Position numbers and translations under genes: made by a program | Shown here: one piece after another, positions 1 to 64,000 of the stretch | How the letters are laid out: each line of letters starts with the position of its first letter | How positions within the stretch are numbered: the first letter of the stretch is position 1 | Notes under the pieces: model-generated | What the model was told of the DNA's origin: nothing | Database searches by the model: none | Seen by the model: the letters and a program-made list of their open reading frames with translations, nothing else | Origin: Candidatus Nanohaloarchaea archaeon | GTDB lineage: Archaea > Nanohalarchaeota > Nanosalinia > Nanosalinales > Nanosalinaceae | Length of the DNA stretch: 64,000 nucleotides | Direction: 5' to 3' | Assembly (NCBI GenBank): GCA_047617745.1 | Contig: JBLGBN010000001.1 | Coordinates: 1-64,000, forward strand

Positions 1-118
1 AGTCACCCGAGTCAGGTTCAGACGAGCTCCTGGTTTTCCAGGGTCAAGTCTGAGCTTGGCAAGGGGGGCTAAGTCATAACAAGGTAGCCGTTGGGGAACC
101 ATCGGCTGGATCACCTCC
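1..118 (+). rRNA. rrs: 16S rRNA, 3' end (partial)
   Basis: AAGTCATAACAAGGTAGCCG..GGGGAACC..GGCTGGATCACCTCC: helix 44/45 and the anti-SD tail. Confidence 0.97.
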
Positions 119-287
119 AGAAAACTTTAGCTTCACCGGAAAATTGAAACCCCGGAGAAGCAAACTTTTCAAACCCTTTTCACAGGGTTTGAGCTCATCC
201 GTCTCTCCTACCTTACACTTACTTTTCACATAACCATTCTCCAGAAAATAGGAAACTAATTTCAATACCATCTCTAAACGTTGTAAC

Positions 288-596
288 ATGGAAATGTCGA
301 AAAGAAAGATTGCATCCGTTTTCATGCTGCTGATGATCCCTGGTTACATTCTAGCGGTTTTCTCACTGCCTGCAAACATATCGACCCAGTGCGAACCCAA
401 TGTAGATCCTGAAACCGGGGTAACTGATCAGGTCGGAGTTTGCACCGAGGTAAGCGCAACCATAATGAGGGAGTATTACTTCGGCACTCTGAGACTGCCG
501 GTACAGACATTAAGCCTGAACTTCGATCTGCTTAACAAGTCGTTTATACCAGTTTTACTGGTTTCCTCCGCTGTTCTCTGGCGTGAATATATTTAA
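288..596 (+). CDS. small membrane protein with two hydrophobic segments and a Cys pair
   Basis: ORF with N- and C-terminal hydrophobic stretches flanking a C-x16-C loop. Confidence 0.65.
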   Translation: MEMSKRKIASVFMLLMIPGYILAVFSLPANISTQCEPNVDPETGVTDQVGVCTEVSATIMREYYFGTLRLPVQTLSLNFDLLNKSFIPVLLVSSAVLWREYI

Positions 597-597
597 A
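588..597 (+). promoter_or_regulatory. TATA box for a leaderless gene starting at 622
   Basis: TATATTTAAA ~25 nt upstream of ATG 622. Confidence 0.55.
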
Positions 598-621
598 CCG
601 GCAATAGTATTGTTTACTTAT

Positions 622-1242
622 ATGGAAAACCCTATCGAATTTCTACAGAAAAGCGCACAAGGACAGCTTGTGGCTTTACTATCACTAGGACTTGTAGTCT
701 CATTCGGCGCAGGAGTAGCCCTTGACGACGGAGTAACACAGGACGAGACAGCCGCTCAGGACTCCAGCCAGTGGGAAGGAGTATACACTGTTGAAGTTGA
801 AAGAGACGGAGAAGTAGTTTACAGGGAAAAAGAACATAACGTACTGACCAACCAGGGACAGAACTGGATCCGGAGCCAGATTTCGGCCAACAACGGAATG
901 GGTAATGACGGCAACGAAGCACAGTACATTTCAGTTGGAAACACGTCAGCCCCTACAGCTACCGACACCGTTTTACCCGGAGAAATCCAAGACTTCAGCC
1001 TCTCACGAACCCAGGGCTCCACAACAGTCTTTGGCGACGGAGAGTTCCAGGTACAGAACACCTTCCAGGCAAGTCTGGGAGAGGACCAGCAGCTGATAGT
1101 CAACACAACAGGACTTAACTACGACAACACGGCAGGAGCAGACACACTGGTTTCAGGAGGAGAATTCCCTGACGCCAACCTGCTTGACGGAGACCAGCTG
1201 ACAGTTACCCACAACGTCACAATCAACGACGGCGGCAACTAA
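622..1242 (+). CDS. secreted/anchored protein resembling phage tail/fibre structural subunits
   Basis: N-terminal hydrophobic segment, then HNVLTNQG..YISVG..APTATDTVL..E..R..GL..F..L.DGDQLTVT..VTI, a pattern I recognise from phage minor tail/fibre proteins. Start moved to ATG 622 based on TATA spacing. Confidence 0.7.
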   Translation: MENPIEFLQKSAQGQLVALLSLGLVVSFGAGVALDDGVTQDETAAQDSSQWEGVYTVEVERDGEVVYREKEHNVLTNQGQNWIRSQISANNGMGNDGNEAQYISVGNTSAPTATDTVLPGEIQDFSLSRTQGSTTVFGDGEFQVQNTFQASLGEDQQLIVNTTGLNYDNTAGADTLVSGGEFPDANLLDGDQLTVTHNVTINDGGN

Positions 1243-1262
1243 AAGCTGAAGTCCTAAAAACC

Positions 1263-1280
1263 TCTTTTTTTCCTTCTATT
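1263..1280 (+). terminator. oligo-T archaeal terminator
   Basis: TCTTTTTTTCCTTCTATT just after the stop at 1242. Confidence 0.5.
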
Positions 1281-1370
1281 ATTCGTATCTATATCTTAGC
1301 TAGCCTGTTTCGACCTCAGTAGTTTCTACACCCTTTTTTAGCAGGCGCGAGAAGTTTATCTAATGGAGAG

Positions 1371-1405
1371 GTAGATAACTATCTACTATGTAGATAGTTA
1401 TCTAT
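1371..1405. promoter_or_regulatory. double palindrome (putative tandem operator or 5'UTR hairpin)
   Basis: GTAGATAACTATCTAC-TAT-GTAGATAGTTATCTAT; the arms are inverted copies and each arm is itself near-palindromic. Confidence 0.6.
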
Positions 1406-1429
1406 TTTCAGCACCGGTGAAAACAGAAG

Positions 1430-4400
1430 GTGCATAGAAAAACACACATACTCAAGGTAGTGCTAGCAGTTTCTTTAGCTCTAGCTATACCTTCTAACGC
1501 CTCCGCTGCCACAGAGACTATCACTGCCTGTGGATCCTCGGCCAACCAGCTTACAATACCCGCCGCTCAGACCATAAACATAACTATAGAAGGAGCAGGA
1601 GGAGCAGGAGGTGATTCAGCATCAGGGGGAGGAGGGGGATTAATCGAACTTGAATATCAGGCCTCAGATGATGAAATCTTAGAGCTGTATGCAGGATGCG
1701 GAGGAGTGAACAGCAACGGGGCAGGAGGAGCAGGATATGTAGCCGGTTCTCCTGGAGAAAATACAGATGGCACAACAGGAGGGGGAGGAGGTTCATCCGC
1801 AGTGCTTGGAGGAAACAACAATAAAATCGCTTCAGCAGGGGGTGGAGGAGGAGCAGGATATGGAGGAGGATTTCTAGGAATTGGTGCCGGAGCAGGAGGA
1901 GCAGGAGGAGGCGAAGGAAATACAGGAGGAGCAGGAGGAACAACCGATACCCCAGCAGGAGGTGACGGTTCTCCCATAATAAACCAGGGAACAGCAGTAA
2001 ATCAGCAAACAGGGGGAGGAGGGGGAGGAGGCGCATCAGGATCCGATGGATCTGACGGCCAGGTCGTAGTTGAATACAATATTCCGCCTACAGTGCGCTC
2101 CAACAAAACCTTCAACGGCACAGATCAGAACAATCTAGTGGAAAAAGAACAGTACGTCAGCTCCGACACGTTAACAGTCAGGAGCAATGTAACAGACCCT
2201 GACAGCGAGCTCGGAGAAATACTTCTTTCCATTAGAGATCCTACAGGAGATCTAACTCTAGACAACGCCTCCATGAGTCAGATAGACACGGTAAATATAG
2301 ACGGAGATTCAGGCGCAACGTTTGAAAGAGATTTCAACTTCCCTTACATCTTTCTGGGAGACTGGAGCTACACTATCTGGGCAAGCGATCAGCCAGGACT
2401 GCTGAACGATAGCCAGGGAAGCTTCGAGATGATAGATCTTACACCTCCAGAAACCAGGAATACTTTCCAGAACAGAACACTGATGACTATCCACAACACA
2501 GTTCTTCTTCAGGCAGAGGGATACGACAACTGGAATCTTTCACATGCTGTACTGGCAACCAACGAAACCGGTGAATGGGAGAACAAAACAGACAGTTACG
2601 GTTCTCCAAAGACGCCTTATACCTTCCAGACCTGGACAACCACAGGTTTCGCCTGGAAAAACAACAGCATGACCGGAAATAAATCTGTTCACTGGCGCGT
2701 CTGGTACAACGACATATCGGGCCAGCACTCTGTAACGGAGACAAACTCTTTCCGGGTCCGTGAGAACTTCAACTGGAAAGGAGTTGAATCTGAGGAAGTA
2801 GGATTCACACGTGAAAGCCCGAGAAGAGCAGCAAATGGAAGAACAATCAAGCAAGCGGTAGATGTCCAGAACATTCACACCAGATTAGTTGACTTGGGGA
2901 GAGTTAAGAACTCGATAATAGATATCAGGCAGGAGGCGGTCCGAAGCCAGGTAATCAAACCTGCGGTAGCGGAATCGATGAGCACAGCTCTAAGAAATGA
3001 TAGACTTTCTGATGGAGCACGGAACTTCATGACCGGTACGGCGTTCAGTAACCCTACAGCCCGGGTAAACAGTATTGGCAGAATCTTCAGCCAGGCAATA
3101 GCAATTGATACCGATTTCACAAGATACTTCACAGGTATGAGAAATCAGATAGAAGAGTACAGCGCAGAGGAAATCTCAGTAAGGCAACAGGATTTAAGCC
3201 GGGCGGCACCCGCCTCAATCATCTTCAACTCAGACATAACCAGAGAAGGAAACATCAACCGTATACTCTACGAAACCTTCACCGGTAACGAAAAAATATA
3301 CAGAAGCTTCACTGGAGACCGGGATCTCAACTCGGACCTGGAAGTTGGACAGACCTCTACCAGATCAGTATTCAGTTCAAGAAGCTTCAGCCAAACCATA
3401 GCCGGAGCAGAGACCGTAGAAAGTCTTTTCACCGGTTCCAGACTGGTTTCAGACCAGATTACATCTTCAGATACAACATTTAGAAGCCTTTCAAACCTTA
3501 GAACAGTAGCTGAATCAGCCGGTTTTACCGAAAACCGTTACACTTCTTCCAATCTGGCTAGACTATTCAGTCAGAGGATTAGCTCAGAACAGGCCGAAAC
3601 CAGGACAGCTCTAAACCTTCGAACATTGACCGAAGAAGTTAGCTCGGAAAACCAGGTAATAAGCGCTACCTCTGTCAGCAGAACAGTTCTGGAAACTACA
3701 GGCTTCCAGCAAAACCTAGTGACAGATAGCGTACTGCAGAGAGTATTTGAAAGCAGTTACAGCCCGGCCCTTAACGAATTGACCTATTTCTCAGGATCAA
3801 GAATAACAGAACAGATAATTGAAGCCGGAAATCTACAGAACCGTGAAACCTCTTCTTTCAGGCTTAACCAGGTTATCACCGGTTTTTCGGCGGATGAAAC
3901 CTCGGTATCAGCATTAGGCAGAATCCTCAACACAGATATACTCCAGACAGCAGAAACAGATAGATCGATTTTCTCAAGCAGAAACATACAGGAAACAGTA
4001 GAAGGACTAGAGAAATCGTATAGAACATCCTATTCACAGAGAGCTGTAACCGACGATTTAAAAGCAACAGATAGCCAGTCCCGGTTTTTAGAATCAGGCA
4101 GATTTATCGCCTCAAATATAGCCTTTGACGCAGTATCTGCACGAACAGCGACCAGCAGCAGATCTTTCAATCAGATCATAAACTACAACCAGATGCTTCT
4201 ATCAACATTTACCGGTGAAAGAAACCTCAACACAGATATAGAGGGAGAAGAAGACCTAGAAAGAAACACATTACAGGCTAGAACCAGAAATAACCTGATC
4301 TCTGGATCCTTCACCGGTTCAAGATCTCTTCTGAGCGCTCGACAGAGATCTCTCGGTATTACCGCTACAGACACTGTTTCAAGAGCTGCAGACACCGCAA

Positions 4401-7400
4401 GAATCGTAGCCGAAGCAACCGGGATACAGGCTGCGGCAGATCAGCAAATATTCAACATTAGACAGGTATCAGATATCTATAGCGGTAACGAAAACATCAA
4501 CACTTTCAATCTGCTGCAGAGAACCGAGAGTCTTTCTACCGGATACCTTGATCGGCAGTCTTCATCTTCTGAAATTTCCCGGCTCCAGACTACAGAGCTC
4601 GCCACAGGCATCAACACCCCTAGAAACATCGATATCCAGAGAATTCTCACCGACGCGTTCATCGCAGCACCAGATCAAACAGGGGCCAGACTACAGGTAA
4701 GAAAGATAATTGAGCAGTTTGGATTCACGGCAGATCCAGAAAGAAATAACCTGTTGAACCAGAGAACTATTTCAAGCAGTTTCAACTCGGCGTTAGAGGT
4801 GTCTATAAACTCGATGGTTTCCAGGCAGGAGGACACCGAACTCGGAATAGCTACCTCATCAGTTAGAGAAAGCCTTAACCTGAGAGCCTTCAGCCAGAGC
4901 ATAAATCCACAGAGCTTCACAGAAGCCGAAAGCCTGCTCGGAAGAACACAGAGTGAGGAAATTGCCTCAGAGGATAATCGATTCTCAACTTCAGATGTTC
5001 GCCGGAGAGTAATCGAAAGCACCTCAGTCGGGTTGATTCCGGCAAGAAATCTGGCTGTAACCAGAACCGAAAATTCTGGAATAGGTTACAGCAGCGTTGA
5101 ACAGCAGCTAACCGAGAGTATCCGAAATCAGATTCTGGCAGTGGCAACCTCGGACAATACACAGCGAACCAGTAGCACAGGCCGGACCGTTGCACAGATC
5201 CTGCCGCTTCAGCAAGCCGCGGATAGATCTCTACTCAGCCAGAGAACAGAAATATCGGTACTGACAGGACAGTTTGCAGAGACAGCGAGCACAAACATGT
5301 TAAGAGCAGTAATAGACTCCATAGGTCTGAACACTGAAACGGCCGCAAGATCCGCAGTTAACAGAGTAGTAGAGAATATAGTTGAGCTAAGCAGCGCGGA
5401 AAATAGAAACCTAGCTCAGCAGAGAGCCTTCAGTTCAGAAATCACTATAGCTGAAAACAGTATCTCGGCGCTGAGTATAAACCGCATGGTTTCAGCCACC
5501 CTTACTGGAGATACCTCTGTAGAGGGAACACCTTCCGCTGGAAGACAGGTCACCGAGATACTGACAGCAGGCACAGTTCCTGAAACTGCGTCAGGCATCT
5601 CCCGTACAACCTCAACAGGTATCCAGAACACAATACTGGGTGCAAGCACAGGACAGCTGCTTCGAAACCAGTTCGCCGAGCTCGGATTTAACAGCGATAC
5701 CAGCAACTCCATGGTTCTTAACCGGTTCATACAGGATGGTATCAGCATTACCGGAGCCTTCAGCCAGTCGGGATCACTTAACAGATTATTCAGCCAGGAG
5801 ACAGGACTAAACTTGGAAGCAACCGGTTCAGGTATGCTTCGGAGGGTGCAATCAACTTCGCTGAATGCTCAGACAGCAACAGAGCTTGGTTCAGATGTTT
5901 CCCGTTCAGTTTTACAGTCTTTCACAGGCACAAGCGAAGCCAGTAACTCGGTACTCGCCAGTAGATCTATTTCCGAAATTCTGGCATCCAGCGCCGGTCT
6001 GGACCGGAGAACAACACAGCAACGTACGGAGAGAACCCGGTTGTCAATCTCAGATAACATAATCTCCACAGGCATTTTCAGCAGAGTATTCTACCAGCGC
6101 GTGCAGCCGAATCTTGAGACTATAACCCGGACCAGAACACCCCGAGTTGTTTCAGATAGTTTATCGCTTAACGCCGACACTGAAGCTGCTCTGAATGTCT
6201 TCCGTGAAGATATACTGAACGTTAATGCCGGGCAGACTCGATCAGTTATCTCAATGCTGAACAGGTTTAACCAGGAAAGCATCTCCACTGAAAACAGCGT
6301 TCAAGTCAGTTCCAGTGTAGCACGTGCCGTCACAGAAACCCTGCTGATGAACTCAGACTCAAGTATTTACTCTCAGACGTTCAGACAGGTAACCGAAAAC
6401 GGAATATTTACAGATCAAACATCAGGCAGCGCAGTCTCAGCCCGGCTCGTCCTTCTGAATGTCGGAGCAGGTATAGATGAGACCGGTTCCGGTTTCTTCA
6501 GCCGGACAGTACAGGAGATGGCATACCTCCAAGATGAAAGAACAGGTTCGCCATCGATCGGCAGATACCTCAGTACAGTCCTGCAGATAGACAACCAGGC
6601 CCAAAGAGAATCTTCATCAGCAAGATCTGTTATCTTCGGTATAGAAAACTCTTTCACAGTATCCGGCTCAGGAAACTTACTAAGAGCAGTTGAGGAGAGC
6701 TTTTCCTCAGATGTAGGAAGCGAAGCTCTATCAAGCCTAAGCAGGAATATACAGCAAGACCTGAACACGGGAGAACAACAGCTCGTAACAACAGGGCTTG
6801 CACGGCTTACCTCCCAGCATATAACATCAGATATAGGCGCTGTTAGAAGTATTAACCTTGACAGAAGACTGGAAGAAACTCTTGGACTAGATAACACACT
6901 GTCAGCAAACAGCTTCCTCGGCAGAAACCTGAATCCGGAAATCCTTGCCACTGAATCCTCCGGAAGACAGCTAACCCTCAACGTGGTTCAGAGCCAACTT
7001 GTCGGACTGGAAAGCGTGCAGACAGGCGGCCGAACCGCACTGAGGGCTATAAGTGAGGAAGTACTTACCACAGAATCCACCGATCGTATAAACCAGGCGG
7101 CGGTAAGAACCGCAGAGCAAACCTTAACAGTTCAAACTCTGATCTCAGCCCAGGACTCTGGACTTAGAACCGTACTTCTTGACATAGAAACAGGTAACTC
7201 GCAGGGTAGAAACACTGTAACCCAGAGACTGCTCCAGACTGGATTCTCCGCAGCAACCGCTTTCAACACCGGGAGTATCCTGGAAAGGGCTATTGGAGCC
7301 AATATTAGATCAACGGCGTCAACTTTATCGGATCTACAGGTTTTCAGAAACCTGCAGCAGGAAATAGTAGCTAATAGCGGTAACAGTCGACAGCTGATGG

Positions 7401-9493
7401 CCGGGAGGTTCCTGGAGACAGAAACCAGTTTACAGGATTCTTTAAGCGGTCAACCGCTGGTTTCAAGACTGGTAGAGGATTACATCCAGACCAGCGACAG
7501 CCAAGACACTTCCCAGATAGCTGAAAGAAGCCTGAATGAAATCGCAGGATACACCGGTACAGTGGATAGATCAGCCGATATTTTCACGTTAATCAACCAG
7601 GGAGTCGGACCTGATATAAACAGCGTGACGAGTTCAAGGATCGGAAGAATATTCGGAACCAGTACAGGAGTGGAAAACCGACTAGCAACTGATTTAAGCC
7701 TTCAGCGGGTTCTTGTGTCCGGACTTGGCTTTGAGGATCAGCAGGAATCGAGCCCGCTGGTCTTCAGAACACTATCCAGTACTTTCAGTTTGGATAATTC
7801 CCCAGCTGCAACGCTGGACATAGAGAGAGGTATAGAGCAGCTACTGAGTCCTGTTACAGAGTCCGGATCCCGGCTCTCAGCAGGTAGAACCATTCTTTCC
7901 GAAATAGGAGCTACAGGATCGGAGAGAACCGGGCTACTCACCTCCAGAGCTACCTCGACAGCAGTAACTTACTCATCCGCCCTCAGCAGTCAGAGATCCG
8001 TACTTGCGCTGGTCTCGGAGAGCTTCCAGACAGGTGTCGACCCAGTTAGGTCTATATCAATCGGTAGAGCAGTAGGAGGTAGTATTGGTATACAGGATTC
8101 AGCTTTCCCTGACTTCAATCTCTTCCAGGTCGTAGTAGACACAGTTGTCGGTGTTGATGATACACCGGATAGAACAGTTTCTATCTCCCGTCAGATTTCC
8201 GAGGACTACGGGTTTGGCTGGTTCTTCGACAGCTTCATCTTCGGCGATGAGCCGCAGATACCTGAAGACCCTGATACAGGAGGCGAAGGTAGCGACGGGT
8301 CAACCGGTGGCGGCTTCCCAGCACCCCCTACAGAACCAGTAGCGCAGCCGGAACTCTCCTTCGCAGGTAACAGACTGACTGTAAAACTCGCTCCGGGAGA
8401 GACATCAACAGCCAGTGCAGAGCTCGAAAACACAGGTGAAGCCGAAGCCGATACCCGGCTTGAAGTAAGACGGATCAACATGGACACAGTCAATGCAATC
8501 CAGCTGCAGCAGACGAACTACACAATTGAAGCAGGCTCAGCAGTCGACCCTGTGATGAATATAACCGCCCCGGCATATCTTGAGGATGGAAATATTTCCA
8601 ACAGAGTACTTGAAAGATCGCTTTACGCCTCCGCCGGGAACTCTGAAGCAAGCATCCCTGTAAATGTTCTGATCGAGTCAGAGGAGAAGCAGTTGCTTGA
8701 TGTGCGGCTTGACCTCGAGGAAAATGAGATTACAGAGGGAGAAAGCGCAGACTACAGCTTTGAGATATTCAACCTAGGTGAAACCGGTAGAGTGGATATA
8801 GAGCTCTTCACCACAGTAACCAACAGCACAGGACATGTTATCCATGAGGAGAAGGAAGAGCTGGCAGTCCAGACCTCTGCTTCAGTTGCGAGAAACCTGG
8901 ATGTAGATCTCCCTCCAGGACAGTACAAGGTGAAGGTGGACGCCAGGTACGGGGATAAGGACGCCTCCTCATTCTCCACCTTGAGAGTTCAGGAGCCGAG
9001 CAGCAACTTTGGAAACGTGGCAGTGGCGCTCGGTATAGTCGGACTGATGATTCTGTCAGCGTTACTGGCAGTACTGGGATACAAGAAAGTAAGACTGCCT
9101 CGCGGTCTGTTTATCCGAGATCGACTGGCAGAGATCAGAGATTACGCCGAAAGCCACGAAATCGACTTCGAAAAACTTGCTAGAAAAGAGGAAGAAGATT
9201 CCGGTTACAGCCATGTTGACTTCAGTAACGATGACGACGATCTTGCAAAGAGAGAGTGGATACCATCTCCGGAAGATAAAGAGGAGTCAGAAAACACAGA
9301 GTCCGAAACATCGAAGAATAAATCTAATTCCAGTCAACACGAGAGATCGGAGGAGAACGATGGAAGACCAACCGTAGATATTTCAGATGTCGAAAAAGGT
9401 GAAACAAGCAGTAAAGATTCAGAGAGCGCTAGTCCAACAGAAGAAACGATAAAGGACATCCATAGAGATCTCAAGGAATCGCTAGAGGACTGA
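1430..9493 (+). CDS. giant membrane-anchored surface protein: signal peptide, Gly-rich domain, Ig-like domains, ~89 x 20-aa repeats, Ig-like domains, TM helix, acidic tail
   Basis: 2687-aa ORF; GGTGA SD before GTG; AxA-type signal peptide; GAGGAGG-rich domain; Arg every 20 aa; C-terminal TM VAVALGIVGLMILSALLAVLGY followed by KK. Confidence 0.9.
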   Translation: MHRKTHILKVVLAVSLALAIPSNASAATETITACGSSANQLTIPAAQTINITIEGAGGAGGDSASGGGGGLIELEYQASDDEILELYAGCGGVNSNGAGGAGYVAGSPGENTDGTTGGGGGSSAVLGGNNNKIASAGGGGGAGYGGGFLGIGAGAGGAGGGEGNTGGAGGTTDTPAGGDGSPIINQGTAVNQQTGGGGGGGASGSDGSDGQVVVEYNIPPTVRSNKTFNGTDQNNLVEKEQYVSSDTLTVRSNVTDPDSELGEILLSIRDPTGDLTLDNASMSQIDTVNIDGDSGATFERDFNFPYIFLGDWSYTIWASDQPGLLNDSQGSFEMIDLTPPETRNTFQNRTLMTIHNTVLLQAEGYDNWNLSHAVLATNETGEWENKTDSYGSPKTPYTFQTWTTTGFAWKNNSMTGNKSVHWRVWYNDISGQHSVTETNSFRVRENFNWKGVESEEVGFTRESPRRAANGRTIKQAVDVQNIHTRLVDLGRVKNSIIDIRQEAVRSQVIKPAVAESMSTALRNDRLSDGARNFMTGTAFSNPTARVNSIGRIFSQAIAIDTDFTRYFTGMRNQIEEYSAEEISVRQQDLSRAAPASIIFNSDITREGNINRILYETFTGNEKIYRSFTGDRDLNSDLEVGQTSTRSVFSSRSFSQTIAGAETVESLFTGSRLVSDQITSSDTTFRSLSNLRTVAESAGFTENRYTSSNLARLFSQRISSEQAETRTALNLRTLTEEVSSENQVISATSVSRTVLETTGFQQNLVTDSVLQRVFESSYSPALNELTYFSGSRITEQIIEAGNLQNRETSSFRLNQVITGFSADETSVSALGRILNTDILQTAETDRSIFSSRNIQETVEGLEKSYRTSYSQRAVTDDLKATDSQSRFLESGRFIASNIAFDAVSARTATSSRSFNQIINYNQMLLSTFTGERNLNTDIEGEEDLERNTLQARTRNNLISGSFTGSRSLLSARQRSLGITATDTVSRAADTARIVAEATGIQAAADQQIFNIRQVSDIYSGNENINTFNLLQRTESLSTGYLDRQSSSSEISRLQTTELATGINTPRNIDIQRILTDAFIAAPDQTGARLQVRKIIEQFGFTADPERNNLLNQRTISSSFNSALEVSINSMVSRQEDTELGIATSSVRESLNLRAFSQSINPQSFTEAESLLGRTQSEEIASEDNRFSTSDVRRRVIESTSVGLIPARNLAVTRTENSGIGYSSVEQQLTESIRNQILAVATSDNTQRTSSTGRTVAQILPLQQAADRSLLSQRTEISVLTGQFAETASTNMLRAVIDSIGLNTETAARSAVNRVVENIVELSSAENRNLAQQRAFSSEITIAENSISALSINRMVSATLTGDTSVEGTPSAGRQVTEILTAGTVPETASGISRTTSTGIQNTILGASTGQLLRNQFAELGFNSDTSNSMVLNRFIQDGISITGAFSQSGSLNRLFSQETGLNLEATGSGMLRRVQSTSLNAQTATELGSDVSRSVLQSFTGTSEASNSVLASRSISEILASSAGLDRRTTQQRTERTRLSISDNIISTGIFSRVFYQRVQPNLETITRTRTPRVVSDSLSLNADTEAALNVFREDILNVNAGQTRSVISMLNRFNQESISTENSVQVSSSVARAVTETLLMNSDSSIYSQTFRQVTENGIFTDQTSGSAVSARLVLLNVGAGIDETGSGFFSRTVQEMAYLQDERTGSPSIGRYLSTVLQIDNQAQRESSSARSVIFGIENSFTVSGSGNLLRAVEESFSSDVGSEALSSLSRNIQQDLNTGEQQLVTTGLARLTSQHITSDIGAVRSINLDRRLEETLGLDNTLSANSFLGRNLNPEILATESSGRQLTLNVVQSQLVGLESVQTGGRTALRAISEEVLTTESTDRINQAAVRTAEQTLTVQTLISAQDSGLRTVLLDIETGNSQGRNTVTQRLLQTGFSAATAFNTGSILERAIGANIRSTASTLSDLQVFRNLQQEIVANSGNSRQLMAGRFLETETSLQDSLSGQPLVSRLVEDYIQTSDSQDTSQIAERSLNEIAGYTGTVDRSADIFTLINQGVGPDINSVTSSRIGRIFGTSTGVENRLATDLSLQRVLVSGLGFEDQQESSPLVFRTLSSTFSLDNSPAATLDIERGIEQLLSPVTESGSRLSAGRTILSEIGATGSERTGLLTSRATSTAVTYSSALSSQRSVLALVSESFQTGVDPVRSISIGRAVGGSIGIQDSAFPDFNLFQVVVDTVVGVDDTPDRTVSISRQISEDYGFGWFFDSFIFGDEPQIPEDPDTGGEGSDGSTGGGFPAPPTEPVAQPELSFAGNRLTVKLAPGETSTASAELENTGEAEADTRLEVRRINMDTVNAIQLQQTNYTIEAGSAVDPVMNITAPAYLEDGNISNRVLERSLYASAGNSEASIPVNVLIESEEKQLLDVRLDLEENEITEGESADYSFEIFNLGETGRVDIELFTTVTNSTGHVIHEEKEELAVQTSASVARNLDVDLPPGQYKVKVDARYGDKDASSFSTLRVQEPSSNFGNVAVALGIVGLMILSALLAVLGYKKVRLPRGLFIRDRLAEIRDYAESHEIDFEKLARKEEEDSGYSHVDFSNDDDDLAKREWIPSPEDKEESENTESETSKNKSNSSQHERSEENDGRPTVDISDVEKGETSSKDSESASPTEETIKDIHRDLKESLED
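2840..8200 (+). repeat. degenerate 60-nt / 20-aa tandem coding repeat, ~89 units
   Basis: e.g. RTVAESAGFTENRYTSSNLA/RLFSQRISSEQAETRTALNL/RTLTEEVSSENQVISATSVS; first Arg codon at 2840, last at 8189 (5349 nt, ~89 periods). Confidence 0.85.
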
Positions 9494-9543
9494 AGGATTC
9501 AAGCCAGTACAGATTTAAACGTAGAGATGTTAAAAAACATTAA

Positions 9544-9957
9544 ATGGTTAAAGGCCTTCGGAAACCGGATTCAATACTTGTTGTTTTCATACTGTTTCTT
9601 GCAGTTCTTACAGGCGTGATACAGCAGTTCACAGAGATCCAGATAATTATAAGTTACGTTGAGCTGGCAGGTCCTCTTGCCTTTCTGGCAGCCGTCAGTG
9701 TGCTCTACAAAATCTCTATGGAGTGGGACAGCAAGCTGGCAGCACATGTCAAAGTAATCTGTATCGGAGGAGCATTTTTCACATTTGGCTGGATTCACAG
9801 ACTTCTCACAGGTTATCTGGACCTGGGAAGATTCTTCGGAGGTTACACAGATTTCGTTGAAGCCTTCTTCGCCTCCCTCGCCGTAGGAGGAACCGTACTT
9901 GTCGCATACGGCTTCTTCATTCTCAGAGAGGAAGGAAAAAAGACGGACTACCATTAA
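9544..9957 (+). CDS. hypothetical membrane protein (~4 TM)
   Basis: four hydrophobic segments; TTTAAA upstream. Confidence 0.75.
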   Translation: MVKGLRKPDSILVVFILFLAVLTGVIQQFTEIQIIISYVELAGPLAFLAAVSVLYKISMEWDSKLAAHVKVICIGGAFFTFGWIHRLLTGYLDLGRFFGGYTDFVEAFFASLAVGGTVLVAYGFFILREEGKKTDYH

Positions 9958-10071
9958 GTTTTCATATCTAAAATGTAGAGAAGGTAACTCTAAGATTTAA
10001 TGGATTCACAGGATACGTCTACCCAATTCCACACTTTCCGTCCTTTGATGTAAAGTGAACTTAGGTAATCA

Positions 10072-10204
10072 TGGACTCGCAGGGATTTGAACCCTGGGCC
10101 TTCCCCTGTCTTGCCTGTCCGCCAGGAAGGCAGACAGAACATGCTTCCCTTCCAGGAAGATGTGGTTGCAAGGGGGACGTTCTGCCAGACTGAACTACGA
10201 GCCC
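10072..10204 (-). tRNA. tRNA-Ala(UGC) with a 59-nt intron (10108-10166) at 37/38
   Basis: GGGCTCGTAGTTCAGTCTGGCAGAACGTCCCCCTTGCA|intron|AGGGGAAGGCCCAGGGTTCAAATCCCTGCGAGTCCA; BHB with CTTG/CAAG helix and CAA, ACA bulges; G3-U70 pair. Confidence 0.93.
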
Positions 10205-10648
10205 AAACTCAATTAGAGAGTTTGATCATCTGGAACCACGTAAAGTGGCTCTCGGTAAATAGGTTGTTGGAAGTCATTTTTTTAAATTGGAACCGGGTTC
10301 AGATTTCACTAGTATTCCAACCCTATTTAAAGTTTTGAGTTGATTGTTAGGTTGCGGGCTAGCAAGTAGTACCTGTAGTGCAGGGAGGCTGTTTTTAACT
10401 GTTAATGATGAAGACAGGTTTACAGACCTAACCGGTTTGTGCTCGCATTTACGTATACAGAAGGGGCGTCAAGATTTGATGTCCTTAGCACGAAACGTCA
10501 TCTGAATCTAGATGTGGATGACAGTAGTGCACACCAAGAGATCATTTGTCCGATCGCGCCATGTTTTGGCGTTTGTACTGGTGTAAGAAGGTTTGACCAC
10601 CACAAGTCAACCGGGTTTTCAGCTTACTTTACTTGAGTTATGCTCAAG

Positions 10649-10669
10649 TGATGGAGTATATCAAGCTGG
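10649..10669 (+). other. 5' arm of the 23S pre-rRNA processing stem with BHB motif
   Basis: TGATG-GAGT-ATA-TCAAGCTGG pairs with CCAGCTTGA-GCTC-TAA-CATTA (13638-13658), giving a 3-4-3 bulge-helix-bulge. Confidence 0.8.
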
Positions 10670-10680
10670 AGACACCCGAA

Positions 10681-13626
10681 GTTGAGTTGCTGGTTAAGCC
10701 AGGTAATGAATGGCTCGGTTCGAGAAGCCGACGAAGGACGTGGCAAGCTGCGATAAGCTTGGGCGAGGCGCATGCAGCCTTTGAGCCCGAGATTTCCGAA
10801 TGCGACTTCGTGCATCTCTTCGGAGGTGCAATGCGAGAGCATGGGCACACACGGTGAACTGAAACATCTAAGTAGCCGTAGGACTAGAAATCAATTGAGA
10901 TTCCCTTAGTAGAGGCGATCGGAAGGGGAATAGCACAAACTGAATCCGAAGCTGAGAAGCTTCTGGAGATGTGGGTTTGGCCGTCTTTGGAACCAATTCT
11001 CCTAGGTAAAGTCTGCTGGAAAGCAGCACCATAGAGAGTGATAGTCTCGTAACCAATGGAGAAAACGTTCTTGGACGTGCCGAGAGTAGCATGGGTTGGA
11101 AATCCTGTGTGAACACGGGAGGCACTACGTCTTCCAATGCTAAATACTTCTCGAGTCCGATAGCGCACTAAGTACTGTGAAGGAAAGCTGAAAAGCACCC
11201 CTAGAAAGGGGTTGAAAAGAGCCTGAAATTATCTGGTGGTAGGTTAGATAAGGCGTGGAAGCGTCGAAACTCTTTAACGAACTTGGCGAGAGCCCTTAGT
11301 AGGACGGAGTGGAGCAGCGTCTTATCATCCGTTTTGAAAAACGGGGCAGGGAGTTTGTCGCCGTGGCGAGGCTAACCATCTTTCGATGGGGAGTCATAGG
11401 GAAACCAAGAAGTCCGCAGCACGCTTTGCGTGTGAGGGACCGCGTTTTAACTAGCGTGAAGTCACCGCGACATGATCCGAAACCGGTCGATCCTGGTCTG
11501 GCTAGGTTGAAGCGGCGCGAAAGCTCCGTGGAGGACCGTACCGCTGCTGCGATGCAAGCGCTCGGATAAGCTGGATCAAGGGGTGAAATGTCAATCGAGA
11601 TCGGTGATGGCTGGTTCCTTTCGAAATAGATCGAAGTCTAGCCTCAGGCGAGACGGCTCACGAGGTAAAGCGACTGATTCTGGGTTCCTGAGTTCGCGCT
11701 CAGGCCCGGAGTCAAACTCTGAACTCTTGAGCGTTGTAGACCCTGGGAGCGAGGGACGGCGGGTAAGCTGCCGTTCCGAGAGGGAAACAACCCAGAGCAA
11801 GGTTAAGGCCCCCAATTCCTGACTAAGTGTCTGTTGAAGGGAGTCACGGTTCTCAGACAGCGGGGAGGTTAGCTTAGAAGCAGCTACCCTTTAAAGATAG
11901 CGTAACAGCTCACCCGTTGAGAGCTGTGGCACCTAAAATGGACGGGGCTCAAGTCAGGAGCCGAAACCTTGCCATCGTCTTTGACGATGGATAGAAAGGC
12001 GATCTGTGTGGACAGAAGCACGGCCGTGAGGTCGCGTGGACCGCATAGATACGAAAATCCTGCCGGCAGTACCAGCGACAGAGATGTGAGAATCATCTCC
12101 GCCACAAGAGGAAGGGTTCCTCAGCAATGATTATCAGCTGAGGGTTAGTCGGTCCTAATTCAGTCCGTAATTCGAGACTGGAGAACAGGAAATCAGGTTA
12201 ATATTCCTGAACCGACCTGTATCATCCACGTCTCGGGATAATGGAGGCTGCGTCTTCGCGCAGTCCAAGCAGTCAATGCGTGCGAGCGTAATGCATCGAC
12301 CACGTGAAGCTGTGATGGGTCTGGGAATAATCCCGGATCTCCACGAGTCCTGGGACCTTTGAAAAGATACAGGAGACCGTACCAAGAACCAGCACAGGTC
12401 CTCTGGCTGAGTAGGCTAAGGCGTCTCGGGTATAAACTCGGCTTAGGGAATTCGGCAAGTTAGCTCCGTACGTTCGCAAGATGGAGTACCTATCCTCTCG
12501 ATAGGATAGGTTTCAATAACTAGGCCGGCTCGACTGTTTACTAAAAACATAGCCGACTGCTAGTCCGAAAGGATTTGTATAGTCGGCGACTCTTGCCCAG
12601 TGCCAGCACCTGAACCCTCCGTTCAAGGAGAAGAAGGGCTGGTAAACGGCGGCGGTAACTATGACCGTCTTAAGGTAGCGTAGTCCCTTGCCAACTAATT
12701 GTTGGCCCGCATCAATAGAGGAACGAGGTCGGCACTGTCCCAAGCCGTGGCCCGGTGAACCCACCATACCGGCGCATAGGCCGGTGACTTCTAGTGGGAA
12801 GCGAAGACCCTGTGAACCTTTACTGCAGTCTGTCGTTGCTGCGGGGGTCCGAGTGTGAAGTGTAGTTAGGAGACATTACAGAGGTGCATGCGCTAGCATG
12901 TCGCCCAGTCGACCATGGGACACTAACCTCTCGGAACCCCGCGGCTTACCTCTACGGAGGGACAGCCACAGCTGGGCAGTTTAACTGGGGCGGTATCCAT
13001 CTGATAATAAATCAGATGGGTCCAAAGGTAGGCTCAGTCCGGTCAGAAATCGGACGTAGAGTACAAGGATAAAAGCCTGCCTGACTGGTTCCTTATCAGT
13101 ACGAGAACCAGGCGCGAAAGCGTGGCCTAGCGAACCCCTGTGGCCAAGTAGTGAGGCCCAGGTATGACAGAAAAGGTACTCCAGGGATAACTGGATTGTC
13201 TAGGGCGCGAGCTCACATCGACCCCTAGGCTTGTTACTTCGATGTCGGCTCTCCGTATCCTGGCTGTGCAACAGCAGCCAAGGGTGGGGGTGTTCACCCA
13301 TTAAAACGGATCGTGAGCTGGGTTTAGATCGTCGTGAGACAGATCTGTTGCTATCTGCTAGAAGTGTTTTGTGGTCTGAGAGGAAAGTCCGGACAGTACG
13401 AAAGGAACCCTGGACTGAGGCCTCTGGTGTATCTGTCGTCCGGAAGGGCGGTGCAGAGTAGCCACGCCTCACAGTCGTAAGAGCTGAAAGCATCTAAGCT
13501 CGAAAGATTCCTCAAAAAGAGACCGCGTCCGTTCTCGTAGAAGACGAGTTTGATAGAGTGGCGGTGTAAGAACCAAGGCAACGAGGTTCTCAGCCGACCA
13601 CTACTAAACACGGGTTCCAACTCGAC
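10681..13626 (+). rRNA. rrl: 23S rRNA (ends approximate)
   Basis: conserved motifs GAAGGACGTGGCAAGCTGCGATAAGC, GAACTGAAACATCTAAGTA, GGTAACTATGACC, GGGATAAC, GATGTCGGCTC, sarcin-ricin loop; terminal helix GTTGAGTTG/CAACTCGAC. Confidence 0.97.
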
Positions 13627-13930
13627 GGACGGTGTCACCAGCTTGAGCTCTAACATTAGTGTTTGAGCCTGGTTGGCTTCCATTCGGTGGTCAAACCTTC
13701 AAATTTCTGTATACGTGACATATTTTTCATATCCAGATTTTCTATATTTTACCGGAAATACTGATTATTTCTACACATTTGAGTGTTCGCTTAAAACGAA
13801 CAGTGAACGAAATTGAATAAGTAAAACAGTTCATTAAACGCTACTAAACGATTTTAGAACATAATTAAAGCTTCTTGAACAGCAAGCCTTCATAAGGCTT
13901 CACCCGCAATTCCGGCTTGGTGAATAGAAA

Positions 13931-14503
13931 ATGAAACGAACACTACTCGCAATCGCAATCGCGATGTTTGTCATCGCGGGAGCAGCACAGCCAGCAATGG
14001 CACAGCAGAACGACACAGATCAGGCTCCAGAGGAGCCGGAAGACGACAGTGACACAGAAGAAGAGAACGAGACACAGGAGGAAGAGGATGAAGAGATAGA
14101 GGAATCAGAAAACGAAACGGAAGAAGAGGAACGTGAAGAAGCAGAGAATGAAACCGAAGAGGAAAGAGCAGAAGGTGAATCAGCCCAGTTTGACGCACGA
14201 CTGGGAACAGCGATCAGCACACTGGACGCTCTAGTAGAGATCGCCCCTAACGACGAAGCAAGAAACGGGCTACAGAACGCACTTGACACACTGAGAGAAG
14301 TGCAGAACAACACAGACACAGCAAGTTCAGCAGCTCCAGGAGAACAGCCTGAAGGACCTGAAAGACCTGACGAAGCAGAAGAGGAAAACGAGTCTGAAGA
14401 TGAAGACTCAGAAAGTCAGGGACCTCCAGAAGACAGAGGGCCTTCACAGAACAGCAACAGACCTGGATTTGTTAATGAGATGCTGGCCGGACTCTTTGGT
14501 TAA
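13931..14503 (+). CDS. secreted, highly acidic low-complexity protein
   Basis: signal peptide ending AMA; Glu-rich; GGTGA SD. Confidence 0.8.
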   Translation: MKRTLLAIAIAMFVIAGAAQPAMAQQNDTDQAPEEPEDDSDTEEENETQEEEDEEIEESENETEEEEREEAENETEEERAEGESAQFDARLGTAISTLDALVEIAPNDEARNGLQNALDTLREVQNNTDTASSAAPGEQPEGPERPDEAEEENESEDEDSESQGPPEDRGPSQNSNRPGFVNEMLAGLFG

Positions 14504-14579
14504 AAACCGGCTAATCCCCAGTTTTCTTTATTTTACCGGGGAAAATATCCATGAAAAAACAACAAGGTGAAACACAAAA

Positions 14580-15371
14580 ATGAAGAAGATACTAGCGCTA
14601 ACGATAATAGGATTTTTGATGACAGGTATAGCCTCAGCTCAAGCACAGGATGTACCTGCACCTGGGATAACGCCAGACAACCCGTTGTACACTTTTGAGA
14701 AAATATCGGAGAGACTAGCCCTTGGTGTCGCACAAGCACCATTGATCGGCAGCGAAGAGCTTGAGGCGAAAGTTAGAGCTAACCAGGCAGCAGAAACATT
14801 GGCGGAAGCAAGGGCTATGGCCGCAGAAAACAAGTCGCAACACGTGGAAAAACTGATGCATAGGTACTCTGAAAACATGAACAAATCGACAGAGATAGCG
14901 AGCAGTTCCAATAACTCGGAACTGAAAAACCGGCTGAAAAATGTTTCAAACAACCAGTTAAAGACTCTTGAGGAAGTCGAAAGAAAAGTCCCAGAACCGG
15001 CCAGAAAAGGGATCCAGAACGCAATAGAGAACAGTCAGAGAAACCAGCATGCTCTAGAAAGATCGGCTGGGAGAGGATCGCAGAACATCCCTGACCCAGG
15101 AAACAAACCAAAAACTCCCGGATCTAAGAAGAAACCAGAAAACACCTTAAATCCCAACAAGTCACAAAGCCGAGGATCTCAGGAAACAGAGGCAGAACGT
15201 GAGAGACAAAAAGACGTTATAACCGGTCAGGTAACCGGACAGCCAGCAGCACAGAACCCAGCGGCATCTGCTGAAAAAGATGTAGACACAGGTCGTTACC
15301 AGAACAGCGAAAAACCCTCAAAAAGAGAAGAAAGCCGGCAAAAAGACGATCAGAGAGACAACCAACCGTAA
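14580..15371 (+). CDS. secreted protein with DUF5667-like domain
   Basis: signal peptide; PGITPDNPLYTFEKISERLAL...LAEA motif; GGTGA SD. Confidence 0.75.
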   Translation: MKKILALTIIGFLMTGIASAQAQDVPAPGITPDNPLYTFEKISERLALGVAQAPLIGSEELEAKVRANQAAETLAEARAMAAENKSQHVEKLMHRYSENMNKSTEIASSSNNSELKNRLKNVSNNQLKTLEEVERKVPEPARKGIQNAIENSQRNQHALERSAGRGSQNIPDPGNKPKTPGSKKKPENTLNPNKSQSRGSQETEAERERQKDVITGQVTGQPAAQNPAASAEKDVDTGRYQNSEKPSKREESRQKDDQRDNQP

Positions 15372-15411
15372 AAGCCGGCTTATTTATTTTTAGCCAGAGT
15401 TAACTTTAGAT

Positions 15412-15801
15412 ATGGCTGTTCCATTTCCTGAAGCACAGATAGAAGCACTGATCTACATGGTGCTAGGATCACTTCTCACATTAGTCACAGTCCTAACAAT
15501 GTACATAAGAAAGCTTCACAGAAGAATGGAGGACCCTGACATAGAGGCAGAAGAGCAGAATAGACCAGATCTTAGAACAGATAATATTGGATTATCAAAG
15601 AAGGCTGAAGACATCCTTGAAAGGATTCTGGAAGAGCCGGAACTCCAGAGCGATCTACCACAGGAGCTAAAAGTTTCCAAAGCTACCGTAAGCAACGGTA
15701 TATCCGAATTAAAGGAACGTAGTTTAATTAAAAGGAAGAAGAAAGCTAATACATACCTTATAGAGCCAGATATAGATAAACTTGAAGAAGAACAGAGATA
15801 G
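15412..15801 (+). CDS. membrane-anchored winged-HTH transcriptional regulator
   Basis: N-terminal TM; C-terminal QSDLPQELKVSKATVSNGISELKERSLIKRKK. Confidence 0.8.
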   Translation: MAVPFPEAQIEALIYMVLGSLLTLVTVLTMYIRKLHRRMEDPDIEAEEQNRPDLRTDNIGLSKKAEDILERILEEPELQSDLPQELKVSKATVSNGISELKERSLIKRKKKANTYLIEPDIDKLEEEQR

Positions 15802-15840
15802 ATTTTTCCAGTTAAAAAGCTTTACTACTATTTAACTAAC

Positions 15841-16311
15841 TGAGGAGGCGGAGTGGATGTCACCGCTGTCGTCCAGACATGAGTGATCCAACTTGACAGG
15901 AGGATCGCTGCTGGGCGTCGAGTGAGGAAAGTCCCGACACCTACCCCGACTCTCTGAGTCGTGGGTTCGAGAAGATCTCTGATCTTCAAATCCGTGAAGC
16001 AGGTGATAAGATCTGTGTGCCGAGAGGCATCGGAGCCAAGCATAACTCCAGTAATACGGAGGTAGTGAGGTTCACGGTCCGCAGAAACGACACGGCTTCT
16101 GCATAGCAGAAGAATCGCTGAAACGTGTTCCATCTCACGGTGCAAGCCTAGTATAGTGCAATCCGCATTTCGCAGAAATGCTGTTTCAAAAGCATATATG
16201 ATATGCGGTGGAGTGAAATGCATCCCGCGGTCACTCCGTAAGGATAGCCGTTTGAGAAGGAGTGTTCCTCCTTTGACACAGAACAGAATCGGGCTTACTC
16301 CCGCCACCTCA
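15841..16311 (+). ncRNA. rnpB: RNase P RNA
   Basis: GAGGAAAGTCC at 15924, ACAGAA..GGGCTTA near 16283, CTGAAACG and GGTGCAAG motifs; terminal helix TGAGG.GGCGGAGT / ACTCCCGCC.CCTCA. Confidence 0.9.
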
Positions 16312-16351
16312 ACTACTTATCTTTTTGAAGTTTCTTCCCCACTTACTTTCT

Positions 16352-16513
16352 ATGGCCAAAGATAACGAAGTTCAAATGCCGTCCTCACAGGGAGGGCTGG
16401 TGCAGTACTTCGACGCAGACTCGGGAGTGGAGATAGACCCGAAGATGGTTATAGCTTTCACAGTTGGAGTTGTAGTACTGGAACTGGCGCTTCACGCAAG
16501 AATTCTGGCCTAA
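16352..16513 (+). CDS. secG: preprotein translocase subunit Sec61beta/SecG
   Basis: MPSSQGGLVQYFD..G..IDP plus single TM. Confidence 0.88.
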   Translation: MAKDNEVQMPSSQGGLVQYFDADSGVEIDPKMVIAFTVGVVVLELALHARILA

Positions 16514-16561
16514 CTGGAAACTTTATTTAAGACTTTACAAAGAACCCATTCTATACAGAAG

Positions 16562-16691
16562 GGGCCCGTAGCTCAGCTTGGACAGAGCAACCGGCTTCTA
16601 CCGACTGGTTACGCTTTACATCAACTAAACTAGGAAAGCGTTGCCGTCCCGAGATACCGGTAGGTCGAGGGTTCAAATCCCCCCGGGTCCG
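16562..16691 (+). tRNA. tRNA-Arg(UCU) with a 55-nt intron (16601-16655)
   Basis: GGGCCCGTAGCTCAGCTTGGACAGAGCAACCGGCTTCTA|intron|ACCGGTAGGTCGAGGGTTCAAATCCCCCCGGGTCCG. Confidence 0.92.
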
Positions 16692-16712
16692 CTTCCCTCC
16701 ACTTTTCAACCC

Positions 16713-17501
16713 ATGACAAAGATCAACACCCCTTCTGAAGCAGAACTTATCGTACAGAAACTACCCTCTGATATGGGTATACATCGGAACCCGAGAAAGG
16801 GCACTATAAAAGCCGCTGAAACCCTTCTCAACGACTTTGAATTCGGACAGAATGTGCTGGTAGAAGAGATTTTCCCTGATGAATTTGACCTGGAGGAAAC
16901 ACATAGAAGAATAGAAAAAAATACTGAAACCCTCCTGGAATACCGGAGACCTCTCATGTCGATAGGAGGAGATCATTCGGTCTCGTTTCCAGTTATCAAA
17001 GCGCTGAAGGACAAGTATCCTGACATGAAGCTCATCTGGCTGGACTCCCATCTCGATGTGAAGAAGAAAGTAAAAAATCATGTCTCCCACGATGTGGTTA
17101 TCCGAGAACTTCTTGAGAATGGCTTTACTGACGAAGATATCTATCTGGTCGGAATAACAAGAATAGACAGCGACGAGCAAAAATTCCTGGAAGAACATGA
17201 ACTGAACATGTACCGGTCGGATGAAGTCGAAGAGTTTCTAAGAGAGTTTAATTCTAGCAAACAACCTGTATATCTATCTATTGACATTGATGTCCTAAAG
17301 GAGCAAATAGCTCCCGGCACCGGTTATCCTGACGGAGAACTTGAAACAGATCAAGTGAAGCAGATTATTAACACAACAGCACCAGATTTCGCAGACATTG
17401 TGGAAGTGGCCCCACCTTTTGATAAAGACGGAAAAACAGTCAAAGCAGGAAGAGAGATTCTCAAAAATCTCGCAAATAATCTGGCTAAAACTCCTGAATA
17501 A
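16713..17501 (+). CDS. arginase/agmatinase (ureohydrolase) family protein
   Basis: GGDHS, DSHLD, SIDIDV and APGTG motifs; start moved to ATG downstream of the tRNA. Confidence 0.9.
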   Translation: MTKINTPSEAELIVQKLPSDMGIHRNPRKGTIKAAETLLNDFEFGQNVLVEEIFPDEFDLEETHRRIEKNTETLLEYRRPLMSIGGDHSVSFPVIKALKDKYPDMKLIWLDSHLDVKKKVKNHVSHDVVIRELLENGFTDEDIYLVGITRIDSDEQKFLEEHELNMYRSDEVEEFLREFNSSKQPVYLSIDIDVLKEQIAPGTGYPDGELETDQVKQIINTTAPDFADIVEVAPPFDKDGKTVKAGREILKNLANNLAKTPE

Positions 17502-17537
17502 CAGCATTTTATAACTTCTACAGACAGATGAACTATT

Positions 17538-19175
17538 ATGACATCAGTTAAAAACAGACTGGCAGAAGAGCTTTCGGAAGAACTGGGCGTAAAAGTCAAA
17601 ACCAGCGATATTGAAAGACCGGAGCCGGAGCACGGCGATTTTGCATACCCCATGATGAAAGCTGCATCTGAACTAGGTAACAACCCTCGAAAACTAGCCG
17701 AGAAGGCGGCCGACAAGCTGGAAAACCTAGATATAGTGGAAAATATTGAAGTGGCCGGACCAGGTTATCTGAACTTCCACCTAGATAGAGAGGAATATGC
17801 AAAAATAGTAGAGAAACAGCTGCAGTCCGCTAAGATGGGGGTAGACCAGAAAGAAGGTCAGATGCTTGTTGAATTCTCATCACCTAACCTGGCGAAACCC
17901 ATGCATATCGGCCACGTCAGAAACAACTGTCTAGGAGACTCCCTACAGAGAATTATGCGGTTTGTTGGTTACGAAGTCACCTCTGAAAATTATATCGGTG
18001 ACTGGGGAACCAAACACGGCCAGGTAATCTATGCATACAAGAAATGGGGGTCCAAAAAAGAGTTTGAGAAAAACCCTATGGAGCACATGTACGAGCTATA
18101 CGTCAAACTCCACGAAGAAGCGGATGAAGAAGATCAGGAGAAAGCACGCGAATGGTCAAGAAAGATCGAGGAAGGCGATGAGGAAGCTGTCGAAATATGG
18201 GAAATGTTCAGAGAGGCAACAATCAAGTACAACTGGGAAGATTACGAGCGTATGGGCATCGAGTTCGATAGAGTCACAGGAGAATCAGTTGTAGCTGAGG
18301 AAGCTGAAAATATAATTGAAGAGGGCCTCGAGAAAGGAATATTCGAGGAGGACGATGATGGAAGTGTCTATGTAGAATTTGAGCAAGATGAACTACCCTC
18401 TACCATAATAAAGAGAGCTGACGGCTCAACACTCTATCTCTCCAGAGACGTAGCAAATATCAGGAAAAGAGAACGGGAGGGATTCGACTACAACATGTAT
18501 ATAGTCGGCTCAGAGCAGGATCTTCACTTCCAGCAGCTGTTCAATATAGCGGAAAGATTTGGGATAACAGATATAGAGAACGAACACATCTCCTACGGAA
18601 TGCTTCACTTGGAAGAGGGATCAATGAGTTCCAGCAAAGGCAACATCATCAGATTATCCGATGTACTGGATAGAGCAGTGGAGAAAGCCGGAGAAATCGA
18701 AGGACGGGAGGTCGGCAACGCCGAGGAAGTCGGGATCGGAGCTGTGAAATATGCCAACCTGTCGGTTTCAAGACAGAAGGATATCGAGTTCTCCTGGGAC
18801 GATGTACTCACGTTTGAAGGCGACTCCGGTCCTTACCTCCAGTACTCCAACACGCGAGCAAAAAGCATCCTTAGGAAAGCAGAAGAATCCGGGGAGCTCA
18901 AGGGAGATTTAACCCGGGAAGAGCATCAACTGATAAAGAAGCTCGACAGTTTCCCTGAAAAAGTGAATGAAGCAGCCAGAAATCGAGAGCCTGCGAAGAT
19001 TGCCAATTATCTATCTGAGTTATGTGAAGAATTCAACAGCTTCTATCACTCAAGCAACGTAATCGGTGAGGACAAGGAAACTGAGAAACGGAGACTGAGG
19101 ATCGTGGAGCTGTTTACAGACGTCACAGACCAAGGCTTAGACCTGCTTGGTATAGAGCCTCTACAGGAGATGTAG
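17538..19175 (+). CDS. argS: arginine--tRNA ligase
   Basis: EFSSPNLAKPMHIGH (HIGH), GDWGT, MSSSKG, GPYLQY, C-terminal LGIEPLQEM. Confidence 0.97.
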   Translation: MTSVKNRLAEELSEELGVKVKTSDIERPEPEHGDFAYPMMKAASELGNNPRKLAEKAADKLENLDIVENIEVAGPGYLNFHLDREEYAKIVEKQLQSAKMGVDQKEGQMLVEFSSPNLAKPMHIGHVRNNCLGDSLQRIMRFVGYEVTSENYIGDWGTKHGQVIYAYKKWGSKKEFEKNPMEHMYELYVKLHEEADEEDQEKAREWSRKIEEGDEEAVEIWEMFREATIKYNWEDYERMGIEFDRVTGESVVAEEAENIIEEGLEKGIFEEDDDGSVYVEFEQDELPSTIIKRADGSTLYLSRDVANIRKREREGFDYNMYIVGSEQDLHFQQLFNIAERFGITDIENEHISYGMLHLEEGSMSSSKGNIIRLSDVLDRAVEKAGEIEGREVGNAEEVGIGAVKYANLSVSRQKDIEFSWDDVLTFEGDSGPYLQYSNTRAKSILRKAEESGELKGDLTREEHQLIKKLDSFPEKVNEAARNREPAKIANYLSELCEEFNSFYHSSNVIGEDKETEKRRLRIVELFTDVTDQGLDLLGIEPLQEM

Positions 19176-19225
19176 CAGCAAAGCATGCGGCGTTGGTCTT
19201 ATTAACCAGCGAAAACAATCTTGAG

Positions 19226-21157
19226 ATGTATATGTCATTTCTAAAATCGGTCAAAGATGCTTTCTCGGAGAACGATGAGGGAGACGGTAGAGACCTAACT
19301 TTCGATGTAGAAGATGAAGGACTCGACTTCACACTCAGCGACAAGCAGGATATCAAGATAACCAGCAAGATCGATAAACTGGCAGACGTCGATGTGAAGT
19401 ATCCGTTGATTAAACCTTTCGCCTACGCCCATGTCAAATGGAATGAAGATGAGAAGGAGATTATCTACAGAGTAATAGAGCCTGAAATGGACGAAGAAGC
19501 GGAAGAGCTCCTGAGCGTAGTGAAGGAAAACCTATCCGAGAAAATTGATATCTCTCTAAGCTCTATGGGCGGCAGAGAAAAAATTATCGATTATCTTGAA
19601 GATCAGATCAACGATCTGATGATAGAGCTTGGTATAAGCATGACTGAGGAGCAGCACAAAAAGATACTATACTACGTTTACAGGGACTTCGTGGGGCTTG
19701 GGAAAGTTGAGCCTTTGATGCACGACCCGTATATAGAAGACCTGGGCTGTGATGGAACAGGAACACCTATCTTCGCAGTCCACTCCGAATTTGGATCGGT
19801 AAAATCAAGCGTGGTCTACGATGATCAGGAAGATCTTGAGAACCTTGTAATCAAGCTAGCGGAGAGATGCGGCCGCTACGTTTCGTACGCAAATCCGTTG
19901 CTGGACGGCGCACTTCCAGACGGTTCAAGAGTTAACGCTTCACTGACAGAGGATGTCACCGCTCACGGACCAACCTTCTCCATCAGAAAGTTCCAGGAGA
20001 CACCTTTCTCAGCGGTTGACATGATGGATTTAGGAACTGCAAACGCAGAAATCATGGCATACATGTGGATTCTCCAGCAGTACCAGCAGTCAATCCTGAT
20101 CTGCGGAGGTACATCTACCGGAAAAACCAGCTTCCTGAATGCAACGGTGTCATTCATACCTCCAGAAGACAAGATTGTTTCAATTGAGGATACGAGGGAG
20201 CTTCAGCTTCCGCACGAGAACTGGATTCCATCGGTTACAAGAGAGATGTTTGGAACCTCAAGTCAGGGAGACGTCGACATGGACCAGCTCCTCAAGGAGT
20301 CGTTCCGTCAGAACCCAGATTATGTTGTGGTCGGTGAGGTTAGAGGAGAGGAGGCTTCAGTCCTGTTCCAGGGTATGTCCTCGGGGCATCCTTCAATCGG
20401 AACTATGCACGCATCCTCACCTAACGCCGTGGTCAAAAGACTGACCACCCCGCCAATTTCGCTATCCCCTGCCCTGATAGAGGCTATAGATGTCATGGTT
20501 ATAATGACACACGCAAAAGGGGTAGAGAAATCTGCCAGAAGAGTGAAAAACGTGCACGAGCTGCAGAAAGTAGTCGGAGAATCCGCCTCCGCAAGAACCA
20601 ACCAGGCATTCTCATGGACTGCCACCGATGACTCATTCAACAAAAGAGGGGAACCCTATCTTTTCGATCAGATAAGCAAAGACTACGGTGTCAGCAAGCA
20701 GAAACTGCTGGATGAGCTGGAGAAAAGAACTCAGTTACTCGAATGGCTGCAGGAAAAGGGGGTAAAAGATTTCGACAAGGTCTCCAGTATCGTAGCAGAA
20801 TATTACAAGAACAAAGAAGAGATCCTAAAAATGATAAACTCGGAGGCAGACGAGTATAAACTTGAAGATGTTATCGAAGCCGAATCCAAGGTTGATCTTT
20901 CACGACCTGACCAACTGGATAAGGCGATGAAAAACAGTAAAGAGGAGTCGCTCGAAGACCAGATAAATGATATTGACGGTGATGCAGATGTTGAAATCAA
21001 AAAGGAGTCAGAAAATAACCCTGTGGCCGAACTTGAGAAAAAGCTGAAATCGGAGAGGGAGAAAATCGAGAAAGTCAGATCCCGAACACCCGAGCAGAGA
21101 GATCAAGATCCCTTTGAAAAATCCGAAAACGTAGAAGAGGATCCCTTCGAGGCATAA
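19226..21157 (+). CDS. type IV pilus / type II-IV secretion ATPase (PilB/FlaI family)
   Basis: Walker A GGTSTGKT, SIEDTRE, RQNPDYVVVGEVRG, TMHA. Confidence 0.93.
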   Translation: MYMSFLKSVKDAFSENDEGDGRDLTFDVEDEGLDFTLSDKQDIKITSKIDKLADVDVKYPLIKPFAYAHVKWNEDEKEIIYRVIEPEMDEEAEELLSVVKENLSEKIDISLSSMGGREKIIDYLEDQINDLMIELGISMTEEQHKKILYYVYRDFVGLGKVEPLMHDPYIEDLGCDGTGTPIFAVHSEFGSVKSSVVYDDQEDLENLVIKLAERCGRYVSYANPLLDGALPDGSRVNASLTEDVTAHGPTFSIRKFQETPFSAVDMMDLGTANAEIMAYMWILQQYQQSILICGGTSTGKTSFLNATVSFIPPEDKIVSIEDTRELQLPHENWIPSVTREMFGTSSQGDVDMDQLLKESFRQNPDYVVVGEVRGEEASVLFQGMSSGHPSIGTMHASSPNAVVKRLTTPPISLSPALIEAIDVMVIMTHAKGVEKSARRVKNVHELQKVVGESASARTNQAFSWTATDDSFNKRGEPYLFDQISKDYGVSKQKLLDELEKRTQLLEWLQEKGVKDFDKVSSIVAEYYKNKEEILKMINSEADEYKLEDVIEAESKVDLSRPDQLDKAMKNSKEESLEDQINDIDGDADVEIKKESENNPVAELEKKLKSEREKIEKVRSRTPEQRDQDPFEKSENVEEDPFEA

Positions 21158-21160
21158 CCG

Positions 21161-21799
21161 ATGAAACGAATAAAAACAGGTATTCACAACGTAGACCGAC
21201 TTCTAGGGGGAGGAATACCGGAGAAGGAAACACTCCTTGTAAAGGGTGAGCCGGGGGCAGGTAAGACAAATCTGGGCCTCGAATTTCTATACAGAGGCGC
21301 CATAAATGGTCAGAACGGTCTTTATATCTCATTTCAGGATACAGAGGATGACGTTTTGCGTGCAAACACCTTTGAATGGGATTTTAAGGGGCAGGTCGAC
21401 CAGGGCAGGATCAATATACGCAAAATGGATCCCTACAGATACGAACAGGTGCCTGACATGATAAGAGGTATGATAAAAGAGAATAACGCGGATAGAGTTG
21501 TTGTAGATCCTATAACAGATCTAGATCTTTACATTGAATCTCGAAAGGATATCAGGAAGAACCTCCTTGCGATAAAGAGGGAAATCAGCAATCTTGGCGC
21601 AACCTCCCTTCTACTGGCCGAAAACGAGGAGGCAACAGAGATAGAGGATGAAATAGCTGACGGAATAATAAATATGGAGGTCGTAAGGGAGCAAGGCCGG
21701 GTTAAGAGAGAAATTTATATCAAAAAACTGAGAGGATCAGATTACAACCATAGCGTCCATAACTATATTTTCAACAGCGACGGCCTGAAGGTCCAATGA
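21161..21799 (+). CDS. KaiC/RAD55-family ATPase
   Basis: IKTGI..DRLLGGGIP, GEPGAGKT, KLRGS. Confidence 0.9.
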   Translation: MKRIKTGIHNVDRLLGGGIPEKETLLVKGEPGAGKTNLGLEFLYRGAINGQNGLYISFQDTEDDVLRANTFEWDFKGQVDQGRINIRKMDPYRYEQVPDMIRGMIKENNADRVVVDPITDLDLYIESRKDIRKNLLAIKREISNLGATSLLLAENEEATEIEDEIADGIINMEVVREQGRVKREIYIKKLRGSDYNHSVHNYIFNSDGLKVQ

Positions 21800-22719
21800 G
21801 CCACAATCCATTTGACACCAGTTTTCTAGAAAGAATCAAGCAGGCGGCAAAGACAGATAATCTTGACGCAGCCGCCAATGCAGTATTCGGTCCAACAGTA
21901 GATAAATATGGAGAAGAGTTCGAGGACCTGAAAGAGGATCTACAGAAAGCAGATATAGATGTTCTATACAGGACCTATGTCTCCAAAATGTTCCTGTACA
22001 GCACTTTCATGTTCATACTCGGGCTAATAGCAGGGGTCAGTATCATAGCAAGCGGCGGACTGTCAGTATTTGAAGCGGTAAGGTATCTTTTCGGAGTCCC
22101 TCTAGCATTCTCACTTGTAACGTTTGGTTTCATGTACCTTTATCCATCCCAAAAGGCCAAAAGACGTAAGAAGAATATAGATGATAACCTGCCGTTTGCC
22201 CTCAATCATCTGGGAGCTATCGCCACCTCTGGAATCCCGCCTAAATCAATGTTCGAACTCCTTGATACGTTTGACGAATACGAGGGTATCTCAGACGAGG
22301 CAGGGGAGATATCCAGAAGAGTAAACGTTTTCGGTGAGGACCTTACAACCGCTCTCAAACAGGTAGCTGATAAATCGCCGAGCGAGGACTGGGCAGAGGT
22401 ACTTTACGGGATTATCTCAACAGTCGAAACAGGGGGAGATCTCAAATCCTACCTGCAGGAGAAATCTGACGAAGCACTTTTCGATTACAACCAGCAGAGG
22501 CAGAGAGAAATCCAAAAACTCAGCACCTACGCCTCGTTCTACACAGCTATACTAATCGCCGCGCCAGTCTTCCTCGTTGTCGTCCTTGCCGTTATGAACC
22601 TGCTTGGAGGCACAATTGGCGGGTTTGCAATCCAAGAGTTGATGTGGCTCGGCGTCCATATAATCATCCCTACGATAAACGCTTTATTCGTCGCCTTCCT
22701 GGCGTTAACGGTGGATTAA
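21796..22719 (+). CDS. pilus platform membrane protein (TadC/PilC, T2SS F family)
   Basis: IDDNLPFAL..A.SG; GEDLTTAL; GGDL..YL; multiple TMs. Confidence 0.9.
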   Translation: MSHNPFDTSFLERIKQAAKTDNLDAAANAVFGPTVDKYGEEFEDLKEDLQKADIDVLYRTYVSKMFLYSTFMFILGLIAGVSIIASGGLSVFEAVRYLFGVPLAFSLVTFGFMYLYPSQKAKRRKKNIDDNLPFALNHLGAIATSGIPPKSMFELLDTFDEYEGISDEAGEISRRVNVFGEDLTTALKQVADKSPSEDWAEVLYGIISTVETGGDLKSYLQEKSDEALFDYNQQRQREIQKLSTYASFYTAILIAAPVFLVVVLAVMNLLGGTIGGFAIQELMWLGVHIIIPTINALFVAFLALTVD

Positions 22720-23928
22720 ATGAACACAAAAATGCTTAAACTGAAAATCAAGAATTACTGGAGAAAGAACGAGAAGCTGATACTGGCAATCATCGGCGCC
22801 TTTATCCTCGGAGTTGCTATAGCCGGTCTTAACTACGTAAACCACCAGAACTCTCTGGTAAAATTCCAGAGTTCTCAACCACAGATAATTGACAGTCAGA
22901 ACCAGGCAAGCTTCAGCTTCGAAGTGGAGAATCCTTCGGTAGCTCAGACCCAGATGGAGGTCAGATTTGAAGGCGTAGCAGAAGGTAATCCTGTAGCAGT
23001 CTCAATTAATGGAGAAAGATTCACCCGGATAGAGGCTAACTCGGATCTGGTAAATATACCCTCTGAACAACTTCAAGAGGAAAACGAAGTAAACATCACC
23101 AATACAGGTCTAGGGATCGACCAGCAGAGACTGATATATGCAAGGGTAACATCCACCACGAACCTTCAGGAGCTTATGTTCGTCATCCTTAATCTTGTGG
23201 CGCTTCTCTTGATCGCCGCTCCTGTCATGTACATAAAGTACGAGCAGTACATGGCTCGGAAAAAGATGCAGGAGAAATTCCCCGAGTTCCTGCGCGACGT
23301 AGTGGAAGGTACCAGGGCCGGTATGTCCCTGCCTCAGGCCATTAAAAACACTGAAACCGGGAGTTACGGACCGCTAGATCAGAAGATTGAGAAGATGAAC
23401 GCCCAGCTTGACTGGGGAATACCGTTCGAAAAAGTCCTGAGAAACTTCGGTGAAGACACAGGATCACCGGTAATCAGGAGAAGCGTTGACACCATAATAC
23501 AGGCCTATTCATCAGGAGGAAATATCCAGGATGTACTTGAATCAGTAGGAGAGAATATCAGGACAATCAAAAAGCTGAAAGAAAAGAGAGAATCACAGCT
23601 TTACGGCGAAATGATAACCGGTTACGTAGTATTCTTCATATTTATAGGCATACTTGTGGCTCTAACAGAATTCCTGCTCCCTAACCTAGCCTCAGCCCAG
23701 CAGTCGCTCGGAGGGAGCGGGAGTTTCTCGGTACTTGGAGGCGGAGGCTCCAACCTGCAGGAAAACATTTCACTTTACAACGAATGGTTTAGAAGGCTGG
23801 TCTACATACAGGCATTCTTCTCAGGCCTGATAATCGGTAAACTCTCAGAAGGCGAGCTAAAAGCCGGATTCAAACATATGGCAATCCTGTTCGCCGCAGG
23901 ATACCTGGCAGTCACCTTCTTCCTCTAG
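22720..23928 (+). CDS. pilus platform membrane protein (TadB/C-like) with an inserted beta-rich domain
   Basis: FPEFLRD...AGMSLPQA, WGIPF, QAFFSGLIIGKLSEG. Confidence 0.88.
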   Translation: MNTKMLKLKIKNYWRKNEKLILAIIGAFILGVAIAGLNYVNHQNSLVKFQSSQPQIIDSQNQASFSFEVENPSVAQTQMEVRFEGVAEGNPVAVSINGERFTRIEANSDLVNIPSEQLQEENEVNITNTGLGIDQQRLIYARVTSTTNLQELMFVILNLVALLLIAAPVMYIKYEQYMARKKMQEKFPEFLRDVVEGTRAGMSLPQAIKNTETGSYGPLDQKIEKMNAQLDWGIPFEKVLRNFGEDTGSPVIRRSVDTIIQAYSSGGNIQDVLESVGENIRTIKKLKEKRESQLYGEMITGYVVFFIFIGILVALTEFLLPNLASAQQSLGGSGSFSVLGGGGSNLQENISLYNEWFRRLVYIQAFFSGLIIGKLSEGELKAGFKHMAILFAAGYLAVTFFL

Positions 23929-23966
23929 AACAAACCAATTTAAACAAGCAGAAGAGAGGTTTACCT

Positions 23967-24392
23967 ATGAATCGGAAAGGAGTTTCACCAATTATTGCAT
24001 CAGTACTTCTGTTGGCGGTAAGTCTGGCAGTTGTGAGTATATTCTCAGGCTGGGCGCCAGAACTAGCACAGGATGTAACTCAGGAAACAACTGACAACAC
24101 ATTCGAAACAATATCATGTAACGAAGCCTCAGTTGAGATCCGATCCGCATACTTTGGCGATAACGATGTGACACTCTCAGTTAGAAACACAGGAACTGAA
24201 GATCTCAATAATCTATCGCTCGTAGCCTATGCCGATAACCAAACAATTCTAAATGATACCGAAGCAAGCATACCAAGAGGACAGCTATCTGAAGAAACAA
24301 TCGAATCTGTAGGAGTAGAACCAGCGTATGTAGAAGCGCTCTCACAGCAATGTGGTTCCGTAACCTACAGAACCGACGATATCAGTACGTAG
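23967..24392 (+). CDS. archaeal type IV pilin
   Basis: class III signal RKG|VSPIIASVLLLAVSL. Confidence 0.9.
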   Translation: MNRKGVSPIIASVLLLAVSLAVVSIFSGWAPELAQDVTQETTDNTFETISCNEASVEIRSAYFGDNDVTLSVRNTGTEDLNNLSLVAYADNQTILNDTEASIPRGQLSEETIESVGVEPAYVEALSQQCGSVTYRTDDIST

Positions 24393-24396
24393 AGCG

Positions 24397-24825
24397 ATGA
24401 AAGGTTTATCCCAGGTTATCACCTCGGCGCTTATCCTTGCGGTCGGAATCTCGGTTGCCGGAGTCTACGCCAACTGGGCTCCTGACTTCGCAGAAAGAGT
24501 CGCGGAAGATACAGCAGACCAGCAGAACCAAGACTTAAGATGTAGAAACGCAGGCATAAGAATAAATGGCGCAGTTTATGATCTTACAGGCAATTTTACC
24601 GAGGTCGAAATAACTAATATAGGTACGATAGATCTTAGAGACGACCTTACTGTTACCTCAGTCAATCAGTCAAGAGTTATAGGAAATAAGGAAATAAACC
24701 AGATAGAGGTAGAATCCACACGTATAGTACAGGTAGAAAGTGATGAAAAACCTGAATCAGTAGTTATAACAAGCAGCGGCTGTCCAGATCTTGAAGCTTC
24801 AATCCAGAATATAGAAGAGAAATAG
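24397..24825 (+). CDS. archaeal type IV pilin
   Basis: class III signal KG|LSQVITSALILAVGI. Confidence 0.88.
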   Translation: MKGLSQVITSALILAVGISVAGVYANWAPDFAERVAEDTADQQNQDLRCRNAGIRINGAVYDLTGNFTEVEITNIGTIDLRDDLTVTSVNQSRVIGNKEINQIEVESTRIVQVESDEKPESVVITSSGCPDLEASIQNIEEK

Positions 24826-24826
24826 A

Positions 24827-25345
24827 CTAACAGTATTCTCCTATACACATCTCTCCATCCGAAGAAGATATATTATTACCATTCATATCAACACCGCTGT
24901 AGGAATTTATCCCACCATCCGCTCCAATAGTGCCTCCAACATCCAGAGCGTTACCAGTATTAACCGGGGCGTTTACATCCAGATACCCCCCAACCGCTAA
25001 CGGGGATGCTCCCGGATTCAAGAAGTTGATTTGTGAAACATTATTGGAGTTCAGATCCAGGTTAGAGGCTATTAAATCCCACTCATCGTTCTGGTAGTCA
25101 AGCACAAACTCCTGAGCTTCACCGGGATGAGTTATTTTAAAGCCATTTATCAGAAAACCCGGGCTCCCTATACCGTTATTCAGCCTAATACTTGATACAT
25201 TCTCAATATTATAGTTTGACATGTTGAGGTCCGTGTCAACAGGCACTATCTCCGAGAGCGGATGACTCTGCGGTGGCTGTGGGGCGACACCGCTCAGAGA
25301 AAGCACAGCTACAGCCGAAGCCAGAAAAAGTATTTTCAGTTTCAC
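24827..25345 (-). CDS. secreted protein, short paralogue of the 27120-29768 fibre-like protein
   Basis: signal peptide plus APQPPQSHPLSEI.PVDTDL..LDYQNDEWD shared with the 882-aa ORF. Confidence 0.8.
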   Translation of the reverse strand: MKLKILFLASAVAVLSLSGVAPQPPQSHPLSEIVPVDTDLNMSNYNIENVSSIRLNNGIGSPGFLINGFKITHPGEAQEFVLDYQNDEWDLIASNLDLNSNNVSQINFLNPGASPLAVGGYLDVNAPVNTGNALDVGGTIGADGGINSYSGVDMNGNNISSSDGEMCIGEYC

Positions 25346-25428
25346 ACAGTAAACATTGGTTTACTGAATTAAATAACTGCTCAAGAACCGATCAAAACAT
25401 AATTTCAAACCTTTATGAACCTGAGAAT

Positions 25429-26850
25429 CTAATTACCAGGTTTCAATACTCTTCTCTCGTTACCACTGGCGTCTACATAATGTATCATATCATTTTCGAT
25501 CCAAACCGTCCCAGGGGCTGCCCCCGGATTCTGACCTGTATCTTCAGCTGTAAAGCTTCTCTCATCTCCATTTTGATCTATCCAATGTATTGCCGAATTT
25601 TCAATCCACCACGATCCTTGAGCTCCATCACTAGATGAAGTAACTAAATTTACATTGTCAAGAAGTCGCTCAGTAGAGCCATCCGCCCAATGTATCTCAT
25701 CGTTTTCGATCCAAACCGACCCTTTTGGTGCAGCAGAGTTAGAATTTGATACCACATTTGTCGTGGTAAAACTCCGGCTAACAGTACTAGACGTAGCACC
25801 ATAGTCGTCTTCAGCGTAGACCTGGAAATCATAATTTTCTCCCGGTTGATCTGCCGAAGAATACGTTACCGTACAAAACTGTCCATTTACAGCGTCACAT
25901 GAACCAATACTGGAACCTGACCCTGTTTCAAAATAAAGCGTCCCCTCATCAGCATCTGGATCGGAATAGGTTGCTCCCACATAGGGTGAAAGAACAGTAT
26001 TATCTCCAGAAGGTCGAACGCTTGATGGATTATCAGGTGCGTTATTGGCTTCAGTTGTGAAGCTCCATGTAGAACTCTTTTTACTAACTCCATTACCATC
26101 ATTTATTTCAACATACCAACTATAGGTAGTGCTAGGGCTATCAGCTTGAGAAAATTCAACTGTGGCCGTTCCACCACTTTCAGCCTGCGTATCAGATATA
26201 AAAGAATCATCAGAGGCATCATAGAAATCAACATTTATATCATCATTTTCAGGATCCGAAACATCTACAGAAAGAGTCGGCGATCTAGGTACGCCCGAAG
26301 CGCCATTCGGAGAGGGATTAGTAGGATCATTCGGTAGTTCGTTAACTTTGTCGTTGTTGTATTTACAGGCCGTATGAGCGCTCCAAGTCCAGTAACCGCT
26401 GTCATCATCTCTAACCCAGCATAAAGCCTCTATTTCTGGAATATTGCCAGTAGTATCTTGTACCCTTATTTCTTTTTCATCATTTCCAGTCCACATCTGA
26501 TCGTAGTTGCTACACCCATTTTCATCACAGTTAAAGTCAGCGGACGAACAATCTTCCGTTCCTTGAGGATTTTTATCTATATACAGTTTGAATTCATCAC
26601 CAGACCCGGTACACTGTGCATAGTACTCACCATAGTTGACAGCTCTATACTGCGTACACTGCTTTCCATATGCGTCAGTAAGCCTGATCTCAGATTCAGC
26701 GTATGCAGATTGATAAGAATTAGAGCTTGAATAAGTGGTGTATTCGCCACAAACAGGCGCAGCTCCAGCAGATTGAAAAGATAACATTAAAAACCAAGTA
26801 ATGAAGATGAAGTAAATTTTACCTCTCTGCTGATCGAGTTTCTTGTACAA
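25429..26850 (-). CDS. secreted protein: Cys-rich N-domain, two FnIII/Ig-like domains, three G..WIEN..IHW.D..G.ER repeats
   Basis: signal-like segment ending AGA; P.NPSP..YSWYV..WSFTT Ig/FnIII pattern; start uncertain (TTG 26850 vs longer). Confidence 0.75.
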   Translation of the reverse strand: MYKKLDQQRGKIYFIFITWFLMLSFQSAGAAPVCGEYTTYSSSNSYQSAYAESEIRLTDAYGKQCTQYRAVNYGEYYAQCTGSGDEFKLYIDKNPQGTEDCSSADFNCDENGCSNYDQMWTGNDEKEIRVQDTTGNIPEIEALCWVRDDDSGYWTWSAHTACKYNNDKVNELPNDPTNPSPNGASGVPRSPTLSVDVSDPENDDINVDFYDASDDSFISDTQAESGGTATVEFSQADSPSTTYSWYVEINDGNGVSKKSSTWSFTTEANNAPDNPSSVRPSGDNTVLSPYVGATYSDPDADEGTLYFETGSGSSIGSCDAVNGQFCTVTYSSADQPGENYDFQVYAEDDYGATSSTVSRSFTTTNVVSNSNSAAPKGSVWIENDEIHWADGSTERLLDNVNLVTSSSDGAQGSWWIENSAIHWIDQNGDERSFTAEDTGQNPGAAPGTVWIENDMIHYVDASGNERRVLKPGN

Positions 26851-26854
26851 AAAA

Positions 26855-27130
26855 TCAGTTGGTGGAATTAGAGCCGCCACCGCCTCCATCACCTCCTCCG
26901 TCAATTATGCCTACAGACTCCGCATTAGAAGAATTAGAACTATTTTCCGCTGTAGTTGAGTAATTTCTTAACTTATCAATGGCGTAATCTGAGCTTGAAT
27001 CTATAGAGCTACATTTAGATTCAAGAATTCCTGTCTCAAATTTAAAACAACTTGAAACAGCTACAACTAAGGTTAGCAAAACAAGAACCATTAAAGAGAT
27101 ATTACGCGCGGAATTAAAATCAATAAGCAT
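26855..27130 (-). CDS. small secreted/anchored protein with Gly/Ser tail
   Basis: ATG overlaps the end of the upstream gene; hydrophobic N-terminus. Confidence 0.55.
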   Translation of the reverse strand: MLIDFNSARNISLMVLVLLTLVVAVSSCFKFETGILESKCSSIDSSSDYAIDKLRNYSTTAENSSNSSNAESVGIIDGGGDGGGGGSNSTN

Positions 27131-29768
27131 TGCTACCCACCGGCAATTGGAAGCTGTTACTTGCTGAAACGTCATTAGCATTTACCTGATTGGTATTATC
27201 AAGATTATTACCTCCCATATCTATATCTTGGTTGGCTCTGCTACCTTTATCTAGCACCTCTCCAAGAGTTTGATCATCTGTTCCTGTTGCATCATTTCCA
27301 TCGCATAGGCCTCCCCCGCCAGTGATGGCGGAACAGTCGAAGTTGCCTTCGTTAACCCCCAATGTGGGTTCATCTTCGCTATCATATGATATACTGACAC
27401 CATTACCAGATTTCACATTCTTGTTGTTCCACATTAAGCCAGCCCCTGTTGATCCATCCGGCGAGTTTGAAGCAGAACCATAGTAGACGTACATTCCTGA
27501 GGACTGATCGTAGAAGATGTCTCCGTTACCAGTATAGTCTCCTTCTTCATTGTTGCTGAACGCTACATGGCTCAGGGTTGATCCTTCAACTGCGGTTACA
27601 GCCTCTGAACCACTGTACCGTGAGTGGTGATCATTCGAGGAAACGCCGGATAGATCGGAGTGCACTATACCTGTTGATCCGCCGAGTGATACGGAGTTAC
27701 CGGCGACTGTAACAGCATCATTGGCCAGCTCGGCGTTTTCCACATTCCCATCTGCTATGTCTCCTCCTGATTTTAGATCGCCTGCATTGCTGAAGTCGGT
27801 TATAACCCCGTTTGAGTTAAGGTCGTCAGCTGCCGAGAAATCGTTAATATTTCCTGAGTTATCTAGATCGTTGGCAGCCAGCGCAATATTGTTGCTTCCA
27901 TCCCAGCGGATACCGGACCCGACTCCATGATGATCGGCGTAGGAGACGCCGGCAATGTTGTCGTGATTTATGTTACTTTCCTGAACGTTGAAGTTATTGC
28001 TTCCGTCTTCAGATAGTAGTGTTCCGGCCGAGGGGCGGACGTGGTGGTCTGAGGAGGATACTCCGTTAATGTTGTCGTGGCTGATAGTGGTTGTAGATAT
28101 AGTTCCGTCAGATCCAATACCTGTTACTCTCTGACCTGGTCCTAGGTTGCCGTTCTCGAAGAAGTTGTCGCTGGAACCGTCGTAAATGTTTGAGGCCAAA
28201 TAGAGGTTGTTCCACCTGCTGGATCCACCTCCGAGGTTCTGGTCTGCATCCCGATCAGGCACTATGCTTCCGTCTAGCTCCTGAGCATTGATAGTGTTAA
28301 CGTCTCCCGGGAAGTTAAGGCTTCCATCAAAGTACAGGTTTCCGGTTGAGTCCACGGTCAGTCCCGACTGAGTGCCGTCACCTACACTACCTCCTGCTAC
28401 ATCTAAAGATTCAAGATCGATGTTGACCGAGTTATCGATTTCCGAGTTGCCGACTGCATTCTCCGCTATTTCGCTTCCGGAGACAGAGTCGGATACCACG
28501 TTTCCGTCCGAGTCAAGGTCATTGGCGTCATCCCAGTTAACTCCCCATGTACGGCCTGTGGTTCCGTCGTACGATGAACCAGACAGAGTTGAGTCTGTGC
28601 TGAGGCCGGACAGTCCTACATCGCCCGGAGAAACATCGCTCTGCGCCATCGCCGTATCACCCCAGTTAATATTGGAAAGCTGTGTTCCGTCCAAGGTATC
28701 TGCATCGAGCCCGCTCCCACTCCCATCATTTAAATTAAGTGTGATGCTGTCGCCGAGGGCAACCGAGCCCCCACCGGTTAACTGGTTACCGGAGCTGACT
28801 GTGACCGCGTCACTAACAAGCTCGGAGCTTCCGACAGCTCCTGAAGCAATTTCATTTGAGCCAACTGCTCTGTCCGCAATATTATTGTTATTTACTATGC
28901 CGGCTCCAAACAGATTTCCGATATTGGATATGTTGAAGTCATTCATATTGAGATCGGAATCGGCAGATCCCAGGTCAGAAACACTGACATCCGACTGCTG
29001 GATACCAAGATCAGCCCATGACATAGAACCCCCATCCACGTTTAAGGTGGCTGAACCGCCGAGCGCAACTTTTCCTCCACCGGTCAAATGATCGCCTGAA
29101 GCGTAGGTTACAGAGTCAGAGCTTAGATCGGAGTTCTGCACTGTGCCGTCAGCTATTTCATTTGAAGTTACCGCTGACGAACCCAGTTCATCAGTCCCTA
29201 CTGCTCCCGTCGGAATAACGTACTGGTTTCCTGAGACAGCTATGGCGTTGCCCGGGTTCGAGATGTTTACGCCGTCGACCTCGCCTGGATTTAGCACATT
29301 ATATCCGTTCAGGTTGAGGTCACCTTCCATTATATCACCGGTAATGTTAACGTAGCTTCCTGATACCTCGCCGGAGACGCTTACGCATTTGCTTGCCCCG
29401 CTGTCGTTGATGCTGGCAAGCGCCTTTCCTGCGGAGCAGCCGGAGTCGAAATAGTTCAGGAGGCTGTTATCATTCATGTTAATATCTGAGTTTTCTACAT
29501 CCCATTCGTCATTCTGGTAGTCAAGAACCAATCTCTGAGCATCACCTTCATGAGTTATACTGTAATCCTCTAATACTAGACCTGTGAAACCCTCTCCATT
29601 TGCTAGTTTAAGTTCTGATAAATTAGTTATCTTGTAGCCCTCCATATCTAGATCAGTATCTACAGGCGTAATCTCTGAAAGAGGATGGCTTTGAGGCGGT
29701 TGAGGTGCAACAACAGTCAAGGAAAGAGCTACCGCACTTAAAAACAGCAGAAGTAATTTAGATTTCAC
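27120..29768 (-). CDS. secreted phage tail-fibre-like repetitive protein
   Basis: signal peptide; AVG..E(I/L)A repeats, GSGLDADTLDG, three H..(I/L).GVS..DHH motifs, LTGGG.VALG repeats, QTLGEVL..G. Confidence 0.8.
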   Translation of the reverse strand: MKSKLLLLFLSAVALSLTVVAPQPPQSHPLSEITPVDTDLDMEGYKITNLSELKLANGEGFTGLVLEDYSITHEGDAQRLVLDYQNDEWDVENSDINMNDNSLLNYFDSGCSAGKALASINDSGASKCVSVSGEVSGSYVNITGDIMEGDLNLNGYNVLNPGEVDGVNISNPGNAIAVSGNQYVIPTGAVGTDELGSSAVTSNEIADGTVQNSDLSSDSVTYASGDHLTGGGKVALGGSATLNVDGGSMSWADLGIQQSDVSVSDLGSADSDLNMNDFNISNIGNLFGAGIVNNNNIADRAVGSNEIASGAVGSSELVSDAVTVSSGNQLTGGGSVALGDSITLNLNDGSGSGLDADTLDGTQLSNINWGDTAMAQSDVSPGDVGLSGLSTDSTLSGSSYDGTTGRTWGVNWDDANDLDSDGNVVSDSVSGSEIAENAVGNSEIDNSVNIDLESLDVAGGSVGDGTQSGLTVDSTGNLYFDGSLNFPGDVNTINAQELDGSIVPDRDADQNLGGGSSRWNNLYLASNIYDGSSDNFFENGNLGPGQRVTGIGSDGTISTTTISHDNINGVSSSDHHVRPSAGTLLSEDGSNNFNVQESNINHDNIAGVSYADHHGVGSGIRWDGSNNIALAANDLDNSGNINDFSAADDLNSNGVITDFSNAGDLKSGGDIADGNVENAELANDAVTVAGNSVSLGGSTGIVHSDLSGVSSNDHHSRYSGSEAVTAVEGSTLSHVAFSNNEEGDYTGNGDIFYDQSSGMYVYYGSASNSPDGSTGAGLMWNNKNVKSGNGVSISYDSEDEPTLGVNEGNFDCSAITGGGGLCDGNDATGTDDQTLGEVLDKGSRANQDIDMGGNNLDNTNQVNANDVSASNSFQLPVGSNAY

Positions 29769-29848
29769 ATCGTAAAATTAGTCGTTTTAAATTAAATAAT
29801 TACTCAAAAACTAGGCTCTTTTTATTGTACAAAAACGAATTTGAAGCC

Positions 29849-30775
29849 ATGAAAACCGGAGCCTGGCCAGCGATATTCATCTGCTTTGTGATCGGTTTTT
29901 CGGGTATATCCTCAGCACAGAGCGCTGATTTCAGCATTCAGGAGGATACCTGCGGCGACAGGCAGGAATCTCTCTTCTCGCTCTACGACAGAGAAGGAGG
30001 CAATATTGCAGCTCCAGGCCATTTCAAGTGGCAGGTATGCGGATCAGGTGTTGAAGAAGTGGAAATAAAGGAAAGCTGCGGCACCGGCATGAACAGTATT
30101 CTTTCAATGTATCAGCAAAACGATTCCCATGCCTCAACTTACACCAACTACCGGCTTCAGGTATGCACAAGCTTCTCCGCTTCTATAAACAATTCCTGTC
30201 AGCCAGAAAACAGGATAGTATCTCTAGCGAAGAGAGATGATTCTCACGTAGCTGAGCCCGGTGAATTCAACTATCAGCTATGCGCGTCTCCGGAGAGGGT
30301 AGACACTGTTACATTGGAGATGAGCTTGCCTGGAGACAATCAGATCTACTCCGGCGGACAGCAGGTGAATAGCGGCTACTTTACTGAGGATGCGGATTAT
30401 CCCTATCTAGTAACGGATGGCCCTGCAGGAATCGTAAGCTATGGCTCCTGGAACTCTCTAAACTATACTCGTAAAAATTCTCGTGATGTTCTGAGAGTGG
30501 AGCAGAGTGAAGGAAGGTTTATCCTCCCTAATACAGGAGACGGCTATAACACAGTTGAGGACAGAGAAGAAATAATATCTGATAGAAACCTGTTGCAGCA
30601 GGTAAGTCCAAGCTTCCTCTTTCCACAGCCGGAAAGCCCAACTGTCAGGGTAATACTCGATCCAGAGACTGAATTAGCCGGATTTGATCAGGAGTTAACC
30701 GGAAGTATAGAATTCTATGCAAGACACAAAGTCGATAACGATCCTAAAGCAGTAGTAGATATAGGGCCGAATTAA
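29849..30775 (+). CDS. secreted protein with three Cys-bracketed repeats
   Basis: signal peptide; C...(L/I).S(L/M)....(N/S)H.A....Y..(V/L)C x3. Confidence 0.75.
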   Translation: MKTGAWPAIFICFVIGFSGISSAQSADFSIQEDTCGDRQESLFSLYDREGGNIAAPGHFKWQVCGSGVEEVEIKESCGTGMNSILSMYQQNDSHASTYTNYRLQVCTSFSASINNSCQPENRIVSLAKRDDSHVAEPGEFNYQLCASPERVDTVTLEMSLPGDNQIYSGGQQVNSGYFTEDADYPYLVTDGPAGIVSYGSWNSLNYTRKNSRDVLRVEQSEGRFILPNTGDGYNTVEDREEIISDRNLLQQVSPSFLFPQPESPTVRVILDPETELAGFDQELTGSIEFYARHKVDNDPKAVVDIGPN

Positions 30776-30808
30776 ACAGTAATAAAACTGGATTCCTGTA
30801 AAAGTTAT

Positions 30809-31012
30809 ATGGAGTCAGAGAACTTCTGGATAATAGAGGTCTACAGCGACGATACTGCCAATATATCTATTATGTCTAAAGAGGAGGCAGAGGCGGTTAA
30901 GGATATGAACGACGACTTTGAGGACTGGCAGATGGCGCCGTGTAGTGAGGCCTCAGAAGACGACATGATTGAAAGAGCTGAAGAACACGGCCTAGAACAT
31001 GATCCATGGTAA
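30809..31012 (+). CDS. small acidic hypothetical protein
   Basis: ORF with acidic composition typical of this genome. Confidence 0.65.
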   Translation: MESENFWIIEVYSDDTANISIMSKEEAEAVKDMNDDFEDWQMAPCSEASEDDMIERAEEHGLEHDPW

Positions 31013-31032
31013 TTTTCAGTGTGAATTAGAAG

Positions 31033-31106
31033 TGGCCGAGCCCGGATTTGAACCGGGAACCTATGCATCTTCAGTGCATCGCTCTCCCAGATTGAGCTAC
31101 TCGGCC
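31033..31106 (-). tRNA. tRNA-Phe(GAA), no intron
   Basis: GGCCGAGTAGCTCAATCTGGGAGAGCGATGCACTGAAGATGCATAGGTTCCCGGTTCAAATCCGGGCTCGGCCA. Confidence 0.95.
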
Positions 31107-31195
31107 AATTACAGACTTGTTTTCGAAGGTGAGTTTTAAGAATAAAACCTCCAAAATTCAGTTCCTACATAAACTTTAACCACCACAACTCCTAT

Positions 31196-32212
31196 ATGAC
31201 AGAAGAAAAACAGTCAGAAGACACCCGCGAGCATGTTATTCCAGGTACAGAAGAGTCTCACAAGGGAGAAGAAGTTAAAGGATACGATTTCCGAGGAGAA
31301 TTCGATCTCGAGGAGATGCTGGAAAGCTACGGCACAACCGGTTTTCAGGCCTCCCACCTAGAAGAAGCGATCGAACTGGTAAAGGAGATGCGGGAGGAAA
31401 ACGCCAAGATATTCCTGACCTTCACCTCGAATATAATCTCTTCCGGTTTGCGTGAAGCCGTTGCGTACCTCGCACGGGAGGACTTTGTAGATGTTATAAT
31501 CACCAGCTCTGGTTCTCATACTGAGGATGTTATCAAGACCGCGAAACCGTTCAAAATGGGGGAGTGGGACGCAGACGAGGAGGAACTTAGAGAGAAAGGT
31601 ATCAACCGGCTGGGAAATATCTATGTTGAGTCGGACAACTATGTATGGCTGGAATCCTGGCTAAACAGCAACTTTTTCCCGGAGTTCTTCGAAGAGAAGA
31701 AGCTGAGAGAGCCGACAGAAGTCGCAAGGGAACTTGGCAGAAAAGTTGGCGAAGATGACGGACTAGATGAGAGCGACTCTTTCCTGTACCATTCATACGA
31801 AAACGATATACCTGTTTTCTGCCCGGCGCTGATCGATGCAGAGATAGGCGACTACATGTTCTACTACAGGCAGGAAGTAGACTCAGAAATTGGGATCGAA
31901 ATACTGGACGACTGGGATAAACTAATCCACGAGGCTATAGAAGCCGAAAAGACCGGGATCATCGCAGTAGGCGACGGTGTACCAAAGCACCAGGCCATTA
32001 TGTCCAACCTTTTCCGAGGCGGAACCGACTACGCAGTGTATATTTCAACGGGTATGGAAGGAGATGGAAGCCTATCAGGCGCGCCGCCGAAAGAAGCGGT
32101 TTCCTGGGGTAAAATTAAGGAGAAAACAAGGAATTACACACAGATAGAGGCAGAGGCAACGCTTGTATTCCCTCTACTCGTAGCTGAGTCTTTCAAAAAC
32201 TATGAAGTTTAG
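31196..32212 (+). CDS. dys: deoxyhypusine synthase
   Basis: TGFQAS, FTSNIISSGLR, GINRLGNI, GVPKH, DGSLSGAPPKEAVSWGKI. Confidence 0.95.
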   Translation: MTEEKQSEDTREHVIPGTEESHKGEEVKGYDFRGEFDLEEMLESYGTTGFQASHLEEAIELVKEMREENAKIFLTFTSNIISSGLREAVAYLAREDFVDVIITSSGSHTEDVIKTAKPFKMGEWDADEEELREKGINRLGNIYVESDNYVWLESWLNSNFFPEFFEEKKLREPTEVARELGRKVGEDDGLDESDSFLYHSYENDIPVFCPALIDAEIGDYMFYYRQEVDSEIGIEILDDWDKLIHEAIEAEKTGIIAVGDGVPKHQAIMSNLFRGGTDYAVYISTGMEGDGSLSGAPPKEAVSWGKIKEKTRNYTQIEAEATLVFPLLVAESFKNYEV

Positions 32213-32574
32213 AGCTTGTCTTTAAGCTTCTCGAAGATTCCTGCGAGAGGTTTTGCAACTTCCTCTGATTCGATTTCTGAAAGGTTAACCCATTCAGCTT
32301 CCTCAGGTTCTCCTTCAATCTCAACCCTGTAAGGCTGCCATGTGTGTTCCTCACCCTTCATCTCGAAGGTGGTTTTGAGCTTGCTCATGTATCTGTCCGC
32401 AACGGATTTACAACCTGTATGCTCCTCTGCAAGCCGTTCCGCCGTATCAGCAGAGAGTTCTCCTCGCTCGCCTTTACCGTTGGGAACGTTCCATTTTTCG
32501 GTTTCCTCATCGTAGACCATCAGAAGGTTTTTATCTCGAACAATTAGGCTTCCAGAAATCTGGGTTGCTACCAT
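32209..32574 (-). CDS. NUDIX-like hydrolase
   Basis: W.VPNGKGERGE....TAERLAEEHTG, a degenerate Nudix box. Confidence 0.7.
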   Translation of the reverse strand: MVATQISGSLIVRDKNLLMVYDEETEKWNVPNGKGERGELSADTAERLAEEHTGCKSVADRYMSKLKTTFEMKGEEHTWQPYRVEIEGEPEEAEWVNLSEIESEEVAKPLAGIFEKLKDKL

Positions 32575-32655
32575 ACACAAGTTTGCATCTGTTTGTTTAA
32601 AACGATAATATATTCAAAGGTCAGTCAGGAACACTGAATATAGGGTGAACAAAAA

Positions 32656-33471
32656 ATGGAATATCTAGAGCTTCAGGATGAGAAAATACCTGCACTTGGG
32701 TTCGGTACATGGCAGTTAAAAGAAGAGGATTGTGTTAAAGGTGTTAAAACTGCGCTGGAGAAAGGTTACAGACATATCGATACCGCCCAGGCGTACGGCA
32801 ACGAGGAACAGGTAGGTCAGGGATTAAAGGAATCAGATGTTGAAAGAGAGGATATCTGGCTAACGACTAAGCTGTGGCGGGACAACCTTAACCGGGAAGA
32901 CCTGAAAGAGTCAGTCCATAAAAGTCTGGAAAAACTCGGCATAGAATACGTTGACCTACTTCTGATTCACTGGCCGTTCAAAGAGATGGATCTAAAAGCT
33001 GTACTGGAGGAGATGAATGATCTTGTGGAAGAAGGTAAAGTCAGGAATATAGGCGTCAGCAACTTCACACCGGAGCAGATGGAAAAAGCCCGGGAATACT
33101 CTGATGTTCCTCTACTGACTAACCAGGTTGAGTACCATCCCTTCTTGAGCCAAGATGAAGTTCTGGAGAAATGCAGGGATAAAGACATGATGCTCACAGC
33201 TTACTCTCCGCTGGCTAGAGGGGACGTGATAGGAAATAAAAAACTCCGGAGAATCGGCGAAAAATATGGAAAGTCTGAAGTCCAAGTCTCTTTACGGTGG
33301 CTGATCCAGCAGGAGAACGTTGCAGCGATACCCAAGGCCACATCAGAAGAACACATCTCCCAGAATCTGGATATCTTCGATTTCAAACTAACTGAGAAGG
33401 AGATGGAAACAATCTCAGGGCTTGCGAGAAATGACAGGAAAGTCGATCCGGATTTCGGCCCCTGGGACTAG
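32656..33471 (+). CDS. aldo/keto reductase
   Basis: LGFGTW, HIDTAQAYGNE, DLLLIHWP, IGVSNF, AYSPL, IPKA. Confidence 0.95.
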   Translation: MEYLELQDEKIPALGFGTWQLKEEDCVKGVKTALEKGYRHIDTAQAYGNEEQVGQGLKESDVEREDIWLTTKLWRDNLNREDLKESVHKSLEKLGIEYVDLLLIHWPFKEMDLKAVLEEMNDLVEEGKVRNIGVSNFTPEQMEKAREYSDVPLLTNQVEYHPFLSQDEVLEKCRDKDMMLTAYSPLARGDVIGNKKLRRIGEKYGKSEVQVSLRWLIQQENVAAIPKATSEEHISQNLDIFDFKLTEKEMETISGLARNDRKVDPDFGPWD

Positions 33472-33659
33472 GAAAAGCTGGAAATGAAGTAAGAGATTAA
33501 CAGTATACCAAAAGTTGTCAGAACCACTCCTAAACCTAAAATATAACGGAATCTCTTACGCCCTCTGTAGTAATAACCAGAAAACAGCAGTAGAATCCCT
33601 AAAATTATCATCAAGTATGCTGTAGATAAAACAGGTATAGACTCCAGCACCATGTGCAT
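33468..33659 (-). CDS. small two-TM membrane protein
   Basis: two hydrophobic segments around a basic loop. Confidence 0.55.
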   Translation of the reverse strand: MHMVLESIPVLSTAYLMIILGILLLFSGYYYRGRKRFRYILGLGVVLTTFGILLISYFISSFS

Positions 33660-33692
33660 TTTTGTGGTTTCGTTGCTGAAATAATTTTTTCC

Positions 33693-34316
33693 TCAGCTCA
33701 CGTTTCTATTATCGAGCTGTTTGAAAAGTTTCTCCGAAAGCTCGGACAGATAGGCCTGTCCGAGAAACGCTGCTATAACGGCGCCTGCTAGATTAAAGCT
33801 CATATCCTTCATAGTATCTGAGAGACCGTGTTGCGCTAGAGGCATAGATATTTCTGTAGCGGTAGCGACCAGATCCAGTCCGAACTCGAAAAGCTCCCAA
33901 ACTACTCCAAAAGCAACCACCGTCATCAATATGAATACAAACATGAACCGATCAGGCAGGCGGATATCCGGCTTGTGGAGGTCAATAGATCTTATAACCG
34001 TATAACCGGTTCCAGCTACGAGCGATGCGGAAAGCGAGTGAGTGAAGTGATCCCACCACGAAACAGCTCCGTAAAGTCCAAAGCTTCCAAGAGCGTGGAA
34101 GAAAACCGCGGATGTTATCCAGAGAGATAGGAAGGGCGAAATCGAAAAACTGTAATCTCTTTCAAATATGGCCGGGAGAAAGCTAACCCCCAGCCCTAAC
34201 GCGCTGTTAATCACGATCTTTGAAGATCTGGTATATAATCCTGCTGCCAGCATCCCGAGAAGCATTATCTGCATCAAACGTGTTGTCCGATTTTTCCATT
34301 TCTCTGGAAACCTCAT
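33693..34316 (-). CDS. multi-pass membrane protein (WWDHFTH / WELFEF / DTMKD motifs)
   Basis: conserved-looking H/E/D motifs within TM helices. Confidence 0.8.
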   Translation of the reverse strand: MRFPEKWKNRTTRLMQIMLLGMLAAGLYTRSSKIVINSALGLGVSFLPAIFERDYSFSISPFLSLWITSAVFFHALGSFGLYGAVSWWDHFTHSLSASLVAGTGYTVIRSIDLHKPDIRLPDRFMFVFILMTVVAFGVVWELFEFGLDLVATATEISMPLAQHGLSDTMKDMSFNLAGAVIAAFLGQAYLSELSEKLFKQLDNRNVS

Positions 34317-34903
34317 CTGGAAACCACCTTCAGAATATTCCTTCTGAGTATTTTATCCCGTCTCTGGAAGTAAAAGTCGAAAAGCAGGCCAGCAAACAGT
34401 CCGGCGACCATTACCTCTCCCCATTCAAACATTAAAGCCTCGTTTGTGGTTAGGAACGAAGTCCCGAGGAACACATCAAGATAGAATCTAGCCAGAGACC
34501 ATACACCTTCTATAGCCAGTGTAGATACCACTACAAACAGTACTGCAAAACCGTGACTGAACTTGACGGATGTGAAAACATGGAGTTCAACAGCAATAAT
34601 AAGTGCTAGCGCTGCCAGCGAAACAAAAGTCGCAATCCTTCCAGACAGAACAGAAAGGTTCAAAGCCCGGACAATAACCGGTACCGCCGTTACCAGAAGA
34701 AGTTCCCATGGCAGAACCGCATATCTACTCCTGTAAGCGATGGGCGGTAAAACAATAACACCGAGCAAAAAACCTGTGAAAACCATCCACAGAAGATCAA
34801 AACCAGATGCACTCTCAACAAATACAGCAGCGATGACCCCTGTGATAAACCAGGCTATGACCATGTTCAGCCAGGTATCCCGGAAAAAATCATCGAACTC
34901 CAT
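34313..34903 (-). CDS. multi-pass membrane protein coupled to 33693-34316
   Basis: hydrophobic ORF, ATGA overlap, LPWELL motif. Confidence 0.8.
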   Translation of the reverse strand: MEFDDFFRDTWLNMVIAWFITGVIAAVFVESASGFDLLWMVFTGFLLGVIVLPPIAYRSRYAVLPWELLLVTAVPVIVRALNLSVLSGRIATFVSLAALALIIAVELHVFTSVKFSHGFAVLFVVVSTLAIEGVWSLARFYLDVFLGTSFLTTNEALMFEWGEVMVAGLFAGLLFDFYFQRRDKILRRNILKVVSR

Positions 34904-34990
34904 AAACCGTATTTATGAGTCCGGCTATTTTATCGGTTCGGTAAATCAAAACGTTCAAACTATTAAAACTCCGGAATAAAGCCCTTTGAG

Positions 34991-35344
34991 ATGGAAGACG
35001 TAGACATAGTTAAAGAGGTCATTGAAGGCTATACCGAACTCAAGGAAATAGATAACGGAGATTTATACATCGATATGCAGCTAGGCTTCGACCACGAAGA
35101 AGAAAATTATGTGATCGAGTACGGCCTAAAGGATCTCTCGATCCCGGATGAAGAGGGGATAGTGCCAGAACTCAAATACGACAGTCTGGAGGCTGCGTGG
35201 AACGAATACCTGGAACAGTTCCCGGAAATACACCAGTCATTTCCCGAGGCGAGAAAACTGTTAATGCATCCAAGGGAATACAATTCAGCGCCTCTAGGAG
35301 GAAACCCTGCAGAGAGGATACTCGACTCAAGAAATAATACTTAG
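34991..35344 (+). CDS. hypothetical acidic protein
   Basis: ORF; TATTAAAA upstream. Confidence 0.7.
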   Translation: MEDVDIVKEVIEGYTELKEIDNGDLYIDMQLGFDHEEENYVIEYGLKDLSIPDEEGIVPELKYDSLEAAWNEYLEQFPEIHQSFPEARKLLMHPREYNSAPLGGNPAERILDSRNNT

Positions 35345-35349
35345 TAAAA

Positions 35350-35476
35350 CGCCCAGACCAGGATTCGAACCTGGGACCACCACGTCGCTGTCTACTCGGC
35401 CGAGTTGACGGCTTTGAGCAACTCCAAAGGAGTTGCGGTTAACAGCGTGGCGCTCTACCTACTGAGCTACCTGGGC
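35350..35476 (-). tRNA. tRNA-Asn(GUU) with a 54-nt intron (35386-35439)
   Basis: GCCCAGGTAGCTCAGTAGGTAGAGCGCCACGCTGTTA|intron|ACGTGGTGGTCCCAGGTTCGAATCCTGGTCTGGGCG; CTGT/ACAG helix. Confidence 0.93.
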
Positions 35477-35579
35477 TCGGTATGTGAAGGAGTTCAATAA
35501 AGAATTTTATAAACTGTTTGAGTCTGGAACCTGTGTATTAATCAAAAACTATTTAAGTGTTACTCTAGAGTAACAACAT

Positions 35580-36161
35580 ATGAGTGTTTCCGAATACCTT
35601 GAAAGAGTTGATGGCGGCGAAGACATAACCATTTCACAGATGCTGACAGAAGGCGCTGAAGAAGAAATAATTGAGATAATAGACGAAGGGGACATAAACG
35701 GCGCAAATATAGAGCTTTCAAAGTCCTACGCAAACGAAAAAATGTACGACAGAAATGTTCTAGACTATCTTGACTCAGCTGCAGAAATAGCTGCGACAGG
35801 ATTAGCTTCACTACCTGGATTAGAAAATCTTTACGACGACGGATTTGAGAGGGCAGACGGAAAGATGGAGGAAATAGACAACAAGTACAGCGGAGGAAGT
35901 AAGAGAAAAATACTCAAGAAGAAAGCAGGAAACGCAGAACTAAAAATGAAGGCAAGTGAAGGACTTCTAGCCGGCGGAGCGGGAGGATTCCTGGCAGGAA
36001 ACCAGATAGGCTCCCAGAAACTTATGGCGCTGTCAGCAGCGTCAGGAGGATTAGGCGCATATGGAACTGCGAAAATGAAAGGAGAAAAAGATAGAAGTAT
36101 TGAGGAGGCTGCCCGAGGCCTCGAACAGGCCTACGGCGGATACCAACTCGACATCAACTAG
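35580..36161 (+). CDS. hypothetical protein with Gly/Ala-rich hydrophobic hairpin
   Basis: GLLAGGAGGFLAG..ALSAASGGLGAYG; TATTTAAG promoter. Confidence 0.75.
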   Translation: MSVSEYLERVDGGEDITISQMLTEGAEEEIIEIIDEGDINGANIELSKSYANEKMYDRNVLDYLDSAAEIAATGLASLPGLENLYDDGFERADGKMEEIDNKYSGGSKRKILKKKAGNAELKMKASEGLLAGGAGGFLAGNQIGSQKLMALSAASGGLGAYGTAKMKGEKDRSIEEAARGLEQAYGGYQLDIN

Positions 36162-36165
36162 AACT

Positions 36166-37296
36166 CTAGTCCAGTACTTCCTCGTTTTCTATTTTCTCGG
36201 GCAGGTACTCATTTGCCACAAACTCGAGTGAGTTGGCTGCGAGGGCCTGCTGCTCAACTCTGACTCCTTTGTCAAGCATCTTCTGGAACTGTTTCTGCCA
36301 TTCCTCTTTCTGCATCCAGTCGTACTCCATAACATCGTGGATCCTTTTGTAGTCCTTAGTTGGACCCCCAGAGTCCTCAGGCTTACCTTTGAGGTCTTCT
36401 GTAACGTGTTCGAGGCCGTATTCCTCGATATCCTCCATGGTCATACCGATGAGTTTGGCTTCCGGTGTCGCAAGACGATCCGACTGGAACGCAAGCGACA
36501 TTGATCCAGACTTCAGGACTGAGTAGATGTAGTATCCCCATGGGTCGCCGTCAGTGAAGACGTAGACCGGTAGGTCGAGGCGGTTGTGCATGATGTTGAT
36601 CAGCCTCCTTGCTCCTCTGGCTGGCTGGCCTCCTGTACCTATCAGAATAGCGTTGTGCTCTTCGTGGAAATCTTCTTCCACTAGTCGGTTGACCATAGCG
36701 CTGGTCTCAACTACCATGATGAGGTCAGCATCATGTTCTTCAAACTCGTAATGGTCGACAATAGATGGGATGGCGAGGCCGGAAGTACCCATAGACATAC
36801 AGTCAATGCTATCACCCGAGTCGTTGATTGTTATAGGGCCGAAAAGTCTTCCTTTCGGTTCTGCGAACAGATGTAGATCCTCTCTGATCGCGCCTGTAGA
36901 TGTCTCGATATCAACAACTACGTTGTTAGATTCATCCTGATCCTCAAACGTGTTCTCATCCAGACCTGGAACTGAGTGCTTGAGCTGGTAGTAAACCTCT
37001 CTGATTGAGGCTGTTCTTCCCTGCTCTACAAGCTCTTTTGCCTTGTTTGCAACCAGTGTAGTCTGCATGAATTTCCGTGCATGTGAGATGTTGAGGAACT
37101 TCCTCGTGGAGTATGAGTCTCCGAGGGAAAGTCTTCCCTCCTCTTCATCATAATGCACATTTGACTTGGAACGTACCTTTGTGTCAATTGTAAGGTTTTC
37201 CTCATTCTCATCGTTCAACTGGTTGACCAGTTTCTTTCCTAGATGTGTCAGTTTGTCTAACGTCTTCTCGTCATTTGCTAAATCTTTCTTTGGCAT
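36166..37296 (-). CDS. top6A: DNA topoisomerase VI subunit A
   Basis: IREVYY, FEDQDES, TGGQP, FTDGDPWG, VEQQAL. Confidence 0.96.
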   Translation of the reverse strand: MPKKDLANDEKTLDKLTHLGKKLVNQLNDENEENLTIDTKVRSKSNVHYDEEEGRLSLGDSYSTRKFLNISHARKFMQTTLVANKAKELVEQGRTASIREVYYQLKHSVPGLDENTFEDQDESNNVVVDIETSTGAIREDLHLFAEPKGRLFGPITINDSGDSIDCMSMGTSGLAIPSIVDHYEFEEHDADLIMVVETSAMVNRLVEEDFHEEHNAILIGTGGQPARGARRLINIMHNRLDLPVYVFTDGDPWGYYIYSVLKSGSMSLAFQSDRLATPEAKLIGMTMEDIEEYGLEHVTEDLKGKPEDSGGPTKDYKRIHDVMEYDWMQKEEWQKQFQKMLDKGVRVEQQALAANSLEFVANEYLPEKIENEEVLD

Positions 37297-37308
37297 TCTA
37301 AATCACCT

Positions 37309-38904
37309 CTAAAGCTGCTCAGGGTTGTAGTCTTCCTGAACCATTTTCTGTATCTGATTTTCAATCTCCTCAGGGTCGCCTTCACCGGCCAGTTCTGCAA
37401 TCGCCGGACCCATTTCCTTGGCGTAGGATGTAAGCTGTCTTCTCTTCTTCTCCTGGATCTCTTTTCTCTCCTTTCTGCCGATGTACCGTCCAAGCTTTCT
37501 TCCTGCTTCCTGAAGCGCAAGCTTCATCTCCTTTCTGATAGGGTCGTAGTTTGCGATAGCTTCCTTACCTTCAGATGTGAAAGGCACCCAGACAGATGCA
37601 ATATGTACAAGGATGTAAAGCTCTCCCTGAGGCCGGTTTCCAGTCTGTGAGATGTTGTAACGGTTCCAGGAAACTTCCTCAATCGCCTTCGTGGTTACAC
37701 ACGCAGACTTCTTGTACAGAAGCGGCACCTTGTTGGCGTACCTTAATTCCTCATAGCTTCCTTCCTCTTCAATGTCGCCTCCCCATGCAAGTCCTACCTC
37801 AACCTGGAACGGATTTCCTTTGTAAACTGTCGGTTTTCTGGTAATCGCAGTTGAGAACTCTGGATTGAGCTCTTTCTTCAACCCTTTCAGAACCAGATCC
37901 TCTCCAATAGGGGAAAGACAGTCAGTTGGAGGGCTCTGAAGCTTTACCCTCTGTGCTGCGTTAAGCAATTGTTCTATCTCATCCTTCTCCAGAGTGTTCG
38001 GTCTTCTACCATCATCTAGATCTGCCTCATCACAGATTTCCTCTGCAGATGTTCTTCCTACTCTTGTAAACTCATTCTGTAGGAAGCTGGAGATCGTTCT
38101 TGAATCTGTGTTATCGATCATCCTCATCATCACACCGAGTTCCACTCCGTGTGGGTGAGGCTTGATCTCCTTAGGCTTTGGAGGCAGCTCCTTCGAAACT
38201 CTTGGGTATTCGATTTTGTTGCCGTCAGGCTCTCTGAGAACAACCCGGGCATACGGGTTCATGATAGCTGTGTGTTTCAAATAGTTCCTTACAGAGTGAT
38301 GGCCTTTCGTGTATTTAGCTTCGATATTCATTTCGATGGTTGTTCCATGATCGAAGTAGTAATCCTTGTCTCCAGGGAACTCGTCTGAATCTGCGGAGAT
38401 TACCTCATCTTCTATGATTTCTGGTTCGTTCTCCTCTGTATCGATCCGGACAACAAATTTGTGACATGGCTCTCCTTCCTGTTTTGAGTATACTGTTACA
38501 GGTTCCCCTGCTGTCAGTTGAGCGTACATAGCGGCTGCAGAAATTCCGATTCCCTGCTGCCCTCTGCTCTGCTGTAGCTTGTGGAACTTGGATCCGTACA
38601 GGAGTTTACCGAACACTTTCGGGATTGTCTCCCGGTCTAGCCCTATAGCGTTGTCTCTTATCTCTACACGGCACTTTTCGTCTCCTATTTCATCCACAAG
38701 TACGTGGATTTCCGGTAGAATTCCGTCTGCTTCACATGCATCCAGCGAGTTATCGACTGCTTCCTTTACTACTGTTATAATTGATTTCTGAGGGTTTTCA
38801 AAGCCTAGCAGGTGTTTGTTCTTCTCGAAGAACTCTGCCACCGAAATTTCCCGGTGGTCCTCACCTGTTTCTTCCATTGGTTGTTCATCCATTCCGTTTG
38901 CCAT
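37309..38904 (-). CDS. top6B: DNA topoisomerase VI subunit B
   Basis: SVAEFFEKN, KEAVDNSLDA, QSRGQQGIGIS, RYANKVPL. Confidence 0.97.
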   Translation of the reverse strand: MANGMDEQPMEETGEDHREISVAEFFEKNKHLLGFENPQKSIITVVKEAVDNSLDACEADGILPEIHVLVDEIGDEKCRVEIRDNAIGLDRETIPKVFGKLLYGSKFHKLQQSRGQQGIGISAAAMYAQLTAGEPVTVYSKQEGEPCHKFVVRIDTEENEPEIIEDEVISADSDEFPGDKDYYFDHGTTIEMNIEAKYTKGHHSVRNYLKHTAIMNPYARVVLREPDGNKIEYPRVSKELPPKPKEIKPHPHGVELGVMMRMIDNTDSRTISSFLQNEFTRVGRTSAEEICDEADLDDGRRPNTLEKDEIEQLLNAAQRVKLQSPPTDCLSPIGEDLVLKGLKKELNPEFSTAITRKPTVYKGNPFQVEVGLAWGGDIEEEGSYEELRYANKVPLLYKKSACVTTKAIEEVSWNRYNISQTGNRPQGELYILVHIASVWVPFTSEGKEAIANYDPIRKEMKLALQEAGRKLGRYIGRKERKEIQEKKRRQLTSYAKEMGPAIAELAGEGDPEEIENQIQKMVQEDYNPEQL

Positions 38905-38947
38905 CTATTACACCATTAAATACGTTTGATACTTAATATAGTTTAAA

Positions 38948-39451
38948 TTATCTCTGTATTTTGTCCTGATTCTTCTCCAGATAGTTATACGCCGATGAGT
39001 GGGATCTACCGTTCAGGAGCTGTTTTATGACCTCTGCAACTACTTCGATATTCTGGGCGAGTCCTATTATCCCGATCGTTTTCCCGTATATAGATATATC
39101 CACATTTCCTTCTTTTTCAAGATGTCTTCTAGTCTCTCCATCCCGCCCTATTACACGGCCTTTAAGGCGGTCACGAGAGTTTTCTGTGGAGGCAAAATTA
39201 TTTATGTCAATTATATGGAGCATCTTGTCTATCTCGGCTATTTTCATAGCTTTTTCAGGGTTGAAACCTCTTCCAACAGCTTTAACTATATTTGCGCCAT
39301 CCATTTCATCTATAGGATCTCCTTCTACAGATACAAGGTTGTCTTGAACTTCCAGATCGCAATCTATGAGCTCCTCGACCCTTTCCTTGGTTTCTCCGCC
39401 TTCTCCAATAAGTACAGCTACTCTGTCTTCAGGTATTCTTACTTCTCTCAT
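38948..39451 (-). CDS. KH-domain rRNA-processing protein (Dim2/Pno1)
   Basis: LIGEGGETK, AVGRGF.PE, GRVIGRDGETR. Confidence 0.92.
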   Translation of the reverse strand: MREVRIPEDRVAVLIGEGGETKERVEELIDCDLEVQDNLVSVEGDPIDEMDGANIVKAVGRGFNPEKAMKIAEIDKMLHIIDINNFASTENSRDRLKGRVIGRDGETRRHLEKEGNVDISIYGKTIGIIGLAQNIEVVAEVIKQLLNGRSHSSAYNYLEKNQDKIQR

Positions 39452-39519
39452 TCTTCTAGTGGATAATATAACTTCAACTGCCAACCTTTTTATACCTTAA
39501 AACTAGATTTCAGGGCTTC

Positions 39520-40281
39520 TCAGCCCGAAATAATGGCTTTAAACTGTTTCTCCGGATGAGTGTCAGCACCATGGCTCTCGAAGAAATTTGCAATATTTTT
39601 CACATCCCGCTTTAACAGCTCTGCAGCTTCTGGATGATCTCTGTGGACTCCCTGGGAGAAATCTATCCACACCTTTCTGCCTTCACCGTCGACAACTATA
39701 TTGTATTCCGACAGATCGCCGTGTACTAGATTACCTTCGTTCCAGAGCCTTTCTATTGCGTTCAAAGTATCCTCATAGGCTTCCTGCGGGTTTTCAGGCT
39801 CTACTTCCTTTAACTTTCTGTAAGGCGAGAAATCCTCCCCTATAAACTCCATAACAAGTATATTTTCATGCACATCGATCGGTTCAGGGCATTTAACGTA
39901 CTCTTCCGCTATTTTGAGGTTCCGGAACTCCTTTTTGCACCACTGCTGGATGATCGATCTCCGATCATCCTTAACGTTTCTGAACCTTTTGTCGCCTCTA
40001 AGGTAGTTCTTCATTTCCCTGAAGCTTCCTGCCCTGTTCATGTAAATCTTCAGGATGACTCTCTCGCCTTCAGGTGTGTCAGCCAGAAAGATTACAGATT
40101 CTTTTCCTGCCTCTATAACGCCGTAAATCTTTTCGACTACTTTTCTCTCATTCAGCTTCATCAGCGCCCGGGACGTTTCATGGTCGAAAACGTTCTGGAA
40201 GGCCTTCCTCGCTTCTGAACTGTCAAACATCCGGCGGGATTCTTCCTTCCATCTCTCCCGCCAGTCACGGTTTTCTTTCAT
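39520..40281 (-). CDS. rio1: RIO1 serine/threonine kinase
   Basis: GKES, W..KEFRNL, VHGDLSEYNI, IDFSQ. Confidence 0.93.
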   Translation of the reverse strand: MKENRDWRERWKEESRRMFDSSEARKAFQNVFDHETSRALMKLNERKVVEKIYGVIEAGKESVIFLADTPEGERVILKIYMNRAGSFREMKNYLRGDKRFRNVKDDRRSIIQQWCKKEFRNLKIAEEYVKCPEPIDVHENILVMEFIGEDFSPYRKLKEVEPENPQEAYEDTLNAIERLWNEGNLVHGDLSEYNIVVDGEGRKVWIDFSQGVHRDHPEAAELLKRDVKNIANFFESHGADTHPEKQFKAIISG

Positions 40282-40627
40282 TCCAATTCTGCACCCCTTT
40301 ACTGTGAAACTCCTCTTCAAGAACTCTATAGTAAAGGAAAGGTATAGTCACCAGAAATGCAGCCGCCACAGGTATTAGATGGAATTTCAGGGTTAATGGA
40401 GGCTCCAGTGTGTAAACCCATGCATCCAGTATAGATTCACATGATTTTTCGTAATAATCTGCGTTTCTGGGCAGGTTTTCAGTTGAGAAGTTTTGGGAGG
40501 AAATATTATCACATATATCTGTCTGGAAATGTATTGAATACTGTCCTGGTAGAAACATCAGAAGATTAACTAGCAGAAAAACCCCGAAAAAAAGCGTTAA
40601 CTGTTCAGCTGCGATTTTAAGGTTCAT
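40265..40627 (-). CDS. hypothetical membrane protein
   Basis: two TM segments with a Cys-bracketed loop. Confidence 0.6.
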   Translation of the reverse strand: MNLKIAAEQLTLFFGVFLLVNLLMFLPGQYSIHFQTDICDNISSQNFSTENLPRNADYYEKSCESILDAWVYTLEPPLTLKFHLIPVAAAFLVTIPFLYYRVLEEEFHSKGVQNWNERKP

Positions 40628-40633
40628 CTTCCT

Positions 40634-40945
40634 CTAGAGGAACTCTGATATCTCACCGAGATATCCATGGTCTTCAAGCCACTCGGTTTCAGCCTGAGAG
40701 TAGCTCTGGACAATATCTCCTTTCTCGTCTCCCTGAATATCCCAGGGACTTACGAGGACTACTGAGTCTCTCTTTACCCATATACCTCTTTTCTTAGAGC
40801 CAGGTATTCGGCAGATTCTCTCCCTATCATCTGTACAGTAAACCCTGTATTTTCCTCCACCTTCTTTTCTGAGTACGATTCCCAGTACTTCATCTCCTTC
40901 AGGTTCACGTACACGTCCTACTCCTTGATCTTCTTCGTCGCTCAT
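40634..40945 (-). CDS. eif1a: translation initiation factor aIF-1A
   Basis: RICRIPGS...IWV...V.V.PWDIQ..KGDI. Confidence 0.93.
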   Translation of the reverse strand: MSDEEDQGVGRVREPEGDEVLGIVLRKEGGGKYRVYCTDDRERICRIPGSKKRGIWVKRDSVVLVSPWDIQGDEKGDIVQSYSQAETEWLEDHGYLGEISEFL

Positions 40946-41064
40946 AATTAATATTTCACAGCCCAGTTTTTTAAAGAGAAAACAGCGCTTGCCTTTTAAC
41001 ACGAATTTTTCCCGAGAGGAAACACATTATTCAATCTTCATACCATAAGAAACAGCTAGAGATA

Positions 41065-42240
41065 CTAACAGGCCTGCCCCCAGTTAGGCTGCATGGCAGA
41101 ATCTCCTTCGAAACCAGAATCTGCGTCAAAGCCTTCCGGCTTACTACCGATCTGCTCTACACACCACATACTAATATCTTGATCAAAACTAGAAGCGTCC
41201 TGGAACATGTAACCCATACTGGTGACCTCCGAAGTATCCCAACTACCAACATCCCGTTTAAAACTGGAAGCGCCAGCGAACATTTCGTACATAAAAGTGA
41301 CGCTACTAGTATCCCAAGAACCAATATCCTGATTAAAACTAGAAGCGCCAGCGAACATGCTACTCATATCAGTGACGTTACCGGTATCCCAACTACCAAT
41401 ATCCCGGTTAAAATCACCAGCCTCATGGAACATGAAGCTCATATCGGTGACGCTACTCGTATCCCACGATCCAATACTTCTATTGAAACTAGAAGCACCA
41501 CCATTGAACATGGAACTCATATCGGTGACGTTGGACGTATCCCAAGAACCGATACTAGAGATGTTACCGTAACTTGAATTAACAAAAGGATCTTGATAGG
41601 CGCCGGTCATGTCGGTGACGTGGGTAGTACATATTCTGTCACCGTTACTGATCAAGGAATCAACATTTGAATCATCAGCCGCAGTATATGTTTTCCCATC
41701 AACCGTACCAGTCTCACCCGGAGAAGCATCACCGCATTCCACCGTACCGCCATCAGTCTGGTAGAAAGCTCCGGTAACAGTATTACCGCCATCACCATCA
41801 TCGTTGTTATTTGAGTCACCGGTGATACTATCAGTCTCCGCCGAAACCGGTAAACTCCGTGAAGAAACCTCGATACGATTCGGCTCCGATGAAGTATTCA
41901 ACTCAACAGTCGCAATCTCCGCCTCCGAAAGCCTCTCATCAACCTGCCGCTGAACCGGATTATCACCATAAACAGTAACAGTAAAATTAGACAACTCCTC
42001 ACCACCAGAATTCCGGAAAGTAACACTTAGATTACCCGACCCAGAATCATAACTAGCCCGAGAAACCTCCAATTCTGCCCGAGAAGCATCTAAAACACTC
42101 TCAGAGCTATCGGTAACACCCTCCTGTGTTGACTGCATCAAGCTGGGAACCCATTGGCTGAACATGCCTGCAACAGCCATAGTGAACGCAATCAAGAGAA
42201 CCGCGGCAATTAGAGGTGAAATACCTTTATGATACTCCAC
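41065..42240 (-). CDS. type IV pilin fused to DUF285/BspA-like 25-aa repeats
   Basis: [22 protein letters not shown]-terminal IGSWDTSxVTDMxxMFxxAxxFN repeats. Confidence 0.88.
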
Positions 42241-42288
42241 ACCACAAAGTAAAGCCAGCTTATTGAAAAAAGTAGGGAAAAACCTCTC

Positions 42289-42966
42289 CTAGAGCCGGAC
42301 CGAGATCACATTCCTGTAGACCTTCTGACCATCTTCTTCAGTTATCAGCTCGTAGGAACGCTTCACGTCAGGATCGTGCTGTGCTTTCAGCATTGAAAGT
42401 ATTTCTCCTGCGATTTTCTCTGTCGACAGATAGAAATCAAACCCATGACTGTTTTTCTCGATATTGGAGAGGAAGCTTCCACGATCCTCATTTGTGACTT
42501 CTGCAGCTTTATCAGCCATCTTGTTCGATACTCTTTCCAGGTCCTCGTCACCTCTTAACTGCATTTTAACTTTGTAGAATCCTCCGTGGAACTGGGAACA
42601 GGTACCGCATTGGTGTTTCTTGATCCTCAGCTCTGTATCGTATTCGTCTTTTATCTCCCCCTTGAAGGCGTGGACTCTTACAAACATCTGATCATCCTCT
42701 TCCCAGTACTGGAGCTCCATTTCCACATCTTCCTCCGAGAAATCCTGGAAGCGGGCGCCTAACTGCTCTTCAAGAGTGTATTCTTCAATCCATTCTCCGC
42801 TTTTTCTCATCCTTCCGCAGGTTGAGCAGATATCGATCTCGACTACATCTGGTATATTGAGTAGCTGGTTCTTGTCCGGGTAGCAGTTAGCACAGAGTTT
42901 CTTCTCCTCGCCGTAAAGCTCATCTGTTTCTTCGCCACATCGTGGGCAGAATTTTGAAAGTTCCAT
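42289..42966 (-). CDS. nmd3: NMD3 family ribosome-biogenesis protein
   Basis: FCPRCG, LCANC, CSTCG, CGTCS zinc motifs; QLRG; YRNVISVR. Confidence 0.9.
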   Translation of the reverse strand: MELSKFCPRCGEETDELYGEEKKLCANCYPDKNQLLNIPDVVEIDICSTCGRMRKSGEWIEEYTLEEQLGARFQDFSEEDVEMELQYWEEDDQMFVRVHAFKGEIKDEYDTELRIKKHQCGTCSQFHGGFYKVKMQLRGDEDLERVSNKMADKAAEVTNEDRGSFLSNIEKNSHGFDFYLSTEKIAGEILSMLKAQHDPDVKRSYELITEEDGQKVYRNVISVRL

Positions 42967-42989
42967 ACCTTTATTTCATGTGGAAAAAC

Positions 42990-43355
42990 TTATATTGTAA
43001 ACTCAAGTTTATCGCCTTCTTCAACATCCAGTTTTTCGAAACTCTCCAGTAAATAAGAGTACTTGCAGTCGGGAGAGTAGAGTTTCCAGGTTTTAGGGTT
43101 CCAGCTCCATGGCGCTGCTTTCTGGATATCTACAACCTTTTTCTCCGAATTCATGAAATACAGATGAAGAGGATCTGAGAGAAACATCATATCTATTTTC
43201 GCTCCAGTAGGTCGTGGAAAAGCAAAGAGCATTTTGCCAGATGTGCGAAAACTGAGACCTCTAGCTCTCGAAAGAAAACTGTCCGCCAGTTCCGCCTGAA
43301 CCAGCGTCTTCCCTGCCTTAATATCGATTTCTTCCACATCTAAACTTGGAAACAC
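42990..43355 (-). CDS. DUF192 family protein
   Basis: ELADSFLSRARGL.FR...MLF.F....IDM.F. Confidence 0.85.
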   Translation of the reverse strand: MFPSLDVEEIDIKAGKTLVQAELADSFLSRARGLSFRTSGKMLFAFPRPTGAKIDMMFLSDPLHLYFMNSEKKVVDIQKAAPWSWNPKTWKLYSPDCKYSYLLESFEKLDVEEGDKLEFTI

Positions 43356-43406
43356 AGCTAAATAAATCCCGTTAACCGCAGAAATTAAAACAGAGCAGAC
43401 ACATTT

Positions 43407-44399
43407 ATGTTCATGGAAGTTGCCTGGTTCAACGCAGAGGAACGTGAAAGAGAATATATAGACGGCAGAGAAACCAGGCTGAAAATAGATTTCTTCAAAG
43501 AACCTCTTAAAGCGGAAAATGTGGATAAAGCAAACAATTACGACGCAGTTTCTATATTCCTATCCTCAGAAATTAATGAGGAGGTACTGAAAAAACTGGA
43601 TGTAAACCAGATTGCATGCCGTTCTACCGGGGTCGATCATGTAGACACCGAGAAAGCCGCTGAAGAGGGCATAATTGTCTCAAATGTTCCAGAATACGGA
43701 GGTACAACCGTGGCGGAACACACCTTCGGACTGATTCTTTCACTCACCAGAAAAATCTACAGATCTATAGAAAAAGTTGAGGAAGGAGAGTTCGATCATT
43801 CAGGGCTGAGAGGGAACGACCTGAAAGGCAAGAAGCTGGGTGTTATAGGTACGGGCACCATTGGAAAAAATGTTATCCGGATCGCTAACGGTTTCGATAT
43901 GCACGTTGTCGCCTACGATCCCAGCCCTGACCGAGAGGCCGAATACGAGATGGGTTACATGTATGTCGAGCTAGAGGATCTTCTAGAACAGGCGGATATA
44001 GTCACGCTTCACTGCCCGCTGGTCGAGCAGACAAGACACCTTCTTTCAAGAGACGAGTTTGAACTGATGGAGGAGACTGTCCTGATTAACACTGCCAGAG
44101 GTGAACTAATCGATACCGAAGCGCTCATACCGGCCCTGGAAAACGGTTCGGTCAAATCAGCGGGTCTGGATGTGCTCGAAGAGGAATGCTACATAGAAGA
44201 CGATATCGAGATGCTTGAAGATCTGGAAGAAGAGTGCGATCCCCAGATCATACTTGAAGATCATATTCTCATGAACCGAGACGATGTTATAGTAACCCCG
44301 CATAATGCGTTTAACTCTGAGGAAGCTCTGGACCGGATTATTGAAACTACAGTTGACAATCTTGAGAAGAAGTCGAACGTCGTTAACAAGCCCTGGTAG
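43407..44399 (+). CDS. D-isomer-specific 2-hydroxyacid (D-lactate-like) dehydrogenase
   Basis: RSTGVDH, NVPEY, GVIGTGTIG, INTARG, TPHNAF. Confidence 0.93.
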   Translation: MFMEVAWFNAEEREREYIDGRETRLKIDFFKEPLKAENVDKANNYDAVSIFLSSEINEEVLKKLDVNQIACRSTGVDHVDTEKAAEEGIIVSNVPEYGGTTVAEHTFGLILSLTRKIYRSIEKVEEGEFDHSGLRGNDLKGKKLGVIGTGTIGKNVIRIANGFDMHVVAYDPSPDREAEYEMGYMYVELEDLLEQADIVTLHCPLVEQTRHLLSRDEFELMEETVLINTARGELIDTEALIPALENGSVKSAGLDVLEEECYIEDDIEMLEDLEEECDPQIILEDHILMNRDDVIVTPHNAFNSEEALDRIIETTVDNLEKKSNVVNKPW

Positions 44400-44401
44400 A
44401 T

Positions 44402-44881
44402 TTACTCTTCATCCGGGTGCTTGAAAAACTCCGCTGCCTTCGCTAATCGTGGCGTTCTAGCCATCCCTCTGGTTAAAGATGTTATCCTGGCCGATCTGCT
44501 CAATTCAGTTCCGCCACTCAATGCGACAAGTCTTTCAGACCTGGTAAAGAGGTGTAGCACTTCCTGTCCCAGTTCCCCGGTTCTCAGGAAGGCGAGGAAC
44601 TCGAAAACCCGGACAACCATGAAGACCGGGAATATAGCTATGATCTCAAGCCAGTAATCCTTCAGAAAGCCTTCCCAGGTAGTTGCGCGTCTGAACTTGA
44701 ACGAAAGATCAAATACAAAGACCAGTATAGCCGCATAATCCGCTACTAAAATGTATTTATGGTAGTGATGAGCGAAATCCGGGAAGAAAAGTTCAAGCAC
44801 AACTACCGCCACTATGACGACAAGAGCCGGGCCCACCAGCCTGTCACTCCATCTCTCAACCCCTTCAAGAAAACGGTTCAT
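44402..44881 (-). CDS. membrane protein resembling an ion-channel voltage-sensor domain, no pore
   Basis: D...(L/V)FVFDL..KF, F....WLEIIAIFP, then periodic Arg; start moved downstream of the tRNA. Confidence 0.65.
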   Translation of the reverse strand: MNRFLEGVERWSDRLVGPALVVIVAVVVLELFFPDFAHHYHKYILVADYAAILVFVFDLSFKFRRATTWEGFLKDYWLEIIAIFPVFMVVRVFEFLAFLRTGELGQEVLHLFTRSERLVALSGGTELSRSARITSLTRGMARTPRLAKAAEFFKHPDEE

Positions 44882-44917
44882 ACCAAAACAGTTCCCATCT
44901 CTAGTTTTTATTATATA

Positions 44918-45015
44918 CGCCCTCTCAGGGATTTGAACCCTGGATCTGCACCTATCTGCTGAACCTGTTGACTGGTTCTCCGCAAGGTGCCGTCTTTCCA
45001 CTAGACCAAGAGGGC
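44918..45015 (-). tRNA. tRNA-Arg(GCG) with a 26-nt intron (44954-44979)
   Basis: GCCCTCTTGGTCTAGTGGAAAGACGGCACCTTGCGG|intron|AGGTGCAGATCCAGGGTTCAAATCCCTGAGAGGGCG. Confidence 0.9.
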
Positions 45016-45095
45016 CTACTAATGAGTACTTTCAGAGTTTTAAATATCGGCAGTCTGTGCATACCTTTTATTTATTGGGCTTCCAGTTTAGTCTT

Positions 45096-45260
45096 ATGGA
45101 AGTAGAGAAATGCACTAGCTGTGGAAAGAATCTGGCAGCTGCAGAGAGTTTTGTAGAGTTTGAATGTCCTGAATGTGATGAAGATCTCGCAAGATGTGAG
45201 AGATGTAAAAAGCTTTCAAACGAATACAGCTGCCCTAACTGTGGCTTTTCAGGGCCTTAA
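45096..45260 (+). CDS. zinc-ribbon protein (DUF1610 / HVO_2753-like)
   Basis: CTSCG, FECPEC, RCERC, YSCPNCGF.GP; usual neighbour of ef1b. Confidence 0.88.
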   Translation: MEVEKCTSCGKNLAAAESFVEFECPECDEDLARCERCKKLSNEYSCPNCGFSGP

Positions 45261-45275
45261 GGAGGTGAAAAATTA

Positions 45276-45326
45276 ATGCCAGAATTCCTAGAAAAGATCA
45301 AGAGAAAGCTTAAGAACCTGTTTTAG
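45276..45326 (+). CDS. putative 16-aa amphipathic microprotein MPEFLEKIKRKLKNLF
   Basis: perfect SD GGAGGTGA at 45261-45268, 7 nt before ATG; T-rich tract downstream. Confidence 0.5.
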   Translation: MPEFLEKIKRKLKNLF

Positions 45327-45449
45327 ACATAAACTTTTTCTAACACAATTTTTCTCTCTTATTTTTCTCCATCAAAAATTTCTATCAGTTAGACCGCTTC
45401 TGCTTTTAAATATTGGTCTACCGTAGTTTGGATAAGAGGTTAGAACAAA

Positions 45450-45704
45450 ATGGGAAAGATTTCATGTGTATACAAGATCATGCCGGAAGACGACGAAACC
45501 GATCTAGAAGAGGTCAAGGAACAGCTTAGAGAGAAGATTGATGTAGAGGATATCGGTGAAGAGGAAGTTGCTTTCGGTCTTAAAGCAGTCAAAGTCTCAA
45601 CTATCACAACCGACGAAGAAGGAGGTACTGACGCTGTTGAAGAGAAGCTTGAAGGTCTTGAAGGCGTTCAGAGCATCGAGCTGGAGCACTTCGACAAGCT
45701 TTAA
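45450..45704 (+). CDS. ef1b: elongation factor 1-beta
   Basis: KIMPE, EEVAFGLKA, EEGGTD. Confidence 0.93.
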   Translation: MGKISCVYKIMPEDDETDLEEVKEQLREKIDVEDIGEEEVAFGLKAVKVSTITTDEEGGTDAVEEKLEGLEGVQSIELEHFDKL

Positions 45705-45943
45705 ACCTTAATTTTTCTTATTTTTCCAACTATCCATTCCGTTATTCTGTACTCATCGCTGTCAACTATAAGCTCCGAAAACGCGGCGAACGGGATTGTT
45801 ACAAGTACAACCAGTCCAAGCATACGTAGCGTGAAGCTTTCGCCGGTTACAAGCATAACAGCTATCATGTCCTCTGTTACCCCGAGAATTATACCGAAAA
45901 TAAGGAACTCTGTAAATCTCTCCAGTTTGTCTCTTCGCCGCAT
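45701..45943 (-). CDS. small two-TM membrane protein
   Basis: EFLIFGIILGVTEDMIAV..IPFAAFSELIVD. Confidence 0.75.
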   Translation of the reverse strand: MRRRDKLERFTEFLIFGIILGVTEDMIAVMLVTGESFTLRMLGLVVLVTIPFAAFSELIVDSDEYRITEWIVGKIRKIKV

Positions 45944-45978
45944 ACGGAATAGTTTTCAAACGGGGAGTTAAAAATCAG

Positions 45979-46116
45979 TTACTCGAACTTCATGACTCCG
46001 CCGCCACAGACTGCACATCCATGGTCCTTCTTGTGCTCGGCGCATACCTGGCTACCGCAGACTTCACAGGTCTCAGCCGCCCTCTTCTCACCGCAGTAAT
46101 CACAAGCCGTCTCCAT
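45979..46116 (-). CDS. 45-aa Cys/His zinc-finger microprotein (not in ORF track)
   Basis: METACDYCGEKRAAETCEVCGSQVCAEHKKDHGCAVCGGGVMKFE. Confidence 0.8.
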   Translation of the reverse strand: METACDYCGEKRAAETCEVCGSQVCAEHKKDHGCAVCGGGVMKFE

Positions 46117-46153
46117 ACCTTTGTTTAAAGCTCACGAGGTAAAATGTTTACTC

Positions 46154-47185
46154 ATGGGAGTTGATCTGGGCGATCTTGTTGAGAGCGAGGAAATCGATTT
46201 TGCAGATCTCAACGACAAAGAGATAGCTATAGACGCGATGAACACCCTTTACCAGTTCCTCTCAATCATAAGACAGAGAGACGGCACACCGCTGAAAGAT
46301 TCCTCAGGCAATATTACATCCCACCTTTCAGGGCTTTTCTACCGGAATATTAATTTGCTTGAGGAGAACATCAGGCCTGTATTTGTTTTTGACGGCGAAA
46401 TGCCAGATCTTAAAGAGAAGGAAAGCTCGAAGAGGAGGAAAAAACGGGAGGAAGCCAGAGAAGAATGGAAAAAACTGAAGGAAGAGGGGAAAGTCGAAGA
46501 GGCATACACCAAAGCAACACAGAGCTCCAAACTAACAGGTGATATGATTGAAGAATCGAAGAAACTACTTGAAGCAATGGGTATACCGTATATCCAGGCG
46601 CCTAGTGAGGGCGAGGCTCAGGCAGCCTTCATGACAACCGAGAAATCTCCTGGAGATATCTACGCAGTTGGCTCCCAAGACTGGGACTGTTTATTATTCG
46701 GAGCTGAAAAGATGGTCAAAAACCTGACCACACGGAAGACCCGGAAAACATCGGGTGGCGGTAGGAAAGAAATCTCAACAGAAAAGATAGAGCTGGAGGA
46801 TGCCCTCGACCAGCTAGACGTCACCCGAGAAGAACTGGTCTGGATGGGTCTGCTGATGGGTACAGACTTCAACCCTGACGGTATAAAAGGTATAGGACCT
46901 AAGACCGCTCTCAAGCTCGTTAGAGAACACGATACCCTTGAGGAAATTCTTGAAGACGAAAAAGTTGACTGGGAGTCGGAGAAAGATCCTTACCGTATAG
47001 TTGATTTCTTCATGAATCCTCCTGTAGTTGAGAAAGATTACAGCTTCGAGAGCCCGGACGAGGAAAGGATAAAGGAGATACTTGTAGACGAGCACGATTT
47101 CTCCGAGGATCGTGTTGAATCAGGGCTGGAAAAGCTGGAGAAAGCGCTGGAATCCAGGCAATCCGGGCTGGGAAGCTACATGTAG
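46154..47185 (+). CDS. fen: flap endonuclease 1
   Basis: AIDAMNTLYQFL, TSHLSGLFYR, APSEGEAQ, GTDFN, GIGPKTA, C-terminal PIP-like QSGL. Confidence 0.97.
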   Translation: MGVDLGDLVESEEIDFADLNDKEIAIDAMNTLYQFLSIIRQRDGTPLKDSSGNITSHLSGLFYRNINLLEENIRPVFVFDGEMPDLKEKESSKRRKKREEAREEWKKLKEEGKVEEAYTKATQSSKLTGDMIEESKKLLEAMGIPYIQAPSEGEAQAAFMTTEKSPGDIYAVGSQDWDCLLFGAEKMVKNLTTRKTRKTSGGGRKEISTEKIELEDALDQLDVTREELVWMGLLMGTDFNPDGIKGIGPKTALKLVREHDTLEEILEDEKVDWESEKDPYRIVDFFMNPPVVEKDYSFESPDEERIKEILVDEHDFSEDRVESGLEKLEKALESRQSGLGSYM

Positions 47186-47287
47186 TCGTTTCCTGAAAAC
47201 TACAGATCCTGCTAAACCTGCGATCAAGTAGTAACGCCCAGTAAAAATCTGGATCCTTAAAAACACGTGCTGGCCGTTTTAATTTTT

Positions 47288-48721
47288 TTACCGGGTTTCT
47301 CTCAACTCTTTTAGAACCAGCTCCATCATCTCACCCAGTTCTTTGTATCCTTCACGGATCTCATCTATCTGATCTTCCTGTTTCTCAACCCTCTTGACAA
47401 GCGGTTTCAGCTGACCCTCATAAGACCGGTTTTCTATTTCAGCTACTTTCTGTTTAAGCTGTTCTATCTCGTCTTCCAGTTCTTCTCCTGTCTGAACATT
47501 TTCAGCGACCATCTCCATGTTAGAGCTCAGTTCTTCTATGGCTTCAACTCGTTCATCCATATCTTCAGGTCTAGAATCATCTCTAGGCTTGGCTTTCTCC
47601 TTCAACTCTTTGTATTCATCCTGCGATAGAAGTTTCAGGTCAGCCAGATCTTCAAAATCGTTAAATATCCATTTGAAGTCGGATACCATACCTTTTAACT
47701 GGTCGACTTCGTCGGAGAGTTTGGAGACATCTTTTTCCTCCTCTTTCTTCTCCAGCTCCTCTAATCCATTCTCGATATTCTGTATATTGACTTCCAGCCT
47801 GTCAATGTCATCGGGGTCGAAGTTTTCAAGTTTATCTTCAAACTCTGACTGGCGGTCTAGGACACCTTTTACATCGTCGCTGAGGCCTGATACCTCTTCG
47901 TTTAGTTCTTCCAGATCTTCTTCAAGTTCCTCTCCGACGCCCTCTACCTCGATATCTTCGAGACTTTCAATCTGTTTCTGGAGTTCCTCCATCCTCTCTT
48001 CGTGTTTGTTTCTGATCTCCTCGATCAGATCGGACTTTTCCGCCAGTCGATCCTTCAGTTCTTCTATCTCTTCTGATCTATCAACATTTTCTATCTCCTG
48101 CTTCAGAGAATCTACATCAACATCTTCCATTTCCTCGAGCTCTTCATGTAGGCTATCCAGCTCGTCTTTTAGGTCATCAATATCTTCTTTCAGATCATTT
48201 ACCTGTTCTTCAGTTACTTCCGGTTCCTTCTCAGAACCTTCAATTTCCTCTATCCTCTGCTTCAGATCTTCAATTTCTTCTTCAAACTCTTCTACTTCAG
48301 ATGCTTCTTCTATTCCCTGAATTTTTTCCTCAAGTGCATCTATCTCGGCTTCAAACTCTGTTTCAGTTATACCAGAATGTTCTCCGTCTTCCGTTGCAGA
48401 GGTTTCTTCCTCATCCTCTTCATCTGCTTCATCTATTTCGTCTTCTTCCGCGGTGTATTCAGGCGCCTCAGGTTCCGAATCCTCTTCAGTTAAATCTTCG
48501 TCTTCATCTGTCCCATCTGTATCTTCTATGATCTCTTCTGATCCTTCATCTTCTCCAGCGTCCGTGTCTTCTTCGCCGGAATCATCCTCTCCGAAAAGCA
48601 CGTCCTGTTTCTCTTCTTTCTCCTCTGGTTCAGAGGTCTCCTCCGTTTCCTCTTCTTCTGATTCAAAAAGTGTTTCCTGGTCTGAGTCGTCGTCTTCTCC
48701 GAATATTACGTCTTCTGGCAT
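47288..48721 (-). CDS. extremely acidic coiled-coil protein
   Basis: E/D-rich N-terminus, long heptad region; GAGGAG before ATG 48721. Confidence 0.8.
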   Translation of the reverse strand: MPEDVIFGEDDDSDQETLFESEEEETEETSEPEEKEEKQDVLFGEDDSGEEDTDAGEDEGSEEIIEDTDGTDEDEDLTEEDSEPEAPEYTAEEDEIDEADEEDEEETSATEDGEHSGITETEFEAEIDALEEKIQGIEEASEVEEFEEEIEDLKQRIEEIEGSEKEPEVTEEQVNDLKEDIDDLKDELDSLHEELEEMEDVDVDSLKQEIENVDRSEEIEELKDRLAEKSDLIEEIRNKHEERMEELQKQIESLEDIEVEGVGEELEEDLEELNEEVSGLSDDVKGVLDRQSEFEDKLENFDPDDIDRLEVNIQNIENGLEELEKKEEEKDVSKLSDEVDQLKGMVSDFKWIFNDFEDLADLKLLSQDEYKELKEKAKPRDDSRPEDMDERVEAIEELSSNMEMVAENVQTGEELEDEIEQLKQKVAEIENRSYEGQLKPLVKRVEKQEDQIDEIREGYKELGEMMELVLKELRETR

Positions 48722-48823
48722 TTGTATCTCCTCTTTTTTTAACTGAATTTGCATGGACAGTTTAACTCCAAAAAGAAACCGTCCGCTTCTTTAATACCTA
48801 GAAGTGGTCAAAATGTTAAAACT

Positions 48824-49888
48824 CTAGTGGTTGATCTTCTGTATCTCTTCCTTTACAAGTTCTGAAAGCTCAAGTACTATCGAATACAGATCCTGTATCT
48901 CCTCCTCGTTTGCATGAATGCGGGACTCTACATCCATCAGCTCCTCATCCATCTCTTCCCGAAGCTCTTCTACTTCCCCATTTCCGTCTTCTACATCGGA
49001 TCTAAGCTCATCCATCTTAAGTTCCAGAGCCTGCCAGAGCAGTCTGATCTTTCTATCGTTCTTGTTTTCATTTACCTCAATGTCTTCGAGCTCTTCATCA
49101 AACGCCTCCCAGAGATAGTCAACTTTTTTCTCAAGCTGTTCTATCTGGGGCGGCCCTTTATCTTCAACCGCCTCTTCAAGTTCTTCGAGCCGGTCGCTGA
49201 ACTTTTCTACTGTCTGTAGAGAATCAAGCTTCCTTTCAAGTCTGTCTATTCTCTCCACGAGATCGTCCGTGGAGCGGAGCTCCATCTTCTCAACCCTCTG
49301 CTCCAGTTCGTTTATCTTGGCAAGCTCACGGGATTCATCAGCTACAATCTTTTCCTCGAAACTCTGCACCTCCGATTTGAGATCTTGGGGGCTGTTCTCA
49401 GGTCCCGGGAGAGTCGGTTCATGTACGGGAGGGTTTTCAGCCGAAGAAGTCTCTGAAACCTCGCTCTCCCCCGCTTTGTCTTCTTGAGTTTCCTCCTGTT
49501 CAATTTCGTTCAGAGCATCTTCAAGCTTCTCTGCTGCATCGGAAATCTGACCGATCTCGGTCAAAGTCTCATCAAGGCCCTCTTCTGCATCTGGGGATAC
49601 TGGTTCAGGATCGCTCTCCGTTTCCGCTTCTGTTTCGGATTCATTATCTGTTTCCTCTGGCTTCACGTTGCTTTCGTCAAGCAGTTCCTCGTATTTCTTC
49701 TTCGAGAACTCTTCTTCAAGAGCTTCCTCCAGATCATCAACATCTGTTAGACTTTCCTCTATCTTGTTGATCTGTTCGCTCTGCAGTGTGCCGGCGATTT
49801 CCTCCTTGACATCGTCAATTATTTCAGAATTCTGAATTTCCTCTTCACTATCCTCTCCGGCGATTTTCTCCTTTATTGAGGAAAACAT
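48824..49888 (-). CDS. acidic coiled-coil protein
   Basis: heptad repeats in the C-terminal half. Confidence 0.8.
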   Translation of the reverse strand: MFSSIKEKIAGEDSEEEIQNSEIIDDVKEEIAGTLQSEQINKIEESLTDVDDLEEALEEEFSKKKYEELLDESNVKPEETDNESETEAETESDPEPVSPDAEEGLDETLTEIGQISDAAEKLEDALNEIEQEETQEDKAGESEVSETSSAENPPVHEPTLPGPENSPQDLKSEVQSFEEKIVADESRELAKINELEQRVEKMELRSTDDLVERIDRLERKLDSLQTVEKFSDRLEELEEAVEDKGPPQIEQLEKKVDYLWEAFDEELEDIEVNENKNDRKIRLLWQALELKMDELRSDVEDGNGEVEELREEMDEELMDVESRIHANEEEIQDLYSIVLELSELVKEEIQKINH

Positions 49889-49941
49889 AGGGCTAAATTG
49901 TGAATCCTCAGTTATTAAACATCGGGAAACAATTACGGTTT

Positions 49942-51393
49942 ATGAAACCGGTTCTGCTGGTGGTGATGGACGGTGTCGGGCTCAGAGATGAAAAAGAAGG
50001 GAACGCTTTCCTACAGGCAGATACCCCTAACCTGGACAGACTGATGGAGGAAAAAGGTTACCAGAAACTTGAAGCCTCTGAAGAAGCAGTCGGGTTGCCG
50101 GAAGGTTATACCGGGAATAGCGAGGTCGGCCACCTGCATCTAGGCGCCGGTAGAAGGATACCTCAGAGGCTGAAACGGATTAACGAAGCTATAGAGGAAA
50201 ACCGTCTCAGGGGCAAAGAAGCCTTGAGAGACTCGCTTGAACGAGCCGAAGAAAATACTACTGCAGTCCACCTCGCAGGAATAATCAGTGACGGCGGAAT
50301 TCACGGTCACATAGATCACCTGAAAGCTTTGCTGGAAATTACAGAGGATTATGATATAGATCAGGTCTGGATACACTGCTTTACAGACGGAAGGGATGTT
50401 GATCCAAAGAGCGCTAAAAAATACCTGCAGCAGATAGAAGATTTCAAACCAGAGAACGCAGATATTGCAACGGTGATGGGCAGGTATTACTCCATGGACC
50501 GGGATGAGAACTGGGGTAGGACCCACAAGGCATACCAGGCGATGGCAGAGACGGAAGGATTCCAGTTTTCCCATCCAGAAGAAGCTGTGGAAAAGTGCTA
50601 CAACGGTGGAGACTACGACTATTTCATCCAACCTTCTGTTTCAGAGAATTATCGTGGAATGAAGGACGAAGACGAGCTGATATTCTACAACTTCCGTGCG
50701 GACAGGGAGAGACAGATAGAAGAGGAGATGGTAGCAGAAGCTGATCCTGACAAATTCGAGGAACCAGTAAATCCTAATTTCGTGTCTATGTTTCCCTACG
50801 AGCAACAGTTAGATGTACCCTCAATATTTGACAAGAAAATAGTTGAAAACACGCTGGGAGAGAAAATCGAGGAAGCAGGATACTCTCAGTTAAGAGTGGC
50901 AGAATCCCAGAAAAAGCCGCACGTAACTTACTTCTTCAACGGTCAGAGAGAGCTGGAGTTTGAACACGAGGAAAGAAAATTCATCGAGAGCGACAAAATC
51001 AAGGCTTACGACCAGAAACCGGAGATGCACGCAGACGAGATAACCAATATAGTGCTGGAAGCGATGGAGAAAGGAGAACACGAATTTATCCTACTTAATT
51101 ATGCTAACTGCGATCTTGTAGGACACACTGGGGAGATTGAGGCAGTGAAGACAGCTGTGGAGACTGTTGACAGAAACATAGGCAGACTGATCGAGAAACT
51201 GGAAGAAACCGGGTATATCGGGTTGATAACTGCAGATCACGGAAACTGTGAAGACTTAGGGACAGAAGAGAGTCCAAAGACTTCTCACACATTGAACCCT
51301 GTGCCGTTAATCGGGGTTGGAACAGAGCCAGAGATTGAAGAAGGAGAACTATGGAACATAGAGGAAATTGCTGAACAAGAACTTGATGTATAG
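49942..51393 (+). CDS. gpmI: 2,3-bisphosphoglycerate-independent phosphoglycerate mutase
   Basis: MDGVG, GNSEVGH, DGRDV, GRYYSMDRD, NFRADR, DLVGHTG, TADHGN. Confidence 0.96.
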   Translation: MKPVLLVVMDGVGLRDEKEGNAFLQADTPNLDRLMEEKGYQKLEASEEAVGLPEGYTGNSEVGHLHLGAGRRIPQRLKRINEAIEENRLRGKEALRDSLERAEENTTAVHLAGIISDGGIHGHIDHLKALLEITEDYDIDQVWIHCFTDGRDVDPKSAKKYLQQIEDFKPENADIATVMGRYYSMDRDENWGRTHKAYQAMAETEGFQFSHPEEAVEKCYNGGDYDYFIQPSVSENYRGMKDEDELIFYNFRADRERQIEEEMVAEADPDKFEEPVNPNFVSMFPYEQQLDVPSIFDKKIVENTLGEKIEEAGYSQLRVAESQKKPHVTYFFNGQRELEFEHEERKFIESDKIKAYDQKPEMHADEITNIVLEAMEKGEHEFILLNYANCDLVGHTGEIEAVKTAVETVDRNIGRLIEKLEETGYIGLITADHGNCEDLGTEESPKTSHTLNPVPLIGVGTEPEIEEGELWNIEEIAEQELDV

Positions 51394-51394
51394 T

Positions 51395-51724
51395 CTATTC
51401 CTGCGGACCCGTTCTGCCGCTATCTGAATCAGATCCTGCTCCGGAACCAGATGTATCTGACTGCCCAGAGCCTTCATCCGGACATTCTCTACCTGTAGCC
51501 TGTATTTCGCATTCCTCAGGAGCTTCCTCTTTTAGAGAATTCACCTCTTCTCCCTTACATGCACGGGATATACGCTCCTCGTAGTAACTGCATTCCGCGC
51601 TCTGCTGCTGACCATCAGCAAACCCGTCGAATCCCTCAGCTTGGCCTGTTGCGAGATAGAGAATTGCCACGCCTGTCACTAGGGCAACCATTGCTACAAC
51701 CACAATTTCGACAGTCTTATCCAT
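51395..51724 (-). CDS. pilin-like protein without a cleavable leader
   Basis: MDKTVEIVVVAMVAL..; in-frame TAA directly upstream; 4 Cys. Confidence 0.7.
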   Translation of the reverse strand: MDKTVEIVVVAMVALVTGVAILYLATGQAEGFDGFADGQQQSAECSYYEERISRACKGEEVNSLKEEAPEECEIQATGRECPDEGSGQSDTSGSGAGSDSDSGRTGPQE

Positions 51725-51732
51725 TTAGATCA

Positions 51733-52029
51733 CTACTGAACTTCGCCGCACTGTACCTGTCCGCCCGCGGAGCCAGGCATACCTGTAATAGTTGAGGCAC
51801 CAGGTATCAGATTTCCTTCCTGATCAAGACATGTTGAAGGAACATCTTTAGCCGAGTTTGTACCAGAACATATTGCGTTCACAGTACCTCTACATGAACT
51901 CGTGCTGGTATCGCTGTTTACATCTCCCAGACCGCCCTGAACCATGAAAATTACCGTGAGCGCTGTCATCATAAGAACAGATGCAGCGACAATAAGCGCC
52001 AGTGTCTGGGACATGCCTTTACTGTTCAT
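51733..52029 (-). CDS. type IV pilin, candidate major pilin of locus 2
   Basis: SKG|MSQTLALIVAASVLMMTALTVIF; own TTTTTATA box ~23 nt upstream. Confidence 0.8.
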   Translation of the reverse strand: MNSKGMSQTLALIVAASVLMMTALTVIFMVQGGLGDVNSDTSTSSCRGTVNAICSGTNSAKDVPSTCLDQEGNLIPGASTITGMPGSAGGQVQCGEVQ

Positions 52030-52129
52030 GGATTTTGATTCGGTCTGCTGGTATAAAAACGGTGCGGTGTCGCCAAAACAAAAAGAAAAATAGAGTTGAG
52101 AGAAAAGATCTCTCCAAGCCGGGAAAACT

Positions 52130-52417
52130 TTATTCCTGGTCCTGTGTCAGGTTGATCTGGATTGAGGAAACATTAAGTTCGTCTCCTTCATCCGTTTCAA
52201 TCTGATCTGTGTCGATTGAGATCTCATCTACTTCTGCTGTCTCTTCAAATTTACTTCTGACCATCTCTGCAACGTCTACTGCTCTGCTAATTGCTTTTCC
52301 TCTTGCCTTTACGTGTACAGTCTCGTGTCCTTCGTTAAACTGGGTTACTACTGCGAGGACATAGCTCATTGCAGGTTTTGAACCGACGTATACTGTGTTG
52401 TCATCTTCTTCTGCCAT
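52130..52417 (-). CDS. albA: DNA/RNA-binding protein Alba
   Basis: [36 protein letters not shown]. Confidence 0.96.
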
Positions 52418-52470
52418 ACTGTTTGGTCACCTCTAAACCCTTTATTGTGTAGAACTGATAAAAAACTGAC

Positions 52471-53664
52471 TCAGTTAATCTCGTGGAGATAGTCGAACTT
52501 GAAGCGAATTGTTTGAAGTTGAGCCTTTGAATCCAGAACTTTTCTGTCTCTTCTCAGTTTTTGTTCCGGCACATCAAAACCTTCAATCTGTTCACGGGCT
52601 TCCTCTGTGGTTATCTCGCCGCTTTCCCATCTGTTAAATTCTCTCCGGGTCTCTTCATCATAATCTATATCAAAGTCGTTGTAGTTAATTTCACCCTCTT
52701 CTAGAGCCTTTCTCGGATCTTTTTGAGCATCTATCTTCTTCCGATCGTAGAGTGTGTACTTCAAAGTTGCGTCGGTAACCTCTACCGTGTAATCTACATC
52801 ATAGGTCTGGCCTTCTCTTTCATCATAATTTGTGCATTCTCCCTCCTCATCCCTGGATACACATACCTCATAATCGTAGGTATCAAACTCCGGATCTCTT
52901 TCCAAGATGCCGAACTCAAATTCCGTATCCGTCTCCACCTCTACCCATTCAGGGATCTCAAAATCGCTTACTGCGTCCTCTGCCAAGTTTTCATTCTCAA
53001 TGGAGTCTCTTTCTGCTTCCTCTCTTGCCTGTTCATCTGTCCTGTCCTGCTGACTTGAACTCACCAAATCCCGATCCTGGGTACCGGCGCTTCCTGTCCC
53101 CTCCCCCCAGTCTTCTGGAAGATCGCCTTCAATGTGTTCAGCCAAATTAACTCCCACTTCTGAAAGCTGGACGTAGCTGTTGTTTACATTTGCTGAACTT
53201 ATTTCAGTCTGTGAAAGTTTCAGCCTCGAAGTTGTATTGGTTCCTCTACAAACAATATAAGGCTCTGAGAATTCTATGTCGTAGATATTATTCTCTTCAA
53301 CAGAGACAGTCCTAATGCTTGGTGGGGAGCAGTCAACCAGACTGGACTGGGATTTCACTTCTTCGGTCACGGCTTCAAGGTAGCTATCCAGCATCGACTG
53401 GTGTGAAGGCGCAGATCTCCAGGTTTTATCGCTTTTACCTTGCTGGAGAGCAGCAATATTTGAGGAATAGTTCAGTTCTTTCTCCATTCTGGGGGTATAG
53501 AGTTTCTCTCTTATCTGGGCCTCGGCCATTGTATTGAAGCCGTCAACGCTGTAATCTATCCTGTGTTTGTATTCATCCTGGAAAAGTAGGGCTCCAAATA
53601 TGTTACCAGTTATAATGAATAGAAAGACTACAACAACTAGCAAGCCCGTATTTTGACCTTTCAG
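52471..53664 (-). CDS. large pilin-like protein (probable CTG start giving MKG|QNTGLLVVVV)
   Basis: SD AGGTGATCC just upstream; CTGA overlap with the previous stop; alternative TTG at 53643. Confidence 0.7.
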   Translation of the reverse strand: MKGQNTGLLVVVVFLFIITGNIFGALLFQDEYKHRIDYSVDGFNTMAEAQIREKLYTPRMEKELNYSSNIAALQQGKSDKTWRSAPSHQSMLDSYLEAVTEEVKSQSSLVDCSPPSIRTVSVEENNIYDIEFSEPYIVCRGTNTTSRLKLSQTEISSANVNNSYVQLSEVGVNLAEHIEGDLPEDWGEGTGSAGTQDRDLVSSSQQDRTDEQAREEAERDSIENENLAEDAVSDFEIPEWVEVETDTEFEFGILERDPEFDTYDYEVCVSRDEEGECTNYDEREGQTYDVDYTVEVTDATLKYTLYDRKKIDAQKDPRKALEEGEINYNDFDIDYDEETRREFNRWESGEITTEEAREQIEGFDVPEQKLRRDRKVLDSKAQLQTIRFKFDYLHEIN

Positions 53665-54113
53665 TTTGGATCACCTGTATAAGCTCCGAGAGCTGATCTT
53701 GCCCGCACCATATCCCTGTCAGGAGAGGCCACATAAGTTGAGAACCGGTAGTCTTGGCCGTAAGTTTCACTTTCGATCTTCACCTCTCCATCAGCGGCTC
53801 TAAAGCCGTAGACCTCGCTGTGTGCTCCCAGAACTCTTTCAGCGTAAAGAGATATGGATTTATTCCACTTCTTTCTGATCTCTTCATCCTGATACTGGAA
53901 GAAACCTATTCTACTTCTAACTGTATCGTTCATCACTATAGAATGGGCAGTACCTGCCTGAAAGCTGTTCTCGTTGAAAGTTACATCCGCATACAAGGAA
54001 GTCTTAACACTTTCTTCAGCTAAGAAGAGCGAAGCAAATATTAGAAGGAGGAGCATCGGCGTCATCGCCACTATCAGGACTGTGATATCAATTGATCCCT
54101 TCACTTGTCTCAC
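53661..54113 (-). CDS. pilin-like protein
   Basis: VKG|SIDITVLIVAM. Confidence 0.75.
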   Translation of the reverse strand: MRQVKGSIDITVLIVAMTPMLLLLIFASLFLAEESVKTSLYADVTFNENSFQAGTAHSIVMNDTVRSRIGFFQYQDEEIRKKWNKSISLYAERVLGAHSEVYGFRAADGEVKIESETYGQDYRFSTYVASPDRDMVRARSALGAYTGDPN

Positions 54114-54477
54114 CTACCATTAAATGCGTATTAGTTATGCTTCCATCCGATTCAATTATCTGTAGAGGTACAGGGAGCGGAGTAAAAACCTGGCCGCAGT
54201 CAGACTCATCTATAACTAAGGGCCCGCTTTCGAAACCTGATACCTCCTCCGCGCAATTCTCCTGTAAGCTGTTATACTGCCCACGAGTCAGTACACCCGT
54301 CCTTTCGCCTCTTTCAAGCATGTGTAGTGCGCCAGCAGCCTTGTAACCTAATCTCTCGTTATTCTGCCTTGTTAAATCGTCTAGGCCCTCCATAGTGGAC
54401 GCCTGCATCATCATAGCCAGCCAGATCACCATTATTATGACAAGCCCGGACACTATACCAATGATCGGGCTTTCCAT
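54088..54477 (-). CDS. pilin-like protein without leader
   Basis: MESPIIGIVSGLVII; in-frame TAG immediately upstream. Confidence 0.7.
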   Translation of the reverse strand: MESPIIGIVSGLVIIMVIWLAMMMQASTMEGLDDLTRQNNERLGYKAAGALHMLERGERTGVLTRGQYNSLQENCAEEVSGFESGPLVIDESDCGQVFTPLPVPLQIIESDGSITNTHLMVGETSEGIN

Positions 54478-54888
54478 CTAACATTCACCCGGGCTGACGA
54501 CAATTCTGCCGGATTTTTCGATACATATATAGCTGCTTTTCCCCTCGTCTTCCGTCGTGACTCTGATATCGCCCGGAGGATTTATTTCACGGATCCTGGT
54601 CTCATCCTCGCTTGGTATATAGCTGTCGAACCTATAGGCTATACTCCCTCCATTCTGGTCCGTAATATTATATTTATCTCGCAGCCCTAGCTCAACAGAG
54701 GAGCCATCCGGAGCTGTTTCTAACGTGTATATAGCTATCTCAACCCTTTCAGCTACTAGAGGAACAGTGTTGAGCGATATCCTTTCATCCAGTTCTGCCA
54801 CTCTCTCTATGCCTATTCCCATCACAAGTGCAGCTGCGAAAAAAGTTACAATAGTCATACCCAGTGTAATAGACATGCCTTTACTCAA
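54478..54888 (-). CDS. pilin-like protein
   Basis: SKG|MSITLGMTIVTFF. Confidence 0.75.
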   Translation of the reverse strand: MSKGMSITLGMTIVTFFAAALVMGIGIERVAELDERISLNTVPLVAERVEIAIYTLETAPDGSSVELGLRDKYNITDQNGGSIAYRFDSYIPSEDETRIREINPPGDIRVTTEDEGKSSYICIEKSGRIVVSPGEC

Positions 54889-55303
54889 CTATATCACCTG
54901 TCTGACTGCCATCGTATTGTTCTGAAATCGTTACCGTCCTCTGGCTATCATCCCTCTCAATCACATAGCTGTTCGAAACTCGGAATTCATTGGTAATCGG
55001 GCACTCCACAGTAGCTGTACCTTCAATATCCTCGCTAGGACTCACCAGCATCACCTGAGTTTCGTCGTTCTGACTTCTATTGATACTGTATTCTTCTATA
55101 TCCAAAATAGCGCGGCTGGTTCCTTGCTCGTTTTCACACACTGAGTTAACGTTGTTCGCAAAGTTTTCAAACTCTCCACTATGCCCTGAAACACTGCTAC
55201 CGACTATCTGCGATTGGGTTAGAATTATCCCCAATGCTGCAGTAGCCGACAGAAGGCCAATAACTACTCTTACAGACATACTGGGAGTGTTATCCGCGGC
55301 CAT
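54881..55303 (-). CDS. pilin-like protein
   Basis: N-terminal hydrophobic helix, Cys pair, within the pilin operon. Confidence 0.65.
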   Translation of the reverse strand: MAADNTPSMSVRVVIGLLSATAALGIILTQSQIVGSSVSGHSGEFENFANNVNSVCENEQGTSRAILDIEEYSINRSQNDETQVMLVSPSEDIEGTATVECPITNEFRVSNSYVIERDDSQRTVTISEQYDGSQTGDIVE

Positions 55304-55532
55304 ACCTGATCCCTGCTAGATTTCCAGAGCTATCCTGAGTTTCAGATTCGTCTCCTGTAGGAAACTCATAACCATTACCTCCTTCTGGAGTAAAAAATCC
55401 CTGACCTTCAGAATTCTCACCGAAAAGTGACTGTCCAACTTGATCAAGGCTTCCGCTGAAAACAAGTGATACCGAGAGTACAATGCTGACAGCTACAACT
55501 ATCGCCACCACTACAGCGGTTTCAGCATTCAT
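55290..55532 (-). CDS. small pilin-like protein without leader
   Basis: MNAETAVVVAIVVAVSIVL. Confidence 0.65.
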   Translation of the reverse strand: MNAETAVVVAIVVAVSIVLSVSLVFSGSLDQVGQSLFGENSEGQGFFTPEGGNGYEFPTGDESETQDSSGNLAGIRYGRG

Positions 55533-55654
55533 GGAAGCAACCCCTGAAGAAATGTCTCCGCACCACCAGTCTGATTTTGGACCATGAAGATCAGGGCCAT
55601 CACTAAAGCGATTCCAAGCACCATTGATACAACCATCCTGATCGATATGCTCAT
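55529..55654 (-). CDS. 41-aa pilin-like microprotein (not in ORF track)
   Basis: MSISIRMVVSMVLGIALVMALIFMVQNQTGGAETFLQGLLP; ATGA overlap with the next gene. Confidence 0.7.
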   Translation of the reverse strand: MSISIRMVVSMVLGIALVMALIFMVQNQTGGAETFLQGLLP

Positions 55655-55693
55655 AAACAGTATGACTGGAAGCTCGGATAAATAAACTTGGAT

Positions 55694-55882
55694 TTAACTA
55701 CCGGAAGATCCGGCAGAACCACCGACCTCGGGGCTGAACTCTGCGACATGATCATTCAACTGGCCTCCAATCCCCTCCATCCAGCCCGTAGTAGCGAGGT
55801 AATACGCCATTACAAACATTATCGCCAGAGTGAGAGATGCAATAAGGAAAATAGGTTTATCCAGTCCTTTCCTCTTCTTCAT
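55694..55882 (-). CDS. small pilin-like protein
   Basis: KKRKG|LDKPIFLIASLTLAIMFVM. Confidence 0.75.
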   Translation of the reverse strand: MKKRKGLDKPIFLIASLTLAIMFVMAYYLATTGWMEGIGGQLNDHVAEFSPEVGGSAGSSGS

Positions 55883-55925
55883 TCTTAACCCCTCAACCGC
55901 TAATTTTAGGTTCCTAGCTAACATG

Positions 55926-57815
55926 CTAACATTTCACCTCAACCTTCTCCACAGAGGATCCCTTCAACTCTGAATCTCCAGTTTTTCCTTCGACTTTTAC
56001 CTTGAAAGAATTAATCTGTCCAATGTCGAATGACCTGTCCCCGCTGCTCGCAAATGAGATTCTCCCATTATCACCATCAGAGTTCGACTCGAAAACGATT
56101 TCTTCCTCCTCGAGGTAGTATATCCATCCAGATTCCTCTTCGTTTCCTAGATTCTCGCCTTCTATGTAAAACCTATATGTGTCATCATCATATGTTGAGC
56201 TGGCAGTATAACTGTTACCTTCGCTTGTTTCTATTTGATAAGTTACATCTGCTTCAGTAGTTCTTAACGGGTGGATTACAACCTTTTCCACCGACCTGTA
56301 ATGGTCTAAAAAGCTGGCCGTAGTAGAACCGCCACTTTCGTAGACGTTAAAATGTAAACCTTCACTATCTCTTGCTACCTCAGAACTCTGGCTGGATTCT
56401 ACTTTGTAAATGTCTGTAATATCATACATAGAATCCGACTCTTCGCAGCTTTGATCTTTATCTCCATACCAAACTGTATTGTAGTAGTTGAAGCCTCCTC
56501 CACCTTTTTGAGAAATTTGATCCTCGACTAGACCACATTTAACATCTATACCATTCCAGTTTCTGCCGCTGAGATCCTCTTTGTGGTAATTCATTACCTC
56601 CTGGAATGAACAACTTTCTCCCCCGTTCCCGAAGTCTAATTCCGGTCCAACCTGATTACCCTCCACGGTTAGATCAGGACTCTGGTCGATACAATCGGTT
56701 GCGCCACGTTCCGCCACCATCCGCGGGAATACAATTTCTGTTCCGAACCCGCTTGCCCAGTCGAAGTTGTCAACATCTGTCTCCCCAGAATTATCAATAG
56801 CCCCTGCGTTGGATTGGATATAACCTGTCGCGTTCTCGCATAAGACATATTTAGCAGGTTTGAGCTCGGGACCATCCGCGCCCAATAGAAACTCCTTTAA
56901 ATCGGAATTTGTTCCCCGACCGCATAAGGTTAAACCGTTCGTATAACCATCGTACCCTTCCTTAATTATAGGGATGTTCTGCATTCTCACCCGAAAAGCG
57001 TATATCATTCTCTGACCCCCGTTGTACTTATTGATATCTTCGTTATTACCGGAATAAATCTCGTATAAAGCAGAAATAGGCTCATGTTCAGGATAGAAAA
57101 CTGCTTGTTTTTTCGCGGCATGGCTGCGTGAGCAATCATTCGAACTTAACCCATCCGGCAACATGAGTGATGTTCTGCTATTTCTCCAGAAATCGGGAAA
57201 GTTACCAAAATCTGTCGGGGCATCCTTATATAGACTTAGTGATCCGATCTGAGGTTCCTCAAAAACGAGTGTATTCTCCATATTAAAGCCGATCTTTCCG
57301 AACCTTCCCTCCATATCATTAGTCTGCTTAGAATTAGGGCCAGGTCTCGCACCATCTAGAGCGGGTTTAACTATCTCCGTTGGCGAGTCAGTTCCTACAC
57401 ATGTTAGCGGAGCCTCACCTTTCCCTTTACTGACTTCAAATGCTTCTCCGACATTACCTGTATCATAGTTGAAGTAGACGACATCTTTATCCGGATTTCC
57501 AGAACCAAGCTGACGCCAATCTGCATCATCTACAAGCGGTAAAAAATCGCACCTCTGAGCCATAATCATATTCACAAGAATTGTCTCCCTCACTTCCTGT
57601 TTTGCCTTATCCTCATCCGGATTTTCTTCACTATCCCCCTCATAGATATCGCCGAAGGTTACACTTCTGTCTATCGAGCCTAGCGCATCCTGGAAGCTGT
57701 TAACATTTGGGTCAAGCGAGTTTACTTTGATAGAATCCAAGGTTCCGAATATAGCTAGTCCTACTAAGATCGGCAGAAATATTTTGAAGACCGTGGATTG
57801 CATTGTGAGCGACAT
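55926..57815 (-). CDS. large N-anchored Cys-containing surface protein, candidate pilus adhesin
   Basis: N-terminal hydrophobic segment, many Cys, embedded in the pilin operon. Confidence 0.75.
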   Translation of the reverse strand: MSLTMQSTVFKIFLPILVGLAIFGTLDSIKVNSLDPNVNSFQDALGSIDRSVTFGDIYEGDSEENPDEDKAKQEVRETILVNMIMAQRCDFLPLVDDADWRQLGSGNPDKDVVYFNYDTGNVGEAFEVSKGKGEAPLTCVGTDSPTEIVKPALDGARPGPNSKQTNDMEGRFGKIGFNMENTLVFEEPQIGSLSLYKDAPTDFGNFPDFWRNSRTSLMLPDGLSSNDCSRSHAAKKQAVFYPEHEPISALYEIYSGNNEDINKYNGGQRMIYAFRVRMQNIPIIKEGYDGYTNGLTLCGRGTNSDLKEFLLGADGPELKPAKYVLCENATGYIQSNAGAIDNSGETDVDNFDWASGFGTEIVFPRMVAERGATDCIDQSPDLTVEGNQVGPELDFGNGGESCSFQEVMNYHKEDLSGRNWNGIDVKCGLVEDQISQKGGGGFNYYNTVWYGDKDQSCEESDSMYDITDIYKVESSQSSEVARDSEGLHFNVYESGGSTTASFLDHYRSVEKVVIHPLRTTEADVTYQIETSEGNSYTASSTYDDDTYRFYIEGENLGNEEESGWIYYLEEEEIVFESNSDGDNGRISFASSGDRSFDIGQINSFKVKVEGKTGDSELKGSSVEKVEVKC

Positions 57816-57819
57816 TGTT

Positions 57820-57996
57820 CTAGCAGGGCTGTATCGCCCCTCCTGAAGTGTCAGATATTATGGATGCTATAGGGCTACATCCCTCTGCGGCCCCCTGTGC
57901 ATCAAATATCGATCCCATGATCAGCGATCCGACCACGAGAAACATGAATAAAGCGATTACCAGTCCGACCAGAAAGTTCATTGACGATCCTTTCAT
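57820..57996 (-). CDS. 58-aa pilin-like protein (not in ORF track)
   Basis: MKG|SSMNFLVGLVIALFMFLVVGSLIMGSIFDAQGAAEGCSPIASIISDTSGGAIQPC. Confidence 0.75.
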   Translation of the reverse strand: MKGSSMNFLVGLVIALFMFLVVGSLIMGSIFDAQGAAEGCSPIASIISDTSGGAIQPC

Positions 57997-58103
57997 GGTC
58001 TCAACCCCTGTGACCAGAATATTAGCATTGCTGCAACTATGATCATCGTTAATCCTATCTCGTACAGCATATACGTTGAGAGTTTTCCTTTACGTTGGGA
58101 CAC
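57993..58103 (-). CDS. 36-aa Flp-sized pilin-like peptide (not in ORF track)
   Basis: GTG start, MSQRKG|KLSTYMLYEIGLTMIIVAAMLIFWSQGLRP; ATGA overlap downstream. Confidence 0.6.
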   Translation of the reverse strand: MSQRKGKLSTYMLYEIGLTMIIVAAMLIFWSQGLRP

Positions 58104-60228
58104 CTTGTACAATACCTCCGAACAAGACCGATACTATGATCAGGCTTAAACTGTAGAATATCATTCCTGAAATAAGTATCTTCCCGATGAACATGTTTCT
58201 GTAGGTTTTGTTCTCCCCCTCCTGGATCTTCATGTAGAATGTTCCAAGGATAAACAGTAGCTGGATAAGGTAAACACCAACAACGAACTGCAGTACTTCT
58301 GGAGGGATTGCCGAGTCAAGATTTCCAAGTATTCCTGTAAAGTCTCCTCCAGCTCCCGCCTGTGTCGATCCTATCTCTCCCTCTATATCAGAGAAAGATC
58401 TGCTGAGCTCGTACATCGCAGTTATAATCGTCTGAGACATCCCTACCGCTATACCTGAAACAATTGGTGCCAGAAGGTAGGCAAGCATCAGAATTGTTGT
58501 CGTAGTATCCTCCATCAGATCGTTGAGCCTTTCCTGCGTCTTATGGATGTTGTCAAGATACTTGGAGATTGTCATCATAGCCATGGAAGCCATATTGGTT
58601 CCTTTATCTGAGGACTTGAGAATCGCCTTCATCACTGTATGGATCATCTGTGACGGGAACTGCCTCAGAGCGCCGTAGCTCTCGTCGAAAATCGCTTTCT
58701 CAAATGTCATTCCCATGTCTTTGATGTTGTGAGAGGATTCTCTGAAAAGCGCAGAGATCTCCAGATCGGAGGTTGATTCCGCTGCTTCCTCCAGCGCTAA
58801 TTCAATAGGCGTACCTCCCGAGATCTTGTTTCCTAGCTGGAACAGTGCTGTTGGGAACTGCTGCTCAATGTTCTTGAGGTTCTCCTCTGCTTTCTTCCTT
58901 TTCTTGTTTCCAAGGATTAATGCTGTTCCAATACCGAGACCAGCTCCAGTAGTCAGACTTAAGCTCCTCATAAGCATCGCGAGCGGTGAGACTCCATCCG
59001 AACCCCCAAGAAGAGCCGGTATTGAGGTTTGCTCCAAGACTTCCGCTCCTACCGGGTAGGTATAAGGGAATATAAGATAGCCGACCATTCCGTATAGCCC
59101 TATAACGAAGAAAATCCCCAAGCCGATAGGCCATGTCGGGATTTCAATATCCAGAGATTCTATAAGATATTTTCCACGAGTTGGTAAGCTTTCCTCGCTG
59201 GTAGGTTTGGAACTGACTGTTGGGGGTCTGGAGCTTAACACCCTCTGCATGAACCAGTAAAGAAATCCAGGGAGCATAACATTGAACAGCAGAAACAAAT
59301 GGGTTATCGTAATACTCGAACCCATGAACACCGAGATAAGCGGTAGCATAATCATGCCGAGAACCGGGAGCATAGCACCCATAGCGTTCAGTATCATGAC
59401 CGGAGTTTTCAAGCCCTGTGCGTAATGTTTCATCTTCTCCTGTGTCCCATCAAGAATTCTATCAATCGAATCCTGAAGAAGCGACTCTCTTCTCTCCTTG
59501 TTGGGCTCATTTACCGCAGCTTTAAGCAGCTGGAGGGACTCCAGGAAGTCATCGTTATAGTCTTTCCAGGCTTTCGTGTACTTCTCCAGCGATTCCTCTA
59601 TACTGTTGTATTTACCAACCTCTACATCCCACAGAATACCTTTCAGATCTTTGGATATAGGCCCTTCAAGGTTTAGAGCTGCAAACCTGATGGCGCCTTC
59701 AAGATTAGGCGAGCTCCGCATGTATATTACCATGTAGAGTATCGATAGTATCATCTCACCGCTGCTCTTGATAACCTTGTTCTTGGCGGCGTAAACAGGC
59801 TTGTAGTAGACATAAGCCCCAGAAGCTGCCGATATAACTCCGGCCACCATCATAATCGAGACCGGGATAAAAGGGCCTAAAACCATGTTAACCATAAAAG
59901 CTAGAGACCACAACATGAAAAGCCCAAAGCTAACCATTACAGAAGCTGAAAGAACCATTCCCGGGGTTATATCCCACTTCAGGAGACGTAATGGCGGACT
60001 CAATTTCTTCTGACTCCTTTTCCCGGCTTTAATGTTCAGTATTTCAGAAGATTTGTTGCAAAGCTTCTCATACCTGCTCATCTGGTTCTCTTCTTTTTCT
60101 TCCTCTTTGTATTCTTTGTACTCACGGGAATAGCCTCTTTTCGAGCCCGTGTTATACGGTGGCATCTTCATACCGGCGTTCAAATCGTTTACTATATCTT
60201 TTAGCCTTTCACGCTCGTCCTGGTCCAT
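58090..60228 (-). CDS. fused double-domain pilus platform protein (TadB/TadC-like)
   Basis: SPNLEGAIRFA..GPIS.DL and EQQFPTALFQLG..I..GTPIE; many TMs. Confidence 0.85.
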   Translation of the reverse strand: MDQDERERLKDIVNDLNAGMKMPPYNTGSKRGYSREYKEYKEEEKEENQMSRYEKLCNKSSEILNIKAGKRSQKKLSPPLRLLKWDITPGMVLSASVMVSFGLFMLWSLAFMVNMVLGPFIPVSIMMVAGVISAASGAYVYYKPVYAAKNKVIKSSGEMILSILYMVIYMRSSPNLEGAIRFAALNLEGPISKDLKGILWDVEVGKYNSIEESLEKYTKAWKDYNDDFLESLQLLKAAVNEPNKERRESLLQDSIDRILDGTQEKMKHYAQGLKTPVMILNAMGAMLPVLGMIMLPLISVFMGSSITITHLFLLFNVMLPGFLYWFMQRVLSSRPPTVSSKPTSEESLPTRGKYLIESLDIEIPTWPIGLGIFFVIGLYGMVGYLIFPYTYPVGAEVLEQTSIPALLGGSDGVSPLAMLMRSLSLTTGAGLGIGTALILGNKKRKKAEENLKNIEQQFPTALFQLGNKISGGTPIELALEEAAESTSDLEISALFRESSHNIKDMGMTFEKAIFDESYGALRQFPSQMIHTVMKAILKSSDKGTNMASMAMMTISKYLDNIHKTQERLNDLMEDTTTTILMLAYLLAPIVSGIAVGMSQTIITAMYELSRSFSDIEGEIGSTQAGAGGDFTGILGNLDSAIPPEVLQFVVGVYLIQLLFILGTFYMKIQEGENKTYRNMFIGKILISGMIFYSLSLIIVSVLFGGIVQGVPT

Positions 60229-60238
60229 TTTTACCGCC

Positions 60239-62509
60239 TCATACCTGCTGGTTCAGCCACTCCTGCCACCGGGCGAATATCCTTTCAGGATCCTGACTCC
60301 CGTACTCTTCTCCGACCTTTTCCGCCAGTATGTGGTATTTCTGGTTTGCCTTCACCACAAACTCTGCCTCAAGCAGCTCATCGTTGCCTGTTTCCTCTGC
60401 TCTCTCCACCAACTCTCTCTTCATCTTTTCTCTCAGCTTGATATTGTTCCAAACTGCCTCCCAGTCATTCTTCCATTCCCTTATGTTTTCCGCGATCCGG
60501 TTCAGAATCTCCGACTCGCCATTCTTCAGGGTGTCTGTCGGCACTAATTCGTCTTTATTCGAGTCGTAACGCATCAGATCGACAAAAGCACCTTCTTCCT
60601 GCGGATCATCAGTCCAGTCCTTTCTAACCTCTGTGATGCCGGTTACTCTCCTGTATGTTTCCAGGCCGTCCGGGCTCTGGATTTTGTTAACCGAGACAAT
60701 AATATCGGTCGCCTTGAAAGAGGTTCTTGGAACGTTCAGGTCGTTGACAACTCTGTCAAAAACAGAATAAGCTGACTCTCCGTGAATTGTTCCACCAACA
60801 AAGTTGGCTACAGCCCCGACACGCATAGCTTCGTAGAGCGTCTTGGCTTCATCGGATCTAACCTCTCCAATAACCAGAGCCGAGTCTCCTAATCTTAAAG
60901 AAGTTCTAATAGCTTCTTCAGCCGGTAGTTCATTCTCGACCTGCGTAATAACAGATCTAGACTTCATGGACTCGACGTTGAAACCTAGATCCTTCATCTG
61001 GCGGATTGGAAGTTCCATAGTGTCTTCAACAGTTACTATACGCTCTTTTTTCAGCAGTTCAAGCATTGAAGCTGATAATAGCGAGGTTTTACCTGCTCCT
61101 CTTGTACCTGCAAACAGAACTGATCGGTTGCCGTCAACTATAAACGATAGAAGCCCTGCGCCGAGCGGGTTGATGAAGTCCCGGTCTATGAAGAGAGGGA
61201 GTGTCCACGCCCGGGATCTGTGTCTCCTGAACGCGAACGCCAGTCCTTCCGGCGATAAGTTTTCCTGTATAATCGCGACTCTTGCCCGGCCGCCTGGGAC
61301 CTCTGTATCTGTATCGAGTACCGGGTTGGCTTCGTCCAATGGTCTGCCGGACTGTATCCTGAATCTGGTGGCCCAGGACTCGGCTTCCTCCTTTGTAGGT
61401 ATTAGGTTGGTCTCGCATTCCTCATATTCCTGGTGTTTAATGTAGATAGGCGAGTTACCAATAGGAGAGTTAATGAAGACGTCCTGAACCTTTGGATCCG
61501 CCAGCAGTAACTCAAGCACGCCTAGACCGGAAGTGTAACGGTTTAGTATCGATGTTAGCTGCTCTGATTCCTCTCTGGAGAGCTGTATATCCATCTGCTG
61601 GGCGATATCCCGTATCATATCCCGGCCGATGTTCTGGAATACCTGTCTCATTCTGTCGGGTCGTGCGAACTCACCGGACTCAGGTTGGTGAGATGCCAGA
61701 AATCTTCTGGCTGCATCCAGTAATTTGTATTTCTCTTCGGAAAGGTTGAACTCTGGCGGATTAACATGGTAAACGGGCTGAACCTGATCAGGTACATCGT
61801 AGACCGACACCTCTACATCGTTCCTTGATTCGTACCTGTCGATCTCCTCTCCTCTCTCTGGAGGGAGCGACATGAATTTCGTAAGCATGAAGTTTGGTCT
61901 AACCAGCGGATGGAAGAACTCTCTGTAGACCTCTCTGTCCCCTACATGGTGACCTGTTATAAATTCCTCGCTCTTTGCCTGGTCAATCATCTCGCAGTCC
62001 TCCAGCGTCTTCTTGACCGGTCGGATAACATCCTGTATAAAGTATTTCAGACATCTCTTCTTCTGGGGGTATGCTTCATTCATTTCCTGCTTGAGGTGTC
62101 TCTCTTTTCTTTTCAGCTGGACGTAACCCCCAATCGGGTCTTTTCGCAGCTGGTCAATAACTATCCTCTGAACATCAGGAAGGTGATCCTGGTACAGGCT
62201 CTCGCATTTATCTGTCCGGATGTTCTGTGACAGATATCCCTGTGAAGATATATCCCTTATTGCCTCGGAGATCTCCTTCAGCATTCTTACCTGCTCGTCG
62301 CCGTACTCGTAGTCACGGGACTCTGATAGTACTACTGAGGAGGCGTCAGGCACTTCCTGAAGTATATTGATAACTCTAGACATGACCTCAGGGTAATCCT
62401 CAATAGAAGCTCCATAGATTGAACCAAGCATGTTGACTTCTATCGTCCCACTCTCATCGTCGTATTCGTAGTCGAAAACGTCTTTGTCCTGTACGCTCAT
62501 ACCCAGCAT
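60239..62509 (-). CDS. type II/IV secretion / pilus assembly ATPase
   Basis: SGRPLDEANP, AGTRGAGKT, TVEDTME, LRLGDSALVIGEVRS, GTIHG. Confidence 0.93.
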   Translation of the reverse strand: MLGMSVQDKDVFDYEYDDESGTIEVNMLGSIYGASIEDYPEVMSRVINILQEVPDASSVVLSESRDYEYGDEQVRMLKEISEAIRDISSQGYLSQNIRTDKCESLYQDHLPDVQRIVIDQLRKDPIGGYVQLKRKERHLKQEMNEAYPQKKRCLKYFIQDVIRPVKKTLEDCEMIDQAKSEEFITGHHVGDREVYREFFHPLVRPNFMLTKFMSLPPERGEEIDRYESRNDVEVSVYDVPDQVQPVYHVNPPEFNLSEEKYKLLDAARRFLASHQPESGEFARPDRMRQVFQNIGRDMIRDIAQQMDIQLSREESEQLTSILNRYTSGLGVLELLLADPKVQDVFINSPIGNSPIYIKHQEYEECETNLIPTKEEAESWATRFRIQSGRPLDEANPVLDTDTEVPGGRARVAIIQENLSPEGLAFAFRRHRSRAWTLPLFIDRDFINPLGAGLLSFIVDGNRSVLFAGTRGAGKTSLLSASMLELLKKERIVTVEDTMELPIRQMKDLGFNVESMKSRSVITQVENELPAEEAIRTSLRLGDSALVIGEVRSDEAKTLYEAMRVGAVANFVGGTIHGESAYSVFDRVVNDLNVPRTSFKATDIIVSVNKIQSPDGLETYRRVTGITEVRKDWTDDPQEEGAFVDLMRYDSNKDELVPTDTLKNGESEILNRIAENIREWKNDWEAVWNNIKLREKMKRELVERAEETGNDELLEAEFVVKANQKYHILAEKVGEEYGSQDPERIFARWQEWLNQQV

Positions 62510-62539
62510 TATTATTCAAGGTTTGCTACAATAAAAGAT

Positions 62540-63016
62540 GTGCCACAGCAGGATCTGTTAAACAGGATTGTTGACAGGGTCAACGACTTCAACAGAAGGA
62601 TCAGAGACCTTGAAGAAAAGGTCCGCAACCTTACAGCCAGAGTCAATACTCTCGACGACTCTCTTCTGGATAAGACAAATGACCTGCAGAACGATATACA
62701 GGAACTTGAAGATGATTTAGAGGAGATAAGGGACAGAATAGCGAATATGGAAGTCGATATCAAGGAATTAAACCGTGAGAAAAAGAAGTATGTAACCGAA
62801 CAGGAAATCGATGAGATAGAGAACTACATGGATTTGATGAACCCTATCCAGTCCTCCTTCGCAACTAAAAAGGAGGTTAAAGAAATAGTGAACAAGAGCA
62901 ACGGGGTTTCCGAGGAGAAAATCGAGGAAATAGTTGACAGAAAGATAAAAAGCAGAAGAACCAAACCAAATAATAAAAGAAGTTCCAAAACAAGTAGTGA
63001 GGAAGGACAAAAATGA
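62540..63016 (+). CDS. coiled-coil protein divergent from the pilus ATPase
   Basis: heptads RRIRDLEEKVRNL; IENYMDLMNP. Confidence 0.8.
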   Translation: MPQQDLLNRIVDRVNDFNRRIRDLEEKVRNLTARVNTLDDSLLDKTNDLQNDIQELEDDLEEIRDRIANMEVDIKELNREKKKYVTEQEIDEIENYMDLMNPIQSSFATKKEVKEIVNKSNGVSEEKIEEIVDRKIKSRRTKPNNKRSSKTSSEEGQK

Positions 63017-63825
63017 AATTCCAGCTCTTCGGACGGCTCCGAGACAACCAGGAGGAAGAAGAAACCACGACTCAGGAAACAGGCTCTGGTTTCAACGACC
63101 AGGATGGAATATCTGATTTCGGAGGCGGCCTGCAGAGAACAGTTGAGAACCTGTTCGAACAGGGTTACTCCGAAGAGGAAGTAAGGCAGGAGCTTCAGGG
63201 ACAGTACTCCCGCGAAGAAGTGCAGGGAGCAATAAACCAGGCAGTTAAAACATCTGCCACAACACAGGAGGACGGACCGGAACCAATGACACCATACCAA
63301 GGAGAAAACGAAGACGTAAGCCCTATGGACGAAGGATTTAATGAAAACCAGCAGGATCAGGAACAGGGAATGAACCCTCAGCCTAACCCTCCTATGAATC
63401 AGCAGATGGGTCAACAGCAACCTCCAAATCAGGGAAATGGAAATGTTGAAGAATTAATTGAAACAATTGTAGCCGAGAACTTTGAAAGAGTTGAAAACGA
63501 ATTCGAAAATGTATACTCCGAAATTGACGAGATGAAGGAGCAGCTCGGAGAAATGGAAGACCGTATCCATGATCTTGAAGTTAGAGACGATGAAGATGAG
63601 ACGCAGGTTATCCAGAAGATGGATGAAATTGAAGATGATATTAACGAGTACCAGTCAAGGATCGGCGGTCTGGAGAAAGCCTTCCAGCAGGTTCTTCCAT
63701 CACTTGTTGACAATGTAAGAGATCTAACGCAGCTTGTACAGGAGATAAAACAGGAAAGAGGTATTGAAACAAGCTCAAACGTAGATCAAGATGATATTGA
63801 TGACATAGACATGGAAGAATGGTAA
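63013..63825 (+). CDS. acidic protein with small helical domain, Q/P linker and coiled coil
   Basis: LFEQGYSEEEVRQEL; EELIETIVAE; GLEKAFQQVLPSLVDNV. Confidence 0.8.
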   Translation: MKFQLFGRLRDNQEEEETTTQETGSGFNDQDGISDFGGGLQRTVENLFEQGYSEEEVRQELQGQYSREEVQGAINQAVKTSATTQEDGPEPMTPYQGENEDVSPMDEGFNENQQDQEQGMNPQPNPPMNQQMGQQQPPNQGNGNVEELIETIVAENFERVENEFENVYSEIDEMKEQLGEMEDRIHDLEVRDDEDETQVIQKMDEIEDDINEYQSRIGGLEKAFQQVLPSLVDNVRDLTQLVQEIKQERGIETSSNVDQDDIDDIDMEEW

Positions 63826-63826
63826 A

Positions 63827-64000
63827 TTAGTCTTCTTCTCCTGATTCTCCTTTTGTTATCGCGACTATAACTCCCAGAAGGAATACCAGTGTGAGGATAG
63901 GCATTACAACCTGGTCAAAAGATTCTCCCTCAAATAGCTGAATTAGCGATTCGATCGGGAAGTCAAGCTGGAACTGTATTATTAGAACACCAATAAACGC
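63827..64000 (-). CDS. membrane protein, 3' part (runs off the window)
   Basis: open frame AFIGVLIIQF...VVMPILTLVFLLGVIVAITKGESGEED*. Confidence 0.6.
   Translation of the reverse strand, partial: AFIGVLIIQFQLDFPIESLIQLFEGESFDQVVMPILTLVFLLGVIVAITKGESGEED

Follow-up and report, generated by a model that had tools for sequence, protein, structure and literature searches.

The window, a stretch of 64,000 nucleotides of contig JBLGBN010000001.1 from a Candidatus Nanohaloarchaea archaeon (GCA_047617745.1), contains two neighboring genes on the forward strand, referred to here as the bead gene and the giant gene (Table 1). The first encodes a 206-aa exported protein read from the ATG at 622 (ORF 583/622-1242), a start that fits the length of 204-207 aa common to 12 of the 20 bead relatives listed. 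The second (ORF 1430-9493, GTG start) encodes a giant protein of 2687 aa. Both reading frames had been proposed in an initial annotation of this DNA and are confirmed. The same annotation had assigned a TATA box and an oligo-T terminator to the bead gene, and both motifs can be read in the sequence, where they are putative elements; the distance from the TATA-like motif to the ATG suggests a leaderless transcript. An inverted repeat preceding the giant gene is possibly an operator or promoter element. The signal peptide, Gly-rich N-terminus, single transmembrane (TM) helix and acidic tail ascribed to the giant were all recovered from its sequence. Capsid, terminase and integrase genes had been reported missing from the vicinity, in agreement with the lack of any viral family match at E<=0.001 among 20 ORFs scanned (window positions 74-32212).

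Table 1. Features of the bead and giant genes, in window positions
Feature	Positions	Strand	Basis
TATA-like element ATATATTTAAA	587-597	+	Direct sequence reading; ~30 nt 5' of ATG at 622; putative promoter
Bead gene	622-1242	+	206 aa; stop codon 1240-1242
T7 run, terminator-like	1265-1271	+	Sequence reading; 23 nt past bead stop; putative termination
T6 run, terminator-like	1334-1339	+	Second T run 3' of bead gene
Perfect inverted repeat AGATAACTATCTAC-tat-GTAGATAGTTATCT	1373-1403	.	Sequence reading; 27 nt 5' of the giant's GTG
Signal peptide of giant, residues 1-26, ending ...SNASA before ATE	1430-1507	+	Translation, motif position; putative cleavage
Gly-rich head, residues ~30-220	1517-2089	+	PF21722, P0025/P0026 and Atlas leads
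Sequon-rich beta domain, residues 221-460, between head and repeats	2090-2809	+	Sequon count
Rope, 90 units of ~20 aa, residues 461-2262	2810-8215	+	Self-score, segmentation, AF2, sequon counts
Aromatic end-of-array motif (GFGWFFDSFIFG), then acidic and Gly-rich linker	8210-8329	+	Sequence
Membrane-proximal beta domains, residues ~2301-2529	8330-9016	+	Weak matches: CARDB, choice_anch_T
Single TM helix, residues 2530-2551, then KKVRLPRG	9017-9082	+	Translation, position
Acidic cytoplasmic tail, 136 aa (24 E, 17 D, 19 S), plus stop codon	9083-9493	+	Sequence

The bead comprises an N-terminal stretch (residues 1-45) that includes a hydrophobic segment, either a signal peptide or a signal anchor, and a beta-sandwich core with one helix (residues ~48-206), which is confidently predicted by AF2. 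The bead of the window itself was not matched in a Pfam search. With E<=0.001, its fold matches 58 BFVD models, of which several carry the name tail fibre, and bead profile A1 retrieves P0052 (5.5e-21), which scores 38 bits against PF23140 Gp80 (cut-off 27). Among 60 bead-family members, 34 match phrog_5417 and four match phrog_4176 'tail fiber protein'. The bead A4 HMM matches a tail-module gene of phage CV-1-33 (9.7e-28) as well as the tail-module genes gp18 of BcepGomr (2e-15) and 39 of HHTV-1 (3.5e-13). Phage GP4 gp80 was not matched by the A4 HMM, and aligning the single gp80 sequence with A4 or A1 in hhalign gave a probability of only 0.3-0.4%, so the tie to structurally solved beads consists of fold plus one transitive step. 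By its modeled fold and the transitive profile link to PF23140, the bead is a member of the Gp80 "bead" superfamily, and the relation to phage fibres suggested earlier for the small protein is thereby supported.

In the giant, the Gly-rich head is probably of the ALK/LTK-GRD / Gly_rich_2 type. Three leads point this way: a match to PF21722 (E=1.2, profile positions 5-225 of 226), the presence of PF21722 in the two distant matches P0025 and P0026, and Atlas features scoring 0.82 to PF12810/PF21722 clusters; the 'receptor-binding tip' of the initial annotation stands as a lead on the same evidence. No family matched residues 221-460, and residues 27-460 contain 12 N-x-S/T sequons (6.3 expected). 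An aromatic motif like that closing the repeat array is found at the same place in G067, G015 and G056. Residues ~2301-2529 are possibly CARDB/Ig-like; the Ig-like domains announced earlier correspond to sub-threshold matches only, to CARDB (E=0.0067, 17.1 bits, under the cut-off of 22.7) and, weakly, to choice_anch_T (E=0.023).

The repeats, or rope, keep their period while diverging in sequence. Over residues 451-2250, the mean BLOSUM62 self-score is -0.01 at lag 20, compared with -0.66 at lag 19 and -0.62 at lag 21, and climbs further, to 0.08 and 0.15, at lags 40 and 60. Dynamic-programming segmentation yields 90 units (about 89 had been counted before), 68 of them exactly 20 aa long; the others, of 18 (6), 19 (4), 21 (6) or 22 aa (6), mostly compensate each other, with a net phase drift of +2 across 1802 residues. 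In the consensus, x4-R-S-x2-h-x-R-x-h-x-[EQ]-x-h-[GS]-h-x, Arg occupies column 11 in 63 and column 5 in 32 of the 66 clean rows, columns 13 and 17 are hydrophobic, and column 15 is E/Q. The composition includes 153 R and 7 K, and the spacing between Arg residues has peaks at 6 (32 pairs), 14 (34, the 'R at +14' already described), 20 (94) and 40 (96), with at most 15 pairs at neighboring spacings. The number of repeats varies: the closest relative has ~98, a congener ~135 and other genera 16-20. Identity to P0024 is 40.7% in the repeats, 93.7% in the head and 87.4% in the bead, the repeats diverging much faster than the head.

The rope is also devoid of N-glycosylation sequons. None is present in 1802 aa (26.1 expected; 0 of 2000 shuffles as low), they are missing from all 20 columns, and a column-preserving shuffle still predicts 10.4, whereas control motifs occur 22-32 times. 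The repeats of P0024 have none in 1960 aa, and counts are low in G002 (5 vs 40.8 expected) and G022 (2 vs 14.8, and 1 vs 19.9). Heads of the repeat giants are enriched in sequons, other giants of the genome are rich in them (88 vs 43.6 expected; 58 vs 23.8), and an STT3/AglB gene was found in the genome.

Bead and rope tend to occur together. Among 70 Nanohaloarchaeota genomes, eight carry the pair, two a bead alone, two a rope alone, and 58 lack both (Fisher p=2e-7 counting genomes, 6e-4 counting genera, related genomes not being independent). The genes adjoin in G000, G002, G003, G022, G066 and G067 and are close by in G054; in G051 they are non-adjacent, which counts against a rope-and-bead reading, as do the two genomes with a rope but no bead found. 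In G015 and G056 (79% and 81% complete), which encode rope-type giants, a bead was found neither genome-wide nor within 4-9 kb on each side of the rope genes of G015 and of G056 contig C5, nor in a 2.7 kb stretch on one side of the C75 rope gene. Outside the phylum, in Ca. Nitrosocaldus, the protein encoded after a bead homologue is 989-1091 aa long, and its 20-aa repeats have R-x5-R-x-h-x-E anchors, as the rope does here. Across 1254 ORFs from 31 loci, the rope HMM gave six matches only (E 4.4e-13 to 1.4e-3), all adjoining bead homologues or within ~1.3 kb of them; Thermoproteota giants near bead homologues show periods of 18, 28-32 and 47 aa besides 20. Co-occurrence of the pair, which had been put forward as a check, is thus observed in two phyla, but the specific role in DPANN host contact is unsupported because the pair is also found in Ca. 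Nitrosocaldus genomes.

Fiber I of the Ralstonia podophage GP4 reportedly consists of gp80 dimers on a rope protein, in work by Zheng et al. in J Mol Biol in 2023. PDB 8JOU holds gp80 as 10 chains. The product of the neighboring gene, gp79, repeats with a 10/20-aa period (z=5.2; 0 of 1000 shuffles reach it) and is a candidate rope, although the rope HMM does not match it. The locus resembles GP4 in that the bead gene adjoins a protein with a 20-aa period. It differs in having 90 repeats where the phage has five dimers, in encoding a cellular protein with signal peptide, TM anchor and cytoplasmic tail rather than a virion part on an Ig-like collar, and in that neither bead nor rope shows direct sequence similarity to its phage counterpart (gp79 being the candidate rope). 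Two additions further set the modeled bead apart from gp80: an export segment at the N-terminus and a beta-hairpin (residues 50-72).

Solved beads of the Gp80 superfamily are described for GP4 fibre I, the whiskers of Bas63 and Sf14 and the fibre dimers of A1002, where 'beads on a string' are formed by bead dimers docking on an extended rope through beta-sheet augmentation (PMC13730344, PMC12609058). GP4 fiber I has separate genes for bead and rope in these accounts, as does the present locus (PMC13730344, PMC12609058). In the chain-like fibre of Pseudomonas podophage A1002, 11 dimers of gp40/gp41 are arranged along about 300 A of gp39, the nozzle-rope protein, and ~30 N-terminal residues of gp41 are absent in the map and may be cleaved (PMC13730344). 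The likeness to A1002 lies in a rope that belongs as one domain to a larger multi-domain protein and ends in an Ig-like domain (a possible one here), in the many tandem beads proposed, each A1002 dimer augmenting a beta-sheet with the rope, and in a bead N-terminal segment that is possibly cleaved. A1002 has two bead genes instead of one and 11 dimers instead of up to 90 sites, and its fibre wraps around the tail, whereas one end is predicted to be membrane-anchored here. The rope of the collar-whisker complex of the myophages Bas63 and Sf14 is an N-terminal extension of the Ig-like collar protein; unlike the present rope, it bears two dimers, and the complex decorates the virion neck (PMC12609058). 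Within the phylum, SPEARE-type giants of 8,880-9,409 aa, which combine Ig/fibronectin arrays with a VirB4/TraG-like ATPase domain, are likewise membrane-anchored ectodomain proteins and have been proposed to act in host interaction (PMC10266531); the 2687-aa giant differs by its 20-aa strand repeats and matches none of the families just named.

Somewhat more likely than not, the two genes specify a cellular, membrane-anchored rope-and-bead (chain-like) fibre, roughly 120-250 nm long. The giant would leave the cell via the Sec pathway and be held by the TM helix near its C-terminus. None of its 90 twenty-residue repeats would fold alone; each would supply one short beta-strand (R-x-h-x-[EQ]-x-h-x-h) to complete a bead's open beta-sandwich, and the bead copies would bind as dimers by analogy with GP4, Bas63 and A1002. 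Together they would make a beaded rod, its length set by repeat number, with the Gly-rich, sequon-rich head at its distal end, and it may serve in adhesion. Scaling by the A1002 fibre (11 dimers, about 300 A) would give ~120 nm with one bead per repeat and ~245 nm with one dimer per repeat. Docking of subunits on a repeated template, as first envisaged, has thus gained a solved phage precedent and the kinship of the bead with it. Support for docking itself is indirect: co-occurrence, the cross-phylum pair, the lack of a confident autonomous repeat fold and sequon exclusion.

Alternatively, each repeat could make one 20-residue coil of a rod that folds by itself as a beta-solenoid or beta-helix (~43 nm for 90 coils), with the small protein merely accessory as a lectin, base, cap or assembly factor, a combination considered unlikely. 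Adhesins of the FHA and AIDA-I/Ag43 type, which are beta-helical with 19-20-residue repeats, offer a comparison: they too are surface-anchored giants that join a long array of ~20-residue repeats to a separate head domain, and C-terminally anchored giant repeat adhesins are common. Alternating hydrophobic positions (7, 9, 13, 17, 19) and Gly/Ser-rich turns (10, 18) would fit a strand-turn-strand coil, and the rope-type giants without a bead in G015 and G056 agree with this reading. Unlike those adhesins, the rope has no Pfam match and no confident solenoid prediction. AF2 gave a mean pLDDT of 35.1, with long unpaired strands instead of a solenoid, so the autonomous fold that had been raised for checking was not confidently obtained; this argues weakly, because the in-register alignment of 27 rows is shallow. 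The core hydrophobic positions share a face with the conserved Arg and Glu/Gln, which also sets the rope apart from FHA and its like, together with the total sequon exclusion and the linked bead gene. About half of the residues of a solenoid would be exposed, yet all columns exclude sequons while the head and the other giants of the genome are rich in them, and a Gp80-type bead gene beside the repeats in two phyla would be left unexplained.

A homo-oligomer with tight packing would likewise agree with the avoidance of sequons and the fast divergence. Adaptors or assembly chaperones are often encoded by small genes next to those for phage fibres, and the giant might be a homotrimeric, phage-fibre-like shaft (triple beta-helix or beta-spiral) with the small protein in such a role. 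An obligate trimer would defeat monomer fold prediction, and its burial could likewise select against glycans. Three C-terminal TM anchors per fibre and only 41% repeat identity between close strains would be unusual for interdigitated trimers, and co-conservation of a docking-type repeat is not required by a chaperone or adaptor, whereas a second phylum keeps the anchor motif next to the bead; this arrangement is judged quite improbable. Least probable is a variant in which an uncleaved N-terminal helix keeps the rope-clamping beads in the membrane, so that the giant forms a beaded belt or lattice lying flat on the cell rather than projecting. The hydrophobic segment is retained in nearly all close bead relatives (alignment A1); most distant family matches align from residue ~10-20 of the query, and only ~12 residues separate segment and folded core. 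If the segment were uncleaved, the bead would be membrane-tethered and could not decorate a long rod, a point against the rope-and-bead fibre. Export requires a hydrophobic N-terminus anyway, small residues precede a polar stretch (...GAGVA before LDD) as in cleavable signals, and the possible cleavage of A1002 gp41 (PMC13730344) also speaks against tethering.

Altogether, with a relative of phage beads encoded beside a giant that carries ~90 docking-type repeats, it is probable that a very long fibre is made by the cell. Such a fibre, if built, would probably be of a kind known only from viruses, here in a salt-loving nano-archaeon.

A small exported protein (P0001, the bead) and the giant protein encoded directly after it are best explained, in our view with somewhat better than even confidence, as the two components of a cellular, membrane-anchored rope-and-bead fibre, in which copies of the bead would clothe an extended repeat region of the giant (the rope). 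The pair lies in a genome (G000) of 834 kb in 34 contigs, estimated to be 88.6% complete, in which the bead is single-copy and the rope profile matches no protein other than this giant. Among the 20 bead relatives listed, 12 share a length of 204-207 aa, which fits the start codon adopted in the table. The inverted repeat between the two genes may be the site of a regulator by which expression of the rope is uncoupled from that of the bead. The giant as a whole matches no family in Pfam or NCBIfam. Its Gly-rich N-terminus (the head) gives a sub-threshold match to PF21722 (E=1.2, 9.5 bits, cut-off 24.3) spanning profile positions 5-225 of 226; PF21722 is carried by the distant hits P0025 and P0026, and Atlas features score the head at 0.82 to PF12810/PF21722 clusters, which is taken as a lead only. 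Together, these sub-threshold matches point to a possible ALK/LTK-type glycine-rich domain (PF12810 / PF21722 Gly_rich_2).

Coordinates of the bead-giant locus, neighbouring genes and related loci (window positions unless a locus, contig or residue number is given)
Feature	Position	Strand	Remarks
Bead ORF	583/622-1242	+	ATG at 622, giving 206 aa
TATA-like element ATATATTTAAA	587-597	+	30 nt before bead ATG
T7 run	1265-1271	+	After bead stop (1240-1242)
T6 run	1334-1339	+	After bead stop
Inverted repeat AGATAACTATCTAC tat GTAGATAGTTATCT	1373-1403		Perfect, 14+14 bp; 27 nt upstream of giant GTG
Giant ORF	1430-9493	+	GTG start
Giant, signal peptide			Predicted cut between ...NASA and ATE
Giant, Gly-rich stretch	residues ~30-220
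Giant, beta-rich stretch	up to residue 460
Giant, repeats (rope)	residues 461-2262
Giant, aromatic 'cap' motif GFGWFFDSFIFG			After repeats, before acidic/Gly-rich linker
Giant, beta domains			~230 residues, between acidic/Gly-rich linker and TM helix
Giant, TM helix	residues 2530-2551		Followed by KKVRLPRG
Giant, acidic tail			136 aa, C-terminal to TM helix
DUF5667 protein	14580-15371		263 aa; E 2.8e-15
Winged-helix regulator-like ORF	15412-15801		Small; after DUF5667 gene
Archaeal type IV pilus-like locus	19193-24825		~10 kb downstream
Sequon-depleted ORF	25432-26904	-	0 observed vs 6.8 expected, as listed
Sequon-depleted ORF	27123-29777	-	5 vs 18.1, as listed
Sequon-depleted ORF	G000 C2:21269-25801	-	2 vs 12.0, as listed
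GP4 gp79	L034:10948-11925	-	325 aa; record MH638294
G022 giant, first piece (L012)	G022:C15:1-3810	-
G022 giant, second piece (L067)	G022:C2:2-4690	+
Second conserved giant	L010:19412-19900
Second conserved giant	L011:11179-19998
Second conserved giant	L028:6879-11186
Second conserved giant	L064:14288-16390

A provirus was considered and rejected: of the 20 neighbouring ORFs that were scanned, none has a match to a viral family, and those with a match fall into cellular families. Further genes include a DUF5667 protein and a small winged-helix regulator-like ORF. The pilus-like locus represents a filament system of its own: alongside two ATPases, one PilB-type (T2SSE, PilB3_C) and one KaiC-like, it encodes a pair of T2SSF membrane proteins and a protein whose N-terminus is of the archaeal pilin type. 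The idea that the bead is itself a type IV pilin was also discarded, given that Pilin_N is not matched and that no conserved K/R precedes its hydrophobic stretch.

The initial annotation had likened the small protein to phage fibre subunits, and this likeness is upheld by fold comparison and by an indirect profile link. At the sequence level, the bead has no Pfam match at E<=1, including to PF23140 ('Podophage GP4 fiber I protein gp80', gathering score 27 bits), and no NCBIfam match; in PHROGs, it matches phrog_5417 (E=3e-4). A profile search with a 21-row bead alignment (A1) against 1.84 billion representatives returned 834 proteins at E<=0.001, with 257 at E<=1e-10; among the 150 matches listed, nearly all are 136-268 aa long and most are aligned from the N-terminal hydrophobic segment on. 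AlphaFold2 (AF2) models residues 48-206 at pLDDT 88-95 in most blocks, with residues 1-47 below 50, and the predicted fold is Gp80-like, an N-terminal helix followed by an open beta-sandwich. Foldseek against the PDB gives a single match at E<=0.001, to a chain of 953 residues in the tail model of HFTV1 (9h4p), together with probabilities of 0.96-0.97 for GP4 8jou_a, Bas63 9mt4_K and Sf14 9c39_K. Structural alignment with VIA-align scores 10.5 against residues 382-512 of 9h4p_BD, 8.6 against GP4 gp80 (8jou_a, 120 of 136 residues aligned), 6.8 against both A511 gp105 and the phi812 baseplate arm, 6.5 against the Bas63 whisker and 6.4 against the Sf14 neck chain. In BFVD, 58 viral models match at E<=0.001, among them proteins named as tail fibres and others from lipothrixviruses and from tailed viruses of haloarchaea.

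Among 60 diverse members of the bead family, 34 match phrog_5417 (best 6e-22), four match phrog_4176 'tail fiber protein' and five match PF23140 at E<=0.01. The profile step that connects the window's bead to gp80 runs through P0052, a related protein found by A1 at 5.5e-21, which itself scores 38 bits on PF23140 (E 2.4e-9, positions 21-121 of 128); P0059, P0060, P0065 and P0135 score 16.8-23.7 bits, under the 27-bit cut-off. A bead HMM (A4) matches tail-module genes of phages CV-1-33, BcepGomr and HHTV-1, and tblastn with the distant member P0060 finds 15 phage records. Direct comparisons were negative: hhalign gives GP4 gp80 a probability of 0.4% with A4 and 0.3% with A1, the A4 HMM has no gp80 match at E<=1e-3, phage records contain no tblastn match to the window's bead, the viral_contigs scan with A1 returns no relative, and PDB sequence searches with A4 and with the rope-repeat profile A3 yield 0 matches each. 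Because the gp80 hhalign comparison and the phage tblastn search were empty, the tie to the solved beads consists of fold plus one transitive profile step, by which the small protein is assigned as a putative phage-type bead of the Gp80 superfamily. Two N-x-T motifs, at bead residues 161-163 (NTT in VNTTGLN) and 198-200 (NVT in THNVTI), vary little or not at all among the 21 close relatives and may be glycosylation sites or structural residues. The acidic residues E121 and D191 of the bead are near-invariant in A1.

Cryo-EM is reported to have first revealed rope-and-bead fibres in 2023, in phages. In phage GP4, gp80 is the protein of chain 8jou_a and is present as 10 chains, and gp81 is a 12-copy chain of 8JOV. 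The gene directly after gp80 encodes gp79, in which a 10/20-aa period is detected (z=5.1 and 5.2, a level that none of 1000 shuffles attains), with roughly eleven rows patterned G-[SR]-I-[DE]-[IL]-x-G-x-G; this candidate rope is not among PDB sequences, and neither is 'gp61', which we take to be another possible GP4 rope gene. Genes adjoining the phage bead homologues, namely BcepGomr gp17 and gp19, HHTV-1 genes 37, 38 and 40, and CV-1-33 genes 40 and 41, showed no 20-aa signal. In phage A1002, dimers of gp40 (147 aa) and gp41 (171 aa), which resemble GP4 gp80 and VP1 gp11 in structure, sit in tandem on the extended 'fiber-dock' rope of gp39, 11 dimers over ~300 A with an augmented beta-sheet between rope and each dimer, and in GP4 five dimers sit on a rope protein encoded by a separate gene (PMC13730344). 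In Bas63, the collar's rope domain is wrapped by whisker dimers, 'such as beads on a string', whose open sandwiches are completed by the rope (PMC12609058). The solved fibres described in these two papers carry 2 to 11 bead dimers (PMC13730344, PMC12609058). They are parts of virions, docked on a collar, adaptor or nozzle; the window's giant, by contrast, is equipped with a signal peptide, a TM helix and a cytoplasmic tail. In the literature surveyed on archaeal chain-like fibres, rope proteins and nanohaloarchaeal giants, no cellular rope-and-bead system was found: fibre ropes are the subject of phage papers, and the giant surface proteins of nanohaloarchaea described there are of the SPEARE type, a different protein. 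SPEARE giants of Nanohaloarchaeota combine Ig/fibronectin arrays with a VirB4/TraG-like ATPase domain (PMC10266531), but the window's giant matches neither.

The ~20-aa period originally noticed in the giant is confirmed, both by lag scores and by segmentation. Self-similarity is -0.01 at lag 20 against ~-0.65 at neighbouring lags, and climbs further at lags 40 and 60. Dynamic-programming segmentation divides the rope into 90 units, 68 of them exactly 20 aa and the other 22 between 18 and 22 aa long; the off-length units mostly cancel out, leaving a net phase drift of just +2 residues in 1802. The units share the consensus x4-R-S-x2-h-x-R-x-h-x-[EQ]-x-h-[GS]-h-x, in which Arg occupies column 11 in 63 of the 66 clean rows and column 5 in 32 of them, and Arg-Arg spacings peak at 6, 14, 20 and 40. 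The rope contains 153 Arg vs 7 Lys.

Co-occurrence of the two genes, which had been proposed as a check on the pairing, is borne out across 70 Nanohaloarchaeota genomes searched with the bead profile (E<=1e-5) and the rope-repeat profile (E<=1e-3). Each profile matches 10 genomes, and both match in eight (G000, G002, G003, G022, G051, G054, G066 and G067). Two genomes have the bead only (G013 and G045, in each of which the bead gene is at a contig end), two have the rope only (G015 and G056, 79% and 81% complete) and 58 have neither. No bead was found in the stretches retrieved around these rope genes, extending 4-9 kb to each side in G015 and on contig C5 of G056 and 2.7 kb to one side on contig C75. 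The association is significant by genome (Fisher p=2e-7, related genomes not being independent) and by genus (p=6e-4; 5 with both, 2 and 1 with a single gene, 24 with neither). The genes are adjacent in six genomes, in tandem with the bead first in G000, G002, G003 and G022 and divergent in G066 and G067. In G054, the bead is followed by a 1908-aa and then a 1938-aa gene, the period being found in the latter only, and in G051, bead and rope are not adjacent and the rope is on two short contigs. Repeat number varies widely, from ~16-20 in G066, G067, G015 and G056 to 90 in the window, ~98 in the closest relative (P0024) and ~135 in G002 (3574 aa). The G022 giant (~2800 aa) is interrupted by an assembly break inside the repeats, the C15 ORF end and the C2 ORF start sharing identical residues. 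Arg anchors, the end-of-array aromatic motif and the Gly/acidic linker are kept in all these ropes. The G003 giant is likewise split, into 1130-aa and 1473-aa frames. A second conserved giant, with the N-terminus ...AAAFSCD.G.L....C.IT, lies beside or near the pair in G002, G003, G066 and G015; it reaches at least 2940 aa in G003 and is without a 20-aa period.

The pair is also found outside Nanohaloarchaeota. Relatives of P0052 occur at six loci of Ca. Nitrosocaldus and related organisms, and at two of these, L068 and L070, the next gene after the bead homologue encodes a secreted protein of 989 or 1091 aa with 20-aa repeats at residues ~250 to 720, including nine near-identical copies of EPVLASDTLSRLLSTPRSVL at L068. 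The anchors have the same spacing as in the window (R, R at +6, hydrophobic at +8, E at +10, hydrophobic at +12). Of 1254 ORFs at 31 loci searched with the nanohaloarchaeal repeat HMM, six gave a match and no others did, at L116 (E=4.4e-13), L068 (2.9e-12), L071 (1.2e-8), L070 (1e-5), L073 (7e-5) and L072 (1.4e-3), all beside or within ~1.3 kb of bead homologues. Across the phylum of Nitrosocaldus (Thermoproteota), 29 of 301 sampled genomes have a bead homologue, and 12 of 20 bead neighbourhoods fetched contain a giant of at least 866 aa. The commonest strong period there is lag 20 (20 windows, with a further 8 and 4 at lags 40 and 60); since periods of 18, 28-32 and 47 also occur, the link between bead and 20-aa rope is a mere tendency outside the Nanohaloarchaeota and Nitrosocaldus lineages. 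Because Ca. Nitrosocaldus carries the same pair, the earlier proposal that the fibre serves host contact in a DPANN symbiotic lifestyle is not supported.

Relative to P0024, the giant is 93.7% identical in the head, 62.8% in the C-terminal part and only 40.7% in the repeats, where period and anchors persist despite this; the bead is 87.4% identical to P0005, probably encoded on the same contig as P0024. Over its 1802 aa, with 107 Asn and 24.7% Ser + Thr, the rope has 0 N-x-S/T sequons vs 26.1 expected (minimum 13 in 2000 composition shuffles), and a column-preserving shuffle of residues 461-1100 gives 0 vs 10.4. Control motifs are present (Q-x-S/T 30, D-x-S/T 22, S/T-x-N 32). Repeats elsewhere show 5 sequons vs 40.8 expected in G002 and, in the two pieces of the G022 giant, 2 vs 14.8 and 1 vs 19.9, and P0024 (1960 aa) has 0; short ropes and those of Nitrosocaldus show no significant depletion, the power of the test being low for them. 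Giant heads are enriched (observed/expected 12/6.3, 14/6.4, 18/10.0 and 17/7.8), other G000 giants are enriched about twofold (88 vs 43.6, 58 vs 23.8 and 34 vs 17.9), the genome-wide figure is 731/694, and an STT3/AglB oligosaccharyltransferase gene is present in G000. Three other large ORFs of G000 are also sequon-depleted, and the two of them in the window have no Pfam match.

Glycans could not be accommodated on a strand that has to pass through bead grooves from end to end, which fits the sequon-free rope, and fast divergence together with sequon absence can be read as signs of an enclosed, loosely constrained strand. An autonomous solenoid stalk would fold without the bead, and we consider it unlikely: about half the residues of a free-standing solenoid would be exposed, yet the rope is sequon-free. 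AF2 of rope residues 461-700 (mean pLDDT 35.1, pTM 0.27) yields one long strand per repeat and no solenoid; as the underlying alignment (A3, 27 non-overlapping in-register tiles from four genomes) is shallow, the model lends no support to an autonomous fold but is compatible with one. A tightly interdigitated trimer could give the same sequon-free signal, so that a fibre of trimeric giants, for which the small protein would act as chaperone or adaptor, has this point in its favour; it is nonetheless judged improbable, and a membrane-tethered 'belt' variant very improbable. Complex prediction with four bead cores and four repeats scored 0.00 against a mark of 0.32, with the partner fold uncertain, and speaks neither for nor against binding.

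For the rope-and-bead fibre, the proposal of a template strand with docking subunits has gained solved phage precedents and a related bead, while binding in this organism is inferred by analogy. Each repeat of the rope would provide one site for a bead dimer, bound through beta-strand augmentation: the R-x-h-x-[EQ]-x-h strand would occupy the open edge of the bead's sandwich, rope Arg would pair with bead E121 and D191, and some 90 to 180 beads would be expected per giant. Sequon exclusion and the lack of a confident monomer fold of the repeats are indirect signs of such docking. Scaling from A1002 would give a fibre of ~120 or 245 nm, and adhesion may run through the Gly-rich head. Known archaeal surface filaments otherwise comprise archaella/type IV pili and donor-strand pili. 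Taken jointly, the observations allow a tentative reading, to which we give slightly less than an even chance, of a third kind: a ruler-encoded fibre in which one membrane-anchored polypeptide with 16 to ~135 docking repeats would wear a coat of Gp80-type beads, numbering from tens to hundreds, with the rope kept without N-glycans for threading. The module would be common to tailed viruses and to archaea of two or more phyla, the Nanohaloarchaeota on the one hand and the Thermoproteota (the Nitrosocaldus lineage and others) on the other, and may have been invented on either side, by viruses or by archaea.

If this is true, a cellular version with 90-135 sites would represent a new class of archaeal cell appendage and a natural protein 'ruler', in which repeat count sets filament length in the 100-nm range, and would be evidence of structural-module exchange between viruses and archaeal cell envelopes. 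The combination of a sequon-free rope and a sequon-rich head provides a simple sequence signature for finding more ropes. Nanohaloarchaea live attached to haloarchaeal hosts, and for them the fibre would be a candidate long-reach contact organelle; as the pair is also present in Ca. Nitrosocaldus, its primary role may be more general.
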